A stretch of 64,000 bases of DNA, from positions 4,143 to 68,142 of the forward strand of contig JAHKAY010000029.1 of assembly GCA_018825785.1 (NCBI GenBank), in the 5' to 3' direction. The notes below the pieces were generated by a model that saw nothing but the letters and a program-made list of their open reading frames with translations, was not told the origin of the DNA and did no database searches. The DNA is from Chloroflexota bacterium. Lineage in GTDB: Bacteria; Chloroflexota; Dehalococcoidia; JACVQG01; JAHKAY01. This document shows positions 1 to 64,000 of this stretch, one piece after another. How positions within the stretch are numbered: the stretch's first letter is position 1; every line of letters begins with the position of its first letter. The position numbers and the translations under genes were made by a program.

Positions 1-483
1 GGGGAGGAGCACCCGATGGTCCTCCGCCACCCGGTAGGCCAGGTATATCAGGTCAGCCGCTTCTTGATTGTTTTCCGCATAGAGCTGGATGGTCCCCGAA
101 TCCCTGAGGGAGAGGGAGTCCTGCTGGTCGTTCCAGATATTCAGGGGGGCCGACACGGCCCGGTTGACACAGGAAAGGACCACCGGCAGCCTCATCCCGG
201 CTATGTTGAAAAGCACCTCCCCCATGAGGAGAAGCCCCTGGGAGGAGGTGGAGGTGAAGGTCCGCACCCCCGTGGCCGAGGCCCCCAGGCAGACGGAAGC
301 CGCTGAGTGTTCGCTATCGGCGTTAACATACACCGATTTCAGCTCTCCGCTGGCCACCATATCGGCCAGCTCCGCAACGATATGGGTCTGGGGGGTGATG
401 GGGTAGGCGCAGATAACTGCCGGCCGGCAGAGGGCCACTGCCTGGGCCACCCCCTGGGAACCCTCTAGCATCCTTCGGGTCAT
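1..483 (-). CDS. porA: pyruvate:ferredoxin oxidoreductase alpha subunit (PorA), N-terminal part; gene runs off the window start
   Basis: Manual translation of the minus strand from the ATG at 483 gives [62 protein letters not shown]..., the classic PorA/VorA N-terminus. It lies directly downstream of porD and porG in canonical order. Confidence 0.8.
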
Positions 484-491
484 TTCCCCTC

Positions 492-818
492 CTATGCCGT
501 GGACATGTGCCGGAACTCATCTTCATCGTAGAAGACGAAGACCCCCTGGGGGAGGCCCCCTTTTTCCGGCTCCATCTCAATATCGTCCACCGGGCAGACG
601 TCGGCACAGTTGCCGCAGCCCTTGCAGTATTCGTAGTCGGAATAATAGGTGTTGCGGCCGTTCCCGTAGATACATCCCTCGGGACAGGCCAGGGCGCAGA
701 GGTCGCAGGCGGTGCAGCGGATGTGGAGAAAATGGGGCCTCTGGTTGATGCGCCAGCTCCCTGTCTTGTTCTGGCGGCTGGTCCCTGGCAGGCCCACGAG
801 GCCCTTGGTCAGCTTCAT
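492..818 (-). CDS. porD: pyruvate:ferredoxin oxidoreductase delta subunit (2x[4Fe-4S] ferredoxin, PorD)
   Basis: 108 aa with two CxxCxxCxxxCP motifs ([24 protein letters not shown]). Sits between porG and porA with a 4-nt overlap. Confidence 0.85.
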
Positions 819-1357
819 TTTACCATCCCCTTGGCAACGTTGTAGGCCATTCCCATAGCCCGGGCATTTTTCTGTCCCACCGCCCCGGGCCAGTGTGCCT
901 CCACCACCCGGATGAGGGCCTGCAGGGAGACCTCACCCGTGGCCGCGGCAAAGGCCCCCAGGAGGGCCGTATTGGCCCTGTCCGCCCGTCCCAGGACCTC
1001 CTCGGCTATCTTGCCCGCCGGCACCGTGATGACCCTGGCCTTGGTCTTCACCCCCAGCTCCTCGAGGCTGACGGGCGAGTTGATAATGCCCACCCCCTCC
1101 TCTTTGAGCCCGGCGAAGACATCAAAGCCCCGGATGAGTGTGGGGTCCAGGACGATGACATAGTCGGGCTCTTTTACCTGGCTCCTGTCCCTGATAGGCT
1201 CCCGGGCCAGGCGGACAAAGGCATTCATGGGGGCCCCCATCCTCTCTGCCCCGAAGGTGGGGAAGGCCAGGGACTCCATCCCCTCCTCAAAGGCCGCCGA
1301 GGCCAGGAGCATGGCGGTGGTGATGGCCCCCTGTCCTGCACGGGCATGGATGCGCAC
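815..1357 (-). CDS. porG: pyruvate:ferredoxin oxidoreductase gamma subunit (PorG)
   Basis: 180 aa beginning MRIHARAGQGAITTAMLLASAAFEEG, typical PorG/KorC. It is the first gene of the porGDA order. Confidence 0.85.
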   Translation of the reverse strand: MRIHARAGQGAITTAMLLASAAFEEGMESLAFPTFGAERMGAPMNAFVRLAREPIRDRSQVKEPDYVIVLDPTLIRGFDVFAGLKEEGVGIINSPVSLEELGVKTKARVITVPAGKIAEEVLGRADRANTALLGAFAAATGEVSLQALIRVVEAHWPGAVGQKNARAMGMAYNVAKGMVK

Positions 1358-1362
1358 CTCTT

Positions 1363-1839
1363 TCAGTTTGTCCCCCCCATCTGGGAGAGGAACTCGCTGA
1401 GCTGGAGCACATGTCCTCTCTCCTCGTCCATTATCCTGTCCACCACGGACCGGTCCTCACTCCTCACCAGGCCCCTCATCTCCCCGTAGAAAAGGATGGA
1501 GTCCTTCTCTATCCCGATGGCCGTGCGGACGGCCTCGCCCGGGGAGAGCTTCTGCGCCATCTCCCGGGCCTCCTGGGGGCTTTTGAAGACCCTTCCTGAA
1601 GCCAGAGTCTTGATATAGAGGGCCAGTTCCCCGTTGTAGCTTTCAGGGGCGGGGGCCTGGCCCAGGGAGTCCAGCATCCCCTGGAAAAGGCTCTCATGCC
1701 GCTTCTCCTGGCCCGCCAGATGTTCAAAGGTGGACCTGGCTTTCCCCGCCCGGGCCAGCTCCGAATAGAAGCTAAAACCGTTCCTTTCTATCTCTATGGC
1801 GGTCTCCAGCATCTCCCGGCCGGTGAAGAGAATGGACAT
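1363..1839 (-). CDS. rubrerythrin/ferritin-like diiron domain protein
   Basis: 158 aa with two ExxH-type motifs (EIERNGFSFY and DEERGHV) and repeated ferritin-like helices. Located in a redox gene cluster. Confidence 0.55.
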   Translation of the reverse strand: MSILFTGREMLETAIEIERNGFSFYSELARAGKARSTFEHLAGQEKRHESLFQGMLDSLGQAPAPESYNGELALYIKTLASGRVFKSPQEAREMAQKLSPGEAVRTAIGIEKDSILFYGEMRGLVRSEDRSVVDRIMDEERGHVLQLSEFLSQMGGTN

Positions 1840-1840
1840 C

Positions 1841-2755
1841 CTACACCCTTAACCTCTGGAGGTAGCGGTGGGCCTGGAGGGCCGCCTTGGCCCCCTCCCC
1901 GCAGGCCACAACAATCTGCTTCTCTGGCACATCCGTTACATCCCCGGCGGCAAAGAGGCCCGGGATGCCTGTTTCACAGCTCTTGTTCACTGGGACCTCC
2001 CCCTGGGCGTTGAGCTTCAACAGCCCGGCCACCGGGGCGGAGTTGGGCAGGAGGCCTACTTCCACCAGGACCCCCTTCACCTCCAGGCGCTTTTCCTCCC
2101 CGCTCTTGAGGTCCCGGACAAGGATGGCCTCTACCTGCTCCTTCCCCAGGACTTCCTCTGTGCGGTGCTCGGTGAGGATGGTGAGGTTTGGGGCCGCTGA
2201 GGCGTTTTCTATGAGGATGGGGTCGGCGGTTAAGGGGGTTAGGGAGACCAGATAGATCTGTGGGGAAAGCCGGAGCATATCCTGGACCGCCGCCAGGGCG
2301 GAGTTCCCCCCGCCGATGATGGCCACCTTCTCCCCGGAGAATACAGGCCCATCGCAGACAGAGCAGTAGGTCACCCCCCGCCCCCGCAGCCTCTCCTCGC
2401 CTTGGACACCCAGTTCCCGGGACCTTTTCCCCGTGGCGAACAGGACCGCCTTGGCCCTGTAGGTGAGGCCGCCGTCCGTTACTGCCTCCAGGCCCCCTTC
2501 TATCTGGCGGATGTCATTTACCTTTATCCCCAGCTTAACCTCAATGGGATATTGTTTAAGCTGAGTTTCAAACTTTTCCATCAGTTCTGGGCCTTCAACG
2601 AACTGGTAGCCCATGTAGTTCTCCACCCGCAGGTTCTCGTTTACCTGTCCCCCCAGCTCGGAGGCCACCAGGACGGTGGAGAGCTTCTTCCTGGCGGCAT
2701 ACACGGCGGCGGTCATCCCCGCTGGTCCCCCGCCGATGATGAGGAGCTCATACAT
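1841..2755 (-). CDS. trxB: thioredoxin-disulfide reductase-like FAD/NAD(P) oxidoreductase
   Basis: 304 aa with an N-terminal GGGPAG FAD motif, the redox-active CSVCDG motif and a second GGGNSA dinucleotide fold. Its stop abuts the rubrerythrin-like gene. Confidence 0.8.
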   Translation of the reverse strand: MYELLIIGGGPAGMTAAVYAARKKLSTVLVASELGGQVNENLRVENYMGYQFVEGPELMEKFETQLKQYPIEVKLGIKVNDIRQIEGGLEAVTDGGLTYRAKAVLFATGKRSRELGVQGEERLRGRGVTYCSVCDGPVFSGEKVAIIGGGNSALAAVQDMLRLSPQIYLVSLTPLTADPILIENASAAPNLTILTEHRTEEVLGKEQVEAILVRDLKSGEEKRLEVKGVLVEVGLLPNSAPVAGLLKLNAQGEVPVNKSCETGIPGLFAAGDVTDVPEKQIVVACGEGAKAALQAHRYLQRLRV

Positions 2756-2779
2756 CGCTTCTTCTCAAAGAGGAGATAG

Positions 2780-3022
2780 CTATTTCTGGGCCAGGAGCCT
2801 ATCCCTCAGGACGGGCTCATTGAACCCGATGACAACTTCCCCATCAATATCAATCACCGGTACGCCCATCTGCTGGGACTTGCGGATCATTTCGTGGCGG
2901 GCATCGTGGTCCGAGGCCACATCCTTTTCCTCATAGGCCAACTGGTTTTCCTGGAGGAATTTTTTGGCCCGGTGGCACCAGGGGCAGGTGGGGGTGGTAT
3001 AGATGGTCACTTTTGGGGCCAT
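2780..3022 (-). CDS. glutaredoxin-like protein (NrdH/YruB-type, CPWC active site)
   Basis: 80 aa with TCPWCHRAKKFL and the VPVIDIDGEVVIGF thioredoxin fold, adjacent to the trxB-like gene. Confidence 0.7.
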   Translation of the reverse strand: MAPKVTIYTTPTCPWCHRAKKFLQENQLAYEEKDVASDHDARHEMIRKSQQMGVPVIDIDGEVVIGFNEPVLRDRLLAQK

Positions 3023-3189
3023 GGTCCTCCTCCCGATGGGGCGGAGATACCACAGCTCCTGGTATCGGAAGCCTTCATCTTGGCCTTTATCTCCTCAATG
3101 AGTTTCAGGGCCCCTTCGGCATCCTTGTCCAGGGCGATGCGGGCCAGCTCCTGCAAGTCCTCCTCGTTGAAGGTAAAGGTCTTCTTCAT
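3007..3189 (-). CDS. small hypothetical protein (FNEEDLQELARI motif), paralog of the ORF at 12683
   Basis: 60-aa ORF overlapping the glutaredoxin start by 16 nt. Its N-terminal motif resembles the small ORF in the ars operon. Confidence 0.35.
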   Translation of the reverse strand: MKKTFTFNEEDLQELARIALDKDAEGALKLIEEIKAKMKASDTRSCGISAPSGGGPWPQK

Positions 3190-3214
3190 GTTGCCTCCTT
3201 AGATAGATGAATTA

Positions 3215-3901
3215 TTATACCCCATTCTGAGAGAGGAAAGAAGTGCAGATGTCCTTCACCGGGCAGGGGGGACAGCGGGGCTTCTTTCGACAGAGCTCCT
3301 TGCCGTGGCGCACCAGGAGGGCATGGTATTCATTGAACAGCCCTTCCTTGGGGGGCAGGTCTTCCATGAAGAACCCCTGCCAGCGCCGGTAGCTATCCCC
3401 CCCTGGCCCCAGGCCCAGCCGGGAGAAGATGCGCCGGGTATAGGCATCCACTACAAAGACGGGCCTGCGGCCGGCATAGAGCAGGATGGAGTCTGCTGTC
3501 TCCTCCCCGATGCCGTGGACCTCCAGGAGCTTCTCCCTGAGGCCGGGGGTGGCTTCTGAAAAGAGCCCTGCCAAGTCATCGCCGTAGCGCCCCACGAATT
3601 CAGCCAGGGCCTTGAGCTTGCTTGCTTTGGCCTGGTAGTAGCCCGAGGGCCGGATGAGGGCGGCCAGTTCCTGATGGGTAAGCTCCCTCAAGGCCCGGGG
3701 GGCGAGGGCCCCTGCCCCTTTCAGGTTGACCAGGGCCTTTTCCACATTGACCCAGGCGGCCGCCTGGGTGAGGATAGCCCCCGCCATCACCTCCCAGGGG
3801 GTCTCCGCCGGCCACCACTGCTGGGGCCCGTAGTGGCCGTACAGCCGGCGGTATATCTCCAGCAGGGCCTCCCTAGAGCCGGACGGGTATCTCCTGCTCA
3901 A
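3215..3901 (-). CDS. HhH-GPD family DNA glycosylase / endonuclease III-related protein
   Basis: 228 aa with the HGIGEETADSILLYA helix-hairpin-helix and GPD region, plus C-terminal cysteines (CPPCPVKDIC). Confidence 0.7.
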   Translation of the reverse strand: MSRRYPSGSREALLEIYRRLYGHYGPQQWWPAETPWEVMAGAILTQAAAWVNVEKALVNLKGAGALAPRALRELTHQELAALIRPSGYYQAKASKLKALAEFVGRYGDDLAGLFSEATPGLREKLLEVHGIGEETADSILLYAGRRPVFVVDAYTRRIFSRLGLGPGGDSYRRWQGFFMEDLPPKEGLFNEYHALLVRHGKELCRKKPRCPPCPVKDICTSFLSQNGV

Positions 3902-4013
3902 TGGCTGACTCCCCCATCATAGCCCTTCCGTTGACAGCTTCTATCTTTGGCCCGATATACATTGCCGGCTTTCGGGCCGGTGGGACGGGGTGTGGCGATG
4001 GACGGGCTGGAGG

Positions 4014-5276
4014 CTAGACGTCCTTGATGGTGGCCAGGAACTCGGCGTTGGAACCGGTGCGGGCCAGCCTCTCCAGGAGCCTCTCGGTGGCCTCGGAGGG
4101 GTTGTTGGAGTCAGAGGCCACGAGGGCCACCATCCGCCGGAGGAGCCAGACCTGCTTTACGGTCTGCTCGTCCAGGAGGAGTTCCTCCCGGCGGGTGCCG
4201 CTGCGCAGGATGTCTAGGGCGGGAAAGATGCGCTTTTCCGCCAGTCTCCTGTCCAGGTGGAGCTCCATGTTCCCCGTCCCCTTGAACTCCTCGTAGATAA
4301 GGTCATCCATCCGGCTCCCGGTGTCCACCAGGGTAGTGGCGATGATGGTGAGGCTCCCCCCCTCCTCGGTATTCCGGGCGGCACCGAAGAAGCGTTTGGG
4401 GGGATAGAGGGCGACTGAGTCAATGCCCCCGGAAAGCGTTCGGCCACTAGGGGGCATGGCCAGGTTATAGGAGCGGGTGAGGCGGGTAATGCCATCCAGG
4501 AGCATGACCACGTCCTTGCCCAGCTCCACCAGGCGCTTGGTGCGCTCCAGGGCCAGCTCTGCCACCCGGGTGTGGGTCTCCACCGGCTCATCAAAGGTAG
4601 CCGCCACAACCTCCCCCTTCACCGAGCGCCTCATGTCGGTGACCTCCTCCGGCCGCTCCCCGATGAGAAGGACCATAAGGTGGATATCGTTGTAGTTGGT
4701 GGTGACAGCATTGGCAATCTGTTTGAGGAGCACGGTCTTGCCCGCCTTTGGGGGGGAGACGATGAGGCCCCGCTGCCCCCTCCCGATGGGGGCGATAAGG
4801 TTCATGAGGCGGGTGGTCAGGTTCTGGGGGCTGGTCTCCAGGTTGAGGAGCTTGTTGGGGAAGATGGCGGTAAGGCCGCCAAAGTGGGGCCGGCTCTTGG
4901 CCTGCTCCGGGTCAATGCCGTTGACCGCTTCCACCCGTAGCAGGCTGTGGTATTTCTCCCCCTCCTTGGGAGGCCTTACCTGGCCTGTGACCTGGTGCCC
5001 CGTCCTCAGCCCAAAACGCCTTATCTGGGAAGGGGAGACATAGACATCGGTGATGGAGGGGATGTAGTTCTGCCCCCTCAGGAACCCATAGCCCTCGTCC
5101 ATTATCTCCAGAATGCCGCTGGAGAAGATAAGGCCCTGCTGCTCCGTCTGGGCCTGAAGGAGGCGGAGGATCAGGTCCTGCTTCCTGAGGGCGCCATAGC
5201 CGGTAATCCCCAGCTCCTTGGCGATTTCCAGTAGCTCTTCCCGGGTTTTGGTTTCCAGTCCGACCAAGTTCATCAT
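4014..5276 (-). CDS. rho: transcription termination factor Rho
   Basis: 420 aa with an N-terminal Rho domain, an RNA-binding OB fold and a RecA-like ATPase Walker A ([12 protein letters not shown]). The start ATG overlaps the pyrG stop (ATGA). Confidence 0.95.
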
Positions 5277-6910
5277 CTTCTGCTCTCCTTTTCTAGGGGA
5301 AGTTGGGCCCCTTCCACCAGCACCTCCTTGGCCACCCCGATAAACTCCCGAAAGAGGGGGTGGGGGCGGTTGGGGCGAGAACGGAACTCGGGGTGAAACT
5401 GGGTGCCCAGCATGAAAGGATGGTGGACCACCTCTGCTATCTCTACCAGCCGGCTATCGGGGGAGAGGCCGCCGGCCACCAGCCCTGCCCTCTCCATCTC
5501 CTCGCGGTAGCAGCTGTTGAACTCAAAGCGATGGCGATGGCGCTCGTAGACCAGGGGCTCCCCGTAGGCCCGATAGGCAATGGTCCCCGGCACCAGCTTG
5601 CAGGGATAGGAACCCAGGCGCATGGTGCCCCCTTTCTGCTCCACCCCCCGCTGTTCCGGCATCAGGTCAATAATGGGGCAGGCGGTGACAGCGTCAAACT
5701 CGGTGGAATTGGCCGTGGGATATCCCAGGACGTGGCGGGCAAATTCAATCACCAGCACCTGCATCCCCAGGCAGAGGCCCAGATAGGGCACAGAGTTCTC
5801 CCGGGCATACTGGGCGGCTCGGACCATCCCCTCAATCCCCCGGTAGCCAAAACCCCCCGGCACCACAACCCCCTGTACCTGCCTCAGCAATCCTGCCCCG
5901 TCCTTCTCCAGGTCTTCGGAGTGGACCCAGAGGATGGAGACATCGCGGTTGTGGTAGAGCCCGGCATGGGCCAGGGCCTCCCGCACCGAGAGATAGGCGT
6001 CCTTCAGCTCCACATACTTGCCCACCAGGGCAATGGTGACGGTCCCCTTGGGTGCCTTGCTCTTCTCTACCAGTTTCCGCCACTCGGAAAGGTCCCGGGT
6101 GGTGGGGGTAAGAGCCAGCCTTTCCGCTATCAGCTCCCCCAGCCCCGCATCTTCCAGGAGAAGGGGGACCTCATAGATGGTAGAAACCGTGGGCAGGGGG
6201 ATGACCGCCCCGGGTTCCACATCGCAGAAGAGGGAGACCTTGTCCCTCACCCCCGGTGGCACGGGGTGGTCACTGCGGCAGAGGATGACATCCGGCTGGA
6301 TGCCGATGCGGCGCAGCTCGTTGACGCTGTGCTGGGTGGGCTTGGTCTTGAGTTCCCCGGTGGCGGAAATGTAAGGCAGGAGGGTGATATGGATATAGAG
6401 GACGTTGTCGCGGCCCACCTCTTTCCGCATCTGCCGGATAGCTTCCAGGAAGGGCAGTCCCTCAATATCCCCCACCGTCCCCCCCACCTCCACGATGACC
6501 ACCTGTGCCTCCGTTTTTTCCCCTATTCCCTTTATCCGCCCCTTTATCTCATTGGTCACATGGGGGACCACCTGGATGGTTCCCCCCAGGAAGTCCCCCC
6601 GCCTCTCCCGGCCCAGGACGGCGCTGTATATCTGTCCTGTGGTCACATTGGAGGCGTTGGTGAGGTCCACATCAATGAAGCGCTCGTAGTGGCCCAGGTC
6701 CAGGTCTGTCTCCGCCCCATCCTGGGTGACAAAGACCTCTCCATGCTGGTAGGGGGACATGGTCCCCGGGTCCACATTGAGATAGGGGTCCAGTTTCTGG
6801 ACTGTCACGGAAACCCCCCGGCTTTTGAGGATGCGGCCTATTGAGGCGACGGTGACCCCCTTGCCCACCGAGCTCACCACCCCTCCGGTCACAAAGATAT
6901 ATCTAGTCAT
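5273..6910 (-). CDS. pyrG: CTP synthase
   Basis: Conserved [19 protein letters not shown]-terminus and a C-terminal glutamine amidotransferase domain (GLCLGMQ). The ORF is open back to 6964, but the conserved start is the ATG at 6910. Confidence 0.93.
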
Positions 6911-7149
6911 AAATAGCTGAGGGCCGCCTCCATAGTCAATACTGCTTCCCGTTTCCTTCGCCAAACTAAGAGAATTCCTTGATGATTCTAAAGGGGGACA
7001 ACCCGTTTATTCTAATTCTAGGGTCCCATCCCTCCCTTGTCAAGAGCAGAAGGCCGCCAGGGGGCTTCCGCCAGAGATGCGAGCCTGGCGGCCTGGCAGC
7101 TCTCCCTGTGAACATCGGGTGATGGGGGGGCGCACAAATTTCCTGAAAG

Positions 7150-7683
7150 ATGTGCTATAATCCCTGCGTGAAGGTTTTGGCCACAGCTATAATCGCGATT
7201 GCCCTGCTCCTGGGGGGGTGTGGCTCTCCCACCCCGACACCTATGGCCACTTCGACCCCTACACGCACTCCTACACCCACCTCCTCCCCTACACCCATGG
7301 CAACTTCGACATCTACACGCACCCCTACGCCCACCTCCTCTCCTACACCCACGCCAGGGCCTAGCCCCACGGCTACTCCCTCTACAGCTGCGGACACAAC
7401 ACCGCCCATCATCAGCGATATCAAAATCCTGGATATTTCTATGACCCACATAGACATTGGCTGGAAAACCAATGAGCCAGCCACCACCCAGGTGGAGTAT
7501 GGCCTGACTCTCGAATACGGTTCTATGACTCCACTCTACCCAGACCTGGTTATCAACCATGGTGTAACCCTGGAGAAGCTCTTGGACCTTACCAACTATC
7601 ACTTCAGGGTCAGGTCGAAAGACGCTGCAGGCAACGAAGCCATATCCGAAGACCATGTTCAAGCCACCTACTACCATATTTGA
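7150..7683 (+). CDS. lipoprotein with PT-rich linker and fibronectin type III-like domain
   Basis: Signal peptide with lipobox LLLGGCGS, a tandem [18 protein letters not shown] repeat, and a C-terminal beta-rich FN3-like domain. The likely true start is the GTG at 7168, giving MKVLATAII. Confidence 0.65.
7237..7344 (+). repeat. tandem 54-bp coding repeat (2 copies) encoding the PT-rich linker
   Basis: acacctatggccacttcgacccctacacgcactcctacacccacctcctcccct is repeated with about 85% identity immediately downstream. Confidence 0.7.
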
Positions 7684-7802
7684 CCCCGCATAAGCTCCGT
7701 CTCCTGAAATCCCCCTCTATTTCCCTGGCAAACTCCCCCTGAACAGCGCCTCAGCGGGTTGGAGGCTTTGTCTGTGCTCCTGTTTGTGATAGAATACAAG
7801 CC

Positions 7803-8768
7803 GTGGCCAAGGCGGCGAAGGTAGAAGCTCCGGAGGTCAAGCGTGAAGCTCGCCTGGAGATGGTGAGTGGGGAGGGGTGCACCTGGCTCAATGTGGAAAA
7901 GCCCACCCACAAGGAGCTGGACTACCTGGCCCAGTACTATCCCTTCCACCCCATGGACCTGGATGACTGCATCTCCCGCATCCAGCTTTCCAAGCTGGAC
8001 GAATACCCCGACTACCTCTTCGTCATCCTCCATTTCCCACTGTTTAACAAGCGGGCCCGGTTCACCACCGCCAGCCAGGTTTCCGTCTTTGTAGGGAGAG
8101 ACTTCCTGGTGACAGTACATTCCGGGGACCTGAAGCCCCTGGTCAACCTCTTTAAGGAGTGCCAGGAGAAGGAAGAATCCCGTCAGGAATACCTGGGGAA
8201 GGACCCGGGATTCCTTCTCTACCGGCTGGTGGATGCATTGGTGGACTTCAGTCTCCCCATGATGGACAAGATCCTGGCCAACCTGGAGCGGGTGGAGGAC
8301 GAGGTCTTTGACACAACGGTGGATGCGGCCCAGGAGGTGGCCGTTCTGAGGCGGGACATCGCTGCCCAGCGGCGCATCTTCTGGCCCATGAAGGCGGTGT
8401 TGGCCGAGCTGGAGCAGAAGGCCCAGCGCTTTACCAAGGTGGACCTGAAGGTATATTTCGGCGACATCAACGACCACCTCAGCCGTATCTGGGGCACACT
8501 GGAGGAGGCCAAGGAAACAGTAGAGATATACAAGGACACGGACTTTGTCCTCGGCCAGGACCGCCTGCAGAGGATCATGGCTATCTTGACCATGATCATT
8601 GCCATCACCCTTCCCTTCAGCGTTATCTCCTCCATATACGGTATGAATATACCCCTCCCCGGTTCCGGCTCCTCGGGGCACCCTTGGGTAGGGCTGGTCC
8701 TTATCTTGCTCATGACTGCCGCTGCCGTGGGCCTCATCTTCTTCTTCCGGCGCCGCCGCTGGATATAG
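7803..8768 (+). CDS. corA: magnesium/cobalt transporter CorA
   Basis: C-terminal YGMNIP (GMN) motif, two transmembrane helices and a basic tail (FFFRRRRW). Confidence 0.85.
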   Translation: MAKAAKVEAPEVKREARLEMVSGEGCTWLNVEKPTHKELDYLAQYYPFHPMDLDDCISRIQLSKLDEYPDYLFVILHFPLFNKRARFTTASQVSVFVGRDFLVTVHSGDLKPLVNLFKECQEKEESRQEYLGKDPGFLLYRLVDALVDFSLPMMDKILANLERVEDEVFDTTVDAAQEVAVLRRDIAAQRRIFWPMKAVLAELEQKAQRFTKVDLKVYFGDINDHLSRIWGTLEEAKETVEIYKDTDFVLGQDRLQRIMAILTMIIAITLPFSVISSIYGMNIPLPGSGSSGHPWVGLVLILLMTAAAVGLIFFFRRRRWI

Positions 8769-8774
8769 CCTAAT

Positions 8775-8867
8775 CCCCGTGAAAGATTCGCTTCGCCCTT
8801 TTTCATGGGGCCCCCTAAGACAAGAAAGCAGACCCGGGGTCCCCTGAAAAACGGAGTTTTTCAGGGG
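8775..8867 (+). repeat. two-hairpin intergenic element, copy 1 (hairpin 1 at 8775-8810, hairpin 2 at 8841-8867)
   Basis: Near-identical to 17521-17614. Hairpin 2 is cccctgaaaaac-gga-gtttttcagggg, and its 3' arm carries the Shine-Dalgarno of yhhQ (ATG at 8876). Confidence 0.6.
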
Positions 8868-8875
8868 GTTCGCGT

Positions 8876-9490
8876 ATGACGGCGGCCATCCTCCTCAGCG
8901 GCATATACATTGCCTGCGAGCTGATAGCCAATGTCACCGCCTCAAAGCCTGTAGCGGTGGGTGGTATTGTGGTGCCTGCCGCCGTCTTTATCTATGCCCT
9001 GACCTTCACCCTGGTGGACCTCATCAACGACCGGCTGGGCAAAGACGGGGCCAGGAAGGTGGTCTATACCGCTTTTGCCGCCAATATCCTCTTGGCGGGC
9101 TATATCCAGTTTTCCGTAAACCTACCCCCCGCCCCCTTTTACCAAGGGCAGGAGGCCTTCCGGGCGGTCCTGGGGTCCACCCCCCGGATTGTGGCGGCCA
9201 GCCTGACCGCCTATATCATCTCCAGCCTCATTGACATAGAGGTCTTTGCCTGGTGGCGGGAGAGGGTGGGGAGGTACCGCTGGGCCCGGGTCCTGGCCTC
9301 CAACGCCGTTTCCACCCTGGTGGACAGCATCGTTTTCATCACCGCTGCCTTCTGGGGGGTCTTCCCCGTCCTGCCCCTTATTCGGGGGCAGTATATCGTG
9401 AAGATGGCGGTGACGGGGGTGAGCCTGCCCCTTATCTACCTGGTGAGGGCGGCCCGCCCTGCCCCGGCCCGGGAGGCGGGATGGAAGTAG
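8876..9490 (+). CDS. yhhQ: queuosine precursor transporter (YhhQ/COG1738, VUT family)
   Basis: 204-aa polytopic membrane protein with the YhhQ-family pattern (VVYTAFAANILLAGY ... STLVDSIVFI). Confidence 0.75.
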   Translation: MTAAILLSGIYIACELIANVTASKPVAVGGIVVPAAVFIYALTFTLVDLINDRLGKDGARKVVYTAFAANILLAGYIQFSVNLPPAPFYQGQEAFRAVLGSTPRIVAASLTAYIISSLIDIEVFAWWRERVGRYRWARVLASNAVSTLVDSIVFITAAFWGVFPVLPLIRGQYIVKMAVTGVSLPLIYLVRAARPAPAREAGWK

Positions 9491-10245
9491 AGGTCCTGGG
9501 GGCCCACAACCTGACGGACGCCGGGAGGCGGCTGGTGGCCCTGAGGGTGGACGGGTGGCTGGGGGTGGATGCGGGAAGCCTTTCCTCCGGCCTCACCTTT
9601 GAGGAACAGCTTAAGATAAGGGCCGTCCTCCTCAGCCACCATCATTTTGACCACATCCGGGATATCTTCACCCTGGGGCTTTTCCGGGCCTACCAGGGCT
9701 ACATATCCCTTTATGCCACCGCTCCCACTCTCCAGGTGCTCACCTCCCTCCTGGATGGGCGGATATATCCCGACTTTCTCCACTGGCCCCCCGAGTCCCC
9801 GGTCTATCGCCCCTATACCCTGGAGCCCTACAAAACAATAGAGGTGGAGGACTATAAAGTCCTGCCCCTCCCCGTTCCCCACCCCGGCCCGGCGGTGGGC
9901 TTTGCCATTACCTCCCCCCAAGGGAGAAGCTTCTTCTACAGCGGAGACAGCGGGCCGGGGCTGGCTCAATGCTGGACCCACATCACCCCCGACCTTATGG
10001 TCCTAGAGATGACCGGCCCCAGCCGTCTTGAGGAGGTGATGCGCCGGTCGAGTCACCTCACCCCCGGGGTCCTGAAGGAAGAGCTGGTGGAGTTCCGCAA
10101 GCTCCACGGCTATCTGCCCCCGGTGGCCCTCCTCCATTACACCCCTTCCCTGGAGGAGGAGATACGGCGGGAGGTGGCGGAGCTGGCCAAGGAGCTGGGG
10201 GCCTCCATCTCCCTGGCCCAGGACGGGACCAGGCTCCAGGTCTAG
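9481..10245 (+). CDS. MBL-fold metallo-hydrolase
   Basis: HHHFDH motif (LLSHHHFDHIRD) with downstream His/Asp ligands. The ATG at 9481 overlaps the end of yhhQ. The ORF is open upstream in frame, but that part was rejected. Confidence 0.7.
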   Translation: MEVEVLGAHNLTDAGRRLVALRVDGWLGVDAGSLSSGLTFEEQLKIRAVLLSHHHFDHIRDIFTLGLFRAYQGYISLYATAPTLQVLTSLLDGRIYPDFLHWPPESPVYRPYTLEPYKTIEVEDYKVLPLPVPHPGPAVGFAITSPQGRSFFYSGDSGPGLAQCWTHITPDLMVLEMTGPSRLEEVMRRSSHLTPGVLKEELVEFRKLHGYLPPVALLHYTPSLEEEIRREVAELAKELGASISLAQDGTRLQV

Positions 10246-10264
10246 CCCCTTTCAGGCTGTCCCC

Positions 10265-10759
10265 ATGAAGTTCCTGGTGGATATGAACGTAGGGAAGCTG
10301 GCCCGCTTGCTTCGCATGATGGGCTATGATGCCTTCCTCTTCCAGGGGCACGATGATGGGGCCCTGGTAAAGCGGGCCCTGGCGGAAGGAAGGGTGGTGC
10401 TGACCAAGGACGGCCAGGTCTTTCAGCGCCGCCTGGTGAGGCTGGGGAGGCTGAAGGCCTTAAAGATTGAGGGGGAAGACCCGTTCCTCCAGCTCCGCCA
10501 GGTGGTGGAGGCCTTCCGCCTGAAATACGACTACGACCCCTTCTCTCTCTGTCTTGAGTGCAACGTGCCCCTGGAGCCCAGGGCGAAGGAGGAGGTAAAG
10601 GGCTTGGTCCCCCCTTTCGTCTACGAGAGCCAGGAGGAGTTCCGCCAGTGCCCGGCCTGCAAGCGCCTCTACTGGCGGGGGACCCACTGGCAGCACATGG
10701 GCCGGGTCCTCCGGGGGCTGGAAGGGAAACCCCAGTCCTCAGAGCGGGAAGCTCGGTAG
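10265..10759 (+). CDS. Mut7-C RNase domain protein (PF01927-like)
   Basis: N-terminal VDMNVGKLARLLRMMGYDA and a C-terminal Cys cluster (CLECNVPL ... CPACKRLYWRGTHW), typical of the Mut7-C fold. Confidence 0.65.
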   Translation: MKFLVDMNVGKLARLLRMMGYDAFLFQGHDDGALVKRALAEGRVVLTKDGQVFQRRLVRLGRLKALKIEGEDPFLQLRQVVEAFRLKYDYDPFSLCLECNVPLEPRAKEEVKGLVPPFVYESQEEFRQCPACKRLYWRGTHWQHMGRVLRGLEGKPQSSEREAR

Positions 10760-10829
10760 CATACCCTCCTTTCCTTAGATTATAATAGGGGCGCCCATCC
10801 GGCTCATCTTCTCTGGAGGTGGCGAGGCC

Positions 10830-12050
10830 TTGCCCGAGTCCTTTGCGTTGGATTTCGTCATAGTGGTAGCCGCTGCGCTGTTGGGCGGCATCGTTGCCCG
10901 CAGCGTAAGGCTGCCAGCAATGGTCGGCTTCCTTCTCGCCGGCATCGCTGTCGGCCCGTACACCCCAGGCCCTGTTACCAGTCTGGAGAGGGTCAATCTG
11001 GTGGCCACTTTGGGCGTCGCCTTTCTTATGTTCGCCCTGGGCGCTCAGTTCCACCTTTCCAAGCTGCGCCGTTACCTCGGGTTGACCGTGTTCGGGGCCA
11101 CAATACAGGTGGTCCTGACAGCCGGGCTTACCATCCTCATAGCTTGGCCGTTCCACCTCCCTATCTGGCAGGCTGCCCTGTTCGGCATCTTCATCTCCAT
11201 GTCCAGCACGGTAGTGCTGGCTAAGTTACTAGAGGACCGGGGCATGCTGGACTCTCTCTACGGCAAGATGGCCCTCTCTATTGCCCTGGGGCAGGACCTT
11301 CTCTCGGTGCCCATGATCGCTCTGCTGCCATTTCTAGGGCAGGAGCTGCAGGTTGCGGTCCCCTCCATTGCGTTGGTGCTGGGAAGGGCGGTAGCCATCA
11401 TAGCCGTGGCCTATCTGGTCGGGCTCTACCTTCTGCCGTGGCTACTGGACCGGGTGGCTGCTCAGGCGCGGGAGCTATTCCTGTTGAGCGTGGTGCTTAT
11501 CGCCGTGGGAGTGGCGATGCTTTTGGAGCAGCTGGGGGTGTCCTTTATTCTAGGAGCCTTCATCGCCGGCCTGGTGATCGCCGACTCCCGCTATAGTGGG
11601 CGGATACTAGCGGAAGCGGTCCCGCTGCGAGATATCTTTGCCCCGTTCTTTTTCGTCTCGGTGGGTATGCTTTTTGACTTGCGTTTCGTGGGGGCGAACC
11701 TGGGGCTTGTGGCACTGACCGTCATCCTTGTCATTCTGGGGAAGCTGCTGATAATAACTGCCGTCGCCTTGCTCTTCCGCTATCCCGCCAGGAGCGCTCT
11801 ACTGGCCGGCTTTGCCCTGGCCCAGGTCGGCGAGTTCTCTTTTGTATTGGCTCAGCTCGCCCTCACCCAAGGTGTTATCCAGCATAACCTCTTCTCGCTG
11901 GTCATCGCCTGTGCTCTAGTCTCTATCTTTGTGAGCCCGCTGCTGATGGCGATGGCAGGCCCAACGGCGGGCTTCCTGGAGCGTATACCTGTCCTGGGAA
12001 GGGCCTTCCGGGGGCTGGAGGGGGTGAACGAGGCCCCCCCCAAATCGTGA
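10830..12050 (+). CDS. monovalent cation:proton antiporter (CPA2/Kef-type)
   Basis: 406 aa with about 12 transmembrane segments and the CPA2 family pattern. TTG start with the SD ggaggtgg 8 nt upstream. Confidence 0.8.
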   Translation: MPESFALDFVIVVAAALLGGIVARSVRLPAMVGFLLAGIAVGPYTPGPVTSLERVNLVATLGVAFLMFALGAQFHLSKLRRYLGLTVFGATIQVVLTAGLTILIAWPFHLPIWQAALFGIFISMSSTVVLAKLLEDRGMLDSLYGKMALSIALGQDLLSVPMIALLPFLGQELQVAVPSIALVLGRAVAIIAVAYLVGLYLLPWLLDRVAAQARELFLLSVVLIAVGVAMLLEQLGVSFILGAFIAGLVIADSRYSGRILAEAVPLRDIFAPFFFVSVGMLFDLRFVGANLGLVALTVILVILGKLLIITAVALLFRYPARSALLAGFALAQVGEFSFVLAQLALTQGVIQHNLFSLVIACALVSIFVSPLLMAMAGPTAGFLERIPVLGRAFRGLEGVNEAPPKS

Positions 12051-12162
12051 GCGGCTCCACCTTCCTCCACGGGTCCGAATGCTCCCCAGACCAATGGAAT
12101 GGCCCCCCCTTCTTAACCTCCCAGTCTAACATCATAACTGGGCTGGATTTTGGGGGCAGGTC

Positions 12163-12567
12163 ATGGTACGCTATAAGCGTGGATGCGCTTATACGGAGCA
12201 AGCAGATATGCGTGAATTGGTGAAGACTTTCAAGGCCCTCTCGGACGAGACCAGGCTCAGGATACTGAACCTGCTCTTGGAGAGGGAATGCTGTGTCTGT
12301 GAGGTAATGCAGGCTTTGGACATCTCGCAGACGAGGGCTTCCAGGAACCTCAGTGCCTTGTATGACGCTGGTTTCTTGAAGCTCAGGAAGGATGGCCTGT
12401 GGTCGCTGTACTCGATAGACCCGGAGGGAATGAAAGCACATCGCTGCGACCTGGTCGGGGCTATGAGGAAGGCGCTAGAGGGCAACGAAGTGATGACCCT
12501 GGACAGGGAGCGCCTCAAGAGGGCTGAGCGCGTTGGGCCTGGTTGTGTCCGGCAGACGGCGAGGTAA
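12163..12567 (+). CDS. arsR: ArsR/SmtB family transcriptional repressor (As(III)-sensing CxC site)
   Basis: HTH ETRLRILNLLLERECCVCEVMQALDISQTRASRNLSALYDAGF with the ECCVCE metal site. An alternative start is the ATG at 12208. Confidence 0.8.
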   Translation: MVRYKRGCAYTEQADMRELVKTFKALSDETRLRILNLLLERECCVCEVMQALDISQTRASRNLSALYDAGFLKLRKDGLWSLYSIDPEGMKAHRCDLVGAMRKALEGNEVMTLDRERLKRAERVGPGCVRQTAR

Positions 12568-12682
12568 GGCCTCTCTTTTTTTGTGCAGGCGCATGCGTTA
12601 GTGAGCATATAGGGAAGGGGCTATCGCAGGGATGGTGGTGCCATGCTTGTTGATGAGACGGCTACGAAAAAGGAGGCACATA

Positions 12683-12847
12683 ATGCTCGAAATAGGGAAG
12701 AAGGCTGTTTCCCTGAACGAGAGCGACCTACTTGAATTAACAAGGATTGTGACCGACGCGGACGAGAGAGCCCCTCGGGTTCCTCAAGAAGGCTATCTAC
12801 GACCGCGTCGTCCGCAGTCAACGAGGCAGGCTGAAGTCACATCTTGA
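12683..12847 (+). CDS. small hypothetical protein (LNESDLLELTRI motif) inside the ars operon
   Basis: 54-aa ORF preceded by the strong SD aaaaaggagg. It shares the xNExDLxELxRIxxDxD motif with the ORF at 3007-3189. Confidence 0.4.
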   Translation: MLEIGKKAVSLNESDLLELTRIVTDADERAPRVPQEGYLRPRRPQSTRQAEVTS

Positions 12848-12931
12848 CGGCGCTAGTCCTGTCGAGGGGTTTATTCAGCGTAACAAACAGTAGCTGAAAG
12901 GCAATCAATTCATAGAAAGGGGGAGCGTGCT

Positions 12932-13705
12932 ATGAAGGGCGACAAAATCAAGAAAGCTGTAAAACATCACTACTCGCGAATAGCAGAGCAGAGCGGGCGG
13001 ACATCATGTTGCGCCACTGGCTGCTGTGGCGAAGTGTCCCCATTGGCTGAAGCCGTGGCTGCGGGTTACAGCAAAGAAGATTTGGAACACATTCCGCAAG
13101 AAGCAATCATGGGGCTGGGGTGCGGGAATCCTGCCGCCTGCGCTGAGTTGAAGCCTGGAGAAACCGTACTCGATTTGGGGTCGGGTGGTGGTATTGACGT
13201 CTTCCTGGCCGCCATCAAAGTGGGACCTCAGGGAAAGGCCATCGGTATTGATATGACGGAGCAGATGGTTGATAAAGCTAACCGTTTAGCCAGAGAAAAG
13301 GGCTACCAGAATGTCGAGTTCCGGCTGGGCGAGATTGAGAAACTTCCCATCTCTGATAGTTCGGTGGATACCATCATCAGCAACTGTGTCATAAACCTAT
13401 CCGCAGATAAGTCCAAGGTCTTTCGCGAGGCATACAGGGTGCTCAAGCCAGGCGGCAAGCTGGTTGTCTCAGATATTGTCTCTGAGCGGCCACTCCCTCG
13501 AAAGATGCAGGATGACCTTGTTTCCTGGTCGCAATGCGTTTCCGGAGCTCTGGAAAGGAACGAATACCTGAGCACAATAGTGAAGGCAGGTTTCAGTGAG
13601 CCGACAATTATCTCTCAGCGCGAGTTCTACGTAGAAACCGGCATGAAGAAATTAGGGAGACTATTCAGCATAATTGTAAGAGCCAACAAGAAGAGCAATG
13701 AATGA
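12932..13705 (+). CDS. arsM: arsenite S-adenosylmethionine methyltransferase
   Basis: SAM motif [11 protein letters not shown] plus the conserved Cys pairs ([16 protein letters not shown]) and a C-terminal Cys, characteristic of ArsM. Confidence 0.85.
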
Positions 13706-14777
13706 GGCTAGTTCTAAAGGCATTGTTGGCAGACTGCCCCTATTAGACCGATTTCTCACCCTCTGGATATTCCTGGCGATGGTCTTGGGGGTAGGACTGG
13801 GATACTTTGTCCCCAGGGTCGCCGACTTCATCAGCTATTTCCAGGTGGATACGACTTCTATCCCAATAGCCATAGGGCTCATCCTGATGATGTATCCCCC
13901 CCTGGCCAAGGTCAGGTATGAGGAATTGGGTAAAGTATTCCGCAACTGGCGTGTGCTGGGGCTGTCGCTGATTCAGAACTGGCTCATCGGCCCGGTGCTC
14001 ATGTTCTTTCTGGCTATCATCTTCCTACGGGCTTATCCCGACTACATGCAGGGACTCATCATGATCGGCTTGGCCCGCTGCATTGCCATGGTCATAGTGT
14101 GGAACGAGCTCGCCAAGGGAGATACAGACTATGCCGCCGGGCTGGTGGCCTTCAACTCTATCTTTCAGATAGTCTTCTACTCTGTGTACGCCTATGTCTT
14201 CATAACAGTGCTGCCGGAATGGTTCGGTCTGGAGGGCACAGCGGTGGACGTTACTATCGGGCAGATAGCTTCGAGTGTGTTCATCTATCTGGGAATCCCT
14301 TTCTTCGGGGGCATGATTACACGCTTTGCCCTTATCAAAAGGAAGGGGCGGCAGTGGTATGAGAGGAAGTTCATTCCCAAGATAAGCCCTGTTACTCTTC
14401 TTGCCCTCCTTTTCACCATCGTGGTCATGTTCTCGCTGAAGGGGGAATTCATCGTGGGTCTGCCCCTGGATGTGGTCCGTATTGCTCTCCCACTCCTCAT
14501 CTACTTCGTCGTCATGTTTCTTGTCTCTTTCTATATGGGCAAGAGGATCGGGGCTGGCTATCCCCGGACAGCAAGCATCGCCTTCACCGCTGCCAGCAAC
14601 AACTTTGAGCTGGCCATTGCCGTGGCGGTAGCAGTGTTCGGCATCGGCTCCGGTCAGGCCTTTGCTGCCGTAATCGGGCCCCTGGTGGAGGTGCCGGTGC
14701 TTGTCAGCCTTGTAAGCGTTGCCCTCGCCTTCCAGCGGAGGTATTTCCAGCCGGCTGCTCAGGGCAAGGAGCGGTAG
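13698..14777 (+). CDS. acr3: arsenite efflux transporter, ACR3 family
   Basis: 359 aa, 10 transmembrane segments, with the ACR3/ArsB (BART superfamily) sequence pattern. Overlaps arsM by 8 nt. Confidence 0.88.
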
Positions 14778-15586
14778 GTCTGCTGGAGGAGGAGGGCGTC
14801 CTCCTCCAGGTTGGGGCTCTCGCAGATGATGGTCCCGCTGGCTTTGGAGTCCTTCAGGGCCCGCAGGAGCTCTTCATAGCGCAGGTCAGCCTCCTTCAGG
14901 TTCAGGTGCTTCCTCTCCCCGGCCTGGCTGTATTCAATGCCGGAGAGATGGATATGCAGCTTCTCCAGGCCCCGCCTCCCCAGCCTGGACTCCACCTGCT
15001 TGAGGATGAGGAGGAACTCATCATAGGTGTTGTTCTTCCCGTGGCGGGCATGCCAGTGGGAGAAGTCCAGGGTGGGCAGGACCCCCTCGATTTCCGCCGA
15101 GAGGGAGAGGACCTCCTCCAGGTTGCCGAACTGGGTGTCCCTGCCCATCACCTCGGGGCGGATGAGGATTGGGTTTCCCTCCCGGCGCAGGGTGGCCACG
15201 ATTTTCTCCAGGCTCCCCTTCACCCGCTGGTAGACCGTCTGGGGGGGGTCGCCCAGATAGAAGGCGGTGTGGGCCACCACGCTCTCCGCCCCGCAGAGCG
15301 CCCCGATGCGGGCCGACTGCAGGATGCGGGCCTCGCTGGCGGAAAGCTTCTCCGGCTCGTGGGCGTTGAGGTTGATGAAATAGGGGGCATGGCAGGAGAG
15401 ACGCACCCCCAGACTCCGGGCCACCTCCGCCGCCTGGAGGGCGGTCCTCTCCCCCATCTTCACCCCCTGGACAAACTGGATCTCCATGCAGTCCAGGCCC
15501 AGCTCCCTTATCCTCTCAATCCCCGCCTGGGTCGTGGGGGAGTGGGACGAATGGGGGGTGCCCGCGGTGCCAAAGAGAAGGGCCAC
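14759..15586 (-). CDS. TIM-barrel endonuclease IV-like (Nfo/xylose-isomerase-like fold) protein
   Basis: 275 aa with His/Glu metal ligands ([16 protein letters not shown]). Convergent with acr3, with a 19-nt overlap. Confidence 0.6.
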
Positions 15587-15675
15587 GGGATAATTCTAGA
15601 CGATTCCCGATAGCCCCGGCAACCGTCTTCTTCTGCCAGGGAAGATTACATGGTGAAAGGTTGTGCCTGCCAATA

Positions 15676-15834
15676 TTAGGTAGGAGAACGAACGGAGCCC
15701 CGCGGGTCTAAGGCGTCCCGGAGGGCATCGCCCAACAGCGCAAAGCTCAAAACGGTGATGGCCAAGGCAAGGCCGGGCAAGACCGTCAGGGTGAGGCCTA
15801 TGCCGGCCAGCACAGCCCGCATGAGTGAGACCAT
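15676..15834 (-). pseudogene. remnant of an ABC peptide-permease (DppC/OppC-like) C-terminus
   Basis: Minus-strand translation gives MVSLMRAVLAGIGLTLTVLPGLALAITVLSFALLGDALRDALDPRGSVRSPT*, the signature C-terminus of DppC/OppC permeases. No upstream ORF is present. Confidence 0.45.
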
Positions 15835-15993
15835 CTTGCTCTTCAAGTGATACCCGCCGACACGAATCCTACTACGCTGATCTGCCGTCAGGCAAAGGCC
15901 TGCCGTATTTTTCCTTGACCCTTAGGGCTGAAGGTGATAGCATTGTCTGGTTAACCCCCCAGCCGGGCAAAAATAGCCAGGGGGTGAAAGTTG

Positions 15994-17514
15994 ATGCAGA
16001 TACTGTTAGTGGCAATAGCCTCCCTGGTGGCAGGGGGGCTACTCAGTTACCTCCTCCTCCAGTTCCTGGACCTCAGGAAGAAGAAGGCGGCGGAGAAGCA
16101 GGCCGAGGAGATCCTGGCCCGGGCCAGGGCCCGGGATAGGGAGTCCCTTCTAGAGGCCAAGGAGGAGGGTATCCGCCTGCGCACCCAGGCGGAGGCGGAA
16201 TACCGGGAGCGACGCGCGGAGCTAGGCCGAACGGAGCGGAGGGCCTCCCAGAAGGAGGAGACCCTGGAGCGCCGCCGGGAGGGCCTGGACCGCCGGGACC
16301 GCCAGCTTCAGGACCGGGAAAAGGAAATCCAGAGCCTCAAGAACCAGATAGAGGACGTCAAGAAGAAACACACACAGGAGCTTGAGGCCGTGGCGGGACT
16401 TACCGGCCAGGAGGCCAGGGCCATCCTTCTGAAGGAGCTGGAAGGAGAGGTCCGGGAGGAGGCCTCCCGAAAGGTGCGGCAGTGGGAGGTGGAGGCGAGG
16501 GCCGATGGCGAGGCCCGTGCCCGGGAGGTGCTGGCCCAGGCCCTTCAGCGGTGTGCCCAGGATGTGGTCGGCGAGACCACGGTCTCGGTGGTGGTCCTGC
16601 CCAGCGACGAGATGAAAGGCAGGCTCATTGGCCGGGAGGGGCGCAATATCCGGGCCCTGGAACAGGCCACTGGGGTAGAACTCATCATTGATGATACCCC
16701 CGAGGCCGTAGCCCTCTCCAGCTTTGACCCCGTAAGGCGGGAGGTAGCCCGAATTGCCCTGGAGAGGCTCATCCGGGACGGCCGCATCCACCCCGCCCGC
16801 ATTGAGGAAATAGTGGAAAAGGCCAGGGCCGAGGTGGAGCAGTCCATGGTGGCTGCCGGGGAAGAGGCGGTGGTCAAGGCAGGGGTCCCGGGTCTTCACC
16901 CCGAGCTGGTGAAGCTCCTGGGCAGGCTAAAATACCGCACCAGCTACGGCCAGAATGTCCTGGCCCATAGCCTGGAGGTAGCCAACCTGGCAGGGCTCAT
17001 AGCTGCAGAGATCGGGGCCGATGGGAGGCTGGCCAGGAAAGCCGGCCTCCTCCATGACATTGGCAAGGCAGTGGACCATGAGGTGGAGGGGACCCATGCG
17101 CTGATAGGGGCCCGGCTGGTAGAGCAGTGGGACCGCTCCCCTCAGGTTGTCCAGGGCATTGCCCAGCACCACGGCGAGTCCGACACCACCTCGGTGGAGG
17201 GCTTCATTGTGGCTGCCGCCGATGCCCTCTCCGGGGGCCGCCCCGGGGCCAGGGCAGAGTCGGTGGAGAGATACCTCCAGCGCATCAAGGCCCTGGAGGA
17301 CATCGCCAGGAGCCTCCCCGGTGTGGCCGAGGCCTTTGCCATCCAGGCCGGACGGGAGGTCAGGATTATGGTGAAGCCCGAGGCGGTGGACGACCTGGGG
17401 GCCATGAGGCTGGCCAGGGACATCGCCAAGAAGATTGAGGAGGGCCTGGAATACCCCGGCCAGATAAAGGTCACCGTCATCCGGGAGACCCGGGCTGTGG
17501 ACGTCGCCAAATAG
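15994..17514 (+). CDS. rny: ribonuclease Y
   Basis: N-terminal transmembrane helix, coiled-coil, KH domain and HD domain ([22 protein letters not shown]). SD aggggg upstream. Confidence 0.95.
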
Positions 17515-17520
17515 TAGATA

Positions 17521-17614
17521 CCCCATGAAGAATTCGCTTCGCTCTTTTGCATGGAGGCCCCGAAGATTGTGGCGGCCAAACTGGGGCCCCCTGAAAAACA
17601 GCGTTTTTCAGGGG
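17521..17614 (+). repeat. two-hairpin intergenic element, copy 2 (hairpin 1 at 17521-17555, hairpin 2 at 17587-17614)
   Basis: Same architecture as 8775-8867 with identical 12-bp stem arms cccctgaaaaac/gtttttcagggg. The 3' arm overlaps the Shine-Dalgarno of ymdB (ATG at 17624). Confidence 0.6.
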
Positions 17615-17623
17615 TAGGACTTC

Positions 17624-18400
17624 ATGCGCCTCTTGATGGTGGGGGATGTGGTGGGCCGCCCCGGCCGGAGGGCACTCGGGCTGGTCTTGCCCCGGCTCCG
17701 GCAGGAATACGGGCTGGACCTGGTTATCGTCAATGGGGAAAATGTGGCCGGGGGGCAGGGACTCACCCCGGAGACGGCAGAGGAGCTCTTCGCCCTGGGG
17801 GTGGATGTCATAACCTCCGGCAATCATATCTGGGAACACAAGGAGATATATCCCTACCTGGGCGGCCAGCGGCCTGTCCTCAGGCCCCTCAACTATCCCC
17901 CCCAGGCCCCCGGGAGGGGCTATGTCATCCTGGAAAAGGCTATGGTGGTCAACCTGGTGGGCAGGACCTTTATGGGCAACTTTGACTGCCCCTTCCGGGG
18001 AATGGACCAGCTCCTGGCCCAGGAGAGAGACCACCCGCCAGTGGTTATCGTGGACTTCCATGCTGAGGCCACCTCGGAGAAGAATGCCATGGGCTGGTAT
18101 CTGGACGGGAGGGTGAGCGCCGTCCTCGGCACCCACACCCATGTGGGCACCATTGACTGGAGGGTCCTGCCCCGGGGCACGGCCTATGTTACCGATATTG
18201 GCATGACCGGTCCGATGGACTCGGTCATCGGGGTTGAGGTGGAAGCGGTCCTCCAGCGCTTTCTTACCCTTCTCCCCCATCGCCTCCCCGTGGGCAAGGG
18301 CCGGGTGACATTCAATGCCGTTCTAGTGGATATAGATGAGGCCTCGGGCAGGGCCCGAAAGATAGACCGAATCATCCGGGAGGTGGGGGACGAGGGCTGA
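17624..18400 (+). CDS. ymdB: YmdB-like 2',3'-cyclic-nucleotide phosphodiesterase (calcineurin-like metallophosphoesterase, TIGR00282)
   Basis: MRLLMVGDVVGRPGRRAL, GENVAGGQG and GNHIWE motifs. Forms the conserved rny-ymdB pair. Confidence 0.9.
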   Translation: MRLLMVGDVVGRPGRRALGLVLPRLRQEYGLDLVIVNGENVAGGQGLTPETAEELFALGVDVITSGNHIWEHKEIYPYLGGQRPVLRPLNYPPQAPGRGYVILEKAMVVNLVGRTFMGNFDCPFRGMDQLLAQERDHPPVVIVDFHAEATSEKNAMGWYLDGRVSAVLGTHTHVGTIDWRVLPRGTAYVTDIGMTGPMDSVIGVEVEAVLQRFLTLLPHRLPVGKGRVTFNAVLVDIDEASGRARKIDRIIREVGDEG

Positions 18401-19235
18401 CCTCCACCTCCATTCCACAGCGTCGGACGGGCGGCTGAGCCCCCGGGAAATAGTCCAGCAGGCCGCCAGGCTGGGGCTGGAGGTCATCGCCCTCACCGAC
18501 CACGATTCGGTATCCGGCATCGCCCCCGCCCAGGCGGAGGCAAAAATCTTCCCCGGCCTTCTCTTCATCCCCGGGGTGGAGGTGGCGACCCTCATCCCCA
18601 ACGGGGAGGTGCATATCCTGGGCTACTTCTTTGACCCCTCCCATCCTACCCTGGTATCTACCCTGGAGCGTCTGCGGCTTTCCCGGGTGGAGAGGGCGGG
18701 GAAGATTGTGGAAAAGCTCAAGGGCCTGGGCCTGCCTTTAAGCTGGGAGAGGATACTGGAGCTGTCCGGGGGCGAGTCCCTGGGCCGCCCCCATATCGCC
18801 CAGGCCATGGCGGAGAAGGGCTATGTCCCCGACATCCGACAGGCCTTCCTGCTGTATATCGGGCGGGGAAGGCCGGCCTATGTGGACAGGGACCACCTGA
18901 GCCCCGAGGAGGGTGTGCGGCTCATCCGCATCGCCGGGGGCCTGCCCGTCCTGGCCCATCCCCTGGATATTGGCGCAGTGCCCCTGGAGCCCATTCTCCG
19001 CCGGCTCAAGAGGCTGGGGCTGGTGGGGATGGAAGCCTACTACGGCGACTATACCCCTGAGAAGGTGGAGCATCTCGCTGGCCTGGCCAGAAAGCTGGGG
19101 CTTATCCCCCTGGGGGGCAGCGACTATCACGGCCTGGAGAAGGGCATTGATACCCCCCTGGGATCCGTGGACCTCCCCCGGGAAGCGGTGGACAGGCTCC
19201 TGGCCCTGGCCCCCCGCCCTTTGACGGCCAGATAA
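18399..19235 (+). CDS. PHP (polymerase/histidinol phosphatase) domain phosphoesterase; canonical start codon missing
   Basis: The conserved N-terminus DLHLHSTASDGRLSPREIVQQAARLGLEVIALTDHDS is encoded from 18399. The first in-frame ATG/GTG/TTG is only at 18576. Confidence 0.55.
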   Translation, partial: DLHLHSTASDGRLSPREIVQQAARLGLEVIALTDHDSVSGIAPAQAEAKIFPGLLFIPGVEVATLIPNGEVHILGYFFDPSHPTLVSTLERLRLSRVERAGKIVEKLKGLGLPLSWERILELSGGESLGRPHIAQAMAEKGYVPDIRQAFLLYIGRGRPAYVDRDHLSPEEGVRLIRIAGGLPVLAHPLDIGAVPLEPILRRLKRLGLVGMEAYYGDYTPEKVEHLAGLARKLGLIPLGGSDYHGLEKGIDTPLGSVDLPREAVDRLLALAPRPLTAR

Positions 19236-19293
19236 CGGGGTGTGGTGGGCTGTGAGCGTTCAGCGCCTGTCTTCGCCGGCTATACGCTGAACC

Positions 19294-20070
19294 CTAGCCC
19301 AGGTAATAGAAGCGGTTGAAGAGGTGTGCCAGGGCCTCCTCCGCCAGGGAGGAGGCGAAACCCCCCAGCAACCTCTCCCGAAGGCTCCTGGGGGGCCTGG
19401 CGTAGGAATATCGGCGGGGGATTTTGGCCATCTCCGCCGCCAGGTCCAGGGCACGCTCCATATCCCCCAGCTCGTCCACCAGGCCCAGCTCCTTGCCCCT
19501 CCTGGCGGTGAACGCCTCCCCGGTCGCCAGCTCCCTCACCCTATCCGGGTCCAGCTTCCTCCCCCGGGCCACCGTCTGGATAAAGTCCTCGTAGTACTCC
19601 AGGACCAGCTCCTGGTCCTTCTGCGCCTCCTCTGCGGTGGGCTCCCGCCAGAAGGCCCCCGCGTCCTTGAGGCGGCCCCCTTTGGCCACGGTGAACTTTA
19701 CCCCCAGCTTCTGGAGGAGTTCGGGCACTACCGGGCGGACGGAGATGACCCCGATGGAGCCCACCAGGGCGGAGGGCAGGGCCACTATCTTGTGGCAGGC
19801 TGAGGCCAGCATATAGGCCCCGGAGGCCCCCATCCCCCGCACAAAGGCCACCAGTGGCTTCTGGGAGGCCAGCCGGGAGGCGGTGGTGAAAAGGTAGTCC
19901 GAGGCGGTAACCAGTCCCCCCGGGGAATCAATCTCCAGGACCACCCCCTTGACCCGCCGGCTTCTCCTCAGCCCCTCCAGCAGGCGGATATAGGTCATCA
20001 GCCGGGGCCCTCCCCCCAGGAGGCCGGTGAACTCCACTACCCCCAGCCGGGGCCTTGCCCAGAAAAACAT
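19294..20070 (-). CDS. sppA: signal peptide peptidase SppA (S49 family, 36K type)
   Basis: 258 aa with the S49 catalytic region (GMGASGAYMLASACHKIVALPSALVGSIGV). SD ggagggagg upstream. Confidence 0.85.
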   Translation of the reverse strand: MFFWARPRLGVVEFTGLLGGGPRLMTYIRLLEGLRRSRRVKGVVLEIDSPGGLVTASDYLFTTASRLASQKPLVAFVRGMGASGAYMLASACHKIVALPSALVGSIGVISVRPVVPELLQKLGVKFTVAKGGRLKDAGAFWREPTAEEAQKDQELVLEYYEDFIQTVARGRKLDPDRVRELATGEAFTARRGKELGLVDELGDMERALDLAAEMAKIPRRYSYARPPRSLRERLLGGFASSLAEEALAHLFNRFYYLG

Positions 20071-20204
20071 GTTCCCTCCCTCCGGGGCATTATAGCCGAA
20101 AATAGAAAAAGACCCCCGGGGCCTTCTTCACCAACTCCCTATCGTGCGTTCACATTCCGTTCACATGGCTCCTCCATAATATCAGGTGAAAGGAGGTAAG
20201 AGGA

Positions 20205-20771
20205 ATGAAAAAGAGATGGTTCATGGTCCTGATGGTGGTGGGGCTCCTGGCCCTGCTGGCCGTCCCGGCGGCGGTCCTGGCCCAAAGCGACGAGGCGACA
20301 GTGGGATACTATCCCGCCTACCGTGGCCTGTGGGACGTGAGCGCCCAGGAACGGGTTGCTCAGCTCCTGGGGATTACCCCCGCGGAGCTCCTGACTCAGC
20401 TGGAGGGTGGGGCCACCCTGAGCGAGCTGGCTGCGGCCAAGGGGGTGCCCACCGAGAGCCTGGTGGCGACCATACTGGCACCCCACAAAGAAATGCTGGA
20501 CATCAAGGTGAAGTATGGCCGCCTGACCCCTGAGCAGGCCCAGCAGGCGCTGGAGACCGTCACCGCGAGGGTGCAGGCGCTGGTGCAGACCAGATTCACC
20601 GCCACCTCCACCTGGGGTCCCGGTACTGGCCCCTACTGCCCCATGATGGGGGGCGGGTACCAGGGTGACCCTAATGCTACCCCCGGCCTCAACGCTCCCG
20701 GCCGTGGCAGGGGCTGGGGCAGGGGTGGTGGCATGATGGGCCGTGGCATGATGGGTGGCTGGGACTGGTAG
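20205..20771 (+). CDS. periplasmic Spy/CpxP/ZraP-family protein with a Gly/Met-rich C-terminal tail
   Basis: Signal peptide, an LTPEQAQQALE (LTxxQ) motif and a ZraP-like tail (GGGYQG ... GGGMMGRGMMGGWDW). SD aaaggagg upstream. Confidence 0.6.
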   Translation: MKKRWFMVLMVVGLLALLAVPAAVLAQSDEATVGYYPAYRGLWDVSAQERVAQLLGITPAELLTQLEGGATLSELAAAKGVPTESLVATILAPHKEMLDIKVKYGRLTPEQAQQALETVTARVQALVQTRFTATSTWGPGTGPYCPMMGGGYQGDPNATPGLNAPGRGRGWGRGGGMMGRGMMGGWDW

Positions 20772-20780
20772 GTTGGCCCG

Positions 20781-20817
20781 GAGGGGCGGGGCAGAACCCC
20801 GCCCCTCTTCTTTTTTG
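20781..20817 (+). terminator. intrinsic terminator after the ZraP-like gene
   Basis: gaggggcgggg-cagaa-ccccgcccctc stem-loop followed by ttcttttttg. Confidence 0.7.
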
Positions 20818-20845
20818 CCTCTCTTCCCTAGGCTATAATGGGGCT

Positions 20846-21541
20846 GTGGCCGGGAAGAGAATACTGGTGGTGGAGGATGAGAGGAAGATTATCGACATCC
20901 TCCGCCTCTATCTGGAAAGGGAGGGCTTTGAGGTCTTCCACGCCCTCACCGCCGGGGAGGCCCGGGAGGCATTTTCACGCCTCAGGCCCGACTTGGTGGT
21001 GCTGGACCTGATCCTCCCCGACGGCGACGGCCTGGAGGTCTGCCGGGCCTTCCGCAAGGATTCTTCAATCCCCATTCTCATGCTCACAGCGCGTGACGAG
21101 GAGGTGGACCGGGTGGTAGGGCTGGAGATAGGGGCCGATGACTATGTGACCAAGCCCTTCAGCCCCCGGGAGGTGGTGGCCCGGGTGAAGGCGGTGCTTA
21201 GAAGGAGCCAGCCCCCCGCTCCTCCCCAGGAAATAAAGGCGGGGGAGCTGGTCCTGGACCTGGACAAGTATGAGGTCCGTTGCCGGGGGCAGGTGGTGGA
21301 GCTTACCTCCACCGAGTTCAGGCTCCTCTCCGTCCTGGCCCAGCACCCGGGGAGGGTCTTCACCCGCATGCAGTTCCTGGACCAGGTCCAGGGGGAGGCC
21401 TTTGAGGGCTACGAACGGACCATTGATGCCCACATCAAGAACCTGCGCCAGAAGCTTTCCCCCCTCGGCTGCCATTGTATTGCCACAGTGAGGGGGGTAG
21501 GCTACAAGCTGGAGGTGGGGGATGCCGCGGCTGGCCCTTAA
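20846..21541 (+). CDS. OmpR-family response regulator
   Basis: REC domain (VVEDE ... DLVVLDLILPDGDG) plus a winged-helix domain. GTG start 6 nt downstream of a TATAAT box. Confidence 0.9.
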   Translation: MAGKRILVVEDERKIIDILRLYLEREGFEVFHALTAGEAREAFSRLRPDLVVLDLILPDGDGLEVCRAFRKDSSIPILMLTARDEEVDRVVGLEIGADDYVTKPFSPREVVARVKAVLRRSQPPAPPQEIKAGELVLDLDKYEVRCRGQVVELTSTEFRLLSVLAQHPGRVFTRMQFLDQVQGEAFEGYERTIDAHIKNLRQKLSPLGCHCIATVRGVGYKLEVGDAAAGP

Positions 21542-22628
21542 GCTGGCAGGGGCCTTTGTCCTGGTGGCGGTGGTGGCGGTGGCCCTGGCCGCCTACCTGG
21601 TGAGCCGTTCCACCCAGGGGGAGTTCGGTCTCTACCTGGAGGATATCGGCCGGATGGGGGAGGGAATGGGGCGGGGGATGATGTGGGGGAGGGGCCCCAT
21701 GATGGGGCTGGGCCAGGAGGAGCAGGCCTTCCTCCAGGGAGTAAACCGCTCCCTGTGGGCGGCGGGGATCCTGGCGGCAGGGGTGGCAGCTTTGCTGGCC
21801 CTCTTCTTCTCCCGATACCTGGCCCAGCCCCTGCGCCGGATGGCAGGGGCGGCGAAGAAAATGGCTGGCGGGGACTTCAGCCAGAGGGTAGAAACAGGCT
21901 CTCGGGACGAGATGGGGGAGCTGGCCCGGGCTATGAATGCCATGGCCGAGGCCCTGGGGAAACAGGAGGAGCTGAGGCGACAGTTTGTGGCCGAGGTGGC
22001 CCACGAGCTCCGCACCCCTCTCACGGTAATCCAGGGAAATATGGAGGCCATGGTGGACGGGGTCCTGCCCCCCACCCCGGAGCACCTCTCCTCCCTCAAC
22101 AGCCAAGTGGTGGTCCTCTCCCGCCTGGTCACCGACCTGCGCACCCTGTCCCTGGCCGATGCCGGCAGGCTGGAGGTCAAGCCCGTCCCCCTGGATATCG
22201 GTGAGGTAGCCGGGCAGGCCCTGGTAGTGGTAGGGCCCCAGGCGGGGGAGAAGGCCATTCGCCTGGAAAGGGACCTCCCCCCGGCCCTGCCCCGGGTGCT
22301 GGCGGACCCTCAGAGGGTGCTCCAGGTCCTGCACAATCTCCTCGCCAACGCTCTGCGCTACACCCCGGCGGGGGGGCGCATACTCTTTGAGGCCAGGCCC
22401 GCCCCCGGCGAGCTGGTCCTCTCCCTTTCCGATACTGGCCCTGGCATCCCGCCGGAGGACATGCCCTACCTCTTCCAGCGCTTTCACGGACACCGTTCCG
22501 GAGGCTCGGGCATTGGCCTGGCGGTGGTGAAGGCCTTGGTGGAGGCCCAGGGGGGGAGGGTCTGGGCGGAGAGCCGGGTGGGACAGGGCAGCACCTTCTA
22601 TTTCACCCTCCCCCTGGCGGCAAAATGA
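21522..22628 (+). CDS. sensor histidine kinase (HAMP-HisKA-HATPase) with a Gly/Met-rich periplasmic loop
   Basis: Two transmembrane helices, HAMP, H-box (EVAHELRTPLT), and N, G1 and G2 boxes. The periplasmic segment is MGEGMGRGMMWGRGPMMGLG. Confidence 0.9.
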   Translation: MPRLALKLAGAFVLVAVVAVALAAYLVSRSTQGEFGLYLEDIGRMGEGMGRGMMWGRGPMMGLGQEEQAFLQGVNRSLWAAGILAAGVAALLALFFSRYLAQPLRRMAGAAKKMAGGDFSQRVETGSRDEMGELARAMNAMAEALGKQEELRRQFVAEVAHELRTPLTVIQGNMEAMVDGVLPPTPEHLSSLNSQVVVLSRLVTDLRTLSLADAGRLEVKPVPLDIGEVAGQALVVVGPQAGEKAIRLERDLPPALPRVLADPQRVLQVLHNLLANALRYTPAGGRILFEARPAPGELVLSLSDTGPGIPPEDMPYLFQRFHGHRSGGSGIGLAVVKALVEAQGGRVWAESRVGQGSTFYFTLPLAAK

Positions 22629-23272
22629 TAAGTCCGGTCTTCATCGCCGCCCTCCCCTATTTTGCAGGGCTAAGGGCCGAGGAGATAGAAGACATCCGCC
22701 GGGCGGTCTTTGAGAGGACCTGTGACCGCAATGAGGTCATCGCCATGGAAGGGGAGCCCTGCCTGGCGGTGTATTTTGTGGCCAGGGGCTCGGTGAAGAT
22801 AGTCAAGACCTCGGTGGACGGGAGGGAACAGGTGCTGAGGGTGATGCGGCACGGCGATTCCTTCAACGATGTCCCCCTCTTTGATGATGGCCCCAACCCC
22901 GCCACCGCCGTGTCCCTGGAGCCCACCATTATATGGGGCATTCCCAAGGAGAAGATGCTGGAGTTCCTGCGCCGTTACCCCAGGGTAGCCGAGAATGTCC
23001 TCCGGGTCTTTTCCCAGCGGCTGAGGCACCTGGTGGCACTGGTGGAGGACCTCTCCTTCCGCCATGTTACCTCCCGCCTTGCCAAGATGCTCCTGGAATA
23101 TGAGGGGGAAGGGGAGCACCGGCTCACCCAGCAGGAGATGGCCGCCCTGGTGGGCACCGCCCGGGAGATGGTGGGGCGGAGCCTGAAAGGCCTGGAGGCC
23201 ATGGGGGCCATAAAGGCAGAAAGAAAGCACATCACAATCCTGAACCGCGGGGTCCTCCAGGAGCTGGTATAG
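22625..23272 (+). CDS. Crp/Fnr family transcriptional regulator
   Basis: cNMP-binding domain plus a C-terminal HTH (QQEMAALVGTAREMVGRSLKGLE). ATGA overlap with the HK gene. Confidence 0.85.
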   Translation: MISPVFIAALPYFAGLRAEEIEDIRRAVFERTCDRNEVIAMEGEPCLAVYFVARGSVKIVKTSVDGREQVLRVMRHGDSFNDVPLFDDGPNPATAVSLEPTIIWGIPKEKMLEFLRRYPRVAENVLRVFSQRLRHLVALVEDLSFRHVTSRLAKMLLEYEGEGEHRLTQQEMAALVGTAREMVGRSLKGLEAMGAIKAERKHITILNRGVLQELV

Positions 23273-23334
23273 GGCGAGACAAAAGTCGCAGACATCTTTA
23301 CTATCCAGACTAGAATAGAAGAGGAGGGAGAGAA

Positions 23335-23568
23335 ATGAGAAGAAATCTCCTCTTGGATGTTTCGCAACGCCCGCCCCGGGAGAGCCAGAGACGTCTCCTG
23401 GACGTCTTTGACCGGGCTATGACGGGGGATAGCATAAAGCTCGTAAGCGACTCTGCTGTCGCACCTATCTGCCAGGTCCTCTATGAGGAAAGGGAAGGCC
23501 AGTTCCTCTGCCATATGCATAAAGAAGCCCCCGGGGAATGGGTCGCCCGGATCATAAAGACCCGCTAG
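23335..23568 (+). CDS. DUF2249-like small protein
   Basis: 77 aa with the pattern LDV..RPP.E....L.VFD....GDSI.LV.D.AVAP.CQ ... EGQF ... EAPGEWVARI, matching the DUF2249 fold typically associated with Crp/Fnr regulators. Confidence 0.5.
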   Translation: MRRNLLLDVSQRPPRESQRRLLDVFDRAMTGDSIKLVSDSAVAPICQVLYEEREGQFLCHMHKEAPGEWVARIIKTR

Positions 23569-23603
23569 CCCCTCCCATCCCCGGCGAGCCAGGGCCCTGG
23601 GCC

Positions 23604-24332
23604 ATGAGCCTCACCGCCATGGTGGTGGGGATAGGGGTTGCAGGAGTTTCATGGGCCGCTCTTTTCTTTGTCCTCTCGGCCCTGTCTCTGTTCCTGCTCC
23701 GGGAGCCCCTGGAGACCCTGGGCAGGGGGAATTTCGGCCGCCGGCAGGGCCTCTGGGGCTTGATATACCTGGGCCTGGCGCTTCTCTTTGCGGTGCCCCT
23801 TCTCCTCTGGGGGCGATGGTTTATCCTGCCGCTGGGGGCTGTCGCCGGCCTTGCCCTCCTGGGGCACATCCTCCTGGTGAGGCACAGGAAGGAGAGGGCC
23901 TGGTGGGGGGAGCTGGTGGGGATTGGGGGGCTGTCCCTGGGGGCCTGGGGTGCCTATTATGCCTCCCTGGGGGTCCTGAATGAGATAGGGGCCTTCCTGG
24001 GGCTGCTGGTCTTCCTTTACCTGGGCTCCAGCGTCTTCTTTGTCAAGATGATGGTGCGCCGCAAGGGGGAGTGCCCCTTAAGGAAGCGCCTGGGGCTGGG
24101 GCGGGATGTCCTCCTCTATCAAGCCCTACTCTGGCCTCTCCTCCTGGGCCTGGGCCTGGGGGGGCTGGTTCCCCTCTGGACCCTGCTGGCCTTCGTCCCC
24201 CTCGCTTTCAAGGTATTCCTGGCCGTCTTTCTCGGGGCGAGGCCTGCGTCTATCCGGGCCCTGGGGAGGCAGGAGGTGGCCTACAGCACCATTTTCGCCG
24301 TTATCCTTGTCCTGGCCTTCCGCCTCTCCTAG
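23604..24332 (+). CDS. YwiC-like family membrane protein
   Basis: About 240 aa, polytopic and very hydrophobic, with a conserved RHRKER-type loop. Chosen start is the ATG at 23604 (MSLTAMVVG). Confidence 0.5.
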   Translation: MSLTAMVVGIGVAGVSWAALFFVLSALSLFLLREPLETLGRGNFGRRQGLWGLIYLGLALLFAVPLLLWGRWFILPLGAVAGLALLGHILLVRHRKERAWWGELVGIGGLSLGAWGAYYASLGVLNEIGAFLGLLVFLYLGSSVFFVKMMVRRKGECPLRKRLGLGRDVLLYQALLWPLLLGLGLGGLVPLWTLLAFVPLAFKVFLAVFLGARPASIRALGRQEVAYSTIFAVILVLAFRLS

Positions 24333-24416
24333 CGGCTTTACAAATTGCCCTATCTGGGCTAAAATTCCCCTTTCAAGAGGGATGCTAGACGGCGGTTTCT
24401 GGATAGGGAGGCAGTG

Positions 24417-25655
24417 ATGAAAAGGGTGGTTATCACCGGTATGGGGTCGGTTACCCCCCTGGGAATAGGCGTGGAGCCTTCCTGGCAGGCCCTGCGGGAG
24501 GGCCGGTCGGGTATCGGGCCGGTAACCTTTTTTGACCCCTCCCCCTTCAAATGTCAGGTTGCTGGGGAGGTCAAAGGCTTCAACCCCCTGGACTTCATGG
24601 ATGAAAAGACATCCCGGCGCATGGACCGCTTTATCCAATTTGCGGTCGCCGCCGCCCGGATGGCGGTGGGGGATTCAGGGCTAAAGATAGATTCCGGCAA
24701 TGAGGACCGGGTGGGGACGGTCATCGGGACCGGTATGGGCACATACCACAGCTTTGAGCAGGCCCATGCCCTGGTGATGCAGGGGGCCCACAGCCAGGTC
24801 TCCCCCTTCTTCATGGTGACCACCTGTCCCAACATGGCGGCAGCGGTAGTGTCCATCCTTTTCCGGGCCCGGGGGCCCCAGCACTGCCCCGTGGAGGCCT
24901 GTTCCACCGGCACCAACGCCCTGGGCCTGGCCTTCCGTCTCATCCAGATAGGGGAGGCCGACGCCTTCATCGCCGGCGGGACCGATGCGGGCATTATGGA
25001 GACTTTCTTCGCCGGGCTGGACGCCACCGGGGCCACTACCAGGAATAATAGAGACCCCCAGCGGGCCAGCCGCCCCTTTGATGCCACCCGGGACGGATTT
25101 GTCAGCTCCGAGGGGGCCGGCATTTTGCTTCTTGAGGAGCTGGGCCATGCCCTAGGAAGGGGGGCAAAAATCTATGCCGAGGTGGTGGGGTGGGGCCACA
25201 ACTGCGATGCCTACCACTACACCTCCCCCTCCCCCGACGGGACGGGGCCCGCCCACTGTATGACGATGGCCCTCAGGGATGCGGGGCTAGGGCCGGAGGA
25301 GGTGGACTACATCAATGCCCACGGCACCTCCACCAAGGCCAACGATGTCTCGGAGACCCGGGCCATAAAAAGGGCCTTTGGAGAACACGCCAAGAAGCTG
25401 GCGGTGAGCTCCAACAAGTCCATGCTGGGCCACATGTGGGGGGCGGCGGGGGCGGTGGAGGCCATCTTCTCTGTCCTCACCATAAGGGAAGGCATCATCC
25501 CCCCCACCATCAACTACCAGCACCCCGACCCCCAGTGCGACCTGGACTATGTCCCCAATATAGCCCGGAAGGCCCCGGTGAGGGTCGCCCTCTCCAACTC
25601 TTTCGGCTTCGGCGGCATCAACGGCTCCATCATCCTCAGGGCCTTTGAGGGATAG
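24417..25655 (+). CDS. fabF: 3-oxoacyl-ACP synthase II
   Basis: KAS II motifs, including the active-site Cys region and the HGTSTKANDV and GHMWGAAGA boxes. SD gggagg upstream. Confidence 0.9.
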   Translation: MKRVVITGMGSVTPLGIGVEPSWQALREGRSGIGPVTFFDPSPFKCQVAGEVKGFNPLDFMDEKTSRRMDRFIQFAVAAARMAVGDSGLKIDSGNEDRVGTVIGTGMGTYHSFEQAHALVMQGAHSQVSPFFMVTTCPNMAAAVVSILFRARGPQHCPVEACSTGTNALGLAFRLIQIGEADAFIAGGTDAGIMETFFAGLDATGATTRNNRDPQRASRPFDATRDGFVSSEGAGILLLEELGHALGRGAKIYAEVVGWGHNCDAYHYTSPSPDGTGPAHCMTMALRDAGLGPEEVDYINAHGTSTKANDVSETRAIKRAFGEHAKKLAVSSNKSMLGHMWGAAGAVEAIFSVLTIREGIIPPTINYQHPDPQCDLDYVPNIARKAPVRVALSNSFGFGGINGSIILRAFEG

Positions 25656-25658
25656 AGA

Positions 25659-26531
25659 CTAGCCCCCCCTTTCCCTCTTGAGGAATTCCTCCACATCTTT
25701 CAGGACATCCTCGGGGTGGAGGGGGGAGGGGGTCTTTTCCCGGCCGTATTCCTTTTCCAGGGTCTCCACGTGGCCCTTCAGCTGCGGGTTCTGGGCCATG
25801 AGTTGGTCCAGGACCCGGCCCAGCTCCTGGGCGGGCCTTTCCAGGTCGGAGAGGTCCAGTTCCAGGTCCAGCATCCCCACCAGCTTGTTCACCAGCGTGA
25901 GGCAGACCTGGGGGTTGGCCACCGATATGTAGTGGGGGACATGGCCCCAGATACTCAGGGCGTCCATGCGCCGGCGGGTGCAGGCCATAAGGAGGGTGGA
26001 ATGGAAGCTGGAGGGGCCCCGGTAGTCCGTGAGCTCAATCCCCAAGCGCCCCAGCCCCTCTTTCAGCCGGGCCCGGTTGACAATCCCTGTTACCCGGGGC
26101 TCTATGGTATGGGGCAGACGGTCAAAGACCGCGCCCAGGGCGATAACCCGGACCACCCGAAAAGCCCGGGCCACTTCCAGAAGGGCCTGGCAGAAGTGGA
26201 GCCAGCGGAGATGGGGCTCGTTCCCCAGGAGGAGGATGAGGTCATGGCCCTTCTTCTTGCCCTTGCAGTGGAAAAACTCATTGGCTGGGAAGCTGAGGGC
26301 TTTGAGCGAGCCTCCCTCCACCACCACCGCGGGGCGCTGGGAGGTGAAGTCGTAGTATTCCTCGGGGCTTATCTCGGCGAAGCGGGTGGCCCGGAGCTTG
26401 TCCTTGAGATAGCCCACTGCCCCCGTGGCCACCTCCCCGGCGTTGGGCCAGCCGGAGAAGCCCGCCACCAGATAAGGTTCCCGGAGCTTGGGGGCCTCGT
26501 AGAGGATGAGGCCCTCTATCTTTTTCCGCAC
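25659..26531 (-). CDS. PAC2 (proteasome assembly chaperone 2-like) family protein
   Basis: 290 aa with an N-terminal LVAGFSGWPNAGEVATGAV motif characteristic of PF09754. Confidence 0.55.
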   Translation of the reverse strand: MRKKIEGLILYEAPKLREPYLVAGFSGWPNAGEVATGAVGYLKDKLRATRFAEISPEEYYDFTSQRPAVVVEGGSLKALSFPANEFFHCKGKKKGHDLILLLGNEPHLRWLHFCQALLEVARAFRVVRVIALGAVFDRLPHTIEPRVTGIVNRARLKEGLGRLGIELTDYRGPSSFHSTLLMACTRRRMDALSIWGHVPHYISVANPQVCLTLVNKLVGMLDLELDLSDLERPAQELGRVLDQLMAQNPQLKGHVETLEKEYGREKTPSPLHPEDVLKDVEEFLKRERGG

Positions 26532-26554
26532 AATATCCCCTCAAGGGCATTATA

Positions 26555-27859
26555 TCACTTTGGCCCTTTCCCTATTCGTCTCTCCCCCAGGGCGGACCCG
26601 GCGGCGGCCAGGGTGGCCTGAATATCCCGGTGGGTGTGGGCCAGGGAAAGGAACCAGGCCTCAAAGGGGGAAGGCGGGAGATATACCCCCTCTCCCAGCA
26701 TCTTCCAGAAGAACCGCCGGTAGGCCTCCCGGTCCGAGGCCAGGGCGGAGGCGTAATCGGTTACCGGCCCTGGGGCGAAGAAAAGCGTGAGGAGGGAGCC
26801 CACCCGGTTCACGCTGCCGGGTATCCCTGCCCTTTTTGCGGCCCCCCCCAGCCCCCTTTCCAGGAGGGAGGCCTTTTTCTCCAGGGCCTCATATACTCCG
26901 GGGCGGGACAGGGCCTTCAGGGTCTCCAGCCCTGCCGCCATGGCCAGGGGGTTCCCGGAGAGGGTCCCCGCCTGGTAAACAGGGCCGGAGGGGGCCAGGA
27001 GCTCCATGATTTCCCCATTCCCCCCGAAGGCCGCTGCGGGGAGCCCGCCCCCGATGACCTTCCCCAGGGTGGTGAGGTCAGGGGCAACGCCGAAGAGGCC
27101 CTGGGCCCCTCCCCACCCCACCCGGAAGCCGGTGATGACCTCATCAAAAATCAGAAGGGCGCCGTAGCGGCGGGTTATCTCCCGGAGGCCCTCCAGGAAG
27201 CCGGGGTGGGGGGGGACCACCCCCATGTTGGCGGCCGCTGGCTCCACAATGACCGCCGCCACCTCCTCCCCCTGCCGGCCGAAGGCGGTGGCGACCGCCT
27301 CCAGGTCATTGTAGGGCAAGACGATGGTGTCCCGGGCCAGGGAGGAGGGGACCCCCGGGCTATCGGGGAGGCCCAGGGTGGCCACCCCTGAACCCGCCCG
27401 GGCAAGAAAGCTATCGCCGTGGCCGTGGTAGCACCCGGCGAACTTGATGACCTTCTCCCTTTTGGTATAGGCCCGCGCCAGCCGCAGGGCAGAAAGGCAG
27501 GCCTCGGTGCCCGAGCTGACAAAGCGGAGCTTCTCAACGGAGGGCAGGGCCGAGCAGATAAGCCGGGCCAGCTCCGTCTCCAGGACGGTGGGAGCGCCGA
27601 AGCTGGTGCCCAGGGAGGCCTGTTTCTTTATTGCCCTTATCACCCCGGGGTGGGCGTGGCCCAGGATAAGGGGGCCCCAGGAGAGGACATAGTCGATATA
27701 CTCGTTGCCGTCCTCGTCCCAGATATGGGAGCCCTTCCCCCTCCTGATGAACAGGGGCTCGCCCCCCACCCCCTTAAAGGCCCTCACCGGGCTGTTCACC
27801 CCCCCCACCAGGTATTCCTGGGCCTGGGCGAAAAGCTGCTGCGACTTTTCGGTCTTCAT
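26555..27859 (-). CDS. hemL: glutamate-1-semialdehyde 2,1-aminomutase
   Basis: 434-aa class-III aminotransferase with N-terminal [19 protein letters not shown]. Its start overlaps the stop of the ArsC-like gene. Confidence 0.95.
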
Positions 27860-28314
27860 CCTTTGGCCAGCTTCTCTACCAGCTTGAGGACCTTTTCCTT
27901 AATGATATCCCGGGCCTCCCGGTAAAGGGGCAGATATTTATCATCGTTGGGGCTGAAGGGGTCGGGGATGCCCCAGTGCTCTATCTTCTTCCCAGGCACC
28001 ACCGGACACGCCTCGGCCTCAGTGCACACTGCTACTATGAGGGAAGCCTTGACCAGCATGTCCCCGGTCAGGGGCTTGGGCCGGCCCTGGTGTTCAATCC
28101 CTATCTCCTTCAGGGCTTTCAGGGCCAGGGGGTGGACTTCCTTCCCTGGCTGGGTCCCCGCGGAGACAGCCCTCCAGCCCGGCGGGGCGTAGTGGTTGAA
28201 CAGGGCCTCGGCCATCTGGCTGCGGCAGGTGTTGCCCACACAGATAAAGAGGACTAGTGCTTGCTTGCGGAAATCAGCGAAACGAGATTCTTCGCTATGC
28301 TCAGAATGACACAT
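27856..28314 (-). CDS. low-molecular-weight phosphotyrosine phosphatase family protein (ArsC-like, CX5R motif CVGNTCRS)
   Basis: [20 protein letters not shown]-loop and a downstream Cys pair ([11 protein letters not shown]), as in thioredoxin-coupled ArsC. The N-terminal extension is unusually long. Confidence 0.7.
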
Positions 28315-28385
28315 CTATGTTGTCACCCTGAGCGAAGCGAAGGGTCTCTGCTCACTTTTGTGACGGGAATTATTGTAACTAAGCA

Positions 28386-29366
28386 CTAGCCCTCTTTCAG
28401 CCACCGGGCGGCCTCCTTGGCGTGGTAGGTGATGATGAAGTCCGTCCCCGCCCTCTTGATGGCGGTGAGGACCTCCAGGGCGGCCCTCCTCTCCTCCAGC
28501 CAGCCATTTTGGGCGGCGGCCTTCACCATGGCGTATTCCCCGCTGACATTGTAGGCGGCCAGGGGATACGGGAAGTTGTCCCTGGCCTGGGCGATGACAT
28601 CCAGGTAGGCGAGAGCGGGCTTGACCAGGATGATATCGGCCCCCTCCATCACATCCTGCTCAATCTCCCTCATGGCCTCCCGGACATTGGCGGGGTCCAT
28701 CTGGTAGCCCCGGCGGTGGCCGAACTTGGGGGCGGACTCCACCGCCTCGCGGAAGGGCTCAAAGAAGGCGGAGGCGTATTTGGCGGAATAGGCCATGATG
28801 GGGATATGGGAGAAGCCCTGCTCATCCAGCCTCTCCCGGATAGAGGCCACCTGCCCGTCCATCATGGCGGAGGGGGCCACGATATCAGCCCTGGCCTCGG
28901 CCTGGGAGAGGGCAGCGCGGGCCAGGAGCTCCAGAGTGCGATCGTTGTCCACCTCCCCCCCTGTCACCACCCCGCAGTGGCCGTGGGTAGTATATTCACA
29001 GAGGCAGACATCGGTGATGACCACAAGTTCCGGCACAGTCCCCTTTATCTCCCGTATGGCCTCCTGGACGATGCCCCGGGGGTCACAGGCCTCTGAGCCC
29101 TCCTCGTCCTTCCGCGAAGGGATGCCGAAGAGTAGGACAGCCGGGATGCCCAGCTTGTGGGCCTCCTCCGCCTCCTTAGCGGCCATATCAGGGGAGAGGC
29201 GGCAGATACCGGGCATGGAGGTAATTTCCTGGCGCTGGGCCCGGCCGGGGACCACAAAGAGGGGATAGACCAGGTCCTGGACGGAGAGCCTGGTCTCCCG
29301 GACCAGACCCCGCAGGCCCTGAGTGCGGCGCAGCCTCCGCAGCCTCAGCTGAGGAAAAGTGCTCAT
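28386..29366 (-). CDS. hemB: porphobilinogen synthase (delta-aminolevulinate dehydratase)
   Basis: 326 aa with the HemB active-site lysines and metal region (DVCLCEYTTHGHCG). Confidence 0.95.
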   Translation of the reverse strand: MSTFPQLRLRRLRRTQGLRGLVRETRLSVQDLVYPLFVVPGRAQRQEITSMPGICRLSPDMAAKEAEEAHKLGIPAVLLFGIPSRKDEEGSEACDPRGIVQEAIREIKGTVPELVVITDVCLCEYTTHGHCGVVTGGEVDNDRTLELLARAALSQAEARADIVAPSAMMDGQVASIRERLDEQGFSHIPIMAYSAKYASAFFEPFREAVESAPKFGHRRGYQMDPANVREAMREIEQDVMEGADIILVKPALAYLDVIAQARDNFPYPLAAYNVSGEYAMVKAAAQNGWLEERRAALEVLTAIKRAGTDFIITYHAKEAARWLKEG

Positions 29367-30865
29367 CCCGCTCCTTTCTGGCAGTATTCCACCATGGCCC
29401 TCACCAGGCCGGGGATGGTGTGTTCCGGGGCTTCTATATCTACCTTCAGGCCCAGCCCCTTGGCGGTGTCGGCGGTCTGGGGGCCGATGCAGGCCACCCG
29501 GGCACCGGCCAGGGCCTCCCAGCTCCCCCTCAGGGCCCGGAAGAGGCCCTGGACGGTGGAGGAGCTGGTGAAGGCGACCATGTCTATCCCCTTTATTTTC
29601 TTCTTGATGTCCCTTTCTTTTGTGAGGCGGGTCCGGTAGGCCACCGCCTGGTCCACCCTGGCCCCCAGGGCCCGGAGCCCTTCCCCCAGCCCCTCCCCCG
29701 CAAGGTTGGTGCGGGGGAGGAGGACGCGGGTACCCTTCAGGTCCTGGGAGGCCATCTCCCTGGCGATGCCCTCGGTGGAATACTCCCGGGGGACCAGGTC
29801 CGCGCGGAGGCCATAGGGTTTCAGGGACTCTCCCGTGGCGGGGCCGATGGCCAGGAGGCGGGCCTGGCCCAGGGCCCGGGCGTCCTTTCCCCGGGCGAAG
29901 AGTCTCTCAAAGAAGGCCTCTATCCCCTTCGGGCTGGTAAAGACCACCCAGTCGTATTCCCCCAGCCTGTCCAGGGCCCTGTCCAGGCGCGGGCTGGGGG
30001 CAGAATAGGTCTCTATGGTGGGGACCTCCACTGGCTGGGCACCCTCCCGGGCCAGGAGGGCGGAGAGGCGGCTAGCCTCAGTGGTGGGCCGTGTGACCAG
30101 CACCCTTTTCCCCAGGAGGGGCTTCTTTTCAAACCAGGAAAGGAGGGGGCGCAGGCTCACCACCTCTCCAACCACCAGCACCGCCGGGGGGGCCAGCTTT
30201 TCCTCCTTGGTCCTGGCGGCGATGTCCTGTAATGTGGCCGTAATAGTTCTCTGCTGAGGGCGGGTCCCCCACTGGATGAGGGCGGCGGGGGTGGTGGGGG
30301 GTCGGCCGTGGCGGATGAGCTCCCGGGCAATCCTGGACAGGTTCTCCACCCCCATGAGGAAGACCAGGGTATCCGCCCCCCCAGCCAGCCGGGCCCAGTC
30401 CAGGCGTTCCTTTTCCTCCCCGGGTTGCCCGGTGATGACGGCGAAGGAGGAGGCAAACTGGCGGTGGGTTACCGGGATGCCGGCATAGGCAGGGGCGGCT
30501 ACGGCAGAGGAGACGCCGGGGACCACCTCAAAGGGGACCCCGGCCCGGGCCAGGGCCTCCGCCTCCTCCCCACCCCTCCCCAGGACAAAGGGGTCTCCCC
30601 CTTTAAGCCGGACCACGAGTTTCCCCTCCCGGGCCTTCTCTATGAGGGTCCGGTTTATCTCCTCTTGGTCAAAGGCCCTTACCCCGCGGGCCTTTCCCGC
30701 ATAGATAAGCTCCGCCCCTTTAGGGGGGCACTTCAGCAGGTCCTTTGCCACCAGGCGATCATAGACCACCACCTGGGCATGATGGAGGAGCTGGAGGCCC
30801 TTGAAAGTGATAAGCCCCGGGTCCCCCGGCCCCGCCCCTACAAGATACACCTTCCCTGTTTCCAT
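29363..30865 (-). CDS. cobA-hemD: fused uroporphyrinogen-III C-methyltransferase / uroporphyrinogen-III synthase
   Basis: N-terminal METGKVYLVGAGPGDPGLITFKG (SUMT) and a C-terminal HemD domain. The ATG at 30865 overlaps the hemC stop (ATGA). The 5' PG-rich extension to 31213 was rejected. Confidence 0.88.
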   Translation of the reverse strand: METGKVYLVGAGPGDPGLITFKGLQLLHHAQVVVYDRLVAKDLLKCPPKGAELIYAGKARGVRAFDQEEINRTLIEKAREGKLVVRLKGGDPFVLGRGGEEAEALARAGVPFEVVPGVSSAVAAPAYAGIPVTHRQFASSFAVITGQPGEEKERLDWARLAGGADTLVFLMGVENLSRIARELIRHGRPPTTPAALIQWGTRPQQRTITATLQDIAARTKEEKLAPPAVLVVGEVVSLRPLLSWFEKKPLLGKRVLVTRPTTEASRLSALLAREGAQPVEVPTIETYSAPSPRLDRALDRLGEYDWVVFTSPKGIEAFFERLFARGKDARALGQARLLAIGPATGESLKPYGLRADLVPREYSTEGIAREMASQDLKGTRVLLPRTNLAGEGLGEGLRALGARVDQAVAYRTRLTKERDIKKKIKGIDMVAFTSSSTVQGLFRALRGSWEALAGARVACIGPQTADTAKGLGLKVDIEAPEHTIPGLVRAMVEYCQKGAG

Positions 30866-31812
30866 CAGAGGGCCACCTCCTTCAAGATTTCCCCTGCCCC
30901 CTGCTCCAGGAGCTTCTGGGCCAATGCCCGGCCGGTGGCCTCGGGGTTTTCCCCCTCGGCCTTGTCCCGGAGCACCCTTTCCCCGGTGGGGGAGGCCACC
31001 AGCCCCTGGAGGAGGAGGCGTTGGCCAGCCATCTCCCCCAGGGCGGCGATGGGGTAATGACAACCGCCCCCCAGGGCCTCCAGGAAGGCCCTTTCTGCTG
31101 TGATGGCCAGGCGGGTGGGGGGGTGGTCCAGGGCGGCCAGCATCTCCGCCAGTTCCGCATCCCCCTCCCTCATCTCCACTGCCAGGGCCCCCTGCCCCAC
31201 CGAGGGCAGGCAAATCTCCGGCGGGATAAACTGGCTAATCCTATCCCCCCAGCCCAGGCGGAGGAGCCCCGCCGCCGCCACCACCGCCGTCTCCACCATG
31301 CCGGAGGCCACCTTCCTCAGCCGGGTGTCCATGTTGCCCCTCATTTCCACCAGGGCCAGGTCGGGGCGGAAGGCTTTTAGCTGGGCGGAGCGGCGGGGGC
31401 TGGAGGTCCCCACCCTGGCCCCGGGGGGCAGCCCGTCCAGGGACAGGCCCTCCCGGGATACCAGGGCATCCCTGGGGTCCAGACGGCGGGTGATGCAGGC
31501 CACGGTGATGCCGGGATTGGGCTCGGTGGGCAGGTCCTTGAAGCTGTGGACGGCCATATCCACCTCCCCCCGCCGGAGGGCCTCCTGGACCTCCTTGACA
31601 AAGACCCCTTTCCCCCCTATCCGGGACAGGGGCACATCCCGCAGTATGTCCCCCCGGGTCTCTATCTTTCTGATGCTGAACTCCCGGCGAGGATAGAGGG
31701 CCTGAAGGCCTTCCAGCACCTCCTGGGTCTGGGTCAGGGCCAGCAGGCTTCCCCGGGAGCCCAGGACGAGGGGCCTATTCAGGGGGCTTTTCCTCCAGGC
31801 CGAAGAGCTCAA
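30865..31812 (-). CDS. hemC: hydroxymethylbilane synthase (porphobilinogen deaminase)
   Basis: 315 aa with LVLGSRGSLLALTQ and the dipyrromethane cofactor Cys region. TTG start at 31812 overlapping the hemA end; start uncertain. Confidence 0.88.
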   Translation of the reverse strand: MSSSAWRKSPLNRPLVLGSRGSLLALTQTQEVLEGLQALYPRREFSIRKIETRGDILRDVPLSRIGGKGVFVKEVQEALRRGEVDMAVHSFKDLPTEPNPGITVACITRRLDPRDALVSREGLSLDGLPPGARVGTSSPRRSAQLKAFRPDLALVEMRGNMDTRLRKVASGMVETAVVAAAGLLRLGWGDRISQFIPPEICLPSVGQGALAVEMREGDAELAEMLAALDHPPTRLAITAERAFLEALGGGCHYPIAALGEMAGQRLLLQGLVASPTGERVLRDKAEGENPEATGRALAQKLLEQGAGEILKEVAL

Positions 31813-33025
31813 GGGCGGCCTGGCGGAGGCCCGGGTCCCGCTTGAGCCTGGTGATGGTGGGGTGGAGGAGCTTGTTCAGGATGGCCTTGGTGAGCCGGTC
31901 CACCCTCTCCCGGCCATGGGGCGGGAGGCCCAGGGCCTTGAGGCTCTTCTCAACTTCCCTCTGCCGGATGGCCTCGGCCTTCTCCCTCAGGGCGACGATG
32001 GCGGGGACGGCCTCCTGGGCCCGCCACCAGCGTTTGGCCCTCCCTATCTCCTCCTCCACGATGGCCTCCACCCTCTTGACCTCCCTCTGCCGCTCCTCCA
32101 GGCCTACCTGGGAGATGGCCTGGAGGTCGTCTATGTTATATAGGGAGACCCCGGGTATGCCTTTCACGCCGGGGTCAATGTCCCTGGGCACGGCGATATC
32201 AATGAGCAGGAGGGGCCGCTGGGGCCTTCCCGCCATGGACTCCGCTACCTGGGAGGGGCCCAGGATGAAGCCGGGGGCCCCGGTGCTGCTGATAACAATA
32301 TCCGATGCGGCCATGACCCGGGGGAGCTGGGAGAAGGGAACGGCCTGGCCACCCAGAGTGCGGGCCAGGGCCTGGGCCCGAGAATAGGTCCGGTTGGTGA
32401 CCATCACCTGGCCCGCTCCGCATCCCTTCACTATCTTGCCGGTGAGCTTCCCCGTCTCCCCGGCGCTGATGATGATGATGTTACAGGGGGCCAGGTCCCC
32501 CAGGAGCTTGCGGGCCAGGAGGACAGCCACATGGCTCACCGAGACTGGGTAGTGGGAGATGAGGGTCTCACGCCTTGCCCTCTTGCCCACCATGAGGGCA
32601 TGGCGGAAGAGGCGGGAGAGGGGCCGGGGGCAGGAGCGGGCCGCCAGGGCCAGGTCCAGGGCCTGGCGCACCTGCCCCTGAATCTGGTCTTCCCCCAGGA
32701 CCATGGAGTCCACCCCCGCCGTCACCCGGAAAAGGTGGCGCATGGCCTCCTCCTGGGTGTAGCTATATGTATACGGGGAGAAGTTTCCCAGCTCCCGCCC
32801 ACGCTGGGAGCTGAGGAAGTCCTCCAGTTCCTGCGGGGAGAGGGATGAATCGGTCCCCAGGGCGTAGACCTCACTGCGGTTGCAGGTGGAGAGGATTACC
32901 CCCCCCAGGATATGCCGGGGCAGGGAGCGGAGGGCGGACTTCACCGCCTCGGGGGTGAGGGCTGCCCTCTCCCGCACCTCCAGGGGGGCTGTCTTGTGGC
33001 TGAGGCCAACGGCAAGCAGGAACAA
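31775..33025 (-). CDS. hemA: glutamyl-tRNA reductase
   Basis: HemA N-terminus (F)LLAVGLSHKTAPLEVRE, an NADPH-binding domain and a dimerisation domain. Likely TTG start at 33025, 2 nt after the sirC stop. The ORF is open to 33313, but the PG-rich extension was rejected. Confidence 0.85.
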   Translation of the reverse strand: MFLLAVGLSHKTAPLEVRERAALTPEAVKSALRSLPRHILGGVILSTCNRSEVYALGTDSSLSPQELEDFLSSQRGRELGNFSPYTYSYTQEEAMRHLFRVTAGVDSMVLGEDQIQGQVRQALDLALAARSCPRPLSRLFRHALMVGKRARRETLISHYPVSVSHVAVLLARKLLGDLAPCNIIIISAGETGKLTGKIVKGCGAGQVMVTNRTYSRAQALARTLGGQAVPFSQLPRVMAASDIVISSTGAPGFILGPSQVAESMAGRPQRPLLLIDIAVPRDIDPGVKGIPGVSLYNIDDLQAISQVGLEERQREVKRVEAIVEEEIGRAKRWWRAQEAVPAIVALREKAEAIRQREVEKSLKALGLPPHGRERVDRLTKAILNKLLHPTITRLKRDPGLRQAALELFGLEEKPPE

Positions 33026-33027
33026 GC

Positions 33028-33636
33028 CTATATCCTCATGGCCCGGGAAAGGGTGTCTCGGGCCTCCTCCCTTTTCCCCTGGCGCAGGAGCTCCAGGGCA
33101 GGCCCGAGGGACTGGCGCAGGGCCTCCAGGGTGCGCCCCTGGGCCTTTGGCCGTAGCTCCGCCAGGAGCTCCAGGAGGGGGCCATACTCCTCCCCGAACT
33201 CCTCCTCCAGCTCCTCCCGCAGGTAGCGGGCCAGGGCAGGGCTCAGGCCACTGGTGGAGATGGCCAGGATAAGGCCCCCCCGGCGGACCACCGAGGGTAC
33301 GATGAAACTGCACTCTTTGGGGCTGTCCACCACATTCACCAGCAGGCCCCTTTCCCCGGCCTCCCGGGCGACCCGGGCGTTCACCTCCCGCCGTGAGGCG
33401 GCGGAGATAACCAGGGCCACCCCATCCAGGTCCTGGCCCTGGTATTCCCTGGGGACCAGCTCCACCACCCCTTCTTTCCCCAGGGCTTCAAGCCTGGGGG
33501 TGAAGCGGGGGGCTACCACCCTCACCCGGGCCCCCGCCTCCAGGAGGGAGACGGCCTTCCTTTCGGCCACCACCCCACCCCCCACCACCAGGCAAGGCCG
33601 GCCCTCCAGCTTGAGCACAATCGGATAGTAAGACAT
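33028..33636 (-). CDS. sirC: precorrin-2 dehydrogenase / sirohydrochlorin ferrochelatase (SirC/Met8-like)
   Basis: MSYYPIVLKLEGRPCLVVGGGVVAERKA Rossmann N-terminus typical of CysG-N/SirC. The ATG at 33636 is 3 nt after the ahbAB stop. Confidence 0.75.
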   Translation of the reverse strand: MSYYPIVLKLEGRPCLVVGGGVVAERKAVSLLEAGARVRVVAPRFTPRLEALGKEGVVELVPREYQGQDLDGVALVISAASRREVNARVAREAGERGLLVNVVDSPKECSFIVPSVVRRGGLILAISTSGLSPALARYLREELEEEFGEEYGPLLELLAELRPKAQGRTLEALRQSLGPALELLRQGKREEARDTLSRAMRI

Positions 33637-33638
33637 GG

Positions 33639-34583
33639 CTACCAGAAATATCTCGCGTTCTCTTTCTTGAACTCCCTGGTGCTGAACAGGACAAGATAAT
33701 CGTCCGTTCCGCTCTCCCTGGAGAGGTGCCGGGCCAGGGCCAGGCACTCCTCCCGGGAGGGGGCATGGGTCATGGTATAGAGGCTGTATTGCCAGTGGGG
33801 ATATGCCGGGCGCTGGTAGCAGTGGCTCACCTGGGGGAGGACGGCAAAGTGCCTCCCCACCGTCCCCAGCTTTGCCTCTGGCACGGCCCAGCAGCCGAGG
33901 GCATTGGCGGAAAAGCCCATCTTGCGGTGCCAGAGGAGGGCGGCATAGCGGCGCATGGCCCCCTTCTCCTTGAGCCTCCGGGCCTGGGCCAGGAGGACTC
34001 TTTCCTCCAGGCCCGCCCTTTCGGCCAGGGCTGCGAAGGGCTCCTCTTCCAGCGGCAGGTCCTGCTGGAGTGCCCGCACTGCAAGTTTCACTTGCTCAGA
34101 AAGGCGAAGGGGCCGGGCCGAGTCCCCAGCCTCCACGGGCAGGGTCTGGCCGGAGGGGGAGAAGAGGACGCCTATCTTGAAGACCTGTAATGTTGGCAGG
34201 AAGAGAGTGTCCTCCGCCCCGGCGGCCTCTCCCAGGCGGAGGGCCTCGGCCCGGAGGTCCTGCTCCCCGGGGAGGGCGAGGGTGAACCAGAGGTCATAGT
34301 CATGTTCCCGGGCGTAGTTGTGGCTCACCCCGGGGTGGGGGTTGATAGCCCGGGCCGCCTCCTCCAGCCCCTGCGGCCGGACCTTCAGGGCCACCAGGGC
34401 GGTCTTGTATCCCAGGGCCCGGGCCTGAAAGATGCCGGCAATTTCTCGGACCAGCCCCTCCTCCTTGAGCCGGCGTACCCGTTCCAGGACATCATTCATA
34501 CCAAGCTCCCGGCCCAGGGCCTGGAAGGGCCTCCTCACCAGGGGGACACCCCGCTGGAGGCGCTCCAGAAGCTTCTCGTCCAT
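33639..34583 (-). CDS. ahbAB: siroheme decarboxylase, fused AhbA/AhbB (two Lrp/AsnC-like domains; NirDL-like)
   Basis: Two tandem AsnC-type HTH plus ligand-binding halves (MDEKLLERLQRGVPL ... and a second repeat). Located between the radical-SAM NirJ-like genes and sirC. Confidence 0.65.
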   Translation of the reverse strand: MDEKLLERLQRGVPLVRRPFQALGRELGMNDVLERVRRLKEEGLVREIAGIFQARALGYKTALVALKVRPQGLEEAARAINPHPGVSHNYAREHDYDLWFTLALPGEQDLRAEALRLGEAAGAEDTLFLPTLQVFKIGVLFSPSGQTLPVEAGDSARPLRLSEQVKLAVRALQQDLPLEEEPFAALAERAGLEERVLLAQARRLKEKGAMRRYAALLWHRKMGFSANALGCWAVPEAKLGTVGRHFAVLPQVSHCYQRPAYPHWQYSLYTMTHAPSREECLALARHLSRESGTDDYLVLFSTREFKKENARYFW

Positions 34584-34594
34584 GCCGTCCCGCC

Positions 34595-35602
34595 TCATCC
34601 TCCATCCGGCTGATAGATACAGCTTGGGTCGGCTTCCAGGTAGTCGCCGGTCAGGGCATAGGCCCGGGCCCGGGAGCCGCCGCAGGTGGTGCGGTACTTG
34701 CAGACACCGCACTTCCCCTTGAGCCGCTCCGGGTCCCTCAGGTCCCGGAAGATGGGCGAATCCCGGTAGAGCTGGGCCAGGGGCGTCACCCTCACATTCC
34801 CCGCGCAGAGGGGGAGGAAGCCGGAGGGGTTGACCTCCCCGATGTGGGAGACGAAGAGACAGCCCCGGCCATCGTTTACCCAGGCGCGGTTATTCCCTCC
34901 CTGCTGAAGCACCACCCGGCGGTAGGCCTCGGCGGCGGTAGTCTTTATCTCAAAGGGGGCCTCCCGGGAGAGGCGGTAGAGCCAGCGATAGACCTCCTCG
35001 TGCTCCTGAGGCAAAATCCCGTCCTCTTTCTGGGCCCGGCCCGTGGGCACCAGGAAGAAGAGGTCCCACAGCATTGCCCCGGAGGCCGCCACAAATGTGG
35101 CCAGGGCAGGGAGGTCATGGAGGTTATGGCGGGTCAGGGTGGTGCTGACCTGGAAGGGAAGGCCTGCCTCCTTCACCCTGTCCATGGCTTTCAGGGTCTG
35201 CTGGAAGGAGCCGGCCATCCCCCGGAAGCCGTCGTGGACCTGGTGGGTGGAGCCATCCAGGCTGATGGAGAGGCGCCCCGCCCCCAGGGCCCTGGCCCTT
35301 TCCAGGAAGTCCTTGCTCAGGCGGGAGGTGGCGCTGGGGGCCAGGGAGACCCGCAGGCCCCGCCCCACCCCGTAGGCGATGAGCTCCAGGAGGTCGGGGC
35401 GGGCCATGGCGTCCCCACCGGTCAGGATGAGAAGGGGGGTGCCCATGGCTTTTACCTGGTCTATGAGGTCCCTGCCCTCCTGGGTGGTGAGCTCCAGGGG
35501 GTGGCGCTGGGGCTGGGCCACCGCCCGGCAGTGGCGGCAGGCCAGGGGACAGGCCTTCGTCAACTCCCAGAAGACCAGGACGGGGGAGTCCCTCTCAGGC
35601 AA
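34595..35602 (-). CDS. NirJ-like radical SAM/SPASM protein (AhbC or AhbD heme-biosynthesis enzyme)
   Basis: CPLACRHC radical-SAM cluster motif and a C-terminal SPASM-like Cys cluster (CGVCKYRTTCGGSRARAY). Confidence 0.72.
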   Translation of the reverse strand: MPERDSPVLVFWELTKACPLACRHCRAVAQPQRHPLELTTQEGRDLIDQVKAMGTPLLILTGGDAMARPDLLELIAYGVGRGLRVSLAPSATSRLSKDFLERARALGAGRLSISLDGSTHQVHDGFRGMAGSFQQTLKAMDRVKEAGLPFQVSTTLTRHNLHDLPALATFVAASGAMLWDLFFLVPTGRAQKEDGILPQEHEEVYRWLYRLSREAPFEIKTTAAEAYRRVVLQQGGNNRAWVNDGRGCLFVSHIGEVNPSGFLPLCAGNVRVTPLAQLYRDSPIFRDLRDPERLKGKCGVCKYRTTCGGSRARAYALTGDYLEADPSCIYQPDGG

Positions 35603-36737
35603 GGCCTATCTCCTCGTCGCTGAGGTAGCAGGCGGGGTCGGGGGCCCATATATCGCCATGGACCGCCTCCGCCCGGACCCGGAAGTTGCCCCCGCAGAGC
35701 TCCTGGTAGCGGCAGAGGCCACAGCGCCCGGTGAGGTGTTTCCTCCGCTCCCTGAGGGACTGGAGGAGGGGCTGGGAGGGGTCTTCCCATATCCGGGAAA
35801 AGGGCCTCTCCTTCAAATTACCCAGGGAATAATGCCTCCAGAACTGGTCGGGGTGGACCCCTCCCCTCTCATCTATGGCCCCGATGCCCACCCCTGAGCT
35901 GTTCCCCCCGTTCTTTAAGAGTTCCCGGTAGATATCTTCCGCCCTGCCCGGCTCACCCTCCCGGAGCCTGAGGTAGAGATAGACGCTGTCGGCGTGGTTG
36001 TCCACCGTCATGACCTCCCGCATCCCGTTCCTGTTCAGCTCCCGGGTGCGCTGGAAGATGAGGTCCATGAGGTCCCGGGTCTCCTGTGGCCCCAGGTCCC
36101 AGTCCTTTAGCTTTGAGCCCCGCCCGGAATACACCAGGTGATAGAAACACAGGCGGTCAATCCCTTCATCCCTGACAAGGTCGAAGATGGCGGGGACCTG
36201 GGGGGCATTGTGGCGGGTGAGGGTGAAGCGCACCCCCGTCCTTATCCCCGCCTCTCGTATATGCCCCAGCCCCTGGAGGGCCTCCCGGAAGGCCCCCTTT
36301 TTCCCGCGGAAGCGGTCATGGGCCTCCTCCAGCCCGTCCAGGCTCACCCCCACGTAGGAAACCCCGGCTTTCTTCAGGGCCGAGGCCATCTCCCCGGTGA
36401 TGAGGGTGCCATTGGTGGAGATTACCGCCTTCATTCCCCTTTGAGTGGCATGGGCCACCAGCTCCAGGAGGTCCTCCCTGATAGTGGGTTCCCCCCCCGA
36501 GAAGAGGACGACCGGGACGCCGTAGCTGGCCAGGTCTTCCAGCAGGGCCTTGCCCTCGGCCGTACTCAGTTCTCCCTCTGTCCTCTCCCTGGCCTCGGCA
36601 TAGCAGTGGAGGCAGTGGAGGTTACAGCGCTGGGTGAGGTTCCACACCACCACCGGGCGGCGGTGCCGGGCCGGGCCGTAGCGCAGGGAGTCGCCTGGCA
36701 TGGGAAGCCCCAGCAGGAGACGGGTTACAGATAGCAT
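35595..36737 (-). CDS. NirJ-like radical SAM/SPASM protein (AhbC or AhbD heme-biosynthesis enzyme)
   Basis: CNLHCLHCY radical-SAM motif, SGGEP, and a C-terminal CGLCRYQELCGG auxiliary cluster. Confidence 0.72.
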   Translation of the reverse strand: MLSVTRLLLGLPMPGDSLRYGPARHRRPVVVWNLTQRCNLHCLHCYAEARERTEGELSTAEGKALLEDLASYGVPVVLFSGGEPTIREDLLELVAHATQRGMKAVISTNGTLITGEMASALKKAGVSYVGVSLDGLEEAHDRFRGKKGAFREALQGLGHIREAGIRTGVRFTLTRHNAPQVPAIFDLVRDEGIDRLCFYHLVYSGRGSKLKDWDLGPQETRDLMDLIFQRTRELNRNGMREVMTVDNHADSVYLYLRLREGEPGRAEDIYRELLKNGGNSSGVGIGAIDERGGVHPDQFWRHYSLGNLKERPFSRIWEDPSQPLLQSLRERRKHLTGRCGLCRYQELCGGNFRVRAEAVHGDIWAPDPACYLSDEEIGLA

Positions 36738-37354
36738 CAGGGGACCTCCTTTTGATAGGCCTCGACCAGGGAAAGAAGGACCCGGTCCATCAGCCCGATT
36801 ACCCGAGGAAAGGCCTCAAGGGCCCTCCTGTTGACCGGCTGGCGGTCCCGAAGCACCTCCAGGGCGCTATCCACAATGCCGCTGCGGTAAAGGGTGAAGA
36901 CCTCCAGGGCCTCCGGGAGGGGCAGGCCCAGCCCCCCAAGGTGCCGGCCGTATTCCTCCCCCAGGGCCCGGGCCTCTTCCAGCAAGGCCTCCCGGCGGGA
37001 GGGGTGGGTAATATGGAGGACAAGGAGCTCAACCAGCCTTCTCCCCCTCTCCCTGAACTGGAGGCGTTGCTCTTCTCCCAGGGCCCCATACCAGGGCCTG
37101 GCCAAGAAGTATTGGCGGGCCATCCCCTGCTGGAGGGCGCGTTCTTCTATCCGGGCCACCAGGCCTTTCACTCCCTGGGCCTTGTGATGGCTCCGCAGAA
37201 AGGCTTCCAGGTCCGCCTCCTCATACCGGCGGTGGCCACCCGGGGTGACAAAGGCCTTTACCATGCCCTCATCGGTCCAATGACGGAGGGTGGTCTGGCT
37301 TACCCCCAGGAACAGACTCGCCTGGCCCAGGGTCAGCCTCTTTCCCCCCTTCAT
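36737..37354 (-). CDS. MerR-family transcriptional regulator (first gene of the hem/ahb operon)
   Basis: N-terminal HTH LTLGQASLFLGVSQTTLRHWTDEGMV. A promoter-like TTGCAC-N17/18-TACAAT lies upstream at 37418-37447. Confidence 0.65.
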   Translation of the reverse strand: MKGGKRLTLGQASLFLGVSQTTLRHWTDEGMVKAFVTPGGHRRYEEADLEAFLRSHHKAQGVKGLVARIEERALQQGMARQYFLARPWYGALGEEQRLQFRERGRRLVELLVLHITHPSRREALLEEARALGEEYGRHLGGLGLPLPEALEVFTLYRSGIVDSALEVLRDRQPVNRRALEAFPRVIGLMDRVLLSLVEAYQKEVP

Positions 37355-37417
37355 TCTATACCCAGACCGCAGCTCTCAAATACCATAGGAATCTATTAAA
37401 ATCCGCACAATGTAAAC

Positions 37418-37447
37418 GATTGTAACAGAAAAGGGCGGAGGGTGCAA
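37418..37447 (-). promoter_or_regulatory. sigma70-like promoter upstream of the MerR-hem operon
   Basis: Minus-strand TTGCAC (37447-37442), a 17-18 nt spacer, then TACAAT (37423-37418). Confidence 0.4.
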
Positions 37448-37464
37448 GGGCCTTTTTGAGGGTT

Positions 37465-37881
37465 TTAGCGGATGGTCAGCTCTTCCTCCGTGACCCGGCC
37501 CTGCCGGATAAAGAAGGCCCGGACCTGGGGGGCCTTGGGGTCCTGGAGGGAGATGATGAAGTACAGGGCGTCGGGCCAGAAGCCCAGCTCGACATCGGTG
37601 GCCGAGGGGTGGGCCTGGGTATGGGTATGGGAATGGTAGATGCCCAGAAGCTCCCACCCTTGCTTTTCTATCTCCTGGAGTAGCTGATAGAGCTCTTTGG
37701 GGTCCAGGCTGTAGCGTATGGGGCTCTTCAGTGCGTTGCGGGCGGTATAGACCCTCAGGACCTTGTGGTCCTTCCCCGCCAGGAGGCCGCAGCATTCGTC
37801 CGGGGCCTCCCGGCGAGCATGGTCTATCATTTCCTGGGCGAAGCCCTTCTCCAAAAGGAACAAGTTAGTTACCCCGCTCAA
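37465..37881 (-). CDS. mec: JAMM/MPN+ metalloprotease (Mec+/CysO-processing type)
   Basis: EAPDECCGLL plus the JAMM motif HSHTHTQAHPSATD (HxHx7Sx2D). Confidence 0.8.
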   Translation of the reverse strand: MSGVTNLFLLEKGFAQEMIDHARREAPDECCGLLAGKDHKVLRVYTARNALKSPIRYSLDPKELYQLLQEIEKQGWELLGIYHSHTHTQAHPSATDVELGFWPDALYFIISLQDPKAPQVRAFFIRQGRVTEEELTIR

Positions 37882-38379
37882 TTATAGCGCGGAAGCAGTT
37901 GCCCTGGGACCTCCATCCGGAGGGAATATGGTGGCCACCCGCCTGGCGACCTTGAGCATGGCATTGCCGGTGACGATAGCCTTGGCCGTGAACTTGGGCC
38001 TCTGGTAGACCCTGCGCATGGGCTCCACCTTGAACTGACGGTCAATAAAGGCAGTAGCTGGGTTCGCTTCTCCGCAGAATATTTGCCTTGCCAGGCTGTA
38101 GCTGCTGGAGACCATGAAATCATGCTTGTCCCCGGGGACCTCTGTGCCCAGCCACAAGCGCCTCACGGTCCCCTTCTCCAGATGGACAAGGACAACCAGT
38201 TGGGGGCCGCCATGTATCTCCCTGAGGCTTTGGGGAAGCTCCGTGACCACATATATCAAAATCAGGCTGAAACTCTGCGCCAGTTTCCCAAAGCTCTTGT
38301 CGGTGCCTCTGGCGGCCTGGATCGCTCTAACTGCCTCGTGCACCCATTCCGGCGACAGAAAAAGATACTCCTCCTTCAT
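37882..38379 (-). CDS. SCP2 sterol-carrier-like domain protein
   Basis: C-terminal DFMVSSSYSLARQIFCGEANPATAFIDRQFKVEPM matches the SCP2 fold pattern. Confidence 0.45.
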   Translation of the reverse strand: MKEEYLFLSPEWVHEAVRAIQAARGTDKSFGKLAQSFSLILIYVVTELPQSLREIHGGPQLVVLVHLEKGTVRRLWLGTEVPGDKHDFMVSSSYSLARQIFCGEANPATAFIDRQFKVEPMRRVYQRPKFTAKAIVTGNAMLKVARRVATIFPPDGGPRATASAL

Positions 38380-38396
38380 AGCTGTTTTCCCTCCCC

Positions 38397-38813
38397 TTAC
38401 ACATAGATGACAGAGCTGTCAGCCATGTCTTCTGAGACAAACCTGACCACACTGCGGACCTCGTCCACTTCCTCCACCAACTCACCAAAAACGATGTTGT
38501 GCAGGTCCATAGCTGCGGGGCAGGCATAGACCCTGCCTCCCAGCTTCTTGAGGTCATCCAGCAGTTCCGAGACCGGGGAAACGCTGCCCTTCTCAATCCC
38601 CGCCTTGACCCGCTCTCTTATCCAGCCTCCGGTTTCATCGCCCAATTCGTCGGTAAGGCCTCTCTTCAGCCGGATAACCGCCCCGTGGCCGAAAAGGACG
38701 CGGACGTCCTTACCCATGGCGGCTGCTGCGGCTGCCACGCCCAGGGCGAAGGCAACGCGTTCATATGAGGCGCTGTTGATTATGAAGGCCAGTTTATCCC
38801 CGGGTTTCGTCAT
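38397..38813 (-). CDS. DsrE/DsrF/TusD-like sulfur-relay protein
   Basis: 138 aa with the KLAFIINSASYERVAFAL Rossmann-like start and the conserved Cys in VYACPAAMD. Confidence 0.6.
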   Translation of the reverse strand: MTKPGDKLAFIINSASYERVAFALGVAAAAAAMGKDVRVLFGHGAVIRLKRGLTDELGDETGGWIRERVKAGIEKGSVSPVSELLDDLKKLGGRVYACPAAMDLHNIVFGELVEEVDEVRSVVRFVSEDMADSSVIYV

Positions 38814-38834
38814 GAGGCCCGTCTCGGTTGGGTA

Positions 38835-39329
38835 CTATGCCTTCCTGGTCCTGACATTCTGTGCCCATTCCAGCAAAGGCAGCCCCACCTTTCGGACGGC
38901 CTCAAAGTGCTTGCCCATCGCCTCAACTTCCGTGCTGGTAAGCCTTTCCGAGAACAGGGTTAGCCCCTCGCATTCAATGGGGTGAGGCAGAATCTCGCTC
39001 CGGACCAGAGCCACGACCTTTTTGGCCTCAGCTTCTGTTATCTCACCCTTGCCCAGGATTTGCGCCAGCTGCCTGGCGGCCCGGACGATTCGGTCGTGAA
39101 CGCCGAAGAGATATTCCTTGTATTCCGGCCCGTAGAACCTCTCCAGGGTGGGGTAGAAACTCTCCTCCTCCCACTGGAAGTGGGGTCCGCCAAGCTTGTC
39201 AAGGCGTAGCAGCAACTCCAGGGCTTTGGCGGCGTCACGACGGCTTGCGGCCACAATGATGTCCAGGAGGATGTCTCTCACCTTGGTGTGGTCAGCCTTT
39301 AGCTCCGCGATTGCATCCAGTCTTGCCAT
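38835..39329 (-). CDS. hemerythrin-like (HHE cation-binding) domain protein
   Basis: Spaced His/Glu ligands (ADHTKV, PHFQWEEE, VHDRIV, HPIECE, KHFEAV). Confidence 0.45.
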   Translation of the reverse strand: MARLDAIAELKADHTKVRDILLDIIVAASRRDAAKALELLLRLDKLGGPHFQWEEESFYPTLERFYGPEYKEYLFGVHDRIVRAARQLAQILGKGEITEAEAKKVVALVRSEILPHPIECEGLTLFSERLTSTEVEAMGKHFEAVRKVGLPLLEWAQNVRTRKA

Positions 39330-39404
39330 TGTCCTCTACCTCCCTCTTTCCGTTGTTGACGGAATAGCATGCTCTGAGCGTGTCTTCCGCTTGGCCTCAC
39401 CTCC

Positions 39405-39632
39405 TCAGGAATCGCCTCCCCGCTTGATCAAGACGCGGAAAAAGCTGTCCTGGGGGACCACCCGGACAATCCGGTGGCCTTCGCCGGCGGCGGAGCGGGG
39501 TACATTGCGGATGGGCTCCCCATCATCCAGCCAGACCTCAATCACATCCCCCGGCTCCAGCTCCTCTAGGGCCAGTTTGGTCTTGACCCAGTTCATGGGG
39601 CAGATGCAACCCCTCAGGTCCAGCGTCTTCAA
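39405..39632 (-). CDS. tusA: TusA-like sulfurtransferase (CPxP motif)
   Basis: 75 aa with LDLRGCICPMNWVKTKLALEEL, the TusA/SirA signature. Confidence 0.75.
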   Translation of the reverse strand: MKTLDLRGCICPMNWVKTKLALEELEPGDVIEVWLDDGEPIRNVPRSAAGEGHRIVRVVPQDSFFRVLIKRGGDS

Positions 39633-40591
39633 GCTTCCGCCTCCGGGTCCCAGGTGTGGAGCACCCGGTACTCTATCCCTTTTGGCCGGGAGCCGGCGCG
39701 GTCCCAGTCTTGGACGGTAGTGAACTCGGGGAGGGCTTCCTTCTTGAGCCTCTCCAGGCCCAGCCGGTCTATGGCGGTGCCGAAGCGCTCCCCCTTCTTG
39801 GCGTTCCGCTGGTACCAGGCCACACAGCGCTCTATGACCTTGAAGGTGTCATCATCACTGACGAAGTCGGCCACCCGGTTGGACCAGCGGGGGAAGCGGC
39901 CGTGCTTGCCCCCCACATAGACGGCATGGCCCACCCTCCCCACCACCCAGGCCAGGGTGGGACAGCAGTAGACGCACTCCCCGCAGTGGGTACAGCGCTC
40001 CTCAATCCACCTGGGCAAGTTGGTCTCCTCATTCATAACCAGGGCTTCCCCCGCCCGGGAGCGGCAGAGCTGGACGCAGAGGGTGCAACCATTGCACAGC
40101 TCCGGGATGAGCTTGGGCTCCACCATGCCGTGGAAGCCCAGGTCGTTCTCCTGGGGGTTGGCACAGCCGATGTTGCAGCCAGAATAGGAGACCTTGAACT
40201 TGGCGGGGCAATGGATGCCAAAGTATTTCTCGTCAGCCTGGGCCGCCAGGGCAGGGGCATCCACCCTGCCGTAGGGATTAACCCGGCAGCCCTGGCAGGC
40301 GGTTACGGCCCTCACCCGGGGGCCGCAGTTGGCCAGCCTCAGGCCCGAGGCCTCTATCTCCTCCTTTATCCGGTCCAGGTCCTCCCCCTTCACATAGGGG
40401 ACCTCCACGGACTGCTGGAAGGTGAAATGGCAGTAGCCCCGGCCGTATTTCTTGGCCAGCTCCGCCGCCCGGATTAGCTTGTCTGCCTCCAGGTTTCCCC
40501 CCGGAACCCTGAGCCGGACCACGAAGTATTCCCGCTCGGTCTGGCGGATAATCCCTGTGGCCTTCAGGCCACGGACATCCAGCGCCTTCAA
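39629..40591 (-). CDS. small assimilatory-type sulfite reductase (siroheme/[4Fe-4S] nitrite-sulfite reductase fold fused to ferredoxin domain)
   Basis: Cys clusters CQGC, CPAKF ... CNIGCANP and ferredoxin-type CNGCTLCVQLC and CTHCGECVYCCP. Sits next to cysH and tusA. Confidence 0.55.
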   Translation of the reverse strand: MKALDVRGLKATGIIRQTEREYFVVRLRVPGGNLEADKLIRAAELAKKYGRGYCHFTFQQSVEVPYVKGEDLDRIKEEIEASGLRLANCGPRVRAVTACQGCRVNPYGRVDAPALAAQADEKYFGIHCPAKFKVSYSGCNIGCANPQENDLGFHGMVEPKLIPELCNGCTLCVQLCRSRAGEALVMNEETNLPRWIEERCTHCGECVYCCPTLAWVVGRVGHAVYVGGKHGRFPRWSNRVADFVSDDDTFKVIERCVAWYQRNAKKGERFGTAIDRLGLERLKKEALPEFTTVQDWDRAGSRPKGIEYRVLHTWDPEAEA

Positions 40592-40610
40592 GCCTTCCTC
40601 CTTCTCCTTT

Positions 40611-41351
40611 TCATTTGCCCTTTGCTGACGACTGGGCAGAGGAGGAGACCTTCAGGGGTCGGGTATGGATGCCGCACTCGCCGCCGCACTTGCTGGTGCC
40701 CGCCCAGCGGCCGGCCCGCTCGCTGGCACCGGCGGTAATCCGGGTGCACACCACGCAGCCCAGGGAACGGTAGCCAAGGGCATATAGCGGGTTAACGGGG
40801 ACCTGGTTGAGGGCGAGATACTGCCATACCTCTCGCTCGTGCCACAGGAGGATGGGATTGAGCTTGATAAGGCCCTTGTCCCGCTCCTCAATTTCCCGGT
40901 AGTCGGTGCGGGTGCGTCCTTCCGTGCAGCGCAGCCCGGTTACCCAGCAGGCCACATTCATCTCTTCCAGGGCCCACCGCGTCGGCGTTACCTTGAGGAT
41001 GTCACAGCAACGGTCCGGGTCAAAGCGATAGAGCTCATCAGGGAGGGGCTCGTCGTTGCGGAAGACCCGGAGTTCGGGGAACCGGGCCACTTCCTCCTCC
41101 ATGAACCTGACGGTCTCTGGTGGCTTGAAACGGGTGGTAATAATGAACCCGCGGATGTCCGGCGAAACACGCTTGGCCAGGTGCCACACGGCAATGGAGT
41201 CCTTGCCCAGGCTATTGGCTACCACCAGGCGGTCGCCAAACTCCTGGTAGGCCTCTCTGATAAGTCCCAGGGAGCGGTCCACCTTCTGGGCGAAGTTGAG
41301 ATTTTCCACGAGGTACCATAGCTCTTCCGAGCTCAGGTTCTGCATCTTCAT
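40611..41351 (-). CDS. cysH: adenylyl-sulfate/phosphoadenylyl-sulfate reductase (CysH family; Fe-S type with CC...CxxC)
   Basis: PAPS-reductase fold (SLGKDSIAVWHLA P-loop), RCCD and CVVC cysteines, and C-terminal ECGIH. Confidence 0.75.
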   Translation of the reverse strand: MKMQNLSSEELWYLVENLNFAQKVDRSLGLIREAYQEFGDRLVVANSLGKDSIAVWHLAKRVSPDIRGFIITTRFKPPETVRFMEEEVARFPELRVFRNDEPLPDELYRFDPDRCCDILKVTPTRWALEEMNVACWVTGLRCTEGRTRTDYREIEERDKGLIKLNPILLWHEREVWQYLALNQVPVNPLYALGYRSLGCVVCTRITAGASERAGRWAGTSKCGGECGIHTRPLKVSSSAQSSAKGK

Positions 41352-41387
41352 TCTTTCTTTCCTCCCCCCGTTGCCAGATAGTTTCTT

Positions 41388-42215
41388 TCAGGCCAAGAGC
41401 CAGCCCACTACTCTCACATTCAAGGCTATGAGGAGCGAGCCCACCAGAAAGGCGAGAGCTTTGGGTGAAATGCCGCGGCAGATATAGGCGGCCAGGGGTG
41501 CCACCATGATGCCCCCGGCAGCCAGGGCCAGCACCAGGCCGATGGGGAACTGGTCCAGCCCTATCCTTAGAAGGATGGTGACCGCCACCGTAACAGCCAC
41601 GAAGAACTCGGCGAGGTTCACTGTGCCTATGGCATGGCGGGGCTGCCCTTTCTCCAGGAGCAGGACGCCTGATGTGGCTATGGGGCCATAGGCGCCACTG
41701 AAGCCGTTGACCAGGGCAGCCAGGAACCCTAAGGCGCCCAGCTTGGCCTTGGAATTATTCCTGGCGTTTTCCGCAAGCAACTGCCATTTCCCTCTGGGGC
41801 ACTGTTTGCATTTTTCACCTTGCGCCTCAGCGCAGGGAACCTGCCAGCGCAGGGCGCGCCAGACAATGAGGAGCCCCATGACCAGCAACAGGACGCTCAC
41901 CACGGGCTTGGCTGTTTGCGACGATATGGAGGTCAGCAGATAGCCCCCCAGAAAACCGCCTAACACCCCGCTCAATGCCAGGGGCAGAAGCCAGTCCCGG
42001 CGCACGTTGCCCAGGCCCCAGTGGGACAGTCCCGAGGCCAGCCCGGTAATAATCTTTGCAGCGTTGACTGTTGCCACTGCCACGGCAGGAGCAAAGCCTG
42101 TGGCCACCATCAGGGAAGCGGAGAAGACCCCAAACCCCATGCCCAGGCTACCATCCACCAGCTGGGCCACCGCCCCGATACCAGCCACTCCAAGAAAGAC
42201 AAGCAGTCCTGTCAT
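41388..42215 (-). CDS. TauE/SafE (TSUP) family anion permease
   Basis: 275 aa, two 4-TM repeats with Gly-rich helices, and a central Cys-rich loop. Confidence 0.65.
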   Translation of the reverse strand: MTGLLVFLGVAGIGAVAQLVDGSLGMGFGVFSASLMVATGFAPAVAVATVNAAKIITGLASGLSHWGLGNVRRDWLLPLALSGVLGGFLGGYLLTSISSQTAKPVVSVLLLVMGLLIVWRALRWQVPCAEAQGEKCKQCPRGKWQLLAENARNNSKAKLGALGFLAALVNGFSGAYGPIATSGVLLLEKGQPRHAIGTVNLAEFFVAVTVAVTILLRIGLDQFPIGLVLALAAGGIMVAPLAAYICRGISPKALAFLVGSLLIALNVRVVGWLLA

Positions 42216-42330
42216 CGGCCTGAACCTAGACTCCTGTCTATAACCGAGCCCAGCCCAAGGGTGGCCGCCCTACCCTGCGATGACCCTAGAGCCACCAGCC
42301 TGCTCACCGACTTCAGTCCCCCCTCGCTTT

Positions 42331-42382
42331 GTTTAGTTGATTACTAAACAATCATTGTAGCGGTTTCTGTGGATTTGTCAAG
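42331..42382 (-). promoter_or_regulatory. sigma70-like promoter with 19-bp palindromic operator GTTTAGT-N5-ACTAAAC (putative Rrf2/CymR site) for the tauE-cysH-sir-tusA... operon
   Basis: Minus-strand TTGACA (42382-42377), a 17-nt spacer, TACAAT (42359-42354), then 4 nt and the operator at 42349-42331. It nearly matches the site at 45961-45979. Confidence 0.55.
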
Positions 42383-42526
42383 GGGGTATTGTAACGCTTA
42401 TTAACCGCAGGCCGTGCCTGGAGGCGGGGCTCCGGTTCCTCCAGGGGCTCTGCCGGGGGCTGTCCTGGTGAGCCCCTCTGCCTTCGGGTTTGCGGCCGGG
42501 GGGGCTCTATAGTTTATTCGTAAAGG

Positions 42527-42808
42527 TTAGCTTCCGCTACCACCCGATACGGCGGGCAAGATGGAGACTACATCCCCGTCCTTTAGCTGGGTCTCCAGGC
42601 CCTTCAAGAAGCCCGCGTCCTCGTCATTGACGAAGATATTGACGAAGGGCCTCATGCTGCCATCAGGCTCCAGGACCCTCTCCTTGAACCCGGGGTAGTC
42701 GGCTTCCAGATTGCTCACGAGTTCCCGCAGGTCCTTTCCTTCCGCATTCACAACCCTGGCCCCTCGCATCAACGGTCTCAGGGGGGTAGCCAGATGAACT
42801 TCTATCAT
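42527..42808 (-). CDS. cysO: ThiS/MoaD-like sulfur carrier protein (CysO-like) with C-terminal GG followed by an SGS extension
   Basis: 93 aa with a beta-grasp pattern, ending ...DGDVVSILPAVSGGSGS. Adjacent to the E1-like gene. Confidence 0.7.
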   Translation of the reverse strand: MIEVHLATPLRPLMRGARVVNAEGKDLRELVSNLEADYPGFKERVLEPDGSMRPFVNIFVNDEDAGFLKGLETQLKDGDVVSILPAVSGGSGS

Positions 42809-42810
42809 TT

Positions 42811-43560
42811 TCAGCTCCTTTCTGGATTCCCGCAGACGGGACAGTCTGGGTTTCTGCGCACTTTCAAGCGCCGAAATCTCATAAATTGGCCATCAGTGAG
42901 CACTAGATTGCCATTGGTTGGTTCGCCTATGCCTGTAATCAGCTTCAATGCCTCCATCGTCTGCAGGCTGGCCACGCTGGCGGGTGTAGCGCCCAGGACA
43001 GGGAAGGGCTTGACCTCAGGAGGGAGCGAGGGCAGGAGGCACTGCAGACAGGCTGTCTTGCCGGGCATTACGGTCATCAACCTCGCCTCCAGCCCGTAGA
43101 TAGCGGCGTGGACAAAGGGAATATTCAGCTCAAAGCAGGCCCGGTTCAGGGCAAATCTCGTCTTGAAATTGTCCATACCGTCCATGACCACATCCGAGCC
43201 GCTTATCAGCTCCTTAACGTTAGCCTCCGTTATCTCCACTGTCAGACCCTTGATTTGGATTGTCGGGTTTAGCTGACGCAGTTTTTCCACTGCTGAATCA
43301 ACCTTATGTCTGCCAATGTCCTTATCCCAGTGGAGGACCTGCCTGTTGAGATTGCTCAGTTCCACCTTGTCCTTGTCAATGAGGATAAGCCTACCTACCC
43401 CGGCTGCCGCCAGGTAAATAGATAGGGGGCACCCCAATCCTCCCACACCGGCTACCACTATCGTAGCCGATTTCACCTTCTTCTGCCCCTCTTCCCCCCA
43501 ACCCGGAATCCTCATCTGCCTATCATAGCGTTGAAGCTCTTCGGGTGTCAGTTGGACCAT
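42811..43560 (-). CDS. moeB: MoeB/ThiF-family E1-like adenylyltransferase
   Basis: MVQLTPEELQRYDRQ ... GVGGLGCP nucleotide motif and a C-terminal CxxC (CPVCGN). SD aaaggggag sits 6 nt upstream of the ATG at 43560. Confidence 0.85.
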   Translation of the reverse strand: MVQLTPEELQRYDRQMRIPGWGEEGQKKVKSATIVVAGVGGLGCPLSIYLAAAGVGRLILIDKDKVELSNLNRQVLHWDKDIGRHKVDSAVEKLRQLNPTIQIKGLTVEITEANVKELISGSDVVMDGMDNFKTRFALNRACFELNIPFVHAAIYGLEARLMTVMPGKTACLQCLLPSLPPEVKPFPVLGATPASVASLQTMEALKLITGIGEPTNGNLVLTDGQFMRFRRLKVRRNPDCPVCGNPERS

Positions 43561-43633
43561 TACTACTCCCCTTTCTTCTTGCCTGTTGCGCTCCGCGGTC
43601 ACGTTGGACCTCTTCCCCTTGAAGCCTGAGGTT

Positions 43634-44566
43634 TTACCACCAGGGCTGGGTCTGGACCCGGGGCTCTATCTCCTCCAGGGGGCGGGTCCAGAGCTGGGTG
43701 GAGAGGTATTTCCAGCCCCCGTCGGCCAGGAGGGCCACGATGTTGCCCTTCTCTAGTTGCTGGGCCACCTTGAGGGCGCAGGAGATGACGGCTCCGGAGG
43801 AGATGCCGGCGAAGATGCCTTCCCTCTCTGTCAGCTCCCGGGTGGCCCGGATGGACTCCCGGGAGTCCACTATTGTCCTCCTGTCCAGGAGGCTTATGTC
43901 CAGGATGGGTGGGATGAAGCCCTCCTCCAGGCTCCTCAGGCCCTCGATGGTGTCCCCGGGGTTGGGGGCCACGGCTATCACCCTGGCCCTGGGGTCATGC
44001 TCCTTGAGCCTCCTCCCCACCCCCATGAGGGTGCCGCCGGTGCCCAGCCCGGCCACAAAGACATCCACCTGGGGCAGCTCTTCCAGTATCTCTTCAGCGG
44101 TGGTCTCGTAGTGCGCCCGGGGGTTGGCGGGGTTGCCGAACTGGTAGGGCATGAAATACCTGGGGTCCCGTGCCATCTCTTCGGCTATCGCTACGGCCCC
44201 GTTGGTCCCCTTGTCGGCCGGGGAGAAGACGATCTCCGTCCCGTAGAGCCGGAGTAGCTCTATCCTCTCCTGGCTCACGTTCTCCGGCAGCACCACCGTG
44301 AGCTTATAGCCTTTGCGCCGGGCCAGGAAGGCCAGGGAGATGCCGGTATTGCCGCTGGTGGCCTCCAGGATAGCTCCCCCGGGGGCGAGCTTCCCCTGCT
44401 GTTCTGCCTCCTCAAGCATATATCTGGCAATCCGGTCCTTGACGCTTCCGGTGGGATTATTCCCCTCCAGCTTGGCAAAGAGCCTCACCCCCTTCTTCAA
44501 GGGGAAGCGGGTGAGCTCCACTAGGGGGGTGTGGCCGATTGCGTCCACGATGTCGCGGTAGGGCAT
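43634..44566 (-). CDS. cysM: cysteine synthase (CysM-like, PLP-dependent)
   Basis: MPYRDIVDAIGHTPLVEL ... NPTGSVKDR PLP lysine and the GTGGT loop. Start ATG at 44566 with the SD gaaggaaa. Confidence 0.85.
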   Translation of the reverse strand: MPYRDIVDAIGHTPLVELTRFPLKKGVRLFAKLEGNNPTGSVKDRIARYMLEEAEQQGKLAPGGAILEATSGNTGISLAFLARRKGYKLTVVLPENVSQERIELLRLYGTEIVFSPADKGTNGAVAIAEEMARDPRYFMPYQFGNPANPRAHYETTAEEILEELPQVDVFVAGLGTGGTLMGVGRRLKEHDPRARVIAVAPNPGDTIEGLRSLEEGFIPPILDISLLDRRTIVDSRESIRATRELTEREGIFAGISSGAVISCALKVAQQLEKGNIVALLADGGWKYLSTQLWTRPLEEIEPRVQTQPWW

Positions 44567-44568
44567 GG

Positions 44569-45492
44569 CTATTTCCTTCTCCGCTCGGCCGTCTCCCCCA
44601 GGGAGACATATTTCTCTCCGCTGTCGGGGAGGATGGTGGCCACCCATTTCCCCGGGCCCAGCCTCTTGGCCACCTGGAGGGCGGCGAAGACATTGGCCCC
44701 GGAGGAGGGGCCCACGAGCAGGCCCTCCTTTCTGGCCAGGGAGGAGGCCATCTCCTGGGCCTCCTGGTCGCCCACGGCGATGACCTCGTCCAGGATATTC
44801 CGGTCCAGGATAGGGGGGACAAAGCTGGCCCCCAGGCCGGGGATGCCGTGGGGGCCGGCCTTCCCCTGAGAGAGGAGGGGAGAGCGGGCGGGCTCCACCC
44901 CGATTATCCGCACCCCCTTCAGCTCCTTCTTCAGCACCTGGCCCACCCCGGTGATGGTGCCGCCCGTGCCGATGCCAGCCACAAAGGCGTCTATTCTTCC
45001 CCGGGTGGCTCGCAGCAACTCCCGGGCGGTGGAGTGGTGGGCCTGGGGGTTGAGGGGGTTTTCAAAGGCCTTTATCCCGAGGTAGCTGGGATTGTCACCC
45101 AGGAGCTCCCCGGCCACCCGCCCCGCACCTGCCATCCCCTCGGCAGCGGGGGTGAGGACCACCTCGGCCCCCAGATAGAGGAGGAGGCGGCGAAGGGAGG
45201 GGTTGGCCCCCTCGGGCATGACGATGATGATGCGCAGGCCCTTGGCCCCCCCCACCAGGGCCAGGGAGAGTCCCAGGTTCCCCGCTGTGGCCTCCACAGC
45301 GGTATCGCCGGGCCGTAGCCGGCCCCGGGCAAAGGCCTCCTCCAGGATGAACTTGGCGACCCGGTCCTTGATGCTGCCGCTGGGGTTCCGGGACTCCAGC
45401 TTGGCCAGGACAATGGCGGGGGGGGCCAGACGGGAGAGGCGGAGGAGGGGGGTCGAGCCGATGAGGTCCAGGAGGCCAGTCTGTGCTCTCAT
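44569..45492 (-). CDS. cysK: cysteine synthase A (O-acetylserine sulfhydrylase)
   Basis: LIGSTPLLRL ... NPSGSIKDR and GIGTGGT motifs. Chosen start is the ATG at 45492. Confidence 0.85.
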   Translation of the reverse strand: MRAQTGLLDLIGSTPLLRLSRLAPPAIVLAKLESRNPSGSIKDRVAKFILEEAFARGRLRPGDTAVEATAGNLGLSLALVGGAKGLRIIIVMPEGANPSLRRLLLYLGAEVVLTPAAEGMAGAGRVAGELLGDNPSYLGIKAFENPLNPQAHHSTARELLRATRGRIDAFVAGIGTGGTITGVGQVLKKELKGVRIIGVEPARSPLLSQGKAGPHGIPGLGASFVPPILDRNILDEVIAVGDQEAQEMASSLARKEGLLVGPSSGANVFAALQVAKRLGPGKWVATILPDSGEKYVSLGETAERRRK

Positions 45493-45514
45493 CGAGCGAA
45501 TTTGTTCATGTGGA

Positions 45515-45943
45515 CTAGATATAGTACATTCCGCCCTCATGGCGGCGCTCCTGCTGGTGGGCCATCTCCCCGATGGAGATTGCGGCCAGGAGCTTCTGGG
45601 TGGCCTCATCTATTTGACGCCACACGTCCCTCTGGACACAGAGGGTTGCCTGGACGCAGTCGGAGGGCTGCTCCAGGCAGCGGAGGGACGGGGGGTTGCC
45701 CAGGGCCGCCATGACCTCGGCCACGGAGACCTGGGAGGGGTCCCGGGCCAGGACATGGCCCCCCTGCGGCCCCCTCTTGGAGGCGATAAACCCCGCCTTT
45801 CGGAGGACGGTCAATATCTGGTCCAGGTAGGGCTCGGGTATGCCCTGGCGCTGGGCAATATCACTGGTCTGGGCCACCCCTTCCGCCTGGGCCAGGTCCA
45901 CCAGCACCCTTATCCCGTAGTCCACCCGCATGCTTACCTTCAT
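45515..45943 (-). CDS. Rrf2-family transcriptional regulator (CymR/IscR-like)
   Basis: 142 aa with the Rrf2 HTH (MRVDYGIRVLVDLA ... SDIAQRQGIPEPYLDQILTVLRKAGFI). SD aaagggg upstream. Confidence 0.85.
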   Translation of the reverse strand: MKVSMRVDYGIRVLVDLAQAEGVAQTSDIAQRQGIPEPYLDQILTVLRKAGFIASKRGPQGGHVLARDPSQVSVAEVMAALGNPPSLRCLEQPSDCVQATLCVQRDVWRQIDEATQKLLAAISIGEMAHQQERRHEGGMYYI

Positions 45944-45960
45944 GCCCCACCCCTTTGATT

Positions 45961-46018
45961 GTTTAGTTTACTACTAAACTTTCTGGTGAATTATAGGCCC
46001 TGGGGGGAAATCCGTCAA
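45961..46018 (-). promoter_or_regulatory. rrf2 promoter (TTGACG-17-TATAAT) with 19-bp operator GTTTAGT-N5-ACTAAAC
   Basis: Minus-strand -35 at 46018-46013, -10 at 45995-45990 and the operator at 45979-45961. The operator is nearly identical to the one at 42331-42349. Confidence 0.55.
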
Positions 46019-46073
46019 TGGGGTCCCGGGGGAAGGTTTACGGGGCCTGGGGAAAAGGGTATAATTCAGGGCA

Positions 46074-47480
46074 GTGGAACCGCTGCATGAAGCCTGCGGT
46101 GTCTTCGGCATCTTTGCCCCCGGGGAAGATGTAGCGCGGCTTACATATTTTGCCCTCTTTGCCCTCCAGCACCGGGGCCAGGAATCGGCGGGGGTCGCCA
46201 CCACCGACGGACAGGAGATAAGGGTGGCCACCGGGATGGGGCTGGTCTCCCAGGTCTTTAGGGAGGAGTCCCTGGCCCCCCTCAAGGGCCATATGGCTAT
46301 AGGCCACACCCGTTATTCCACCATGGGCTCCTGCCGCCCCGATAATGCCCAGCCCCTCCTGGTAGAGGGGCCTCTGGGCCCCCTGGCCCTGGGGCACAAC
46401 GGCAATCTGGTCAATGCGGAATACCTGCGCCGGGAGCTGGAGGCGGCGGGCCGCACCTTTCGCACCTCCACCGATTCCGAGGTCATCGCCCATCTTGTCC
46501 AGTCGGCCCCGGACGGGAACTGGCCCGAGAAGGTCCGCTATGCCATGCGGCGGCTGGAGGGGGCCTATTCCCTGGTCCTCCTCACCCGGGACTGTCTGAT
46601 GGCGGCAAGGGACCCGATGGGGGTGAGGCCCCTCTGCCTGGGGAGGGTGAACGGGGGCTGGGCGGTGGCCTCCGAGTCCTGCGCCCTGGACCATATCGGG
46701 GGCCGTTTCGTCCGGGAGGTGGAGCCGGGAGAAATCGTACTCATCCGTGGGGGGGAATTGGAGAGCTATAGGGAGCCCTCCCCTCGCCGTGCCCTGTGCA
46801 TCTTTGAATTTATCTACTTCGCCCGCCCCGACAGCCTCATCCAGGGGCGGCTTTTGCATCTGGCCCGCCAGCGGATGGGGGTGGGGCTGGCCCGGGAGCA
46901 CCCCGTGGAGGCGGACCTGGTGATGGGGGTGCCTGACTCATCGATTGCCGCAGCCATCGGCTATGCCCGGGAGTCGGGGATACCCTTCACCGAAGGCCTC
47001 CTCAAAAACCGCTATGTAGGCCGCACTTTCATTGAGCCCGACCAGCGGCTGAGGGAGTTGGGGGTGAAGCTGAAGTTCAACCCCCTCCCCGAGGTCCTGG
47101 AGGGAAAGCGGCTGGTGGTGGTGGACGACAGCATTGTCCGGGGGACCACCACCCCCCGGGTGGTGGCTTTGCTCCGGCGGGCGGGGGTAAAGGAGGTGCA
47201 TCTGCGCATCTGCGCTCCACCCATCCGCTACCCCTGTTTCTTCGGCGTGGACATGGCCCGCCGCTTTGAGCTCATCGCCGCCCAGAAGACCATCCCCCAG
47301 ATATGCCAGCAGTTAGGGGCGGACTCCCTGGGATACCTCTCCATTGAGGGACTCCTCCGGGCGGTGGACCTGCCCCGGGAGATGTTCTGCCTGGCCTGTT
47401 TCACCGGGGAATATCCTATCCCGGTCCAGATGGAGATGGACAAGCTGGCCCTGGAGACTCTGGAGACAGGAAGGCGTTGA
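46074..47480 (+). CDS. purF: amidophosphoribosyltransferase
   Basis: Propeptide MEPLHEA followed by CGVFGIF (N-terminal nucleophile Cys), a PRTase domain and a C-terminal Fe-S Cys. GTG start immediately after a TATAAT box. Confidence 0.93.
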   Translation: MEPLHEACGVFGIFAPGEDVARLTYFALFALQHRGQESAGVATTDGQEIRVATGMGLVSQVFREESLAPLKGHMAIGHTRYSTMGSCRPDNAQPLLVEGPLGPLALGHNGNLVNAEYLRRELEAAGRTFRTSTDSEVIAHLVQSAPDGNWPEKVRYAMRRLEGAYSLVLLTRDCLMAARDPMGVRPLCLGRVNGGWAVASESCALDHIGGRFVREVEPGEIVLIRGGELESYREPSPRRALCIFEFIYFARPDSLIQGRLLHLARQRMGVGLAREHPVEADLVMGVPDSSIAAAIGYARESGIPFTEGLLKNRYVGRTFIEPDQRLRELGVKLKFNPLPEVLEGKRLVVVDDSIVRGTTTPRVVALLRRAGVKEVHLRICAPPIRYPCFFGVDMARRFELIAAQKTIPQICQQLGADSLGYLSIEGLLRAVDLPREMFCLACFTGEYPIPVQMEMDKLALETLETGRR

Positions 47481-48481
47481 GCGAGAGTTACGCCTCGGCC
47501 GGGGTGGACATCCCGGCGGCCGGCAGGCTCAAGAAGTTCATGGCCCGGCTGGCCCCCACTACCTTTGGCCCCCAGGTGCTTGCTGGGCCAGGCCCTTTCG
47601 CCGGACTCTTTGCCCTCCGCGGCTTCAGGGAACCGGTCCTGGTGGCCAGCTGTGACGGGGTGGGGACCAAGGTGAAGGTAGCTTCCCTTCTGGACCGCTA
47701 CGATACCCTGGGCTACGACCTGGTCCACCACTCGGTGAACGATATCCTCACCCTGGGGGCGGAGCCCCTCTTTCTCCTGGACTACATCGCCATGGGGAAG
47801 CTGGAGCCGGCCAGGATTGAGAGGCTCTTCCAGGGCCTAGTGGCGGCCTGCAAAGGGGTGGGGGTGGCCCTCCTGGGCGGGGAGACCGCGGAGATGCCGG
47901 GGGTCTATCAGGAGGGGGAGATGGACCTGGTGGGCTTTATCCTGGGGGTGGTGGAAAGGGACAGGGTTATCTCCGGCCGGGATATCCGGGCCGGAGACTG
48001 GCTCCTGGGCCTGGCCTCCTCGGGCCTCCATACCAACGGCTACTCTCTGGCCCGGAAGGTCTTCCGGCTGGAGGAGGAGCCAGCGGTGCTGAGAAAGGCC
48101 TTTCCCCCGCTGGAGCGGACCCTGGGGGAGGCCCTCCTGGAGCCCCACCGCTGCTATTATGACAGCCTGAAATCTTTGCTCCCCCGCGTGAAGGCCCTGG
48201 CCCACATTACGGGGGGTGGTTTTGAGGGAAACATCCCCCGGGTATTGCCTCGGGGGCTGGGGGCCAGGATAATAGGGGGGAGCTGGGAGGTGCCGGCCAT
48301 CTTCGGCCTTATCCAGAGACAGGGCGCGGTGCCGGAGGCGGAGATGTACCGGGTCTTCAATATGGGGGTGGGGATGGTGGTGGTGGCCTCCCCGGAGGAA
48401 GGTCCCTCTCTCCTCCAGTCCATCCCCGGGGCCAGGCACATTGGGGAGATTATTGCCGGGAAGGGAGTTGAGATAGTTTGA
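47477..48481 (+). CDS. purM: phosphoribosylformylglycinamidine cyclo-ligase
   Basis: AIR synthetase motifs (VASCDGVGTK, DYIAMGKLE). ATGA overlap with purF. Confidence 0.95.
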   Translation: MSESYASAGVDIPAAGRLKKFMARLAPTTFGPQVLAGPGPFAGLFALRGFREPVLVASCDGVGTKVKVASLLDRYDTLGYDLVHHSVNDILTLGAEPLFLLDYIAMGKLEPARIERLFQGLVAACKGVGVALLGGETAEMPGVYQEGEMDLVGFILGVVERDRVISGRDIRAGDWLLGLASSGLHTNGYSLARKVFRLEEEPAVLRKAFPPLERTLGEALLEPHRCYYDSLKSLLPRVKALAHITGGGFEGNIPRVLPRGLGARIIGGSWEVPAIFGLIQRQGAVPEAEMYRVFNMGVGMVVVASPEEGPSLLQSIPGARHIGEIIAGKGVEIV

Positions 48482-49995
48482 GAGCCATTGTCTCGGTCCA
48501 CAACAAGGAAGGCGTCGGCCCCTTCGCTCAGGCCCTTCAGGGGCTGGGCTGGGAGGTCTTCAGCACGGGGGGGACGAAGAAGGCCCTGGAGGAGGCCGGG
48601 GTGAAGGTGAAGTCCATCTCAGACATCACCGGCTTCCCTGAGATCCTGGACGGGCGGGTGAAGACATTACACCCTAATGTTCACGGGGGCATCCTGGCCC
48701 GCCGTGACCTTTCCCGCCACCGGGAAGAACTCAAGAAGCAGGCCATTGAGCCCATTGACCTGGTGGCGGTCAACCTCTACCCCTTCCGGGAGACCGTGGC
48801 CCGGGGGGCAGGGCTTGAGGAGGCCCTGGAGAACATTGACATCGGGGGCCCCACCATGCTCCGGGCGGCGGCCAAGAACTTCCCCCATGTCCTGGTGGTG
48901 GTGGACCCGCGGGACTACGAGGAGGTCCTGGGGCTGTTGAGGCAGGGGGAGGTCCCCCTGGAAGTAAGGCGGCGCCTGGCCCAGAAGGCGTTTCAGCACG
49001 TGGCCGCCTATGATGCCGCCATCGCCGGCTATCTCAGGGTGGAGGGGGGCTTTCCCCAGGAGCTGGTCCTCTCCTTCCGTAAGCTTGCCGACCTGCGCTA
49101 CGGGGAGAACCCCCACCAGAGGGCGGCCTTCTACGCAGATGAGAGGCCCCTTCCCCCATCCCTGGCCCTGGCCAGAAAGCTGGGGGGAAAGGAGCTTTCC
49201 TATAACAACATCCTGGACCTGGACTCGGCCCTGGCGGTGGTGAGGGAGTTTGCCGAGCCGGCCTGCGCAGTTATCAAGCATAATAACCCCTGCGGGCTGG
49301 CTGTCCACCCGGACCTGGCCGAGGCCTACAGGAGGGCCCTGGCCGGGGACCCGGTGGCAGCCTTCGGGGGGGTCGTGGCCCTGAACCGCCCCCTGGACCT
49401 GGCCACTGCCCAGGAGATGGACAAGACCCACTATGACGGCGTCCTGGCCCCGGACCTCGACCCCCAGGCCCTCGCCCTGCTGGGGCGGAAGAAGGACCTC
49501 ATCATCCTGGCGGTGGGACCCATTTCCCCGGACGGCGCGGGCTGGGAGCTGAAGAAGGTGTCGGGGGGCCTTCTCGTCCAGGGCCAGGACGGTTTCCTGC
49601 CGGAGGAGTTCCGGCCCCGGACGGTGAGCCGCCGCCCCCCAACCCCCCAGGAAATGGAGGACCTCTTCTTTGCCTGGAGGGCCGTAAAGCATATCAAGTC
49701 AAATGCCATCGTCCTGGCCCGGGGCCGGGCCCTGGTGGGAATGGGGGCGGGCCAACCCAGCCGGGTGGTGAGCGTGAAGATAGCCCTGGAAAAGGCGGGG
49801 GAGAGGGCCAGGGGGAGCGTCCTGGGCTCCGACGCCTTTTTCCCCTTCCCCGATGGGGTGGAGCTGGCGGGGAAGGCGGGGGTGACCGCCGTCATGCAGC
49901 CGGGGGGGTCCGTCAGGGATACAGAAGCCATAGAGATGGCCGATGCCTACAATATGGCAATGGTCTTCACCGGCGTCCGCCACTTCCGCCACTGA
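48478..49995 (+). CDS. purH: bifunctional AICAR transformylase / IMP cyclohydrolase
   Basis: N-terminal MGS-like domain (ALVSVHNKEG-type) and a C-terminal AICARFT domain. ATGA overlap with purM. Confidence 0.95.
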   Translation: MRAIVSVHNKEGVGPFAQALQGLGWEVFSTGGTKKALEEAGVKVKSISDITGFPEILDGRVKTLHPNVHGGILARRDLSRHREELKKQAIEPIDLVAVNLYPFRETVARGAGLEEALENIDIGGPTMLRAAAKNFPHVLVVVDPRDYEEVLGLLRQGEVPLEVRRRLAQKAFQHVAAYDAAIAGYLRVEGGFPQELVLSFRKLADLRYGENPHQRAAFYADERPLPPSLALARKLGGKELSYNNILDLDSALAVVREFAEPACAVIKHNNPCGLAVHPDLAEAYRRALAGDPVAAFGGVVALNRPLDLATAQEMDKTHYDGVLAPDLDPQALALLGRKKDLIILAVGPISPDGAGWELKKVSGGLLVQGQDGFLPEEFRPRTVSRRPPTPQEMEDLFFAWRAVKHIKSNAIVLARGRALVGMGAGQPSRVVSVKIALEKAGERARGSVLGSDAFFPFPDGVELAGKAGVTAVMQPGGSVRDTEAIEMADAYNMAMVFTGVRHFRH

Positions 49996-50004
49996 AGGCG
50001 GGGG

Positions 50005-51114
50005 GTGGTCCAGGTGAAAGTCCAGCCCCGCATCACCGATGTGGACCTGGTCCTCACCTGCTCCCCCGGGGAGGAGCAGGAGGTCTTCAGCCGTATCTTT
50101 CGGATAAGCAAGGCCACCGGCTGCCTGGACCATCCCAAGGAGATGCACCCCTGGCTGGAGAAACAGTTCGGCTCCCTGGAGGCCATCACCTGCCAGGAGA
50201 TAGTGAAGATAGCCAACCTAGTCACCTTTGAAGCGACCCTCTTCAACCGCCTCAGGGCCTCCCGCCCCATCGACCTCAAGACGCGGATGAATGTGGAGAG
50301 CCTAATCATAGATACGGGCAAGGATGACCCCTTGGACAACCCTACGAAGCACACGCCGGAGGACCTCTTCGGAAGGGTTAAGGGGAAATTCTCCATCACC
50401 GCCAGCAATGTGGCCAAATACGATGCCCTCCATGCCATCGTCATTTTCAATAACCACAACCCCCTGGCCTTCACCCGGGAGGCCCTCCGTGATTACATTG
50501 ATACCGCCTGGGCCTGGGCCCAGAAGGCCCACCGGTATGACCCTCAGGCCAGGTATTTCTTCTTCATGTGGAACTGCCTGTGGAAGGCCGGGGCCACCCT
50601 GGCCCATGGCCATGCCCAGGTGATGCTGGGCCGGGACTGCCACTACGGGAAGATTGAGGGCCTGAGGCGGGCCGCCCTGGCCTATAAGGCCCAGTACGGC
50701 TCCAGCTACTTTGATGACCTCTACCGGGCCCACTGCGCCGTGGGCTGTGGCATAGAAAGGGGCGGGGTGAGGGTCTTCTCCTACCTCGCCCCCATCAAGG
50801 ACAAGGAGGTGATGCTCCTGGGGGCAGACCTGGGCCCCGCCTTCAAGGATGCCCTCTACGATGTCCTGGCCTGCCTGCGGGACAGGATGAATGTCACCGC
50901 CTTCAACCTGGGGGTGGCCACCCCGCCCCTGGAGAAGGAGGGGGGGTGGGAGGACTTCCCCGTCCTGGCCCGGGTGGTGGACCGGGGGGACCCCCGCACC
51001 ACCACCTCCGATATCGGCGCCATGGAACTATATGCCTCCAGCGTCGTCTCCTCCGACCCCCTGGAGGTGGCCCGCCTGCTGCGGGAACATCTCTCCCCCG
51101 GGAAGGAGTCCTAG
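50005..51114 (+). CDS. GalT-like HIT-superfamily nucleotidyltransferase family protein (HxHxQ motif), function unknown
   Basis: 369 aa with AHGHAQVM (H-x-H-x-Q), as in branch-III HIT/GalT enzymes. No other family motif was recognised. Confidence 0.4.
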   Translation: MVQVKVQPRITDVDLVLTCSPGEEQEVFSRIFRISKATGCLDHPKEMHPWLEKQFGSLEAITCQEIVKIANLVTFEATLFNRLRASRPIDLKTRMNVESLIIDTGKDDPLDNPTKHTPEDLFGRVKGKFSITASNVAKYDALHAIVIFNNHNPLAFTREALRDYIDTAWAWAQKAHRYDPQARYFFFMWNCLWKAGATLAHGHAQVMLGRDCHYGKIEGLRRAALAYKAQYGSSYFDDLYRAHCAVGCGIERGGVRVFSYLAPIKDKEVMLLGADLGPAFKDALYDVLACLRDRMNVTAFNLGVATPPLEKEGGWEDFPVLARVVDRGDPRTTTSDIGAMELYASSVVSSDPLEVARLLREHLSPGKES

Positions 51115-51116
51115 CC

Positions 51117-51638
51117 GTGCCCAATGTGGTCATAGTGGTGGATATGCTGCGGGGCTTCATAGAGGAGGGCTATCCCCTCTGCTGCGGGAAGGATGCCCGG
51201 CGGGTCATCCCCTGCATCCAGCGCCTCCTGGAAAGGGAGCTGAAGCAGGGCTCCAGGGTCATTTTCCTGGCCGACAACCACGACCCCCATGACCTGGAGT
51301 TCAAGATGTTCCCCCGGCACTGCGTGGCCGGGACAGAGGAGGCGGAGATAATCACGGAGCTGGCCCGCTACCCGGGGGAGGTGATGCCCAAGAAGCGCTT
51401 TTCCGGCTTCTACGGCACCCCCCTGGAACAGAGGCTCAAGGAGCTGAAGCCGGAGAAAATCATTGTGGTCGGTGTCTGCACTGATATCTGTGTGATGCAC
51501 ACGGTGGCCGATGCCCGCAACCGGGACTACCCGGTGGAGGTCCCGGTGGACTGCGTGGCCAGCTTTGATGAGGAAAACCACCGCTTTGCCCTGGACCACA
51601 TGGAGAAGGTCCTGGGGGCAAATCTGACAAGGGGGTGA
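51117..51638 (+). CDS. pncA: isochorismatase-family hydrolase (nicotinamidase-like)
   Basis: VVIVVDMLRGF ... catalytic Cys in VVGVCTDICVMHT. GTG start at 51117 right after the upstream stop. The ORF is open to 50946 (rejected). Confidence 0.72.
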   Translation: MPNVVIVVDMLRGFIEEGYPLCCGKDARRVIPCIQRLLERELKQGSRVIFLADNHDPHDLEFKMFPRHCVAGTEEAEIITELARYPGEVMPKKRFSGFYGTPLEQRLKELKPEKIIVVGVCTDICVMHTVADARNRDYPVEVPVDCVASFDEENHRFALDHMEKVLGANLTRG

Positions 51639-52630
51639 GCATGCCTGAGTTTGAAATCCACCCCAGCGTCCTTTCCGGCGAGACGGCGGATATCTATTTT
51701 GTCCGCACCCTGGAGGTGCTGAAGAAGGCGGGCCTGAACCCGGTGGCCACCATGGAGGTCTTCCCATCCCGGGGGGGCACGCTCTGCGGCATGGATGAGG
51801 TGAAGGCCCTGCTCCAGAAGGTCCTCCCCCCCAAGGCGGAGGTGTGGGGGCTGGGGGAGGGGGAGAGGATGGAAAGAAAAGAGGTGGTCCTGCGCATCAA
51901 GGCCCCCTACCAGAGCTACGCCGTCTATGAGACGGCCTATCTGGGCATCCTGGCCCACTGCTCCGCCTGGGCCACCGCTGCCCGGGAGGTGGTGGAGGCA
52001 GCCCAGGGCATCCCGGTCATCGGCTTTGGTGCCCGCCATGTCCACCCCCTGGTGGCCGGGCAGCTGGACTACGCCTCCCAGGTGGGGGGCTGTGCCGGTG
52101 GCTCCTCGGTCCTAGGGGGCAAGCTCATGGGCCGGCCAGCTATGGGCACCATGCCCCATGCCCTCATCATCTGCTTCGGCGATACGGTGGAGGCCACCCT
52201 GGCCTTTGACCGGTATATGCCCCCCGAGGTGCCCCGCATCTCCCTGGTTGACACCTTCAAGGATGAGCCCGAGGAGAGCCTGAGGGTGGCCCAGGCCCTG
52301 GGCAAGCGCCTTCAGGGGGTGAGGCTGGATACCCCCACGGAGAGGGGGCGGGTGACCCCGGACCTGGTGAAGGAGACCCGGGCCCGCCTGGACCAGGCGG
52401 GCTTCCCCCAAGTGGGGATAGTGGTGAGCGGGGGCCTGGACCCCGAGCGCATCCGCCAGTTCATCGCCCAGGGGGCCCCGGTAACCGCCTTCGGGGTGGG
52501 GAGCCATATCTCTTCGGCCCCCCCCATTGACTTCACCGCCGACCTCCACGAGGTGGATGGCCGGCCCATCGCCAAGAGGGGGCGCATCCCCGGCATCACC
52601 CCCAACCCCAGGCTGAAAAGGATTATCTAG
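51635..52630 (+). CDS. pncB: nicotinate phosphoribosyltransferase (NAPRTase family)
   Basis: 331 aa with the NAPRTase family pattern (FGARHVHPLVAG ... GGLDPERI). ATGA overlap with pncA. Confidence 0.78.
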   Translation: MSMPEFEIHPSVLSGETADIYFVRTLEVLKKAGLNPVATMEVFPSRGGTLCGMDEVKALLQKVLPPKAEVWGLGEGERMERKEVVLRIKAPYQSYAVYETAYLGILAHCSAWATAAREVVEAAQGIPVIGFGARHVHPLVAGQLDYASQVGGCAGGSSVLGGKLMGRPAMGTMPHALIICFGDTVEATLAFDRYMPPEVPRISLVDTFKDEPEESLRVAQALGKRLQGVRLDTPTERGRVTPDLVKETRARLDQAGFPQVGIVVSGGLDPERIRQFIAQGAPVTAFGVGSHISSAPPIDFTADLHEVDGRPIAKRGRIPGITPNPRLKRII

Positions 52631-52692
52631 GCGAAACTCATTTCAGGAAATGTCTGAGAACTATTTGGTTCGTTGCATATTGTGGTAGAGGA

Positions 52693-53595
52693 ATGGAAAG
52701 TCTGAAGCTAGGCATCCTGGAGGACCGCGAGGACCCGTTTATTCGGGACCTGATAGCCCATATGGGGGTGGAGGCGGAGTTCCTCAGCTTTGGGGAGGAG
52801 GTGGTGGTCCCCTCTCCCCCCTACCGGGTGGTCATAGACCGGGCCAGCTACAGCAATCCCTACCTGAAGGAGATGATGAAGGGGTTGGCCCTGGATGGCT
52901 GCTATGTCATCAACAACCCCTTCACCGCCTCGGCCACCAACAAGCTGATGGACATCCGCCTTTCGGCCCATCTGGGAATCCCCGTCCCCCGCACCCTGGT
53001 CCTGCCCGACCTGAAGGTGAAGGAGCAATTCCCGGCGATGGTCCGGGAGCCTGTCTGGGAGAGGGTCGCCCGGGAGGTGGGCTTCCCCTGCGTCCTCAAG
53101 CCCTTTGACGGCTACGGATGGACAGATGTCTTCGTGGTCAACAGCCCGGAAGAGATGAGGGACCTCTATGGTTCCCAGAACCACATCTTCATTGCCCAGC
53201 AGCTCATCTCCTATAGTGTCTATTACCGGGTCTTCTGCATTGACCAGAAGGAGGTGCTTTTCATGCAGTGGGTCCCCCGGCCCCTTGGGGCAGGCGAATA
53301 CCTCCTCACCGACCCCACGCCCATAGAGGGCCTCAGGGACAAGCTGACTCTCCTGACCACGGAGCTGAACCGGGCCCTGGACCTGGATATCAATGTGCTG
53401 GAATGGTGCCTGGACAGGGAGGGCCAGCCCTGGCTTATTGACGCTTTCAACGAGGTGCCGGAGATAAAGAGGGAAAATCTCCCCGAAGAATATTACCGCT
53501 GGATTCTGGAGAAACTGGCCGCCTGCGTCCAAGACAAGCTCCAGCACCCGGAGAAGAGGAACCGGGCCGCCCTCGGGCTACCCCTGAACCCCTGA
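52693..53595 (+). CDS. ATP-grasp domain protein (RimK/glutathione-synthetase-like)
   Basis: 300 aa with the ATP-grasp central region (FPCVLKPFDGYGWTDVFVV) and a C-terminal Mg site (EWCLDREGQPWLIDAFNE). Confidence 0.5.
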   Translation: MESLKLGILEDREDPFIRDLIAHMGVEAEFLSFGEEVVVPSPPYRVVIDRASYSNPYLKEMMKGLALDGCYVINNPFTASATNKLMDIRLSAHLGIPVPRTLVLPDLKVKEQFPAMVREPVWERVAREVGFPCVLKPFDGYGWTDVFVVNSPEEMRDLYGSQNHIFIAQQLISYSVYYRVFCIDQKEVLFMQWVPRPLGAGEYLLTDPTPIEGLRDKLTLLTTELNRALDLDINVLEWCLDREGQPWLIDAFNEVPEIKRENLPEEYYRWILEKLAACVQDKLQHPEKRNRAALGLPLNP

Positions 53596-53607
53596 GACTC
53601 CGGGGAG

Positions 53608-54174
53608 CTAGCCTTTTAGCTCCTTCTCCAGCTCCTCTATAAGATGGGTATATTCGTGGTGCTTGTCCTCCCCCAGGCGCTTTTCCACCCCTTCATAGGC
53701 CTCCAGGAGCCCCTTCTTGACCCCTTCCGGGAGGATGTTCTCCCCCATGGGGTAGAGAATGTTGTCCTCCTTGGGGATGTGGCTGGCGAGGAGAGCAGCA
53801 TAGCCCCGAGCGTTCTTGGCCAGTTCACCAGCCGCCACCCAGTCTCCCTTTCCCCAAGCATCCAGGGCCTTGGTCATGCGCCGGACATACTCCCTCCCTT
53901 GCTCATGCTCAGAGAGCATCACCGCTACAGGCCCCGCGTGGCGCGGGAGGCCGTGGGCCTCCAGGGCGTGGAAGAGGCAGTCCTCCTCCTTGCCGTGGTG
54001 GCAGCGGTCGGCGAAGTTGCGGATGAAGTCCAGGGCCCGGGCAAAGAGGGCAGGGGAGACCTCCTCACTCCTCTCCAACTTCCCTGCGGCCGATTCCAGC
54101 ACCCGCAACAGGCGTTCAATAAGCCGGTGCTCCTCCATGAGAGTACTGGTAACCTCAATTTTTGTCATTTCCAT
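53608..54174 (-). CDS. hemerythrin-like (HHE) domain protein
   Basis: Spaced H/E ligands (EEHRLIERLL, HHGKEEDCLFHALE, SEHEQGRE, HIPKEDNILYP). Confidence 0.6.
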   Translation of the reverse strand: MEMTKIEVTSTLMEEHRLIERLLRVLESAAGKLERSEEVSPALFARALDFIRNFADRCHHGKEEDCLFHALEAHGLPRHAGPVAVMLSEHEQGREYVRRMTKALDAWGKGDWVAAGELAKNARGYAALLASHIPKEDNILYPMGENILPEGVKKGLLEAYEGVEKRLGEDKHHEYTHLIEELEKELKG

Positions 54175-54258
54175 CGTCTTGCACCTCCACGGGCAATTTT
54201 AGGTCCGAGGGGGGGCCTTTTCTGCGACCAAGGTCACAGAGGCGGGCCTTTTCGGGGG

Positions 54259-55632
54259 CTAGTCCAGGCGAAACCTGAGGTGGAGGACCTGGCGGGTGGT
54301 GGGGGTGAGCCGTGCCCTCTGGTCCACTCGGTAGCCCATCACCCAGAGGATGTGGCCGTGGGAGACCACCAGGGGCACCCGCTCCCGCCAGGCCCGTGGC
54401 ACCTTCTCGTCCACGAAGAAGTCCTGCAGGCTCTTTTCCATATCCATCCCCAGGGGCATAAACCGGTCCCCCGGCTCTCTTGCCCGGACTATTAGCTTTT
54501 GCCCGGCGACAGCGGCGTCCAGGAAGGCGCTGAAGGGCTCCTCCCCCGGGACAGGGGGTGCGGGGAGGAGCTCGGCCTCTACCCGCCAGCGGGAGATGCG
54601 GGTTGTCCCGGGGATAGCCAGGGGGTGCTCCCCCTCCAGGGGGGGAAGAGGGCAGGGGGCGGGGCCGGGGCCCAACCTCGCCTCCCCGTAGCCCACGGAA
54701 AAGGTGAGGCCCCGGGGCAGGTGGAGGACCTTCCCTGGCCGGGGGAGGGTGGAGAGCATCCCTTCCAGATGGACGGCCTGGGCCCCCTGGCCCAGGAGCG
54801 CCTCCAGGGCCCGCAGCAGCACCCGGTGCTGGAGGGCGGGGGGAAGGCCCCGGAAGGCCTCCAGGTCCAGATAGAAGCCGTCCCTCTCCCGCACCGCCCG
54901 CGCCCAGGCCCTGGAGGTCTCCTCCTCCAGATAGGCCAGGTCCAGGGCCACGGCCCGGGAGAGGCGGAGGAGGGTCTGGCGAAAACTGGGATTGAAGCCC
55001 TCAAAGACCGGGAGGAGCCCCCTCAGCCGGCTGCGGGAAAGCTCCGGGGAGATGTTGGAGGGGTCGGCCACGGGTTTCAGGCCTAAAGAGACGCAGTAGG
55101 CCTCCGTCTCCTTGCGGGGGACATCCAGGAGGGGTCTGACCACCTTGAGCCCCTTCCAGGAACTGGTGGGGACCATGCCCCGCAGGCCCCGCAGGCCCGC
55201 CCCCCGCAGGATATGGAGCAGGACCGTTTCCACCTGGTCGTCGGAGGTATGCCCCACCGCCACCGCCCCTGCCCCCGCCCTCCGGGCGGTGCGGAGGAAG
55301 AAATCGTATCGGACCTCCCGGGCGGCCTCCTCCAGGGAGAGGCGTTTTCTTTGCCGGTAGGCCCGCACATCCCGACGGCCCACGGTGAGGGGGATGTCCA
55401 GGCCCCGGCAGTGCTCTTCCACCAGGCAGGCCTCCTGGCGGCCCTGGGGGCGAAGGCCGTGGTCCAGATGGGCGGCATGGAGGCGGAGGCCCAGCTCTTC
55501 TCTCAGCCCGGCCAGAAGATAGAGAAGGCAGAGGGAATCGGGCCCACCGGAGACCCCCACCAGGACCTGCTCCCCCGGGGAGAAGAGGCCGTGCCTTTTT
55601 GTAAAGGCCAGGACCCTGTCTTGCAGGTCCAT
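54259..55632 (-). CDS. tilS: tRNA(Ile)-lysidine synthetase
   Basis: N-terminal PP-loop (VLVGVSGGPDSLCLL) and a C-terminal TilS domain. Confidence 0.9.
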   Translation of the reverse strand: MDLQDRVLAFTKRHGLFSPGEQVLVGVSGGPDSLCLLYLLAGLREELGLRLHAAHLDHGLRPQGRQEACLVEEHCRGLDIPLTVGRRDVRAYRQRKRLSLEEAAREVRYDFFLRTARRAGAGAVAVGHTSDDQVETVLLHILRGAGLRGLRGMVPTSSWKGLKVVRPLLDVPRKETEAYCVSLGLKPVADPSNISPELSRSRLRGLLPVFEGFNPSFRQTLLRLSRAVALDLAYLEEETSRAWARAVRERDGFYLDLEAFRGLPPALQHRVLLRALEALLGQGAQAVHLEGMLSTLPRPGKVLHLPRGLTFSVGYGEARLGPGPAPCPLPPLEGEHPLAIPGTTRISRWRVEAELLPAPPVPGEEPFSAFLDAAVAGQKLIVRAREPGDRFMPLGMDMEKSLQDFFVDEKVPRAWRERVPLVVSHGHILWVMGYRVDQRARLTPTTRQVLHLRFRLD

Positions 55633-55634
55633 AG

Positions 55635-56615
55635 CTACCCCCAGGGGAGGGAGGGGGCGATATCCAGGTCCCTGGGGGCCCGTTCCCCGCGGCCCAGCCG
55701 GAAGTAGCCGCAGGCGGCCACCATGGCGGCATTATCGGTGCAGAGACTGAGCGGGGGGATGAGGACGGGGAGGGGGGAGCGGGCCAGGAAGATCTCTCGC
55801 AGGAGAGTGTTGGCCGCCACCCCCCCTGCTACCAGGACCGCTTTCACCGGCAGGGAGCGGGCGGTTTCCAGGGTCTTCACCACCAGCATGTCCACCACCG
55901 CCTGCTGGAAGCTGGCGGCCAGGTCGGGGACGGGGAGGGGGCCGTCCATCCCCTCCAACATTCGCCTTAAGGCAGCTTTGAGGCCGGAGAAGCTGAAGTC
56001 ATAGCTCCCCTTAATCCAGGCCCGGGGAAGAGGGAAACGGGCCTCCCCTTGCCGGGCCGCCTTTTCTATGGCCGGGCCTCCCGGGTAGCCCAGGCCCAGG
56101 AGCCTGGCCGCCTTGTCCAGGGCCTCTCCGGCGGCATCGTCCCGGGTCCTGCCCAGGGGCTGGATGTCTCCATGGTCCCTCATCAGGACCAGCTCGGTAT
56201 GGCCCCCGGAGACCAGGAGGGCCAGGGCAGGGAGGGGTGGTGGGTTCCCGGCAAGCCAGAGGGAGTAGAGATGGGCCTCCAGGTGGTTCACCCCCACCAG
56301 GGGGAGCTTTCTGGCCAGGGCCAGGGCCTTGGCCAGGCTCATCCCCACCAGAAGGGAGCCGGGCAGGCCCGGCCCGCTGGTGACGGCGATGGCCTCCACC
56401 CCCTCAAGCCCCACCCCCGCCTCCCCCAGTGCCCTCTCCAGCACGGGCAGGATGGTGAGGATATGCTGGCGGGAGGCCACCTCGGGGACAATGCCGCCAT
56501 AGCGGGCGTGGAGATCTACCTGGGAGGCCACGATGCTGGAAAGGATATGCTTTCCGCCTTCCACCGCCGCCGCCGCCGTTTCATCGCAGGAGGTCTCTAT
56601 ACCTAAGACCTTCAC
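55635..56615 (-). CDS. tsaD: tRNA N6-adenosine threonylcarbamoyltransferase
   Basis: [18 protein letters not shown] and the conserved His and Asp metal sites of the Kae1/TsaD family. Confidence 0.95.
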
Positions 56616-56665
56616 AATGTCATTCTATCACCTTCCTTTGACAGTGGGAAACGGCCAATGCTATT

Positions 56666-57907
56666 ATGACCTGGATGTGGAATAACTTCTTCTTGTTTCT
56701 CTTGGTTGTGTGCATCGGGCTATCGGCCTTTTTCTCCCTGGTGGAAGCCGCCTTCCTTTCCCTGCCGAGGAGCCGCGTCAGCTACCGGGCCCAGCAGGGC
56801 TCCCTGCGGGCGGCCCAGGTGGAGGAGGTGATGCGGCACCCGGAGCGATTCCTGGCCACGGTCCTCTTCGGCAACGACCTGGCCAATACCGCAGCCGGGG
56901 TCCTGGGGGCGGCCCTGGCGATGTCCCTTTTGGGGCCCAGCTGGGGGGTGGTGGTGGCCACGGTGGTGATGGCCATCGCCGTCCTCCTCCTGGCTGATGC
57001 CATCCCCAAGACCTTCGCCGTGCGCCATGCCGAGGGGGTGGCCCTCTTTACGGTGGGGCTGGTGAGGCTCCTGGAGGGCTGGCTCTCCCCGCTGGTCACC
57101 GCCATCAGCTGGGTTGGGGCCCAGGTTACTGGCGGCAAGCCCCTGAAATACCTGACCAGCGAGGAGGAGATACGCTCCATCATCTCGTTGGGGGAGAGGG
57201 AGGGGACGGTGGAGAAGGCCGAGGCCCAGATGCTCCACAAGGTCTTTGAGTTCGGGGACCGGCCGGTTAGAGAAGTGATGACCCCCCGCCCCGATATTAT
57301 CGCCTTGGAGAAGGGAAGCCCGCTGGATAAGCTGTTTGAGACCTATGCCCAGTATCCATACTCCCGCTTCCTGGTGTATGAGGGCTCCCTGGACAATATC
57401 GTGGGCCTGGTTACCATTAAAGATGTCCTCATGGGCCAGGCCCAGGGGAACCTGCCCCAGACCATAGATAGCCTTGTCCGGCCCATCCCCTTTGTCCCCT
57501 TGACCAAGCCCCTGGGGAGGCTCTTCACGGAGATGCAGGCCTCGGGGGTTCCTATGGTGGCGGTGGTGGATGAATACGGGGGCATTGCCGGCATTGCCAC
57601 CCTGGGCCGTCTGGTGGAGGAGATTGTGGGGGAGATGAAGGACGAGCTGGCCCTGGAGGAAAAAGAGGTTGAGACCATTGGCGAGAACGCCTTTGAGGTG
57701 GATGCCAGCCTGCGGATTGAGGAGGTCAACCAGCAGCTGGGCCTGAGCATCCCCCCGGGGGACTATGAGACCCTGGCGGGGTTTGCCCTTAGCCGGCTGG
57801 GCCATGTCCCCCGGGAGGGGGAGCAGTTCAAGTACAACGGCTGGAAGGTACTGGTTGTCCAGGTAAAGGGGCTCAGGATAGAGAAGCTCCTTATCACTAA
57901 GGAATAG
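56666..57907 (+). CDS. CNNM/HlyC-family (DUF21-CBS-CorC_HlyC) transporter-associated protein
   Basis: N-terminal 4-TM DUF21, two CBS domains and a C-terminal CorC_HlyC domain. Confidence 0.85.
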   Translation: MTWMWNNFFLFLLVVCIGLSAFFSLVEAAFLSLPRSRVSYRAQQGSLRAAQVEEVMRHPERFLATVLFGNDLANTAAGVLGAALAMSLLGPSWGVVVATVVMAIAVLLLADAIPKTFAVRHAEGVALFTVGLVRLLEGWLSPLVTAISWVGAQVTGGKPLKYLTSEEEIRSIISLGEREGTVEKAEAQMLHKVFEFGDRPVREVMTPRPDIIALEKGSPLDKLFETYAQYPYSRFLVYEGSLDNIVGLVTIKDVLMGQAQGNLPQTIDSLVRPIPFVPLTKPLGRLFTEMQASGVPMVAVVDEYGGIAGIATLGRLVEEIVGEMKDELALEEKEVETIGENAFEVDASLRIEEVNQQLGLSIPPGDYETLAGFALSRLGHVPREGEQFKYNGWKVLVVQVKGLRIEKLLITKE

Positions 57908-58540
57908 ATGCTGCGCTGGAGGATAAGGTTCTCCCGGGGGGAGGAGCTGAAATACCTTTCCCACCTGGACCTGGTGCGCCTGTGGGAGCGGGGCCTGAGA
58001 CGGGCAGGGGTGGCCCTGGCCTATTCCCAGGGCTTCAGCCCCCACCCCCATCTCTCTATGGTAGCCCCCCTCCCCCTGGGGTTCACCAGCCGGGGGGAGG
58101 TCCTGGAGGTCTATCTCAAGAGGCCTCAGAAGCTCCTGGCTCCCGCCCTGGAACGGGCCCTGCCCCCGGGGATAAAGGTCCTGGGGATGGAGCCGGTGCC
58201 CTTGAGTGCCCCCTCCCTCCCCTCCCAGGTCCGCTCTGCCCAATACCGGGTGGAGGTAGCGGGGGACAGGGGGCAGGGGGAGGTAGAAGAGGCCATCCGG
58301 GCTTTCCTGCAGAAGGAGAGCCTCCCCTGGCAGCACCGCAGGGACAAAGAGATAAGGCACTATGACCTCCGGGCCCTGGTGCTGGTGCTTGAGGCGGGGG
58401 GCTGGGACCCCCAGGGCTATTTCCTTGAGATGAAGCTGGTCTGTTCCCCCCAGGCCAGCGGCCGTCCGGAGCAGGTGGCCCTGGCCCTGGGCCTGAAGCC
58501 CCTGGCCGTGGAGCGCCTGGGCCTGGAGCTCGGGCTGTAA
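57908..58540 (+). CDS. DUF2344/TIGR03936 (radical SAM-linked) family protein
   Basis: 210 aa beginning MLRWRIRFSRGEELKYLSHLDLVRLWERGLRRAG, typical of TIGR03936. Confidence 0.5.
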   Translation: MLRWRIRFSRGEELKYLSHLDLVRLWERGLRRAGVALAYSQGFSPHPHLSMVAPLPLGFTSRGEVLEVYLKRPQKLLAPALERALPPGIKVLGMEPVPLSAPSLPSQVRSAQYRVEVAGDRGQGEVEEAIRAFLQKESLPWQHRRDKEIRHYDLRALVLVLEAGGWDPQGYFLEMKLVCSPQASGRPEQVALALGLKPLAVERLGLELGL

Positions 58541-58541
58541 T

Positions 58542-59171
58542 ATGAGGCTCATCCTGGTCCGGCATGGGGAGACCCCCTGGAACGAGGCGCGCCGGGTCCA
58601 GGGGGGAAGGAGCGATATCGGGCTTGGGGAAAGGGGCCTGGCCCAGGTGGAAAGGCTGGCCGTGGCCCTGGCCGGGGAGAATATCCAGGCGGTCTATTCC
58701 AGCCCCCTGAAGCGGGCCCTGGCTACCGCCCGGGCCATCGCCCGTCCCCATGGGCTTGAGGTGCGTCCCCTCTCCTCCCTCCGGGAGATAGATGCGGGCC
58801 AGGCGGAAGGGCTCCCCGTTGACAGGCTCAAGGAGGACTTTGCCCCTTTCTGGAAGGAGTGGCGGGAGGGCGACGGCCCCATCACCTGGCCGGGGGGGGA
58901 ATCGGTGGAGCAGGTTGCCCGGCGGGCCTGGGGGGCAATAGCCAGGCTCCGGCGCCGCCACCCTGGTGAGACGGTGGTGGTGGTGGGCCACGCCTTTGTC
59001 ATCACCTCCATCCTGGTGAGGGCCCTGGGCCTGCCCCCGGGCCACTTCCGCCGCCTACGGGTAGAGGCGGGGAGCGTGTCCGTCCTGGAGCTGAACCAGA
59101 AAGGGCCGCTCCATAACCGGCTTCTCCTGCTGAACCATACCTGTCCCATAAGGGAGGATGGACATAGATAG
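58542..59171 (+). CDS. histidine phosphatase (phosphoglycerate mutase) family protein
   Basis: RHGETPWN catalytic motif and a C-terminal His (VVVGHAFVI). Confidence 0.75.
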   Translation: MRLILVRHGETPWNEARRVQGGRSDIGLGERGLAQVERLAVALAGENIQAVYSSPLKRALATARAIARPHGLEVRPLSSLREIDAGQAEGLPVDRLKEDFAPFWKEWREGDGPITWPGGESVEQVARRAWGAIARLRRRHPGETVVVVGHAFVITSILVRALGLPPGHFRRLRVEAGSVSVLELNQKGPLHNRLLLLNHTCPIREDGHR

Positions 59172-59180
59172 GGAGGGAAA

Positions 59181-60101
59181 ATGATAGCTATCGGTGAAAG
59201 CATCCATGTCATCTCGCCCAGGGTGCGGGTGGCCATTGAGGGGAGGGAGGAGACCTTTCTCCAGGAGCTGGCCCTGAAACAGGTGGCGGGCGGGGCCCAG
59301 ATACTGGACCTGAACATCGGCCCCCAGAAGAAGGCCGGCCCCGAGGTCATGGCCTGGATGGTGGAGATTATCCAGGAGGTGACCGATGTCCGGCTGTCTC
59401 TGGATACCACCAATGCCGCCGCCATCGAGGCGGGGCTGAAGGGGGTGAAGAGGAAGGCCCTCATCAACAGCACCGATGCCACCCCTCAGAGGATAGAGGC
59501 CCTGATGCCCCTGGCCGCCAAATACAATGCCGGCATTATCGCCCTCACCCTGGCCGCCACCGGCCTGCCCACCACCGCCGATGCCCGGATTCAGCTGGCC
59601 TCGGAGTGCATCTTCCCTGCCTGCGAGAGATACGGCCTTCCTATGGAGGACCTCTACCTGGACCCTCTGGTCCTCGCCGTGAACGGGAACCAGGACCAGG
59701 CCCAGGCCACCATTGAGGCGGTGCGCTTTTTCAAGCAGATGGCCGACCCTCCCCCCAAGACCGTCTGCGGTCTCTCCAATATTTCCAACGGCGCCCCCAA
59801 CGAGCTGCGCCCCCTCATCAACCGGGTCTTCCTCCTGATGATGATGGGGGCCGGGCTGGACTCCGCCATCATGGACACCCTGGATGCCGAGACCATGGAG
59901 GCCATCAGGGTGGTGGAGGCCAGGGACACCAGCACCCTCAGAGGCCGGCTTCATCTTGCCATCTACGATGCCTACTGCCGGGGGGAGAGCTTTGACCCCT
60001 CGGGCTTTGACCCCAAGGACCCCCAGACCCGGGATATTCTCCGCACCGTCCAGATGCTGGAGAACCGGTTCCTCTACGCCCACGGCTACCTCAAGGTCTA
60101 G
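59181..60101 (+). CDS. pterin-binding (DHPS-like) methyltransferase, MtrH/AcsE family
   Basis: 306-aa TIM barrel with LDLNIGPQ and CGLSNISNG motifs resembling methyl-H4folate:corrinoid methyltransferases. Confidence 0.55.
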   Translation: MIAIGESIHVISPRVRVAIEGREETFLQELALKQVAGGAQILDLNIGPQKKAGPEVMAWMVEIIQEVTDVRLSLDTTNAAAIEAGLKGVKRKALINSTDATPQRIEALMPLAAKYNAGIIALTLAATGLPTTADARIQLASECIFPACERYGLPMEDLYLDPLVLAVNGNQDQAQATIEAVRFFKQMADPPPKTVCGLSNISNGAPNELRPLINRVFLLMMMGAGLDSAIMDTLDAETMEAIRVVEARDTSTLRGRLHLAIYDAYCRGESFDPSGFDPKDPQTRDILRTVQMLENRFLYAHGYLKV

Positions 60102-60140
60102 GGCCTTGAAATCTTAAACGGTTCCGTGTAAAATAGGGCC

Positions 60141-60362
60141 ATGAAAAGGCCCTGGACGGCGAAGAAGGTCCGGGAGCTGAGGCAGCACCTGGGGCTCACC
60201 CAGGGGGCGATGGCCCAGGAGATGGGGACCCGCCAGCAGACCATCTCGGAGTGGGAAAGAGGGGTATACGTGCCCCGGGGCACCTCCTGCACCCTCCTGA
60301 ACATCATTGCCGAGAGGGCGGGCTTCAAGTATGAGGCCGCCGGACCCCTAGACCATGACTGA
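60141..60362 (+). CDS. XRE-family HTH protein
   Basis: VRELRQHLGLTQGAMAQEMGTRQQTISEWERG helix-turn-helix. Confidence 0.6.
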   Translation: MKRPWTAKKVRELRQHLGLTQGAMAQEMGTRQQTISEWERGVYVPRGTSCTLLNIIAERAGFKYEAAGPLDHD

Positions 60363-60993
60363 GAAGGAGCTGGCCAGGCGCTGGAGGGGGCTGAGGGGGA
60401 GGGAGGTGCTCACCAGCCGGGGGAAGGTGAGGGTGCTCTACCCGGGGAGGGCCAACGGAGGCGGGGGGCCGGACTTCATCGGGGCCGCCCTCCTGGGGGA
60501 GAAGGGCATGGTGCGGGGAGATGTGGAGGTGCACCTCTCCTCCCGGGACTGGCGGGCCCACGGCCACCACCGGGACCCCCACTATGATAATGTGGTCCTC
60601 CACGTGGTTATGGTGGATGATGCCCCCGGCCCTATCCCTTCCCTGGTCCTGCGCCCCCCGGCGGGGGAGGACCCCCTCCCCTGCCCCCGGAATGCCCCCC
60701 CTCCTGTCCTGGTGCGCATGGGGGAAGAGCGCTTTCGGGCCAAGGGGCAGAGGTTGCTGGGGATGGCCGAAGCCCGAGGCCCCGGCCAGGCCCTCTATGA
60801 GGGGGTGATGGAGGCCCTGGGCTACTCCCGAAACCAGGGGCCCATGGTGGAACTGGCCCGCCTTCTGCCCCTGGCGGTCCTGGAGGAGGAAGGCCCTTCA
60901 GCCCTGGAAGGGAGGCTCCGAGAGGGGGCCGGGAAAATCCCGGGCTGGGAGCTATCAGGGGCAAGGCCCACAAATCACCCCTTGCGATGCTGA
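60355..60993 (+). CDS. DUF2851-family protein, apparently C-terminally truncated at the mobile-element junction
   Basis: N-terminal DUF2851 pattern (LTSRGKVRVLYPGRANGGGGPDFIGAAL ... GDVEVHLSSRDWRAHGH), but only 212 aa versus about 400 for the family. Confidence 0.45.
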   Translation: MTEKELARRWRGLRGREVLTSRGKVRVLYPGRANGGGGPDFIGAALLGEKGMVRGDVEVHLSSRDWRAHGHHRDPHYDNVVLHVVMVDDAPGPIPSLVLRPPAGEDPLPCPRNAPPPVLVRMGEERFRAKGQRLLGMAEARGPGQALYEGVMEALGYSRNQGPMVELARLLPLAVLEEEGPSALEGRLREGAGKIPGWELSGARPTNHPLRC

Positions 60994-61062
60994 ACACAAT
61001 CACGTCTTCCCCCTCAGATTTGCGGTAGCCCTCGCTAACCCCCGCCTGGAGGGCATGCCCCG

Positions 61063-61797
61063 GTGAATGTTGGGGATCCCATCCCACAGCCCAAGGCTTA
61101 TCTGGACCCGGAAGAGGTTGAGAAGCTGACAGCCGCTGCCTGCAATCTGAGGGACCGGCTCCTCATCCGCCTCCTGTTCCGCCTGGGATGCCGGGTGTCG
61201 GAGGCCCTCGCCCTCAAGGTGCAGGATGTGGACTTCGTCCGGGGCACTGTCACCATAGAGCACCTCAAAGCTCGGATGCGGCTCTCTTGCCCGAGATGTG
61301 GAGCCAGGCTGGGCAGAACCCATATTTTCTGCCCGAAGTGCGCTACTGGCGTGCAGGAAGCCCAGCATAGCCAGCACGAGCAACGCCGCATGAGGGCCCT
61401 GCCCGTCGATATGGAAACCCTTGAAATGCTCCGGGACTACGTCAGGCGGGACGGCCCCGTCATAAAGGGCGGAAGGCTGCTCATCTTCGGCATCGGGCGT
61501 GGACAGGCCTGGCGGGTGGTGAGGGAGGCTGCCCATAGGGCAGGGCTGCCTCCTCTGGCCAACCCGGGGACGGGCCGGGTTGTTGGCGTGAGCCCCCACC
61601 GCCTCAGGGACGCCTTTGCAGTTCATGCGGTGAAGCTTGATGATTCCGGCGACGGGCTCAGGCTTCTTCAGGAGCATCTAGGACATGCCAACTTCAACAC
61701 TACCGCCAGGTATCGGAAGGTGAGCGGTCAGGAGCACCGACGGTGGTATGAGCGTCTATGGAGCGAAAATGACGCAGGTGAACAACTTTCTAGTTGA
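61063..61797 (+). CDS. tyrosine recombinase/integrase, catalytic-domain-only with inserted Cys4 zinc ribbon
   Basis: R (GCRVSEAL), H-x-x-R (PHRLRDAFAVH), and HLGHANFNTTARY with the catalytic Tyr. CPRCGARLGRTHIFCPKC is inserted between boxes. No N-terminal SAM-like domain. Confidence 0.75.
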   Translation: MNVGDPIPQPKAYLDPEEVEKLTAAACNLRDRLLIRLLFRLGCRVSEALALKVQDVDFVRGTVTIEHLKARMRLSCPRCGARLGRTHIFCPKCATGVQEAQHSQHEQRRMRALPVDMETLEMLRDYVRRDGPVIKGGRLLIFGIGRGQAWRVVREAAHRAGLPPLANPGTGRVVGVSPHRLRDAFAVHAVKLDDSGDGLRLLQEHLGHANFNTTARYRKVSGQEHRRWYERLWSENDAGEQLSS

Positions 61798-61966
61798 TTA
61801 TTTTGGCGAATCTAACGCCGCCACCATACTACCCGAATTACTCGACCGCCTGATTGCCCTTGGCGAGAGGGCAAGACAAATTAGCCATACCCTTGACAAC
61901 AGGGGGCACCGACCGGAGGTAGCGGCAGCGCTAGTAGGATATTTGAAGCGCCAAGCCCATAGATAG
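61748..61966 (+). CDS. hypothetical small protein
   Basis: 72-aa ORF in the low-GC element, overlapping the integrase end. No recognisable motif. Confidence 0.3.
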   Translation: MSVYGAKMTQVNNFLVDYFGESNAATILPELLDRLIALGERARQISHTLDNRGHRPEVAAALVGYLKRQAHR

Positions 61967-62099
61967 GCTGGTGCCTTCTCTTTCTTAACAAGGAGGGCTG
62001 GATGAATAAGGAGTGAGGATAATAACGAAATAGCCGGAGGCCAAGGCTAGTCTCCGGTTAAAGAAAAGAAGTAAGAAATACGATGAGGAGGAGATTGAA

Positions 62100-62903
62100 A
62101 TGGTTACGTGCGGACTTTGTGGCAAACAAGTCAGGACTGCGCAGGGACTGAGAGGTCATAGAACCTTCGTTCATGGAACTGCCGGTAGTACTCAGCAGCC
62201 AGTTGCTCGACTAGCTACTGAGCAGCAAGTGAGTTTACTGGAGGACAGACTCCAGCAGCTCGAACGAGTTACTGGACTACGTGAGGCAGACTCAGGTTTC
62301 TCACTGAGTGATACTGAGCCACTCACTGACAGACTAACTAATATTGCTGAGCAGGTGACTAAGCTCGGGGATGCCGTCGGTAAGCTCAGTGACATAGTCA
62401 GCAAACTGAGTGGAGACGTAGAACTGGCGAAGGCCGATAGGCTGACGGTAGGCGAATTGAGTCACAAGTTGAAGGAAGCTCAAAACAGCCTTGCTGGTGT
62501 TGTTGATAACCGTTGTGATGCCTTCAACAAGAACTTCGAGGTTCACCAGTCTAAGATTGACGGAGTTCAAGGGCTGATTGAAGATCTTGCTGAAGGTCTG
62601 AATGAGATCAAGACAAAGCTAACCACACATGGGCACGGCGGTCTGAGTCTAATACCACAGTTGAGCAGTAGACTGCAACAGGTTGGTGAAGAGATAGCGG
62701 GGCTGCATCCGGGGGTTGCTAAAGCTCAAGCCCTTGCTGTTCGTAGGCCAACCGATGACTTTGAGAAACTAGAACTGGCTAATGGGTCTAAGCATACTTT
62801 TCGGGTATATAAGGGCAAAAGGGGATTGTCTAACCCGCATCGAGTCAGCATAGACCCGTTCTTTGGTGATAAGTATGTGGACTTGGCCGAGCCTGAAGAT
62901 TAG
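62100..62903 (+). CDS. C2H2 zinc-finger plus coiled-coil protein (element cargo)
   Basis: N-terminal CGLCGKQVRTAQGLRGHRTFVH (C-x2-C-x12-H-x4-H), followed by about 180 aa of heptad-like repeats. Low-GC codon usage. Confidence 0.6.
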   Translation: MVTCGLCGKQVRTAQGLRGHRTFVHGTAGSTQQPVARLATEQQVSLLEDRLQQLERVTGLREADSGFSLSDTEPLTDRLTNIAEQVTKLGDAVGKLSDIVSKLSGDVELAKADRLTVGELSHKLKEAQNSLAGVVDNRCDAFNKNFEVHQSKIDGVQGLIEDLAEGLNEIKTKLTTHGHGGLSLIPQLSSRLQQVGEEIAGLHPGVAKAQALAVRRPTDDFEKLELANGSKHTFRVYKGKRGLSNPHRVSIDPFFGDKYVDLAEPED

Positions 62904-63159
62904 ACAATGGCTGTCGTCTGTATCACTAGACCAGCCCGCGGATTTGGAAAGGGCACAACAATGTCTGTATCAGCGGCCACCATTGAACCAAATGTCCAAT
63001 CGTTGCGCGCGCGGGTTTCCAACAGAACCCGCTCTAAACTACCTGTCCAGATTTCGGGGACCCTCTCACTGTGCCGACCGCCGGGGAAACGCCGCCCAAT
63101 AACTCCAGCAGAGTCCGCAGTATCCGGCAACTATTCTTGCTGGACCCCTTGTCCGCCCC

Positions 63160-64000
63160 TCATCGACCGGAAAGCAAGATCCCCTTCAGGTACTCTACAA
63201 AGTTCACTCGTCGAAAGGCGAGAAGTTCGCGTTGCGTATTTGCCACAGCCCATTCCTTTTCAGGTATCTGCCTTCTCATTTCGCCTATCTGGCGCTCAAG
63301 TGGCCGGCGTTTCTTTGCCAACTGCTCTCTGGCGCACTGTAACCGCCTAACCAGAGCGGCGCGCTCTTGGCTGGACTTCTGCCGAACGCTGTCCTTCTTT
63401 TGCTCCTCACCCTCCCTGACAACGACCTCTTCCTGATCCAGTGCAACACGGTCACGTTCATACCGTGACTCAATTGCAGACTGCTGTGCGTGAGGCAAAG
63501 AGTTGGGGATACTGCTTCGCAGTTGAGAGTCTATATGCCTACGCCACGCCAACAGAAGTGCCGCCTTCTTTGGGCCAATGCCCTCCACGTGCACGTTCCC
63601 TCGCCCTGGCACTTCGATGTAGGCAACCTGCTGCCAATACCGGCCCCACCCCGTCTGAGTAACGCGAACATTCGCGATGTCTGCGGCGCTTCTGACTCCT
63701 GCGGAAGAAAGGCGCTTCTTCATTGTCGCTCCGATGCCAGTGATCGCCGCACTGGAAAGGTAATACTGGGCAAGACGGCTGCTGACGTGCTGGTTCTGAA
63801 GACTGCGCAGCGTCCGGGCTAGCTCAGTCGTCTGGGACCGCACGAGAGCGTGTCGGCGCTGGTTCACACTGGCGAGAGCCTGCTGCAGGTTCAGGTCAAC
63901 AGCTTCAAGCTCCTCCCTTTCACTCTTCGCCGACTCAGCCTGTCTAGCTTTGGAGGTGGTCACCTCCTTGCCTTCGTCTAGGGTCAGTTCTTGGAGTTCC
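63160..64000 (-). CDS. coiled-coil protein with tandem helix-hairpin-helix motifs (partial; N-terminus beyond the window)
   Basis: ITGIGATMKKRLSSAGVRSAADIA and VEGIGPKKAALLLAW HhH motifs flanked by coiled-coil. The frame stays open to the window end. Confidence 0.5.
   Translation of the reverse strand, partial: ELQELTLDEGKEVTTSKARQAESAKSEREELEAVDLNLQQALASVNQRRHALVRSQTTELARTLRSLQNQHVSSRLAQYYLSSAAITGIGATMKKRLSSAGVRSAADIANVRVTQTGWGRYWQQVAYIEVPGRGNVHVEGIGPKKAALLLAWRRHIDSQLRSSIPNSLPHAQQSAIESRYERDRVALDQEEVVVREGEEQKKDSVRQKSSQERAALVRRLQCAREQLAKKRRPLERQIGEMRRQIPEKEWAVANTQRELLAFRRVNFVEYLKGILLSGR

What the first reader, a model, noticed from the sequence alone, without database searches (positions are those of the whole stretch)
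8775..8867. Conserved two-hairpin intergenic element whose second hairpin sequesters the Shine-Dalgarno of the downstream gene (copy 1: corA-yhhQ; copy 2: rny-ymdB)
Two intergenic regions (8775-8867 and 17521-17614) share the same ~95-nt architecture. Hairpin 1 is ccccRtgaaRRattcgcttcgcYctttt-catgg; hairpin 2 is a 12-bp stem with a 3-nt loop and identical arms cccctgaaaaac/gtttttcagggg. In both copies the 3' arm of hairpin 2 (tttttcaGGGG) carries the only plausible SD for the next gene, with ATG 7-10 nt downstream. Both also sit right after the stop of a + strand gene with no U-tract. Identical arms with differing loops imply selection on structure. Candidate roles: an SD-sequestering translational switch or thermosensor, a U-tract-less terminator or processing site (notably right after RNase Y), or a REP/MITE-like repeat.
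Basis: seen in the sequence. Interest (0 to 1): 0.62.

Follow-up and report, generated by a model that had tools for sequence, protein, structure and literature searches.

The report
Small mobile hairpin repeat in Dehalococcoidia
The two look-alike 95-base intergenic hairpin elements are copies of a small non-coding "jumping" DNA repeat (a MITE) that is scattered through Dehalococcoidia genomes, not a conserved switch that hides the ribosome-binding site of the next gene.

Summary
The two elements are real: about 95 nt each, 83% identical, with an identical 12-bp/3-nt-loop hairpin 2 that is absent from shuffles. They are not a locus-specific regulator.

The same three-hairpin unit (hairpin 1, a middle hairpin, hairpin 2) recurs in about 25 independent loci. 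Every one that carries a taxonomic label comes from a Dehalococcoidia/Chloroflexota MAG. Copies lie next to unrelated genes, in both orientations, and between co-directional, convergent and divergent genes.

One orthologous empty/filled pair shows a clean insertion. The element ends are TACCCC...GGGGTA and the 8-9 bp target (Y)TAATTTAG is duplicated. That target contains the neighbour's TAG stop, which explains "right after the stop codon".

The rny-ymdB copy is absent in 70-75% relatives, where the gap is 9-15 nt. It is internally deleted or reduced to one hairpin in 91-96% relatives.

Hairpin 2 arms are invariant or decay without compensation. G:U and C:A mismatches are balanced, so no strand is favoured. 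Loops, and hairpin 1 as a whole, flip between close relatives, which is DNA-level behaviour.

Where genes follow other copies they have their own AGGAGG outside the element. ymdB keeps its ancestral AGGA outside the stem.

Verdict: a previously undescribed MITE family, an ordinary kind of object. Any effect on yhhQ translation is incidental and untested.

The parts
8771..8868 (+). MITE copy 1 (corA-yhhQ spacer). Its left end TAAT-CCCC is slightly off the family consensus TA-CCCC, and its right end lacks the consensus TA.
   Evidence: nhmmer E = 7.5e-25; CM 83.7 bits. An orthologous copy is present in the 97% relative L123, with hairpin 1 and the hairpin-2 loop flipped.
8775..8810 (+). Copy 1 hairpin 1: arms 8775-8786 and 8799-8810, 12-nt loop TTCGCTTCGCCC.
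   Evidence: -15.6 kcal/mol, z = -3.9.
8811..8839 (+). Copy 1 middle hairpin: CCCC(C)...GGGG base with a variable interior.
   Evidence: a middle hairpin is predicted in the window copy 1 shown there and in 13 of the 14 other loci listed.
8841..8867 (+). Copy 1 hairpin 2: 12-bp perfect stem, loop GGA. Its 3' arm plus G8868 is the only SD-like purine run before the yhhQ ATG at 8876.
   Evidence: -16.9 kcal/mol.
17519..17616 (+). MITE copy 2 (rny-ymdB spacer), with consensus ends TA-CCCC...GGGG-TA.
   Evidence: E = 2e-26; 88.2 bits. It is absent from this site in L100 and L101, and deleted or decayed in L099, L102 and L103.
17521..17556 (+). Copy 2 hairpin 1, degenerate (2 mismatches plus 1 wobble), loop TTCGCTTCGCTC.
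   Evidence: -6.4 kcal/mol, z = -0.5.
17557..17587 (+). Copy 2 middle hairpin (GGCCCC...GGGGCC).
   Evidence: the identical L098 copy, -14.1 kcal/mol.
17588..17614 (+). Copy 2 hairpin 2: 12-bp perfect stem, loop AGC.
17616..17619 (+). AGGA, the likely native SD of ymdB. It lies outside hairpin 2, 4 nt before the ATG at 17624.
   Evidence: It is unpaired in the fold of 17583-17648. AGGA is kept in L102/L103 (TAGGACTCG) and in the element-free relative L100 (CCAGGACCCCC-ATG).

Best explanation
Both elements are copies of a non-autonomous transposable element, a miniature inverted-repeat transposable element (MITE). It is about 95-100 nt long and specific to Dehalococcoidia/Chloroflexota.

Anatomy:
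- The ends are inverted repeats: TACCCC(A)TGAAAAA... and ...TTTTTCAGGGGTA.
- The body is three palindromic modules. Hairpin 1 has a 12-nt loop, TTCGCTTCGCTC. The middle hairpin has a CCCC/GGGG base. Hairpin 2 is a perfect 12-bp stem, most often with a GAA or TTC loop.

Shown by the data:
- The element inserts with an 8-9 bp target-site duplication into AT-rich targets that contain TAG/TAA. Such targets sit at gene ends, which is why copies abut stop codons.
- It is dispersed next to unrelated genes in either orientation.
- It is present or absent at orthologous sites.
- Once inserted it decays through deletions between its own repeated arms, through point mutations, and through inversion of hairpins and loops.
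- It forms mosaics: solo hairpins, tandem duplication of hairpin 2, and other hairpin modules nested inside hairpin 1.

Inferred, not shown:
- A DDE-type transposase supplied in trans moves it. No partner IS was found.
- In the window both copies are probably transcribed inside the corA-yhhQ and rny-ymdB units and fold as stable RNA hairpins.
- For yhhQ, hairpin 2 may incidentally occlude the SD-like GGGGG. For ymdB, the ancestral AGGA stays accessible.
- Any regulatory effect is a by-product of insertion, not the reason the sequence is conserved.
For: Family and distribution:
- The hairpin-2 pattern hit 97 loci in 185,579 species genomes.
- 34 of those loci are from Chloroflexota MAGs, and every full three-hairpin copy among them lies in one of these. 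The window itself is from a Dehalococcoidia bacterium.
- An independent metagenome scan keyed on hairpin 1 gave 19 more loci.

Mobility:
- Empty sites L126 and L127 read gggcTTAATTTAG|TGATTTAGCC.
- Filled sites L116 and L128 read gggcTTAATTTAG|TTACCCC...GGGGTA|CTAATTTAG|TATTTAGCC.
- Flanking direct repeats scoring at least 6 occur in 5 of 13 copies, against 7 of 156 mismatched flank pairs. Repeats scoring at least 8 occur in 3 of 13 against 0 of 156.
- The rny-ymdB spacer is 109 nt in the window and L098, 70 nt in L102/L103 (96% aa, internal deletion, broken hairpin 2) and 42 nt in L099 (91%, a single hairpin made of the two outer arms). It is 15 nt in L100 (75%) and 9 nt in L101 (70%), which have no element.

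No fixed relation to genes:
- Among gene pairs that run the same way, 6-8 copies are sense and 3 antisense. There are also 4 divergent and 2-3 convergent contexts. 11 of 21 copies lie within 7 nt of a gene's stop codon, at either end of the element.

No RNA-strand signature:
- G:U cells number 42 and C:A cells 32 overall, 17 versus 15 in hairpin 1 and 3 versus 3 in hairpin 2.
- Hairpin 2 has 5 pairs that never vary. Its only double change comes from a decayed copy.

DNA-level dynamics:
- Window copy 1 against its ortholog L123: hairpin 1 matches 20 of 36 positions directly and 33 of 36 when flipped. The hairpin-2 loop is GGA versus TCC.
- Hairpin 1 is also flipped in L091, L111/L118 and L121.
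- Hairpin 2 is tandemly duplicated in L104 compared with L120. Nested modules occur in L108, L114, L116 and L117.

No match to any Rfam family.
Against: - No autonomous IS with matching ends was found in the roughly 0.87 Mb of sequence held, so the transposase family is unknown.
- The window copies themselves no longer show a recognisable target duplication, so their insertion is inferred from the family and from relatives.
- The palindromes keep more double-sided changes than column shuffles give: 9 pairs against a mean of 4.8, reached in 5 of 500 shuffles. The middle hairpin keeps its stem with different sequences. Something therefore maintains palindromy, either a need of transposition, arm-to-arm correction, or a structural role.
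- Among co-directional gene pairs there is a mild, non-significant excess of sense orientation.
- In one MAG (DYGU01) a subfamily carries hairpin 2 followed by TTTT, which looks like a terminator. Some members may have been put to use.
Confidence: 0.85

Rival explanations
1. SD-sequestering translational switch or RNA thermometer. Hairpin 2 pairs the SD of the downstream gene and opens under some signal.
For: - In copy 1 the only purine-rich stretch before the yhhQ ATG is CAGGGGG. Most of it is the 3' arm of a -16.9 kcal/mol hairpin, and the ATG is 8 nt after the stem.
- The same arrangement is kept in the 97% relative L123.
Against: - The position relative to start codons is not conserved across the family.
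- Genes downstream of other copies carry their own AGGAGG outside the element.
- ymdB keeps an accessible AGGA outside the stem.
- The rny-ymdB copy is deleted or decayed in relatives with 91-96% identical protein, and absent in more distant ones.
- There is no G:U over C:A bias and no covariation in hairpin 2.
- A 12-bp perfect stem is much more stable than known thermometers, which rely on weak, mismatched stems (own knowledge).
Confidence: 0.06
2. REP/BIME-type element moved by a REP-associated tyrosine transposase (RAYT, IS200/IS605-like) acting on single-stranded DNA hairpins, rather than a MITE moved by a DDE transposase.
For: - The element is built from palindromic units that also occur solo (L099, L105, L106) and in mosaics.
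- The four arms are variants of one 12-mer in alternating orientation.
- Hairpin flips and arm homogeneity point to hairpin extrusion in vivo.
- The hairpin apices carry C-GAA-G or GCGAAGC, a very stable DNA mini-hairpin motif (own knowledge; sequences).
- Copies cluster just after stop codons, as REPs do.
Against: - A clean 8-9 bp target-site duplication and terminal inverted repeats are seen. IS200/IS605 and RAYT chemistry makes neither (own knowledge).
- There is no conserved GTAG head.
- No Y1 transposase was looked for or seen next to copies.
- The third loop base is not held to A in diverged copies, which carry GAG, GGG or AAA on the GAA strand.
Confidence: 0.05
3. Exapted RNA element at gene ends. 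It would act as a terminator without a U-tract, a barrier to 3' exonucleases, or an RNase (for example RNase Y or RNase III) processing site that uncouples the upstream and downstream cistrons.
For: - Half of the copies lie within 7 nt of a stop codon.
- The hairpins are very stable.
- The DYGU01 subfamily has hairpin 2 followed by a T-run.
- REP and Correia elements are known to do such things (own knowledge).
Against: - Stop-codon proximity is explained by the target sequence.
- Copies also sit between divergent genes and in antisense orientation.
- There is no U-tract in the window copies and no terminator call.
- Copies decay in close relatives.
Confidence: 0.1
4. Operator for a dimeric DNA-binding protein. 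The 27-bp perfect palindrome would be the binding site of a regulator that controls yhhQ and ymdB.
For: A perfect 12+3+12 palindrome lies immediately upstream of two start codons.
Against: - The palindrome always travels with about 70 nt of additional conserved sequence and with target duplications.
- The neighbouring genes are unrelated across loci.
- It often lies downstream of convergent genes.
- The spacer varies and flips.
Confidence: 0.02

Closest known systems
Bacterial MITEs, e.g. Correia elements (CREE/NEMIS) of Neisseria, ERIC/IRU of enterobacteria, RUP of Streptococcus pneumoniae, Nezha of cyanobacteria
   Same: - About 100 nt long with no coding capacity.
- Terminal inverted repeats and a target-site duplication.
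- Tens of dispersed intergenic copies, with presence/absence between relatives.
- Folds into long hairpins when co-transcribed with neighbouring genes.
- Can land next to start or stop codons.
   Different: - The target duplication is 8-9 bp and AT-rich with TAG, whereas Correia elements duplicate TA (own knowledge).
- The sequence is unrelated to those families and has no Rfam match.
- The host range is Dehalococcoidia/Chloroflexota.
- The body is three separate G/C-clamped, A/T-cored palindromes rather than one long hairpin.
- The partner IS is unknown.
- No promoter, terminator or RNase site has been demonstrated.
REP / BIME / REPIN elements with RAYT transposases (E. coli, Pseudomonas)
   Same: - Short palindromic units that occur alone or combined into mosaics.
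- Located just downstream of stop codons.
- Expected to form stable mRNA hairpins. In E. coli such hairpins stabilise upstream mRNA or reduce expression when within about 15 nt of the stop (own knowledge).
   Different: - This element has terminal inverted repeats and an 8-9 bp target duplication.
- It has no GTAG head.
- RAYT linkage was not examined.
- It also occurs between divergent genes.
SD-sequestering RNA thermometers and translational riboregulators (ROSE, fourU)
   Same: In copy 1 an SD-like purine run lies in the 3' arm of a hairpin 8 nt before the ATG.
   Different: - The placement is not conserved in the family.
- The stem is perfect and far too stable.
- There is no strand-specific conservation.
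- The element decays in orthologs.
Minute hairpin-loop inversions in non-coding chloroplast DNA (own knowledge: Kelchner and Wendel 1996)
   Same: Loops, and here a whole hairpin, bounded by inverted repeats flip between close relatives while the arms stay identical.
   Different: This is a bacterial mobile element. The comparison concerns only the DNA-level mechanism, not function.

Membership tests
MITE (non-autonomous element of a DDE-type transposon) | Small size (under about 300 bp) with no coding capacity | tested here: met
   Typical copies are 92-98 nt, and 116-131 nt where another module is nested. The element is made entirely of hairpins.
MITE (non-autonomous element of a DDE-type transposon) | Terminal inverted repeats | tested here: met
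   TACCCC(A)TGAAAAA at the left end and TTTTTCAGGGGTA at the right end. The outer arms pair with each other in the predicted fold of copy 1.
MITE (non-autonomous element of a DDE-type transposon) | Target-site duplication of fixed length | tested here: met
   An 8-9 bp duplication is seen at the empty/filled site. Direct repeats of 6-10 bp flank L044, L109, L112, L115 and L116, exceeding mismatched-flank controls. The duplication is no longer visible at the two window copies.
MITE (non-autonomous element of a DDE-type transposon) | Multiple dispersed copies, with presence/absence at orthologous sites | tested here: met
   There are 2 copies in the window. One MAG (DYGU01) has 10 loci and others have 2-3. 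Extra unselected copies appear in L013, L029, L091, L108 and L114. Empty sites are L100, L101, L126 and L127.
MITE (non-autonomous element of a DDE-type transposon) | A full-length IS with the same ends that encodes the transposase | tested here: inconclusive
   No pair of matching ends 0.7-2.5 kb apart was found in the loci held.
REP/BIME (RAYT-mobilised) | No target-site duplication, a conserved GTAG head, and a RAYT gene flanked by REPs | tested here: not met
   A target duplication is present. The flank consensus is (Y)TAG-T-A before CCCC, not GTAG at the hairpin foot. RAYT linkage was not testable with the sequence held.
SD-sequestering riboregulator / RNA thermometer | Fixed position relative to the start codon, with the SD inside the stem, across members | tested here: not met
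   Only the window copies and their orthologs lie within 10 nt of an ATG. The SD of ymdB is outside the stem.
SD-sequestering riboregulator / RNA thermometer | Strand-specific structural conservation (covariation, G:U tolerated over C:A) and retention in orthologs | tested here: not met
   G:U 42 against C:A 32. Hairpin 2 is invariant or broken, never compensated. Orthologs L099, L102 and L103 have decayed.
Intrinsic (Rho-independent) terminator | G+C-rich hairpin followed directly by a U-tract | tested here: not met
   The tails are GUUCGCGU and UAGGACUU. The scan makes no terminator call at hairpin 1 or hairpin 2; its only hit inside copy 1 is a 5-pair minus-strand stem at 8842-8830 in the middle-hairpin region. 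The DYGU01 subfamily does have GGGG-TTTT tails.
Any Rfam 15 RNA family | Covariance-model match | tested here: not met
   There are no gathering-score hits in the window. At E up to 10 on both regions there are only chance eukaryotic hits.

The most novel reading that the evidence does not exclude
The family, together with the more widespread GTCATTSY-GAGCGNAGCGAA-GSAATC hairpins that share its hairpin-1 loop, may be recognised and moved or maintained as single-stranded DNA. The recognised feature would be the very stable C-GAA-G / GCGAAGC mini-hairpin apices. Hairpin extrusion in vivo would then drive the loop flips and keep the arms identical.

In addition, individual copies may have been co-opted. 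Window copy 1, which is kept in the 97% relative, could be a translational attenuator of the queuosine-precursor transporter. The U-tract-bearing DYGU01 subfamily could act as portable terminators.
Probability: 0.12. Interest if true: 0.5.

Novelty: new member of a known kind. Interest (0 to 1): 0.27.

Why it matters
For annotation, this repeat will recur in Dehalococcoidia and other Chloroflexota MAGs. It should be masked or labelled as a mobile repeat, not called as a riboswitch, an sRNA or a spurious ORF.

It gives a convenant marker of recent insertion and deletion in a poorly cultured, streamlined lineage, where small mobile elements have apparently not been catalogued. My literature searches found nothing on it.

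It also explains why stable hairpins sit exactly at stop/start junctions in these operons. The target preference for AT-rich, TAG-containing 8-mers puts them there.

The hairpin and loop inversions between 97%-identical relatives are a clean natural record of palindrome dynamics in bacterial DNA. If copy 1 does dampen yhhQ translation, that would be an example of a MITE rewiring expression. This is untested.

Tried and rejected
- Rfam at gathering score on the whole window, and at E up to 10 on both regions: nothing relevant.
- Promoter and terminator scans around both copies: no promoter-like site in either copy and no terminator-like call at hairpin 1 or 2; the only hit inside an element is a 5-pair minus-strand stem at 8842-8830.
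- Viral contig scans with a hairpin-2 pattern and a hairpin-1 pattern: 0 hits each.
- Literature searches gave no description of this element. The terms were Dehalococcoides with REP, Dehalococcoid with MITE, Dehalococcoidia with palindromic, intergenic and repeat, and the literal arm and loop sequences.
- Search for an autonomous parent, as pairs of matching ends at IS-like spacing in all held loci: none convincing.
- A third copy in the window: none by nhmmer or by the covariance model with filters off. The GCGAAGCGAA match at 28332 belongs to a different element.
- The many hairpin-2 pattern hits outside Chloroflexota were rejected as relatives. They include Christensenellales-type MAGs, Flavobacteriales, Nitrospinaceae, Omnitrophota and Desulfogranum. 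They share only the short stem, have other loop lengths and flanks, and most carry T-tails typical of terminators.
- The idea that the hairpin-1 apex is constrained as a GNA triloop: diverged copies carry GAG, GGG or AAA, so this is not supported as a constraint.
- The corA-yhhQ site could not be used as an empty site. Relatives at 85-89% identity have different upstream genes.

Full report
**1. The observation**

Both regions are as described.
- They align over about 95 nt at 83% identity.
- The hairpin-2 pattern occurs exactly twice in 64 kb and never in 100 shuffles, even with three mismatches allowed.
- The hairpin-1 core also occurs exactly twice.
- Hairpin 2 is a perfect 12-bp stem with a 3-nt loop, -16.9 kcal/mol in both copies. 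Hairpin 1 is strong in copy 1 (-15.6 kcal/mol) but degenerate in copy 2 (-6.4 kcal/mol, z = -0.5).
- The flanking genes are CorA and a Vut_1/YhhQ-type transporter, and RNase Y and YmdB.
- The stop codons lie 6 nt upstream of the first CCCC. The ATGs lie 8 and 9 nt downstream of hairpin 2.
- There is no U-tract and no terminator-like or promoter-like call at hairpin 1 or 2.

- A third, middle hairpin with a CCCC...GGGG base lies between the two described.
- The four arms are variants of one 12-mer in alternating orientation, so the outermost arms are terminal inverted repeats. They pair with each other in the minimum-energy fold of copy 1.

One observational claim is wrong. For ymdB the 3' arm is not the only plausible SD. 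AGGA at 17616-17619 lies outside the stem and is unpaired in the fold.

**2. It is a dispersed family, not a two-locus feature**

A scan of one genome per species (185,579 species) with CCCTGAAAAAC-N3-6-GTTTTTCAGGG returned 97 loci.
- 34 of them come from about 20 Chloroflexota MAGs, mostly Dehalococcoidia.
- Only these carry the whole unit: hairpin 1 with the loop TTCGCTTCGCTC, the middle hairpin, and hairpin 2.
- The remaining hits share only the short stem. They differ in loop length and flanks, and most have T-tails. Examples are terminators downstream of tRNA genes in chicken-gut Clostridia MAGs. I treat these as unrelated look-alikes.

The window itself is from a Dehalococcoidia bacterium. 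Its YmdB is 96% identical to a protein labelled "MAG TPA: Dehalococcoidia bacterium".

A second, independent sample was keyed on hairpin 1 only, by a metagenome scan that returned 19 loci. It shows that the element is modular.
- Full copies with intact hairpin 2: L104/L120, L109, L110, L112, L115 and L117.
- A copy with a 1-nt deletion in hairpin 2: L116.
- Copies with uncompensated mismatches in hairpin 2: L119 and L122.
- Hairpin 1 alone or with other modules: L105, L106 and L107/L113.
- Other G/C-clamped hairpins nested inside hairpin 1, such as CCCCACAAAATC-TTC-GATTTTGTGGGG: L108/L114, L116 and L117.
- A tandem duplication of hairpin 2: L104 compared with L120.

A covariance model built from 20 copies finds only the two known copies in the window with filters off. 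It also finds extra copies that were not selected for, in L013, L029, L091, L108 and L114. None occurs in viral contigs.

**3. It is mobile**

*Empty and filled alleles.* Downstream of an ImmA/IrrE-type gene, two contigs are empty and two are filled.
- Empty (L126, L127): gggcTTAATTTAG|TGATTTAGCC
- Filled (L116, L128): gggcTTAATTTAG|TTACCCC...GGGGTA|CTAATTTAG|TATTTAGCC

The element ends are therefore TACCCC...GGGGTA. The 8-9 bp target (Y)TAATTTAG is duplicated, and the gene's TAG stop codon lies inside that target.

*Flanking repeats in other copies.* Direct repeats of 6-10 bp flank L044, L109, L112, L115 and L116.
- Score at least 6: 5 of 13 copies, against 7 of 156 mismatched left/right flank pairs.
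- Score at least 8: 3 of 13 copies, against 0 of 156.

*The rny-ymdB site across relatives*.

| Locus | YmdB identity to window | Spacer | State |
|---|---|---|---|
| window, L098 | 100% | 109 nt | full element |
| L102, L103 | 96% | 70 nt | 3' arm of hairpin 1 and most of the middle deleted; hairpin 2 broken (CCCCCGAAAAAAGGCTATTTCAGGGG) |
| L099 | 91% | 42 nt | single hairpin made of the left arm of hairpin 1 and the right arm of hairpin 2 |
| L100 | 75% | 15 nt | no element |
| L101 | 70% | 9 nt | no element |

The AGGA before the ymdB ATG is present in L100, which lacks the element. It therefore predates the insertion.

*The target explains the position.* The target preference for AT-rich 8-mers containing TAG or TAA explains why 11 of 21 copies lie within 7 nt of a stop codon. 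This holds at the hairpin-1 end for sense genes and at the hairpin-2 end for antisense genes.

**4. No consistent RNA-level role**

*Gene context varies*.
- Between co-directional genes: 6-8 copies are sense and 3 antisense.
- Between divergent genes: 4 copies.
- Between convergent genes: 2-3 copies.

*Downstream genes have their own SD.* Where a gene follows hairpin 2 in other genomes, its SD (AGGAGG) lies 10-14 nt beyond the element, as in L010, L050 and L054.

*Pair counts on 20 copies*.
- 90% of cells form a standard pair.
- There is a modest excess of double-sided changes: 9 pairs against a shuffled mean of 4.8, reached in 5 of 500 shuffles.
- This excess sits almost entirely in hairpin 1 and the middle hairpin.
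- Hairpin 2 has five invariant pairs. Its one double change comes from the decayed L119.

*No strand is favoured.* Transition mismatches are balanced between strands: G:U 42 against C:A 32 overall, 17 against 15 in hairpin 1 and 3 against 3 in hairpin 2. An RNA read from one strand should tolerate G:U but not C:A.

There is no Rfam match.

**5. DNA-level behaviour**

Window copy 1 and its ortholog L123 (97% identical YhhQ) differ by inversions.
- Hairpin 1 is inverted as a whole: 20 of 36 positions match directly and 33 of 36 when flipped.
- The hairpin-2 loop is inverted: GGA against TCC.

Across the family the commonest hairpin-2 loops are GAA and TTC, in the same element orientation. Hairpin 1 is also flipped in L091, L111/L118 and L121.

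Such flips, together with deletions between the repeated arms (L099, L102), are what palindromes do through intrastrand pairing and template switching. The same process would keep the arms identical without any selection on RNA structure. This is an inference.

**6. What it most likely is and does**

It is a MITE.

Shown: small size, terminal inverted repeats, an 8-9 bp target duplication, dispersal, presence/absence at orthologous sites, and decay.

Inferred:
- It is mobilised by a DDE transposase acting in trans. No partner was found.
- It is co-transcribed within the two operons.
- Hairpin 2 may partly occlude the SD-like GGGGG of yhhQ, an arrangement kept in L123.
- Little effect is expected on ymdB.

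Rivals, with my confidence:
- REP/RAYT-type ssDNA element, 0.05. It is contradicted by the target duplication and the inverted-repeat ends.
- Exapted RNA barrier, terminator or processing site, 0.10.
- SD-sequestering switch as the conserved function, 0.06.
- Protein operator, 0.02.

**7. Comparison with known elements, and novelty**

It works like Correia, ERIC or RUP-type bacterial MITEs, and it resembles REP/BIME elements in its modular palindromes and its position next to stop codons. It passes the MITE membership tests apart from the unidentified parent IS, and it fails the REP, riboregulator and terminator tests.

I found no description of it in the literature. It is a new member of a known kind, useful for annotation and as a strain marker, but not surprising to a specialist.

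**8. Caveats**
- All related sequences are MAG or metagenome contigs.
- Gene contexts rest on long-ORF heuristics.
- Copy number per genome is only roughly bounded: 2 per 64 kb in the window, and 10 exact-hairpin loci in one MAG.
- The window copies have lost recognisable target duplications.
- The filled and empty alleles at the ImmA site do not track protein identity. L128 (82%) is filled and L126 (94%) is empty. This implies repeated gain, precise loss or recombination.

Noticed in passing
window 28247-28397: A second, unrelated MITE-like element lies in an AT-richer spacer between two minus-strand ORFs. It has about 17-bp inverted ends (AAAGAGGNCTAGTGCTT). Inside are two inverted hairpins, GTCATTCTGAGCATAGCGAAGAATCTC (reverse strand) and GTCACCCTGAGCGAAGCGAAGGGTCTC. 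Their loop, GAGCGNAGCGAA, is the flipped loop of hairpin 1 of the finding, but the stems differ. Its CTAG end overlaps the stop codon of the ORF 28386-29366 (minus strand).
   Followed up: partly
L011, L034, L055, L108, L112, L115 (positions): A short hairpin module, GTCATT(G/C)(C/T)-GAGCGNAGCGA-AG(C/A)AAT(C/G), recurs in many Dehalococcoidia loci independently of the finding's element. It has the same 11-12-nt loop with covarying stems. The loop contains GCGAAGC, known as a very stable DNA mini-hairpin (own knowledge). What recognises this loop is unknown.
   Followed up: partly
L123:226-318 versus window 8775-8867; also L091, L111/L118, L121: Hairpin 1 as a whole and the loop of hairpin 2 are inverted between orthologous copies in genomes whose flanking protein is 97% identical. 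Hairpin 1 is flipped relative to the rest of the element in about 4 of 25 independent loci.
   Followed up: yes
L011, L029, L055, L063, L064, L080, L085 (MAG DYGU01, labelled D. mccartyi BE2012_46_32): This is a subfamily of about 100 nt with a different left half (GATTGCTGAAAAAGTCCTTATG...CAAAGTAAACCTATGC...CTCCAAATTCGGGGCC). It has the same hairpin 2, here followed by TTTT(T/A). That looks like an intrinsic terminator or the 3' end of a multicopy small RNA.
   Followed up: partly
L104:2365-2498 versus L120:6207-6310: This is the same locus in two metagenomes. L104 carries a tandem duplication of hairpin 2 (...CAGGGGTGCCCCCTGAAAAACTTCGTTTTTCAGGGG).
   Followed up: no
L108, L114, L116, L117, L128 (hairpin 1 region): Other G/C-clamped, A/T-cored hairpins are nested inside the 3' arm of hairpin 1. 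Examples are CCCCACAAAATC-TTC-GATTTTGTGGGG and CCCAGAAAAAT-TGAA-GATTTTTCTGGG. This suggests a wider set of related palindromic modules.
   Followed up: no
L004, L007, L012, L019, L021, L033, L038-L040, L045, L052, L060, L061, L066, L095 and others: In gut Clostridia MAGs (Borkfalkia, Gallimonas, Coproplasma and similar), tRNA genes are followed by a conserved two-hairpin tail. It reads GTGGATAAAAATGCTGTCCAC, then CCCTGAAAAAC-GATGA-GTTTTTCAGGG-TTTTT. It has the same stem sequence as hairpin 2 but a 5-nt loop and a U-tract, so it is probably a terminator and a chance look-alike.
   Followed up: no
L006, L016, L058 (Desulfogranum japonicum); L003, L014, L065, L088 (Flavobacteriales MAG); L002, L046, L075 (Nitrospinaceae MAG); L018, L028, L073 (Omnitrophota MAG): Several unrelated genomes each hold 3-4 copies of their own repeat built around the same CCCTGAAAAAC/GTTTTTCAGGG stem, with different loops and flanks.
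   Followed up: no
L116/L128 (filled) versus L126/L127 (empty): The filled and empty alleles do not follow the identity of the adjacent ImmA/IrrE protein. The 82% relative is filled and the 94% relative is empty. This suggests independent gain, precise excision or recombination.
   Followed up: no
L099:4421-5777: In the 91% relative, a DNA methylase and an HNH-domain gene lie about 1 kb downstream of ymdB. The window and L098/L102 instead have a Peptidase_S49 gene on the opposite strand there. This is a small synteny break next to the element-bearing spacer.
   Followed up: no

What the first reader, a model, noticed from the sequence alone, without database searches (positions are those of the whole stretch)
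20205..22628. Spy/ZraP-like periplasmic protein and adjacent sensor kinase share Gly/Met-rich motifs
The secreted protein combines an LTPEQ (LTxxQ, CpxP/Spy/ZraP) motif with a ZraP-like tail GGGYQG...GGGMMGRGMMGGWDW (nt 20631-20768). The periplasmic loop of the neighbouring histidine kinase (nt ~21654-21720) contains MGEGMGRGMMWGRGPMMGLG, the same GMMG/W pattern. That suggests direct sensing of the same ligand (a soft metal such as Zn/Cu, or misfolded envelope protein) or sensor-accessory mimicry. The operon continues in tight coupling into a Crp/Fnr regulator, then a DUF2249 protein and a YwiC-like membrane protein.
Basis: partly seen in the sequence, partly recalled or inferred. Interest (0 to 1): 0.55.

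Follow-up and report, generated by a model that had tools for sequence, protein, structure and literature searches.

The report
Met/Gly-motif sensor kinase and its secreted target
A module found across Chloroflexota pairs a membrane sensor kinase with a secreted protein it appears to control, and both carry the same exposed methionine/glycine-rich motif, most likely to bind one ligand (probably a soft metal such as copper).

Summary
In six-frame translation of the 64-kb window, only two 20-residue stretches have at least 4 Met and 6 Gly. They are the tail of the secreted protein (20205-20771) and the outer loop of the histidine kinase (21522-22628).

Two corrections: an OmpR-type response regulator (20846-21541) lies between the two genes, and the secreted protein is a separate transcription unit with its own terminator.

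The secreted protein is not a Spy/CpxP/ZraP member by sequence or predicted fold. It is a DUF2680/YckD-type helical domain with a disordered tail. In 128 relatives (all named ones Chloroflexota), the C-terminal GGMMG(G/R)W is the family signature.

About three quarters of distinct related loci keep the order secreted protein, regulator, kinase. Most partner kinases carry a positional (H/D)x3M..MM..MG..MM motif just before the second membrane helix.

The secreted-protein gene is preceded by TTCAC-N6-TTCAC direct repeats placed where a -35 would sit. This is the CreB-type box, and it recurs in 27 of 39 loci.

Best model: the kinase senses an extracytoplasmic ligand, most likely Cu(I) or another soft metal, and induces a Met-rich buffer protein. 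This resembles ZraSR-ZraP or CusRS/PcoE. The ligand is inferred only from gene neighbours. I rate it a new variant of a known kind.

The parts
20127..20164 (+). Response-regulator box. Three TTCAC half-sites at 20127, 20149 and 20160 (offsets 0, 22 and 33 nt, so in 11-bp phase). The last two form an exact TTCAC-N6-TTCAC.
   Evidence: Conserved in 8 close relatives and in distant loci. Same sequence as the cre/blr tag bound by CreB/BlrA (PMC4689548).
20175..20180 (+). -10-like CATAAT, 10 nt after the last half-site. No recognisable -35, so this looks like an activator-dependent promoter. AAGGAGG ribosome-binding site at 20190-20196.
   Evidence: The same spacing (box, about 10-12 nt, TAnnnT) is seen in other loci.
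20205..20771 (+). Secreted DUF2680/YckD-type protein, 188 aa. Signal peptide residues 1-26 (nt 20205-20282). Five-helix core residues about 40-130 (nt 20322-20594), including LTPEQ at nt 20523-20537. Disordered Gly/Met/Trp tail residues 135-188 (nt 20607-20768), ending GRGMMGGWDW.
20780..20818 (+). Intrinsic-terminator-like hairpin (12-bp stem, 10 G-C pairs) followed by a T-run.
   Evidence: Conserved in relatives.
20834..20839 (+). TATAAT located 6 nt before the regulator's GTG start. Suggests the regulator-kinase pair has its own promoter, possibly giving a leaderless mRNA.
   Evidence: conserved in 6 relatives. Inference only.
20846..21541 (+). OmpR/PhoB-family response regulator, 231 aa. 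Closest curated family is CreB.
   Evidence: Response_reg 5.5e-28, Trans_reg_C 9.7e-25. (CreB 245.8 bits, cutoff 273).
21522..22628 (+). Histidine kinase, 368 aa. TM1 about residues 8-27, extracytoplasmic loop about 28-77 (nt 21603-21752), TM2 about 78-97, then HAMP, HisKA and HATPase domains.
21651..21713 (+). Met/Gly-rich sensor motif RMGEGMGRGMMWGRGPMMGLG (residues 44-64). It sits between the conserved EFxxYL helix and the EEQAFLQGVNRSLW entry into TM2.
22625..23272 (+). Crp/Fnr-family regulator whose start overlaps the kinase stop. Present in this lineage only, so not part of the conserved module.
   Evidence: Present in L022 and absent in L005.

Best explanation
This is a three-gene signalling module conserved across Chloroflexota.

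Anatomy and proposed mechanism:
1. A two-pass histidine kinase exposes a roughly 50-residue outer loop. Its only distinctive feature is a positionally conserved Met/Gly motif, (H/D)-x3-M..MM..G-G-x-M-G..MM, just before the second membrane helix.
2. The kinase phosphorylates an OmpR/CreB-like response regulator.
3. The regulator binds TTCAC direct repeats spaced 11 bp apart, placed where a -35 would be. It thereby switches on the upstream gene, which is a separate transcription unit.
4. That gene encodes a secreted protein with a small helical DUF2680 core and a disordered tail made of the same GMMG units, ending in GGMMG(G/R)W.

Most likely ligand and role: the Met thioethers, helped by the nearby His/Asp and Trp, bind a soft metal ion outside the cytoplasm. 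Cu(I) is the most likely, with Ag(I) and possibly Zn/Cd as alternatives. The kinase loop acts as the sensor. The induced tail protein acts as a buffer that lowers free ligand and so feeds back on the sensor. This is what ZraP does for ZraSR, and what PcoE/SilE and CusF do for their two-component systems.

Shown by computation here: the anatomy, conservation of both motifs, the gene order, and the box.
Inferred: that this regulator binds this box, the identity of the ligand, and the feedback.

My sub-probabilities:
- Kinase-regulator pair controls the secreted-protein gene: about 0.85.
- Both motifs bind the same ligand: about 0.6.
- That ligand is a soft metal: about 0.45.
The overall confidence of 0.45 is for the full statement, ligand included.
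For: Motif rarity and conservation:
- These are the only two GM-rich windows in the 64 kb.
- Tail family: 127 of 128 relatives contain MMG/GMM, 112 of 128 within the last 25 residues, and 92 of 128 have Trp in the last 8. G181 and M182 are invariant in alignment A1. The tail is predicted disordered and the core has pLDDT 89-97.
- Partner kinases carrying MMG-type loops: 11 of 13 in the first set, plus L047, L049 and L050, and weaker forms in L051 and L052.
- Among 143 kinase relatives clustered at 50% identity, 48 have MMG/GMM in the sensor part, against 2 in the roughly 270-aa remainder.
- The aligned short loops show fixed positions for the Met residues, and His in 19 of 33.

Gene order: secreted protein, regulator, kinase is kept in Dehalococcoidia, Anaerolineae and Caldilineaceae loci.

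Regulatory box:
- TYCAH-N6-TYCAH lies within 200 nt upstream in 27 of 39 loci, against a background of 0.008 per 200 nt. Most of the remainder are one mismatch away or have a mis-called start.
- The box equals the CreB/BlrA tag (PMC4689548), and CreB is the regulator's best curated match.
- The same box also precedes other GMMG proteins, in L014 and in the L042 SHOCT operon.

Metal-related neighbours:
- L050: CsoR, a YHS protein and an HMA P-type ATPase directly upstream.
- L042/L043: CopC-CopD fusion, ArsR and MerR.
- L009/L012: ArsR/SmtB and a ZntA/CadA-like ATPase immediately upstream, plus a ZitB-like CDF.
- L026: P-type ATPase with a YHS domain.
- L001: ArsR/SmtB.
- That is a metal transporter within a few genes in 4 of about 24 distinct contexts. 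My rough estimate, assuming 1-3 such genes per genome, is about twenty-fold enrichment.

Precedents:
- C. glutamicum CopS senses copper with a 31-aa loop holding His and Met, and its regulator binds an 11-bp-phased repeat that contains TCTTCA on the other strand (PMC3140484).
- CusF binds Cu(I) through Met plus a Trp cation-pi contact, and PcoE is a metal sponge (both cited in PMC7558416).
Against: - No experiment exists, and the ligand rests on neighbourhood only.
- About 80% of contexts, including this window, have no metal gene nearby.
- The Dehalogenimonas ATPase scores higher on Zn/Cd models than on Cu models, and Met is a poor Zn ligand.
- This window's kinase has Asp where most relatives have His.
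- Neither kinase nor regulator reaches the curated cut-off of the heavy-metal two-component families: TIGR01386 149.6 bits vs 292.55, and TIGR01387 147.3 vs 279.2.
- In one locus (L030) the box precedes an HtrA-like protease, which points to envelope quality control.
- Binding of the regulator to the box is inferred from analogy and conservation, not shown.
- The very strict conservation of the extreme C-terminus GGMMGxW suggests recognition by a partner protein, not only loose metal chelation.
Confidence: 0.45

Rival explanations
1. Envelope or secretion-stress system of the CpxAR-CpxP/Spy or CssRS-HtrA type. The Gly/Met segments bind unfolded or mislocalised proteins, as methionine-rich surfaces do in SRP54 and in the G/M region of Sis1 (from my own knowledge). 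The secreted protein would be a chaperone or kinase inhibitor, and its C-terminal ...GW-COOH would be read by a PDZ protease. Metals would be only one of several inducers.
For: - The kinase's best curated match is BaeS (247.7 bits), and BaeR is the regulator's fourth-best match at 223 bits.
- The box precedes an HtrA-like Trypsin_2+PDZ protease in L030.
- A signal-peptide peptidase (S49) is divergent from the gene in this window and in L005.
- The conserved aromatic C-terminus fits PDZ recognition (inference).
- An LTxxQ-like YGxLTxEQA element is conserved.
Against: - No sequence or fold relation to Spy, CpxP or ZraP.
- The protease link is seen in only one locus.
- The motif has fixed Met positions plus a His in the kinase loop, which looks more like a defined binding site than a generic hydrophobic surface.
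- Recurrent neighbours are metal genes, not chaperones.
Confidence: 0.2
2. Oxidant sensor. The exposed Met residues are oxidised to sulfoxide by peroxide or chlorine species, which switches the kinase on, as reported for E. coli HprS (from my own knowledge). The induced Met-rich tail protein would be a sacrificial sink.
For: - Met-only motifs are highly oxidisable.
- A thioredoxin-like protein sits directly upstream in L050.
- An Fe/Mn superoxide dismutase is next to the gene in L015.
- A hemerythrin gene lies nearby in L008.
- Periplasmic Met oxidation and repair under copper or chlorine stress is documented (PMC9302797 and PMC10083560, listed).
Against: - No methionine sulfoxide reductase gene was identified: none appears in the Pfam-annotated contexts or among the neighbour proteins I scanned individually. 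Not every neighbouring ORF was scanned.
- Many hosts are strict anaerobes such as Dehalogenimonas and other Dehalococcoidia.
- The conserved His and Trp, and the strict C-terminal motif, are not explained.
Confidence: 0.13
3. Coincidental low-complexity sequence with no shared function.
For: Gly-rich, high-GC genomes do generate simple repeats.
Against: - These are the only two such segments in the 64 kb.
- The motif is conserved in 127 of 128 relatives and in most partner kinases down to 33-49% identity.
- Met residues sit at fixed alignment positions.
- The catalytic parts of the same kinases lack the motif (2 of 143).
Confidence: 0.02

Closest known systems
ZraP with ZraSR (E. coli / Salmonella zinc-associated envelope stress system)
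   Same: - A small secreted helical protein whose gene sits next to a two-component system.
- It contains an LTxxQ element and a Gly/Met-rich C-terminal tail ending in Trp. ZraP ends ...GGGHMGMGNW; the protein here ends ...GRGMMGGWDW.
- In ZraP's case it acts as an induced accessory or buffer that feeds back on the sensor (feedback role from my own knowledge).
   Different: - No detectable homology or shared fold.
- The ZraP tail holds His and Cys, whereas this tail is almost purely Met/Gly/Trp/Arg.
- ZraR is a sigma-54 activator and ZraS has a large periplasmic domain without this motif (my own knowledge). Here the regulator is OmpR-type and the kinase loop itself carries the motif.
CusRS-CusF and PcoRS/SilRS-PcoE/SilE (proteobacterial copper/silver systems)
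   Same: - A two-component system induces a periplasmic Met-rich metal binder.
- PcoE and SilE are disordered metal sponges, and CusF uses Met plus a Trp cation-pi contact (cited in PMC7558416).
   Different: - Not members: TIGR01386 and TIGR01387 scores are about half the cut-offs.
- CusS senses through a folded periplasmic domain, not a Met/Gly loop.
- PcoE and SilE use MxxH/HxxM motifs (my own knowledge).
CopRS of Corynebacterium glutamicum
   Same: - A kinase in an Actinobacterium (Gram-positive) with a short (31-aa) outer loop holding His and Met residues proposed to sense copper.
- An OmpR-type regulator that binds an 11-bp-phased direct repeat, TGAAGATTTnnTGAAGATTT. Its complement contains TCTTCA, as in several boxes here (PMC3140484).
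   Different: - The CopS loop has only two Met and no Gly/Met repeats.
- No secreted protein carrying the same motif is described there.
- Homology to the proteins here was not tested.
CreBC / BlrAB
   Same: - The regulator's best curated match is CreB.
- The box TTCAC-N6-TTCAC is identical to the cre/blr tag (PMC4689548).
   Different: - The score is below the CreB cut-off (245.8 vs 273).
- The kinase matches CreC only weakly (118 bits vs cut-off 356).
- No CreD-like target gene is present.
CpxAR-CpxP and BaeSR-Spy
   Same: Logic of a two-component system that induces a small extracytoplasmic helical protein. The kinase's best curated match is BaeS.
   Different: BaeS and BaeR cut-offs are not reached (247.7 vs 500; 223.3 vs 380). 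The secreted protein is not in the LTXXQ family.
DUF2680 / YckD (Pfam PF10925)
   Same: The helical hairpin at residues 85-128 matches the profile. NCBI names the identical protein 'YckD family protein'. 24 of 35 relatives match.
   Different: B. subtilis YckD has no known function (PMC4992311). The Met/Gly tail, the link to a two-component system and the box are not part of the Pfam description.

Membership tests
Spy/CpxP/ZraP (Pfam LTXXQ PF07813, Metal_resist PF13801) | Significant match to the family profile | tested here: not met
   No LTXXQ or Metal_resist hit for the window protein at E<=0.1. Neither family is among the 25 most frequently matched families shown for the 35 relatives at E<=1. 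The PDB profile search finds no Spy, CpxP or ZraP chain.
Spy/CpxP/ZraP | Two LTXXQ motifs (as in Spy and CpxP) at the turns of a long helical hairpin | tested here: not met
   Only one LTxxQ is present (LTPEQ, residues 107-111). It is conserved in the family as YGxLTxEQA.
Spy/CpxP/ZraP | Cradle-shaped alpha-helical hairpin fold | tested here: not met
ZraP specifically | Gly/Met-rich C-terminal tail ending in Trp | tested here: met
   3LAY ends GGGHMGMGNW. The window protein ends GGGMMGRGMMGGWDW. This is a resemblance in composition, not alignable homology.
DUF2680 / YckD (PF10925) | Profile match at or above the gathering score | tested here: inconclusive
   The window protein scores 21.5 bits against a cut-off of 25 (E 2.6e-4, residues 85-128). 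24 of 35 relatives match, with a best E-value of 8e-10. NCBI names the identical sequence 'YckD family protein'.
OmpR/PhoB-family response regulator | Receiver domain plus winged-helix Trans_reg_C domain | tested here: met
   Response_reg 97.8 bits and Trans_reg_C 86.9 bits.
CreB (NF008296 equivalog) | Score at or above the curated cut-off | tested here: not met
   245.8 bits against a cut-off of 273.
CreB | Target sites of the form TTCAC-N6-TTCAC | tested here: met
   An exact match lies at 20149-20164, upstream of the secreted-protein gene, and is conserved across loci. The tag definition comes from PMC4689548. Binding itself was not tested.
Classical transmembrane histidine kinase | Two membrane helices, then HAMP, HisKA and HATPase_c domains | tested here: met
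   (domains). (hydrophobic segments at residues 8-27 and 78-97).
BaeS (NF012163, NF007837) | Score at or above the curated cut-off | tested here: not met
   247.7 bits vs 500, and 229.1 vs 603. The match covers residues 70-366 only, not the sensor part.
Heavy-metal sensor kinase / regulator (TIGR01386, TIGR01387) | Score at or above the curated cut-off | tested here: not met
   149.6 bits vs 292.55, and 147.3 vs 279.2.
Metal-binding Met-rich proteins (functional class, e.g. PcoE/SilE, CusF) | Measured binding of Cu(I)/Ag(I) | not testable with these tools
   Only composition and gene neighbourhood are available.

The most novel reading that the evidence does not exclude
The strictly conserved C-terminal GGMMG(G/R)W of the secreted protein is a docking peptide. 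It would pair directly with the matching Met/Gly/Trp segment of the kinase loop, with or without a bridging metal ion, and possibly with the same segment on SHOCT membrane proteins. Sensor and accessory would then recognise each other through a shared motif. That would be a mode of two-component feedback, and a Met/Gly 'zipper', not described before, with a PDZ protease possibly reading the same C-terminus.
Probability: 0.15. Interest if true: 0.75.

Novelty: new variant of a known kind. Interest (0 to 1): 0.57.

Why it matters
- Almost nothing is known about what two-component systems of Chloroflexota sense. This includes the organohalide-respiring Dehalococcoidia used in bioremediation.
- The sensing element here is reduced to a roughly 20-residue motif with fixed Met positions. 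The output promoter and its box are defined, and the induced protein carries the same motif. The signal question therefore becomes directly testable with two peptides, one reporter and one gel shift.
- The result gives a first functional context to DUF2680/YckD proteins and to the Met/Gly N-termini of SHOCT membrane proteins.
- If the ligand is Cu(I), this would be a Met-only extracytoplasmic metal sensor in this phylum, and a compact part for biosensors.
- If instead the tail docks on the loop, it would be a new feedback principle.

Tried and rejected
1. The search for related loci with the 35-sequence alignment failed because no stretch was conserved enough. A 15-sequence subset worked.
4. 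A PDB search with the tail peptide alone gave only noise.
5. A recent duplication between tail and loop was rejected because codon usage differs.
6. Pair-specific co-variation of tail and loop was not found (two earlier attempts had a cutting error and a script error).
7. Looking for further box copies in the window found none convincing.
8. Looking for metal genes in the window (DKTGT, HMA and Met/His motifs) found none.
9. Literature searches for YckD/DUF2680, GMMG motifs, SHOCT with copper, and Met-rich kinase loops found no description of this module.
10. The Crp/Fnr, DUF2249 and YwiC genes were considered as parts of the system and rejected as lineage-specific neighbours.
Full report
WHAT IS THERE

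The region holds, all on the + strand:
- a 188-aa protein (20205-20771);
- an OmpR-type response regulator (20846-21541);
- a HAMP/HisKA/HATPase histidine kinase (21522-22628);
- a Crp/Fnr regulator (22625-23272);
- a DUF2249 protein (23335-23568);
- a YwiC-like membrane protein (23538-24332).

The 188-aa protein has a Sec-type signal peptide. An identical sequence in NCBI is named 'YckD family protein [Chloroflexi bacterium]', so the window comes from a Chloroflexota genome.

IS THE SHARED MOTIF MORE THAN CHANCE?

Yes.
- In all six reading frames of the 64-kb window, only two 20-residue windows contain at least 4 Met and 6 Gly. They are the tail of the secreted protein and the outer loop of the kinase.
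- The two share the hexapeptide MGRGMM. The codons differ (25 of 45 nt identical), so this is not a recent DNA duplication.

THE SECRETED PROTEIN

Pfam gives only a sub-threshold DUF2680 match (21.5 bits, cut-off 25, residues 85-128). However, 24 of 35 relatives match that family, with a best E-value of 8e-10.

No LTXXQ or Metal_resist family match was found. A profile search of PDB sequences finds no Spy, CpxP or ZraP chain. hhalign against those three gives 4.5% probability, aligning only the local Y-x-x-LTxEQ element.

The comparison with the ZraP tail is nevertheless apt. Salmonella ZraP (3LAY) ends ...GGGHMGMGNW.

In the family (702 hits, and every named one is Chloroflexota) the tail is the signature rather than filler:
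- 127 of 128 sequences inspected contain MMG/GMM;
- 112 have it in the last 25 residues;
- 92 have Trp in the last 8;
- the typical end is GFGGMMG(G/R)W;
- in alignment A1 the invariant columns include G181 and M182.

Longer relatives (L051, L052) are tandem duplications of the core, each copy preceded by GMMG linkers.

THE KINASE

Hydrophobic segments at residues 8-27 and 78-97 leave a loop of about 50 residues outside the membrane.

Thirteen distinct kinases encoded next to relatives of the secreted protein were read. Eleven carry MMG-type segments at the same place, including some with long extra domains. Five more partner kinases read later carry the motif too, in weaker form in L051 and L052.

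Among the 150 best kinase relatives at 50% clustering, 143 could be parsed. Of these, 48 have MMG/GMM in the sensor part and only 2 have it in the roughly 270-aa catalytic remainder.

Aligning the short-loop kinases shows a positional motif:
TM1 - T..EF..YL - (H/D)x3M - x2 - MM - GGxMG - ..MM - GxxExxFLxxVNxSLW - TM2.
His is present in 19 of 33 sequences. The window's kinase has Asp at that position.

THE THREE GENES ARE ONE MODULE

The order secreted protein, regulator, kinase recurs in about three quarters of distinct related loci that have enough downstream sequence. This holds at 33-49% protein identity and in Dehalococcoidia, Anaerolineae and Caldilineaceae.

Crp/Fnr and YwiC are present only in the closest lineage. 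They are absent from L005, whose kinase is 93% identical.

HOW THEY ARE WIRED

A 12-bp-stem terminator-like hairpin follows the secreted-protein gene (20780-20818). A TATAAT lies 6 nt before the regulator's GTG start.

Upstream of the secreted-protein gene lie three TTCAC half-sites at 20127, 20149 and 20160, in 11-bp phase. The last ends 10 nt before a CATAAT, and there is no -35. This is the layout of a PhoB/OmpR-class activator-dependent promoter (from established knowledge).

The element is conserved in close relatives and in distant ones. TYCAH-N6-TYCAH occurs within 200 nt upstream in 27 of 39 loci, against 0.008 per 200 nt elsewhere in the same loci. Most of the remaining loci have a one-mismatch copy or a mis-called start.

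TTCAC-N6-TTCAC is the published binding tag of CreB/BlrA (PMC4689548). CreB is the best curated match of this regulator, though below its cut-off.

The same box also precedes:
- a second GMMG-rich small secreted protein in L014;
- a SHOCT plus GMMG-protein operon in L042;
- an HtrA-like protease in L030.

The kinase-regulator pair therefore very probably controls a small regulon of Met/Gly-motif envelope proteins.

WHAT IS SENSED

This is inference. Gene neighbours are mostly unrelated housekeeping genes, and the window itself holds no metal gene.

The only recurrent functional theme is metal homeostasis:
- CsoR, a YHS protein and an HMA P-type ATPase directly upstream in L050;
- a CopC-CopD fusion, ArsR and MerR around the GMMG genes in L042/L043;
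- ArsR/SmtB and a ZntA/CadA-like ATPase immediately upstream, plus a ZitB-like CDF, in two Dehalogenimonas genomes;
- a P-type ATPase with a YHS domain in L026;
- ArsR/SmtB in L001.

A metal transporter within a few genes in 4 of about 24 distinct contexts is, by my rough estimate, some twenty-fold more than expected. That estimate is not a computed statistic.

Met thioethers with a neighbouring His and Trp are what extracytoplasmic Cu(I)/Ag(I) sites use in CusF, and PcoE is a disordered metal sponge (cited in PMC7558416). C. glutamicum CopS senses copper with a 31-aa His/Met loop (PMC3140484).

I therefore favour a soft-metal sensor plus an induced buffer protein that works like ZraSR-ZraP or CusRS/PcoE.

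Against this:
- most contexts lack metal genes;
- the Dehalogenimonas pump looks more like a Zn/Cd pump than a Cu pump;
- the heavy-metal two-component family cut-offs are not met;
- the HtrA link fits a broader envelope-stress role.

RIVALS

An envelope or secretion-stress system, and a Met-oxidation sensor, remain possible. They are listed with their evidence in the rival explanations. Chance low complexity is effectively excluded.

Direct 'mimicry' between tail and loop receives no support from co-variation. Partners share no more Met-containing 4-mers or 5-mers than non-partners (p 0.66 and 0.82). A generic motif could still interact, so this is kept as the novel case.

NOVELTY

I found no description of this module, of the motif in kinase loops, or of a function for DUF2680/YckD. 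The logic (a two-component system plus an induced extracytoplasmic accessory protein) is well known. What is new is a phylum-wide version in which the sensor loop and the induced proteins carry the same Met/Gly motif. I rate it a new variant of a known kind, of moderate to good interest, chiefly because it is so directly testable.

Noticed in passing
window 20834-20848: TATAAT sits only 6 nt before the response regulator's GTG start, and this is conserved in 6 relatives. The regulator-kinase mRNA may be leaderless and start with GUG. In the window, the spacing to a possible TTGCCT -35 is 13 nt, against 17 nt in L005.
   Followed up: partly
L001 6714-7013; L011 3487-3723; L024 1553-1789; L047 9635-9874; L048 9639-9875; L042 3686-3943: Small SHOCT-domain membrane proteins recur inside or beside the module. 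Those in L001, L011, L024 and L042 begin with MMGGSWGW-like Met/Gly/Trp N-termini; the L047/L048 ones begin MMWP..FGWGFGG, which is Gly/Trp-rich but lacks MMG. In L042 the regulator box precedes the SHOCT gene. A SHOCT membrane protein was reported as silver-induced in Haloferax (PMC10694973).
   Followed up: partly
L030 7608-8807 (-) with box at about 9000-9015; L030 9267-10034 (+): An HtrA-like protease (Trypsin_2 + PDZ) is preceded by the same direct-repeat box. Divergent from it lies a 255-aa secreted protein extremely rich in Met and Gln (MGQMGQMMGQM...). No two-component system lies in the 12 kb held.
   Followed up: partly
L014 5320-5691 and 9038-9844: A second small GMMG/W-rich secreted protein carries an identical box (TTCACAAGGTATTCAC). 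Downstream of the kinase is a 268-aa secreted protein made of MTDMMNQYMGGNWDG-like repeats. This locus's kinase has a long outer domain with only a weak motif.
   Followed up: no
L051 7001-7936; L052 7001-7969; L053 7001-8002: Anaerolineae and Caldilineaceae versions of the secreted protein are tandem duplications of the helical core, with GMMG linkers before each copy. They still sit upstream of a regulator and kinase, and are preceded by a TCTCCA-type variant of the box in L051 and L052 (L053 upstream was not examined).
   Followed up: partly
window 22625-24332: The Crp/Fnr gene overlaps the kinase stop by 4 nt. DUF2249 and YwiC overlap each other by 31 nt and have their own promoter-like site (23289-23316). 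Crp and YwiC are missing from L005 although the kinase there is 93% identical, which indicates a recent insertion or deletion.
   Followed up: partly
window 19294-20070 (-) and 20105-20129: A signal-peptide-peptidase-like S49 protease is divergent from the secreted-protein gene, also in L005. A G+C-rich hairpin with a T-run on the minus strand lies in the shared intergenic region and is not conserved in more distant relatives.
   Followed up: no
L019 1208-4050: A close relative (73% identical) of the secreted protein carries the same box. It is followed by a DUF4405 protein and a heliorhodopsin instead of the two-component system.
   Followed up: no
L009 6676-7185: In one Dehalogenimonas genome the response regulator downstream of the secreted-protein gene is broken into fragments and the kinase is absent. 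A ZitB-like CDF transporter occupies the site on the other strand.
   Followed up: no

What the first reader, a model, noticed from the sequence alone, without database searches (positions are those of the whole stretch)
37465..45943. Extended sulfur-assimilation and protein-thiocarboxylate cluster: Rrf2-cysK-cysM-moeB-cysO(GG+SGS) | TauE-cysH-sulfite reductase-tusA-hemerythrin-dsrE-SCP2-JAMM
An 8.5-kb minus-strand region combines three modules. First, the CysO/CysM/Mec+ route of cysteine synthesis known from Mycobacterium: a ThiS-like carrier, an E1-like MoeB, a CysM and a JAMM protease. Second, a complete sulfate-reduction branch: an Fe-S-type CysH, a small siroheme sulfite reductase and a TauE permease. 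Third, a persulfide-relay module (TusA, DsrE-like) plus a hemerythrin-like and an SCP2 protein. The carrier ends ...SGGSGS, a GG followed by a 3-residue tail, so it needs proteolytic maturation. The cognate JAMM protease (HSHTHTQAHPSATD) is encoded about 5 kb away at the distal end of the second operon. TusA/DsrE alongside CysO suggests persulfide rather than free sulfide may load the carrier. That combination, with hemerythrin and SCP2 partners, is not a standard described operon.
Basis: partly seen in the sequence, partly recalled or inferred. Interest (0 to 1): 0.6.

Follow-up and report, generated by a model that had tools for sequence, protein, structure and literature searches.

The report
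Cysteine-synthesis regulon with new sulfur-handling trio
This is a real pair of co-regulated operons in a Chloroflexi bacterium that make cysteine through a sulfur-carrier protein, a known kind of system, but it contains a rare, undescribed three-gene module (hemerythrin-like, DsrE-like, SCP2-like) that also sits beside sulfur-transfer genes in distant bacteria and archaea.

Summary
All 13 minus-strand ORFs exist at the stated coordinates, and 12 pass Pfam thresholds for the named families. The thirteenth ('SCP2') has no Pfam hit, but a confident model matches solved SCP2 structures.

The closest solved relatives are the Mycobacterium tuberculosis proteins CysM (2e-88, O-phosphoserine Arg220 conserved) and CysO (1e-20). 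The sulfite reductase matches the C-terminal half of Fsr. The carrier ends GG+SGS, and all eight close relatives also carry a tail after GG, each different.

The genes form two operons. Each follows a near-consensus promoter and the same palindrome, TGTTTAGT-N5-ACTAAACA, which is probably the Rrf2 operator.

The full order recurs in a relative at 73-91% protein identity. Two other relatives are deletion variants.

- ThiS/JAB/E1-without-rhodanese/SirA(TusA)/PAPS-reductase/sulfite-reductase operons were described in 2006.
- The branch is not complete. No ATP sulfurylase was found among the window ORFs I tested.

The new element is the Hr-DsrE-SCP2 trio. It is rare, occurs in Chloroflexi, Methanoperedens and Nitrososphaerota, and usually lies beside TusA, ThiF-type E1, CysM-like enzymes, JAB or sulfite reductase. 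Its role as a sulfur relay is an inference.

The parts
45990..46018 (-). Promoter-like site of operon 1 (TTGACG-17-TATAAT)
   Evidence: It matches 11 of 12 consensus positions and lies immediately upstream of operator 1 and Rrf2.
45960..45980 (.). Operator 1: palindrome TGTTTAGT-N5-ACTAAACT
   Evidence: It is one of only two window matches to TGTTTAGT-N5-ACTAAACA, against 0.02 expected. It is conserved upstream of Rrf2 in L011. Binding by Rrf2 is inferred.
45515..45943 (-). Rrf2-family regulator with Cx6Cx5C
   Evidence: Pfam Rrf2 scores 1.7e-34. CymR and IscR models match below threshold. Cysteines C89, C96 and C102 can be read directly from the sequence.
44569..45492 (-). CysK-type O-acetylserine sulfhydrylase (the ORF extends to 45609; the probable start is internal)
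   Evidence: PALP scores 2.3e-70. TIGR01139 cysK scores 344.8 bits against a cutoff of 350.95. The best PDB hits are CysK/OASS-A enzymes at 3e-82.
43634..44569 (-). CysM of the M. tuberculosis type (probable O-phosphoserine sulfhydrylase)
   Evidence: It matches 3dwg_A/3dki at 2.3e-88 over the full length, including the C-terminal tail. The Arg aligned to Mtb Arg220 is conserved. Its start overlaps the cysK stop by 1 nt.
42811..43602 (-). MoeB-type E1 adenylyltransferase without a rhodanese domain
   Evidence: ThiF scores 2.9e-73. It is 263 aa or fewer. It has GxGxxG and two CXXC motifs, CLQC and CPVC (motif meaning from PMC3227635).
42527..42808 (-). CysO-like ThiS/MoaD carrier ending GG+SGS
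   Evidence: ThiS scores 6.8e-15. Mtb CysO 3dwg_C matches at 1.4e-20 and aligns up to GG. All close relatives have a variable tail after GG.
42354..42381 (-). Promoter-like site of operon 2 (TTGACA-16-TACAAT)
   Evidence: It matches 11 of 12 consensus positions. It is conserved in L011, L015, L022 and L023.
42330..42350 (.). Operator 2: perfect palindrome TGTTTAGT-N5-ACTAAACA
   Evidence: It is an exact match. The same element sits at the head of the second operon in L011, L015, L022 and L023.
41388..42215 (-). TauE/SafE-family permease
   Evidence: Pfam TauE scores 6.9e-35. Substrate and direction of transport are unknown.
40611..41351 (-). CysH, an APS/PAPS reductase with CC...CxxC and ECGIH
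   Evidence: PAPS_reduct scores 2.2e-38. NF002537 scores 163 bits against a cutoff of 154. The cysteine motifs are read from the sequence.
39629..40591 (-). Small siroheme sulfite reductase with a ferredoxin insert (Fsr-C / Dsr-LP type)
   Evidence: NIR_SIR_ferr, NIR_SIR and Fer4 all match. The best PDB hit is the Fsr C-terminal half, 7np8, at 1e-31. Its stop overlaps the TusA start by 4 nt.
39405..39632 (-). TusA/SirA-like sulfur carrier
   Evidence: Pfam TusA scores 1.3e-22. The DLRGCICP motif with the active-site Cys is present.
38835..39329 (-). Hemerythrin-like (HHE) protein, first member of the trio
   Evidence: PF01814 scores 6.1e-10. H14, H50, E54, E55, H78, D79, H116 and C120 are invariant in 40 sequences. 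The AF2 model has pLDDT 94.9 and is all-helical. The top fold hit is the hemerythrin-like protein 2p0n, at a non-significant E-value.
38397..38813 (-). DsrE-like protein with a single invariant Cys98 (ACPxAM), second member of the trio
   Evidence: PF02635 scores 4.7e-8. Cys98 is invariant. A profile of the family hits 2qs7 at 2.8e-10 and 3pnx, with the Cys aligned.
37882..38379 (-). SCP2-fold protein, third member of the trio
   Evidence: It has no Pfam hit. The AF2 model has pLDDT 86.7. Foldseek matches 1wfr and 2cx7 at 5e-8 to 9e-7. The family has only 42 clusters at E<=1e-10 among 1.84 billion representatives.
37465..37881 (-). JAMM/MPN+ metalloprotease (Mec+/HcyD-like)
   Evidence: Prok-JAB scores 8.8e-23. 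PDB hits are 2kks at 1e-28 and PfJAMM1 at 4e-16. The HSHx7SxxD motif is present. It abuts the SCP2 stop with no gap.

Best explanation
This is an Rrf2-controlled two-operon regulon that converts activated sulfate into cysteine through a protein-thiocarboxylate route.

Operon 2 supplies reduced sulfur:
- CysH reduces APS or PAPS to sulfite.
- The small Fsr-C-type siroheme reductase reduces sulfite.
- The TauE permease moves a sulfur oxyanion.

Operon 1 uses that sulfur:
- MoeB, which has no rhodanese domain, adenylates the C-terminal glycine of CysO.
- CysO is then converted to a thiocarboxylate.
- The Mtb-type CysM condenses it with O-phosphoserine.
- The JAMM protease releases cysteine.
- The JAMM protease also first trims the variable tail after GG.
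- CysK provides the ordinary free-sulfide route in parallel.

Between the reductase and the protease lie TusA and a conserved trio: hemerythrin-like, DsrE-like and SCP2-like. I propose they capture the reduced sulfur as protein-bound sulfur and pass it to acceptors such as CysO-AMP, in place of the missing rhodanese domain. The candidate sites are a di-iron centre with an adjacent invariant Cys in the hemerythrin-like protein, the DsrE-like Cys98 and the TusA Cys.

Shown here: family memberships, operon structure, the shared operator, the conserved gene order and the recurrent neighbourhoods. Inferred: every chemical step, and in particular the relay role of the trio.
For: The family assignments all hold.

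The closest solved relatives fit the proposed pathway:
- PALP2 matches Mtb CysM at 2.3e-88, with Arg220 conserved.
- The carrier matches Mtb CysO at 1.4e-20.
- The JAMM motif is intact.
- The reductase matches the Fsr C-terminal half at 1e-31.

Both operons carry an 11/12 promoter followed by the same palindrome, where 0.02 matches are expected by chance. The palindrome is conserved in relatives.

The full 13-gene order recurs in L023 at 73-91% aa identity, and L020 has TauE through JAMM at about 95%.

Tails after GG are present in all 8 close homologs and differ in sequence. 37 of 42 distant homologs end exactly at GG.

The trio stays together in every locus examined. It lies next to sulfur-transfer genes in most of them:
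- SiR with or without CysH, plus TusA: L006, L009.
- ThiF-ThiS upstream and JAMM downstream, with no reductase: L015, L022.
- A CysM-like PALP plus TusA, with or without ThiF or ThiS nearby: L002, L028, L036.
- A YeeE-like transporter plus two TusA genes: L019.
- JAB-ThiF, or ThiF/TusA/IscS/NifU, in Nitrososphaerota: L032, L034.

Iyer et al. 2006 noted that E1s in such operons lack rhodanese and always co-occur with SirA. Voss et al. 2011 state that the sulfur source for CysO is unknown.
Against: - No biochemistry was done.
- No ATP sulfurylase or APS kinase was found among the window ORFs tested.
- The relative L011 keeps Rrf2-cysK-cysM-MoeB-CysO-JAMM but has lost TusA, Hr, DsrE and half of SCP2. 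The relay is therefore dispensable for the carrier system in at least some settings.
- L006 and L009 carry SiR plus the trio with no CysO or E1 on their 14-kb contigs.
- Two contexts show no obvious sulfur genes beside the trio: Rieske/cytochrome b/multihaem genes in L001, and BcrAD/HGD-D in Methanoperedens.
- The fold match of the hemerythrin-like model is not statistically significant.
Confidence: 0.6

Rival explanations
1. TusA and the trio serve the sulfite reductase rather than CysO. They might accept sulfur from it, much as DsrC does for DsrAB. Alternatively they might protect or repair its siroheme and Fe-S centres, with the di-iron protein acting like the RIC/YtfE proteins. Their output would feed a general sulfide or persulfide pool used by both CysK and CysM.
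For: - SiR-TusA start/stop overlaps in the window and in L009 suggest translational coupling.
- L006 and L009 have SiR, TusA and the trio as a unit, with no carrier or E1 on the contig.
- The reductase is of the Dsr-like, ferredoxin-insert type.
- L011 shows that the CysO system persists without the trio.
Against: - L015 and L022 keep the trio between ThiS and JAMM after losing the reductase and TusA.
- L002, L028, L036, L032 and L034 have the trio with PALP, TusA, ThiF or JAB but no sulfite reductase nearby.
Confidence: 0.25
2. The trio buffers, detoxifies or senses sulfide or persulfide, or senses O2 or NO. It rides along with sulfur-metabolism genes without carrying biosynthetic flux.
For: - Hemerythrin-like domains often act as O2, NO or iron sensors. 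This is established knowledge of PF01814.
- The trio occurs in contexts without biosynthetic sulfur genes: L001, and L003 in Methanoperedens.
- SCP2 has no known role in sulfur transfer.
Against: - The trio sits directly beside TusA in most loci, and next to CysM-like PALP enzymes or E1/JAB genes in several.
- Cys98 in the DsrE-like protein lies at the position of the sulfur-carrying Cys of DsrE-family structures.
- The trio is under the same operator as the cysteine genes.
Confidence: 0.12
3. The co-localisation is a chance juxtaposition of independent modules in one metagenome-assembled genome, or an assembly artefact.
For: The modules occur separately elsewhere, and deletion variants exist.
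Against: - The same order is seen on independent contigs from other samples, L020 and L023.
- Both operons share a promoter and operator.
- The deletion variants retain remnants: a truncated SCP2 in L011, and homology resuming inside the TusA 3' end in L015. This indicates that the full arrangement is ancestral in the clade.
Confidence: 0.03

Closest known systems
M. tuberculosis CysO-CysM-Mec+ (with MoeZR) cysteine pathway
   Same: The carrier, the O-phosphoserine-type CysM (Arg220 conserved, C-terminal tail present) and the JAMM protease are the closest sequence relatives of the solved Mtb proteins. The pathway logic is as summarised in PMC3227635.
   Different: - The E1 is MoeB-type, with two CXXC motifs, and has no rhodanese domain.
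- The carrier has residues after GG.
- The protease is encoded 4.6 kb away, at the end of a second operon.
- Sulfate-reduction genes, TusA and the trio are embedded in the system.
- The regulator is an Rrf2 protein.
ThiS/MoaD-JAB-E1 sulfur-assimilation operons, classes 4c and 4e of Iyer, Burroughs and Aravind 2006 (PMC1779556)
   Same: It shares ThiS/MoaD, JAB, an E1 lacking rhodanese, SirA (=TusA), PAPS reductase and sulfite reductase (class 4e), and a cysteine synthase (class 4c, which includes Chloroflexus).
   Different: - It has CysM in place of O-acetylhomoserine sulfhydrylase.
- No ATP sulfurylase, APS kinase or ABC transporter was found.
- It adds the Hr-DsrE-SCP2 trio, which that survey does not mention.
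Wolinella succinogenes HcyS/HcyD/HcyF/MetY, and Pseudomonas QbsE/QbsD (from my own knowledge; these papers are not in the searchable library)
   Same: In both, the carrier is made with extra residues after GG. A JAMM protease removes them before E1 activation. In Wolinella, sulfite reductase supplies the sulfur.
   Different: Those systems make homocysteine or thioquinolobactin, not cysteine. They have no hemerythrin-like, DsrE-like or SCP2-like partners.
TusA-DsrE(FH)-DsrC sulfur relay of sulfur oxidisers, and TusA-TusBCD in tRNA thiolation (from my own knowledge)
   Same: TusA is paired with a DsrE-family protein that carries a conserved Cys at the equivalent position.
   Different: Here there is a single DsrE-like gene, with no DsrF/H or TusB/C partners. 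The setting is assimilatory. The protein is always paired with a hemerythrin-like and an SCP2-fold protein.

Membership tests
CysO/CysM/Mec+ protein-thiocarboxylate cysteine pathway | ThiS/MoaD beta-grasp carrier with a C-terminal Gly-Gly | tested here: met
   ThiS scores 6.8e-15. The carrier aligns to Mtb CysO through GG. Three extra residues follow GG.
CysO/CysM/Mec+ protein-thiocarboxylate cysteine pathway | CysM of the O-phosphoserine sulfhydrylase type (Arg220, C-terminal extension) | tested here: met
   3dwg_A matches at 2.3e-88 over residues 6-324. The Arg aligned to Arg220 is conserved. Substrate use itself was not tested.
CysO/CysM/Mec+ protein-thiocarboxylate cysteine pathway | JAMM/MPN+ zinc protease with E...HxHx7Sx2D | tested here: met
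   Prok-JAB scores 8.8e-23. HSHTHTQAHPSATD is present, with an upstream Glu in PDECCG.
CysO/CysM/Mec+ protein-thiocarboxylate cysteine pathway | E1 with a fused rhodanese domain (MoeZR) | tested here: not met
   The E1 is 263 aa or fewer and has a ThiF domain only. It has two CXXC motifs, as in the MoeB type.
CysO/CysM/Mec+ protein-thiocarboxylate cysteine pathway | Formation of CysO-COSH and a CysO-Cys adduct, and hydrolysis of the adduct | not testable with these tools
   This needs biochemistry.
Class 4e sulfur-assimilation ThiS/JAB/E1 operon (Iyer et al. 2006) | ThiS/MoaD, JAB and an E1 lacking rhodanese, together with SirA/TusA | tested here: met
   The definition comes from PMC1779556.
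Class 4e sulfur-assimilation ThiS/JAB/E1 operon (Iyer et al. 2006) | PAPS reductase and sulfite reductase in the neighbourhood | tested here: met
   CysH and the NIR_SIR protein are adjacent.
Class 4e sulfur-assimilation ThiS/JAB/E1 operon (Iyer et al. 2006) | ATP sulfurylase, APS kinase, an ABC sulfate transporter and O-acetylhomoserine sulfhydrylase | tested here: not met
   None was found in the cluster or among the larger window ORFs tested. A TauE permease and CysM/CysK are present instead.
Precursor carriers matured by JAMM (HcyS-Ala/HcyD, QbsE/QbsD) | Residues after GG that must be removed before adenylation | tested here: met
   The window tail is SGS. Relatives carry N, AKA, QR, NES, AKGYLRQ, SERLALEIQ and NEGSALAIE. 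Cleavage itself was not tested.
SCP2 (PF02036) | SCP2 alpha/beta fold | tested here: met
   The model has pLDDT 86.7. Foldseek gives 5e-8, with target-normalised TM-score up to 0.81, to 1wfr and 2cx7.
SCP2 (PF02036) | Sequence match above the Pfam gathering score | tested here: not met
   The window protein has no Pfam hit. Only weak or faint precomputed PF02036 hits exist on homologs at about 50% identity.
DsrE/TusD family | DsrE fold-family match with the conserved sulfur-carrying Cys | tested here: met
   PF02635 scores 33.6 bits against a cutoff of 22.7. Cys98 is invariant and aligns to the Cys of 2qs7 and 3pnx.
DsrE/TusD family | Heterohexamer partners (DsrF/H or TusB/C) | tested here: not met
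   Only one DsrE-family gene is present in the window and in all related loci.
Hemerythrin/HHE (PF01814) | Four-helix bundle with His and carboxylate ligands for a di-iron site | tested here: inconclusive
   Pfam scores 40.1 bits against a cutoff of 25.3. H14, H50, E54, H78, D79 and H116 are invariant. The model is all-helical. The best fold hits (2p0n, DcrH, FBXL5-Hr) have E>=0.27. Metal content was not tested.
TusA/SirA | Conserved Cys in the N-terminal CP motif | tested here: met
   PF01206 scores 1.3e-22. DLRGCICP is present.
Small siroheme sulfite reductase (Fsr-C / Dsr-LP / AsrC-like) | NIR_SIR_ferr plus NIR_SIR with an inserted 2x[4Fe-4S] ferredoxin domain | tested here: met
   The domains are shown. 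7np8 residues 343-609 match at 1e-31. AsrC TIGR02912 scores 136.6 bits, below its cutoff of 324, so this is not an AsrC equivalog. Sulfite versus nitrite specificity was not tested.

The most novel reading that the evidence does not exclude
Hr-DsrE-SCP2 is an unrecognised sulfur-handling complex found in both Bacteria and Archaea. It would trap nascent sulfide at the di-iron site next to the invariant Cys120, whether the sulfide comes from a sulfite reductase, a transporter or a desulfurase. It would convert that sulfide to protein persulfide on DsrE and TusA, and deliver it to E1-activated ubiquitin-like carriers and CysM-like enzymes. That would make it the missing physiological sulfur donor for CysO-type thiocarboxylates when the E1 has no rhodanese domain.
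Probability: 0.3. Interest if true: 0.75.

Novelty: new variant of a known kind. Interest (0 to 1): 0.55.

Why it matters
The physiological sulfur donor for CysO-type protein thiocarboxylates is still unknown (PMC3227635). This locus, its natural deletion variants and the recurring trio point to concrete, testable candidate proteins.

The trio occurs beside ThiF, TusA, JAB and CysM-like genes in Chloroflexi, Methanoperedens and ammonia-oxidising-type archaea. A hemerythrin-like di-iron protein with an invariant Cys acting in sulfur trafficking would be a new role for that fold. An SCP2-fold protein in sulfur metabolism would also be unprecedented.

If the trio proves to be only accessory, the locus remains a well-resolved example of a known kind of operon, with a defined operator.

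Tried and rejected
- Riboswitch or other RNA element in the 311-nt gap: an Rfam scan of 33000-47000 at E<=1 gave only two chance-level hits. I rejected this in favour of the promoter plus operator.
- Genome-collection scan for the SCP2-like family: only 3 loci came back, from one Chloroflexi MAG and one Methanoperedens MAG. That was too few for statistics, so contexts came mostly from exact-protein look-ups and the metagenome scan.
- Sequence search of the Hr-like and DsrE-like single proteins against the PDB: only marginal or spurious hits, such as designed armadillo repeats. A profile search worked for DsrE.
- Fold search of the Hr-like model: the top hits are hemerythrin-like, but their E-values are not significant.
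- Literature searches for the trio or for the whole combination found nothing relevant. The Wolinella HcyS/HcyD papers are not in the library.
- I looked for ATP sulfurylase among the larger ORFs of the window and found none. Small ORFs were not all tested.
- The AsrC, CymR and IscR equivalog names were rejected because their scores fall far below the curated cutoffs.

Full report
**1. Observation**

Twelve match the named Pfam families above the gathering score:

| Gene | Pfam result |
|---|---|
| Rrf2 | 1.7e-34 |
| PALP (two genes) | 2e-70 and 2e-76 |
| ThiF | 2.9e-73 |
| ThiS | 6.8e-15 |
| TauE | 6.9e-35 |
| PAPS_reduct | 2.2e-38 |
| NIR_SIR_ferr plus NIR_SIR | with an inserted Fer4 domain |
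| TusA | 1.3e-22 |
| Hemerythrin | 6.1e-10 |
| DsrE | 4.7e-8 |
| Prok-JAB | 8.8e-23 |

The 'SCP2' ORF has no Pfam or NCBIfam hit. The assignment was confirmed in other ways. Homologs at about 50% identity carry weak PF02036 hits. An AlphaFold model built on 18 homologs has mean pLDDT 86.7. Foldseek places that model with the Thermus SCP2-like proteins 1wfr and 2cx7 at E 5e-8 to 9e-7, followed by a long list of SCP2 structures.

The source organism is an uncultured Chloroflexi bacterium (NCBI locus tag KJ624_04545).

**2. What the individual genes are**

- **Second PALP gene.** Its closest solved relative is M. tuberculosis CysM, the O-phosphoserine sulfhydrylase. It matches 3dwg and 3dki at 2.3e-88, aligned end to end including the C-terminal tail. 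The arginine corresponding to Mtb Arg220 is conserved.
- **First PALP gene.** It groups with ordinary CysK enzymes and scores just under the cysK equivalog cutoff.
- **Carrier.** Its best match is Mtb CysO (1.4e-20), aligned up to the Gly-Gly.
- **E1.** It is at most 263 aa. It has only a ThiF domain and two CXXC motifs (CLQC, CPVC). By the criteria in PMC3227635 it is MoeB-type, with no rhodanese domain.
- **JAMM protein.** It has the HxHx7SxxD motif and matches 2kks (1e-28) and PfJAMM1.
- **CysH.** It passes the NF002537 cutoff. It carries the CC...CxxC and ECGIH motifs, which from my own knowledge mark the Fe-S-containing, APS-preferring reductases.
- **Sulfite reductase.** It is a 320-aa protein whose best solved relative is the C-terminal, siroheme half of the F420-dependent sulfite reductase Fsr (7np8, 1e-31). 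It is far below the AsrC equivalog cutoff.
- **Rrf2 protein.** It has a Cx6Cx5C triad, so it is probably a cluster-binding regulator. It is not an equivalog of CymR or IscR.

**3. Operon structure and regulation**

The cluster is two operons. A 311-nt gap at 42216-42526 separates CysO from TauE.

Two features repeat in front of each operon:
- A near-consensus promoter (11 of 12 positions) precedes both Rrf2 and TauE.
- Each promoter is followed within a few bases by the palindrome TGTTTAGT-N5-ACTAAAC(A/T). These are the only two matches in 64 kb, where 0.02 are expected.

The same promoter and operator pairs are found in relatives L011, L015, L022 and L023. I infer that this is the Rrf2 operator and that the two operons form one regulon. 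No riboswitch or other Rfam family is present.

Within the operons the genes are tightly packed. The cysK stop and cysM start overlap by 1 nt. The SiR stop and TusA start overlap by 4 nt. SCP2 and JAMM abut.

**4. Conservation**

| Locus | Similarity to window | Gene content |
|---|---|---|
| L023 | 73-91% aa | All 13 genes in the same order, plus the downstream MerR and radical-SAM genes |
| L020 | ~95% aa | TauE through JAMM |
| L011 | ~93% nt | Rrf2-cysK-cysM, then promoter/operator-MoeB-CysO; window 42530-38140 is missing; a truncated SCP2 remnant sits in front of JAMM |
| L015, L022 | ~86% nt (L015) | cysM-MoeB-CysO, then promoter/operator-Hr-DsrE-SCP2-JAMM; homology resumes inside the 3' end of TusA |

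The remnants in L011 and L015 indicate that the full arrangement is ancestral in this clade and that the sulfate-reduction part is repeatedly lost.

**5. The tail after Gly-Gly**

The window carrier ends GG-SGS. Close relatives end in GG-N, GG-AKA, GG-QR, GG-NES, GG-AKGYLRQ, GG-SERLALEIQ and GG-NEGSALAIE. Their bodies are 74-99% identical to the window carrier.

All 8 close homologs have a tail. In contrast, 37 of 42 more distant homologs stop exactly at GG. A carrier 99% identical in its body has a completely different tail. This fits a segment that is cut off and is free to drift.

The requirement for proteolytic maturation is inferred. It has precedent in HcyS-Ala/HcyD and QbsE/QbsD (my own knowledge; those papers were not retrievable).

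**6. The new element: a hemerythrin-like, DsrE-like and SCP2-like trio**

The SCP2-like family is very small. It has 27 hits among 5.8 billion sequences, and 42 clusters at E<=1e-10 among 1.84 billion representatives. The hemerythrin-like family is somewhat larger, with 97 hits, and includes Nitrososphaerota archaea.

In every locus with enough flanking sequence, the three genes lie together. The order is usually Hr-DsrE-SCP2. In one Nitrososphaerales genome it is Hr-SCP2-DsrE (hhalign 5.7e-52). In another archaeon SCP2 is divergently transcribed next to Hr-DsrE (7e-37). Two more distant SCP2-like singletons, L025 and L027, lack the partners.

Neighbours of the trio:

| Neighbouring genes | Loci |
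|---|---|
| SiR and TusA | L006 |
| CysH, SiR and TusA | L009 |
| ThiF-ThiS upstream, JAMM downstream | L015, L022 |
| A 387-aa CysM-like PALP plus TusA | L002, L028, L036 |
| YeeE-type transporter plus two TusA genes | L019 |
| JAB-ThiF | L032 |
| ThiF, TusA, cysteine desulfurase and NifU | L034 |
| Rieske, cytochrome b and multihaem cytochromes | L001 |
| BcrAD/HGD-D, in Methanoperedens | L003, L014 |

L002 and L028 also have a 376-378-aa ThiF nearby. L028 has a tailed ThiS next to a ThrC-like enzyme. L036 has TauE and IscS/NifU nearby.

Conserved residues fit sulfur chemistry:
- The DsrE-like protein has a single invariant Cys98 in ACPxAM. It aligns with the Cys of the DsrE-family structures 2qs7 and 3pnx.
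- The hemerythrin-like protein has invariant H14, H50, E54, E55, H78, D79 and H116, plus an invariant Cys120 in HP(I/V)EC, across 40 sequences. Its model is a confident helical bundle (pLDDT 94.9).
- The best fold matches of that model are hemerythrin-like (2p0n, DcrH, FBXL5), but their E-values are not significant.

No paper in the searchable library links hemerythrin, DsrE and SCP2.

**7. Mechanism**

The best-supported reading has these steps:
1. CysH and the small siroheme reductase reduce activated sulfate, through sulfite.
2. MoeB adenylates mature CysO.
3. CysO becomes a thiocarboxylate.
4. Mtb-type CysM adds O-phosphoserine.
5. JAMM releases cysteine. JAMM also trims the tail beforehand.
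6. CysK uses free sulfide in parallel.

These steps follow from homology with the Mtb pathway as summarised in PMC3227635. None was tested here.

The E1 lacks a rhodanese domain, so a separate sulfur donor is expected. Iyer, Burroughs and Aravind (PMC1779556) already observed that E1s in sulfur-assimilation ThiS/JAB operons always lack rhodanese and always co-occur with SirA (TusA). They proposed that SirA takes over the rhodanese role.

I extend that proposal. The trio plus TusA would form the relay between the sulfur source and the acceptors. The di-iron/Cys120 site may act as the sulfide trap; this part is speculation.

Evidence against a strict requirement for the relay:
- L011 keeps the carrier system without TusA and the trio.
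- L006 and L009 keep SiR plus the trio without a carrier on their short contigs.
- Two contexts have no obvious sulfur genes beside the trio.

The main rival is that the trio serves the sulfite reductase, either as a DsrC-like acceptor or for cofactor repair. L015 and L022, and the archaeal and PALP-TusA contexts, which lack a reductase, argue against that as the sole role.

**8. Comparison with what is known, and novelty**

As a whole, the locus is a new variant of a known kind. It combines classes 4c and 4e of Iyer et al. 2006 with Mtb-type CysM and CysO, and it uses the precursor-carrier-plus-JAMM logic known from Wolinella and Pseudomonas.

It differs in these ways:
- The system is split into two operons under one operator.
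- The protease is placed at the end of the sulfur-supply operon.
- It has a TauE permease instead of an ABC transporter.
- No ATP sulfurylase was found.
- It contains the trio.

The claim of a 'complete sulfate-reduction branch' is not supported. The claim that the combination is undescribed holds only for the Hr-DsrE-SCP2 part.

**9. Verdict**

- Observation: confirmed.
- Interpretation: partly supported.
- Interest: 0.55. This is moderate for the locus as such. It would be higher if the trio proves to be the sulfur donor for CysO-type carriers, whose source is stated to be unknown.

Noticed in passing
window 26555-37354, minus strand: A full siroheme-dependent haem pathway follows directly downstream of JAMM on the same strand. 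It runs MerR/HTH_17, AhbC-like and AhbD-like radical SAM enzymes, a fused AhbA/B (NirDL-like), the siroheme synthase N-domain, HemA, HemC, a CobA-HemD fusion, HemB and HemL. The cofactor supply for the siroheme sulfite reductase is thus adjacent to it. The same synteny holds in L011 and L023.
   Followed up: partly
L011 3706-3905 and 4569-5402; L015 1255-1590: These are natural deletion variants of the locus in close relatives. L011 lost TauE through the 5' half of SCP2 and gained about 0.8 kb with a 169-aa ORF between JAMM and MerR. L015 lost TauE through most of TusA. In L011 the second promoter and operator sit in front of MoeB rather than TauE.
   Followed up: yes
L003 1079-4715, L014, L013 (Candidatus Methanoperedens): In Methanoperedens the trio is followed by a BcrAD/BadFG-type activase and an HGD-D-type dehydratase-like protein, not by recognisable sulfur enzymes. 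A TusA domain is fused to an ABC ATPase about 9 kb downstream.
   Followed up: no
L001 5058-10507 (GCA_900174565.1): Here the trio lies directly after Rieske, cytochrome b and two multihaem cytochrome genes. This hints at a link to quinone or electron-transfer chemistry. It could be relevant to the SCP2 hydrophobic pocket.
   Followed up: no
L028 8329-9773, minus strand: A ThiS-like carrier ending GG+SSNPQRRS sits next to a threonine-synthase-like PLP enzyme (TIGR00260, 305 bits). This resembles carrier-dependent homocysteine/methionine routes. It lies 1.2 kb from a trio-PALP-TusA unit and a 378-aa ThiF.
   Followed up: partly
L002, L028, L036: A recurrent five-gene unit, Hr-DsrE-SCP2-PALP(387 aa)-TusA, appears in all three loci. 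The PALP is CysM/CysK-like only at about 148 bits, far below the cutoffs. It may be a distinct sulfhydrylase subfamily dedicated to this module.
   Followed up: partly
window 46074-49995, plus strand: purF, purM and purH are transcribed divergently from the Rrf2 promoter region. A second promoter-like site on the plus strand at 46037-46065 shares the intergenic region with operator 1.
   Followed up: no
window 12932-14777, plus strand: A SAM methyltransferase (Methyltransf_31) is followed by an SBF/Acr3-family transporter. This may be an arsenite methylation and efflux pair.
   Followed up: no
window 42326-42447 versus L011 2510-2632: The operon-2 promoter and operator segment is 73% identical to a segment that lies between cysM and MoeB in L011. 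The regulatory cassette has therefore moved relative to the genes between close relatives.
   Followed up: partly
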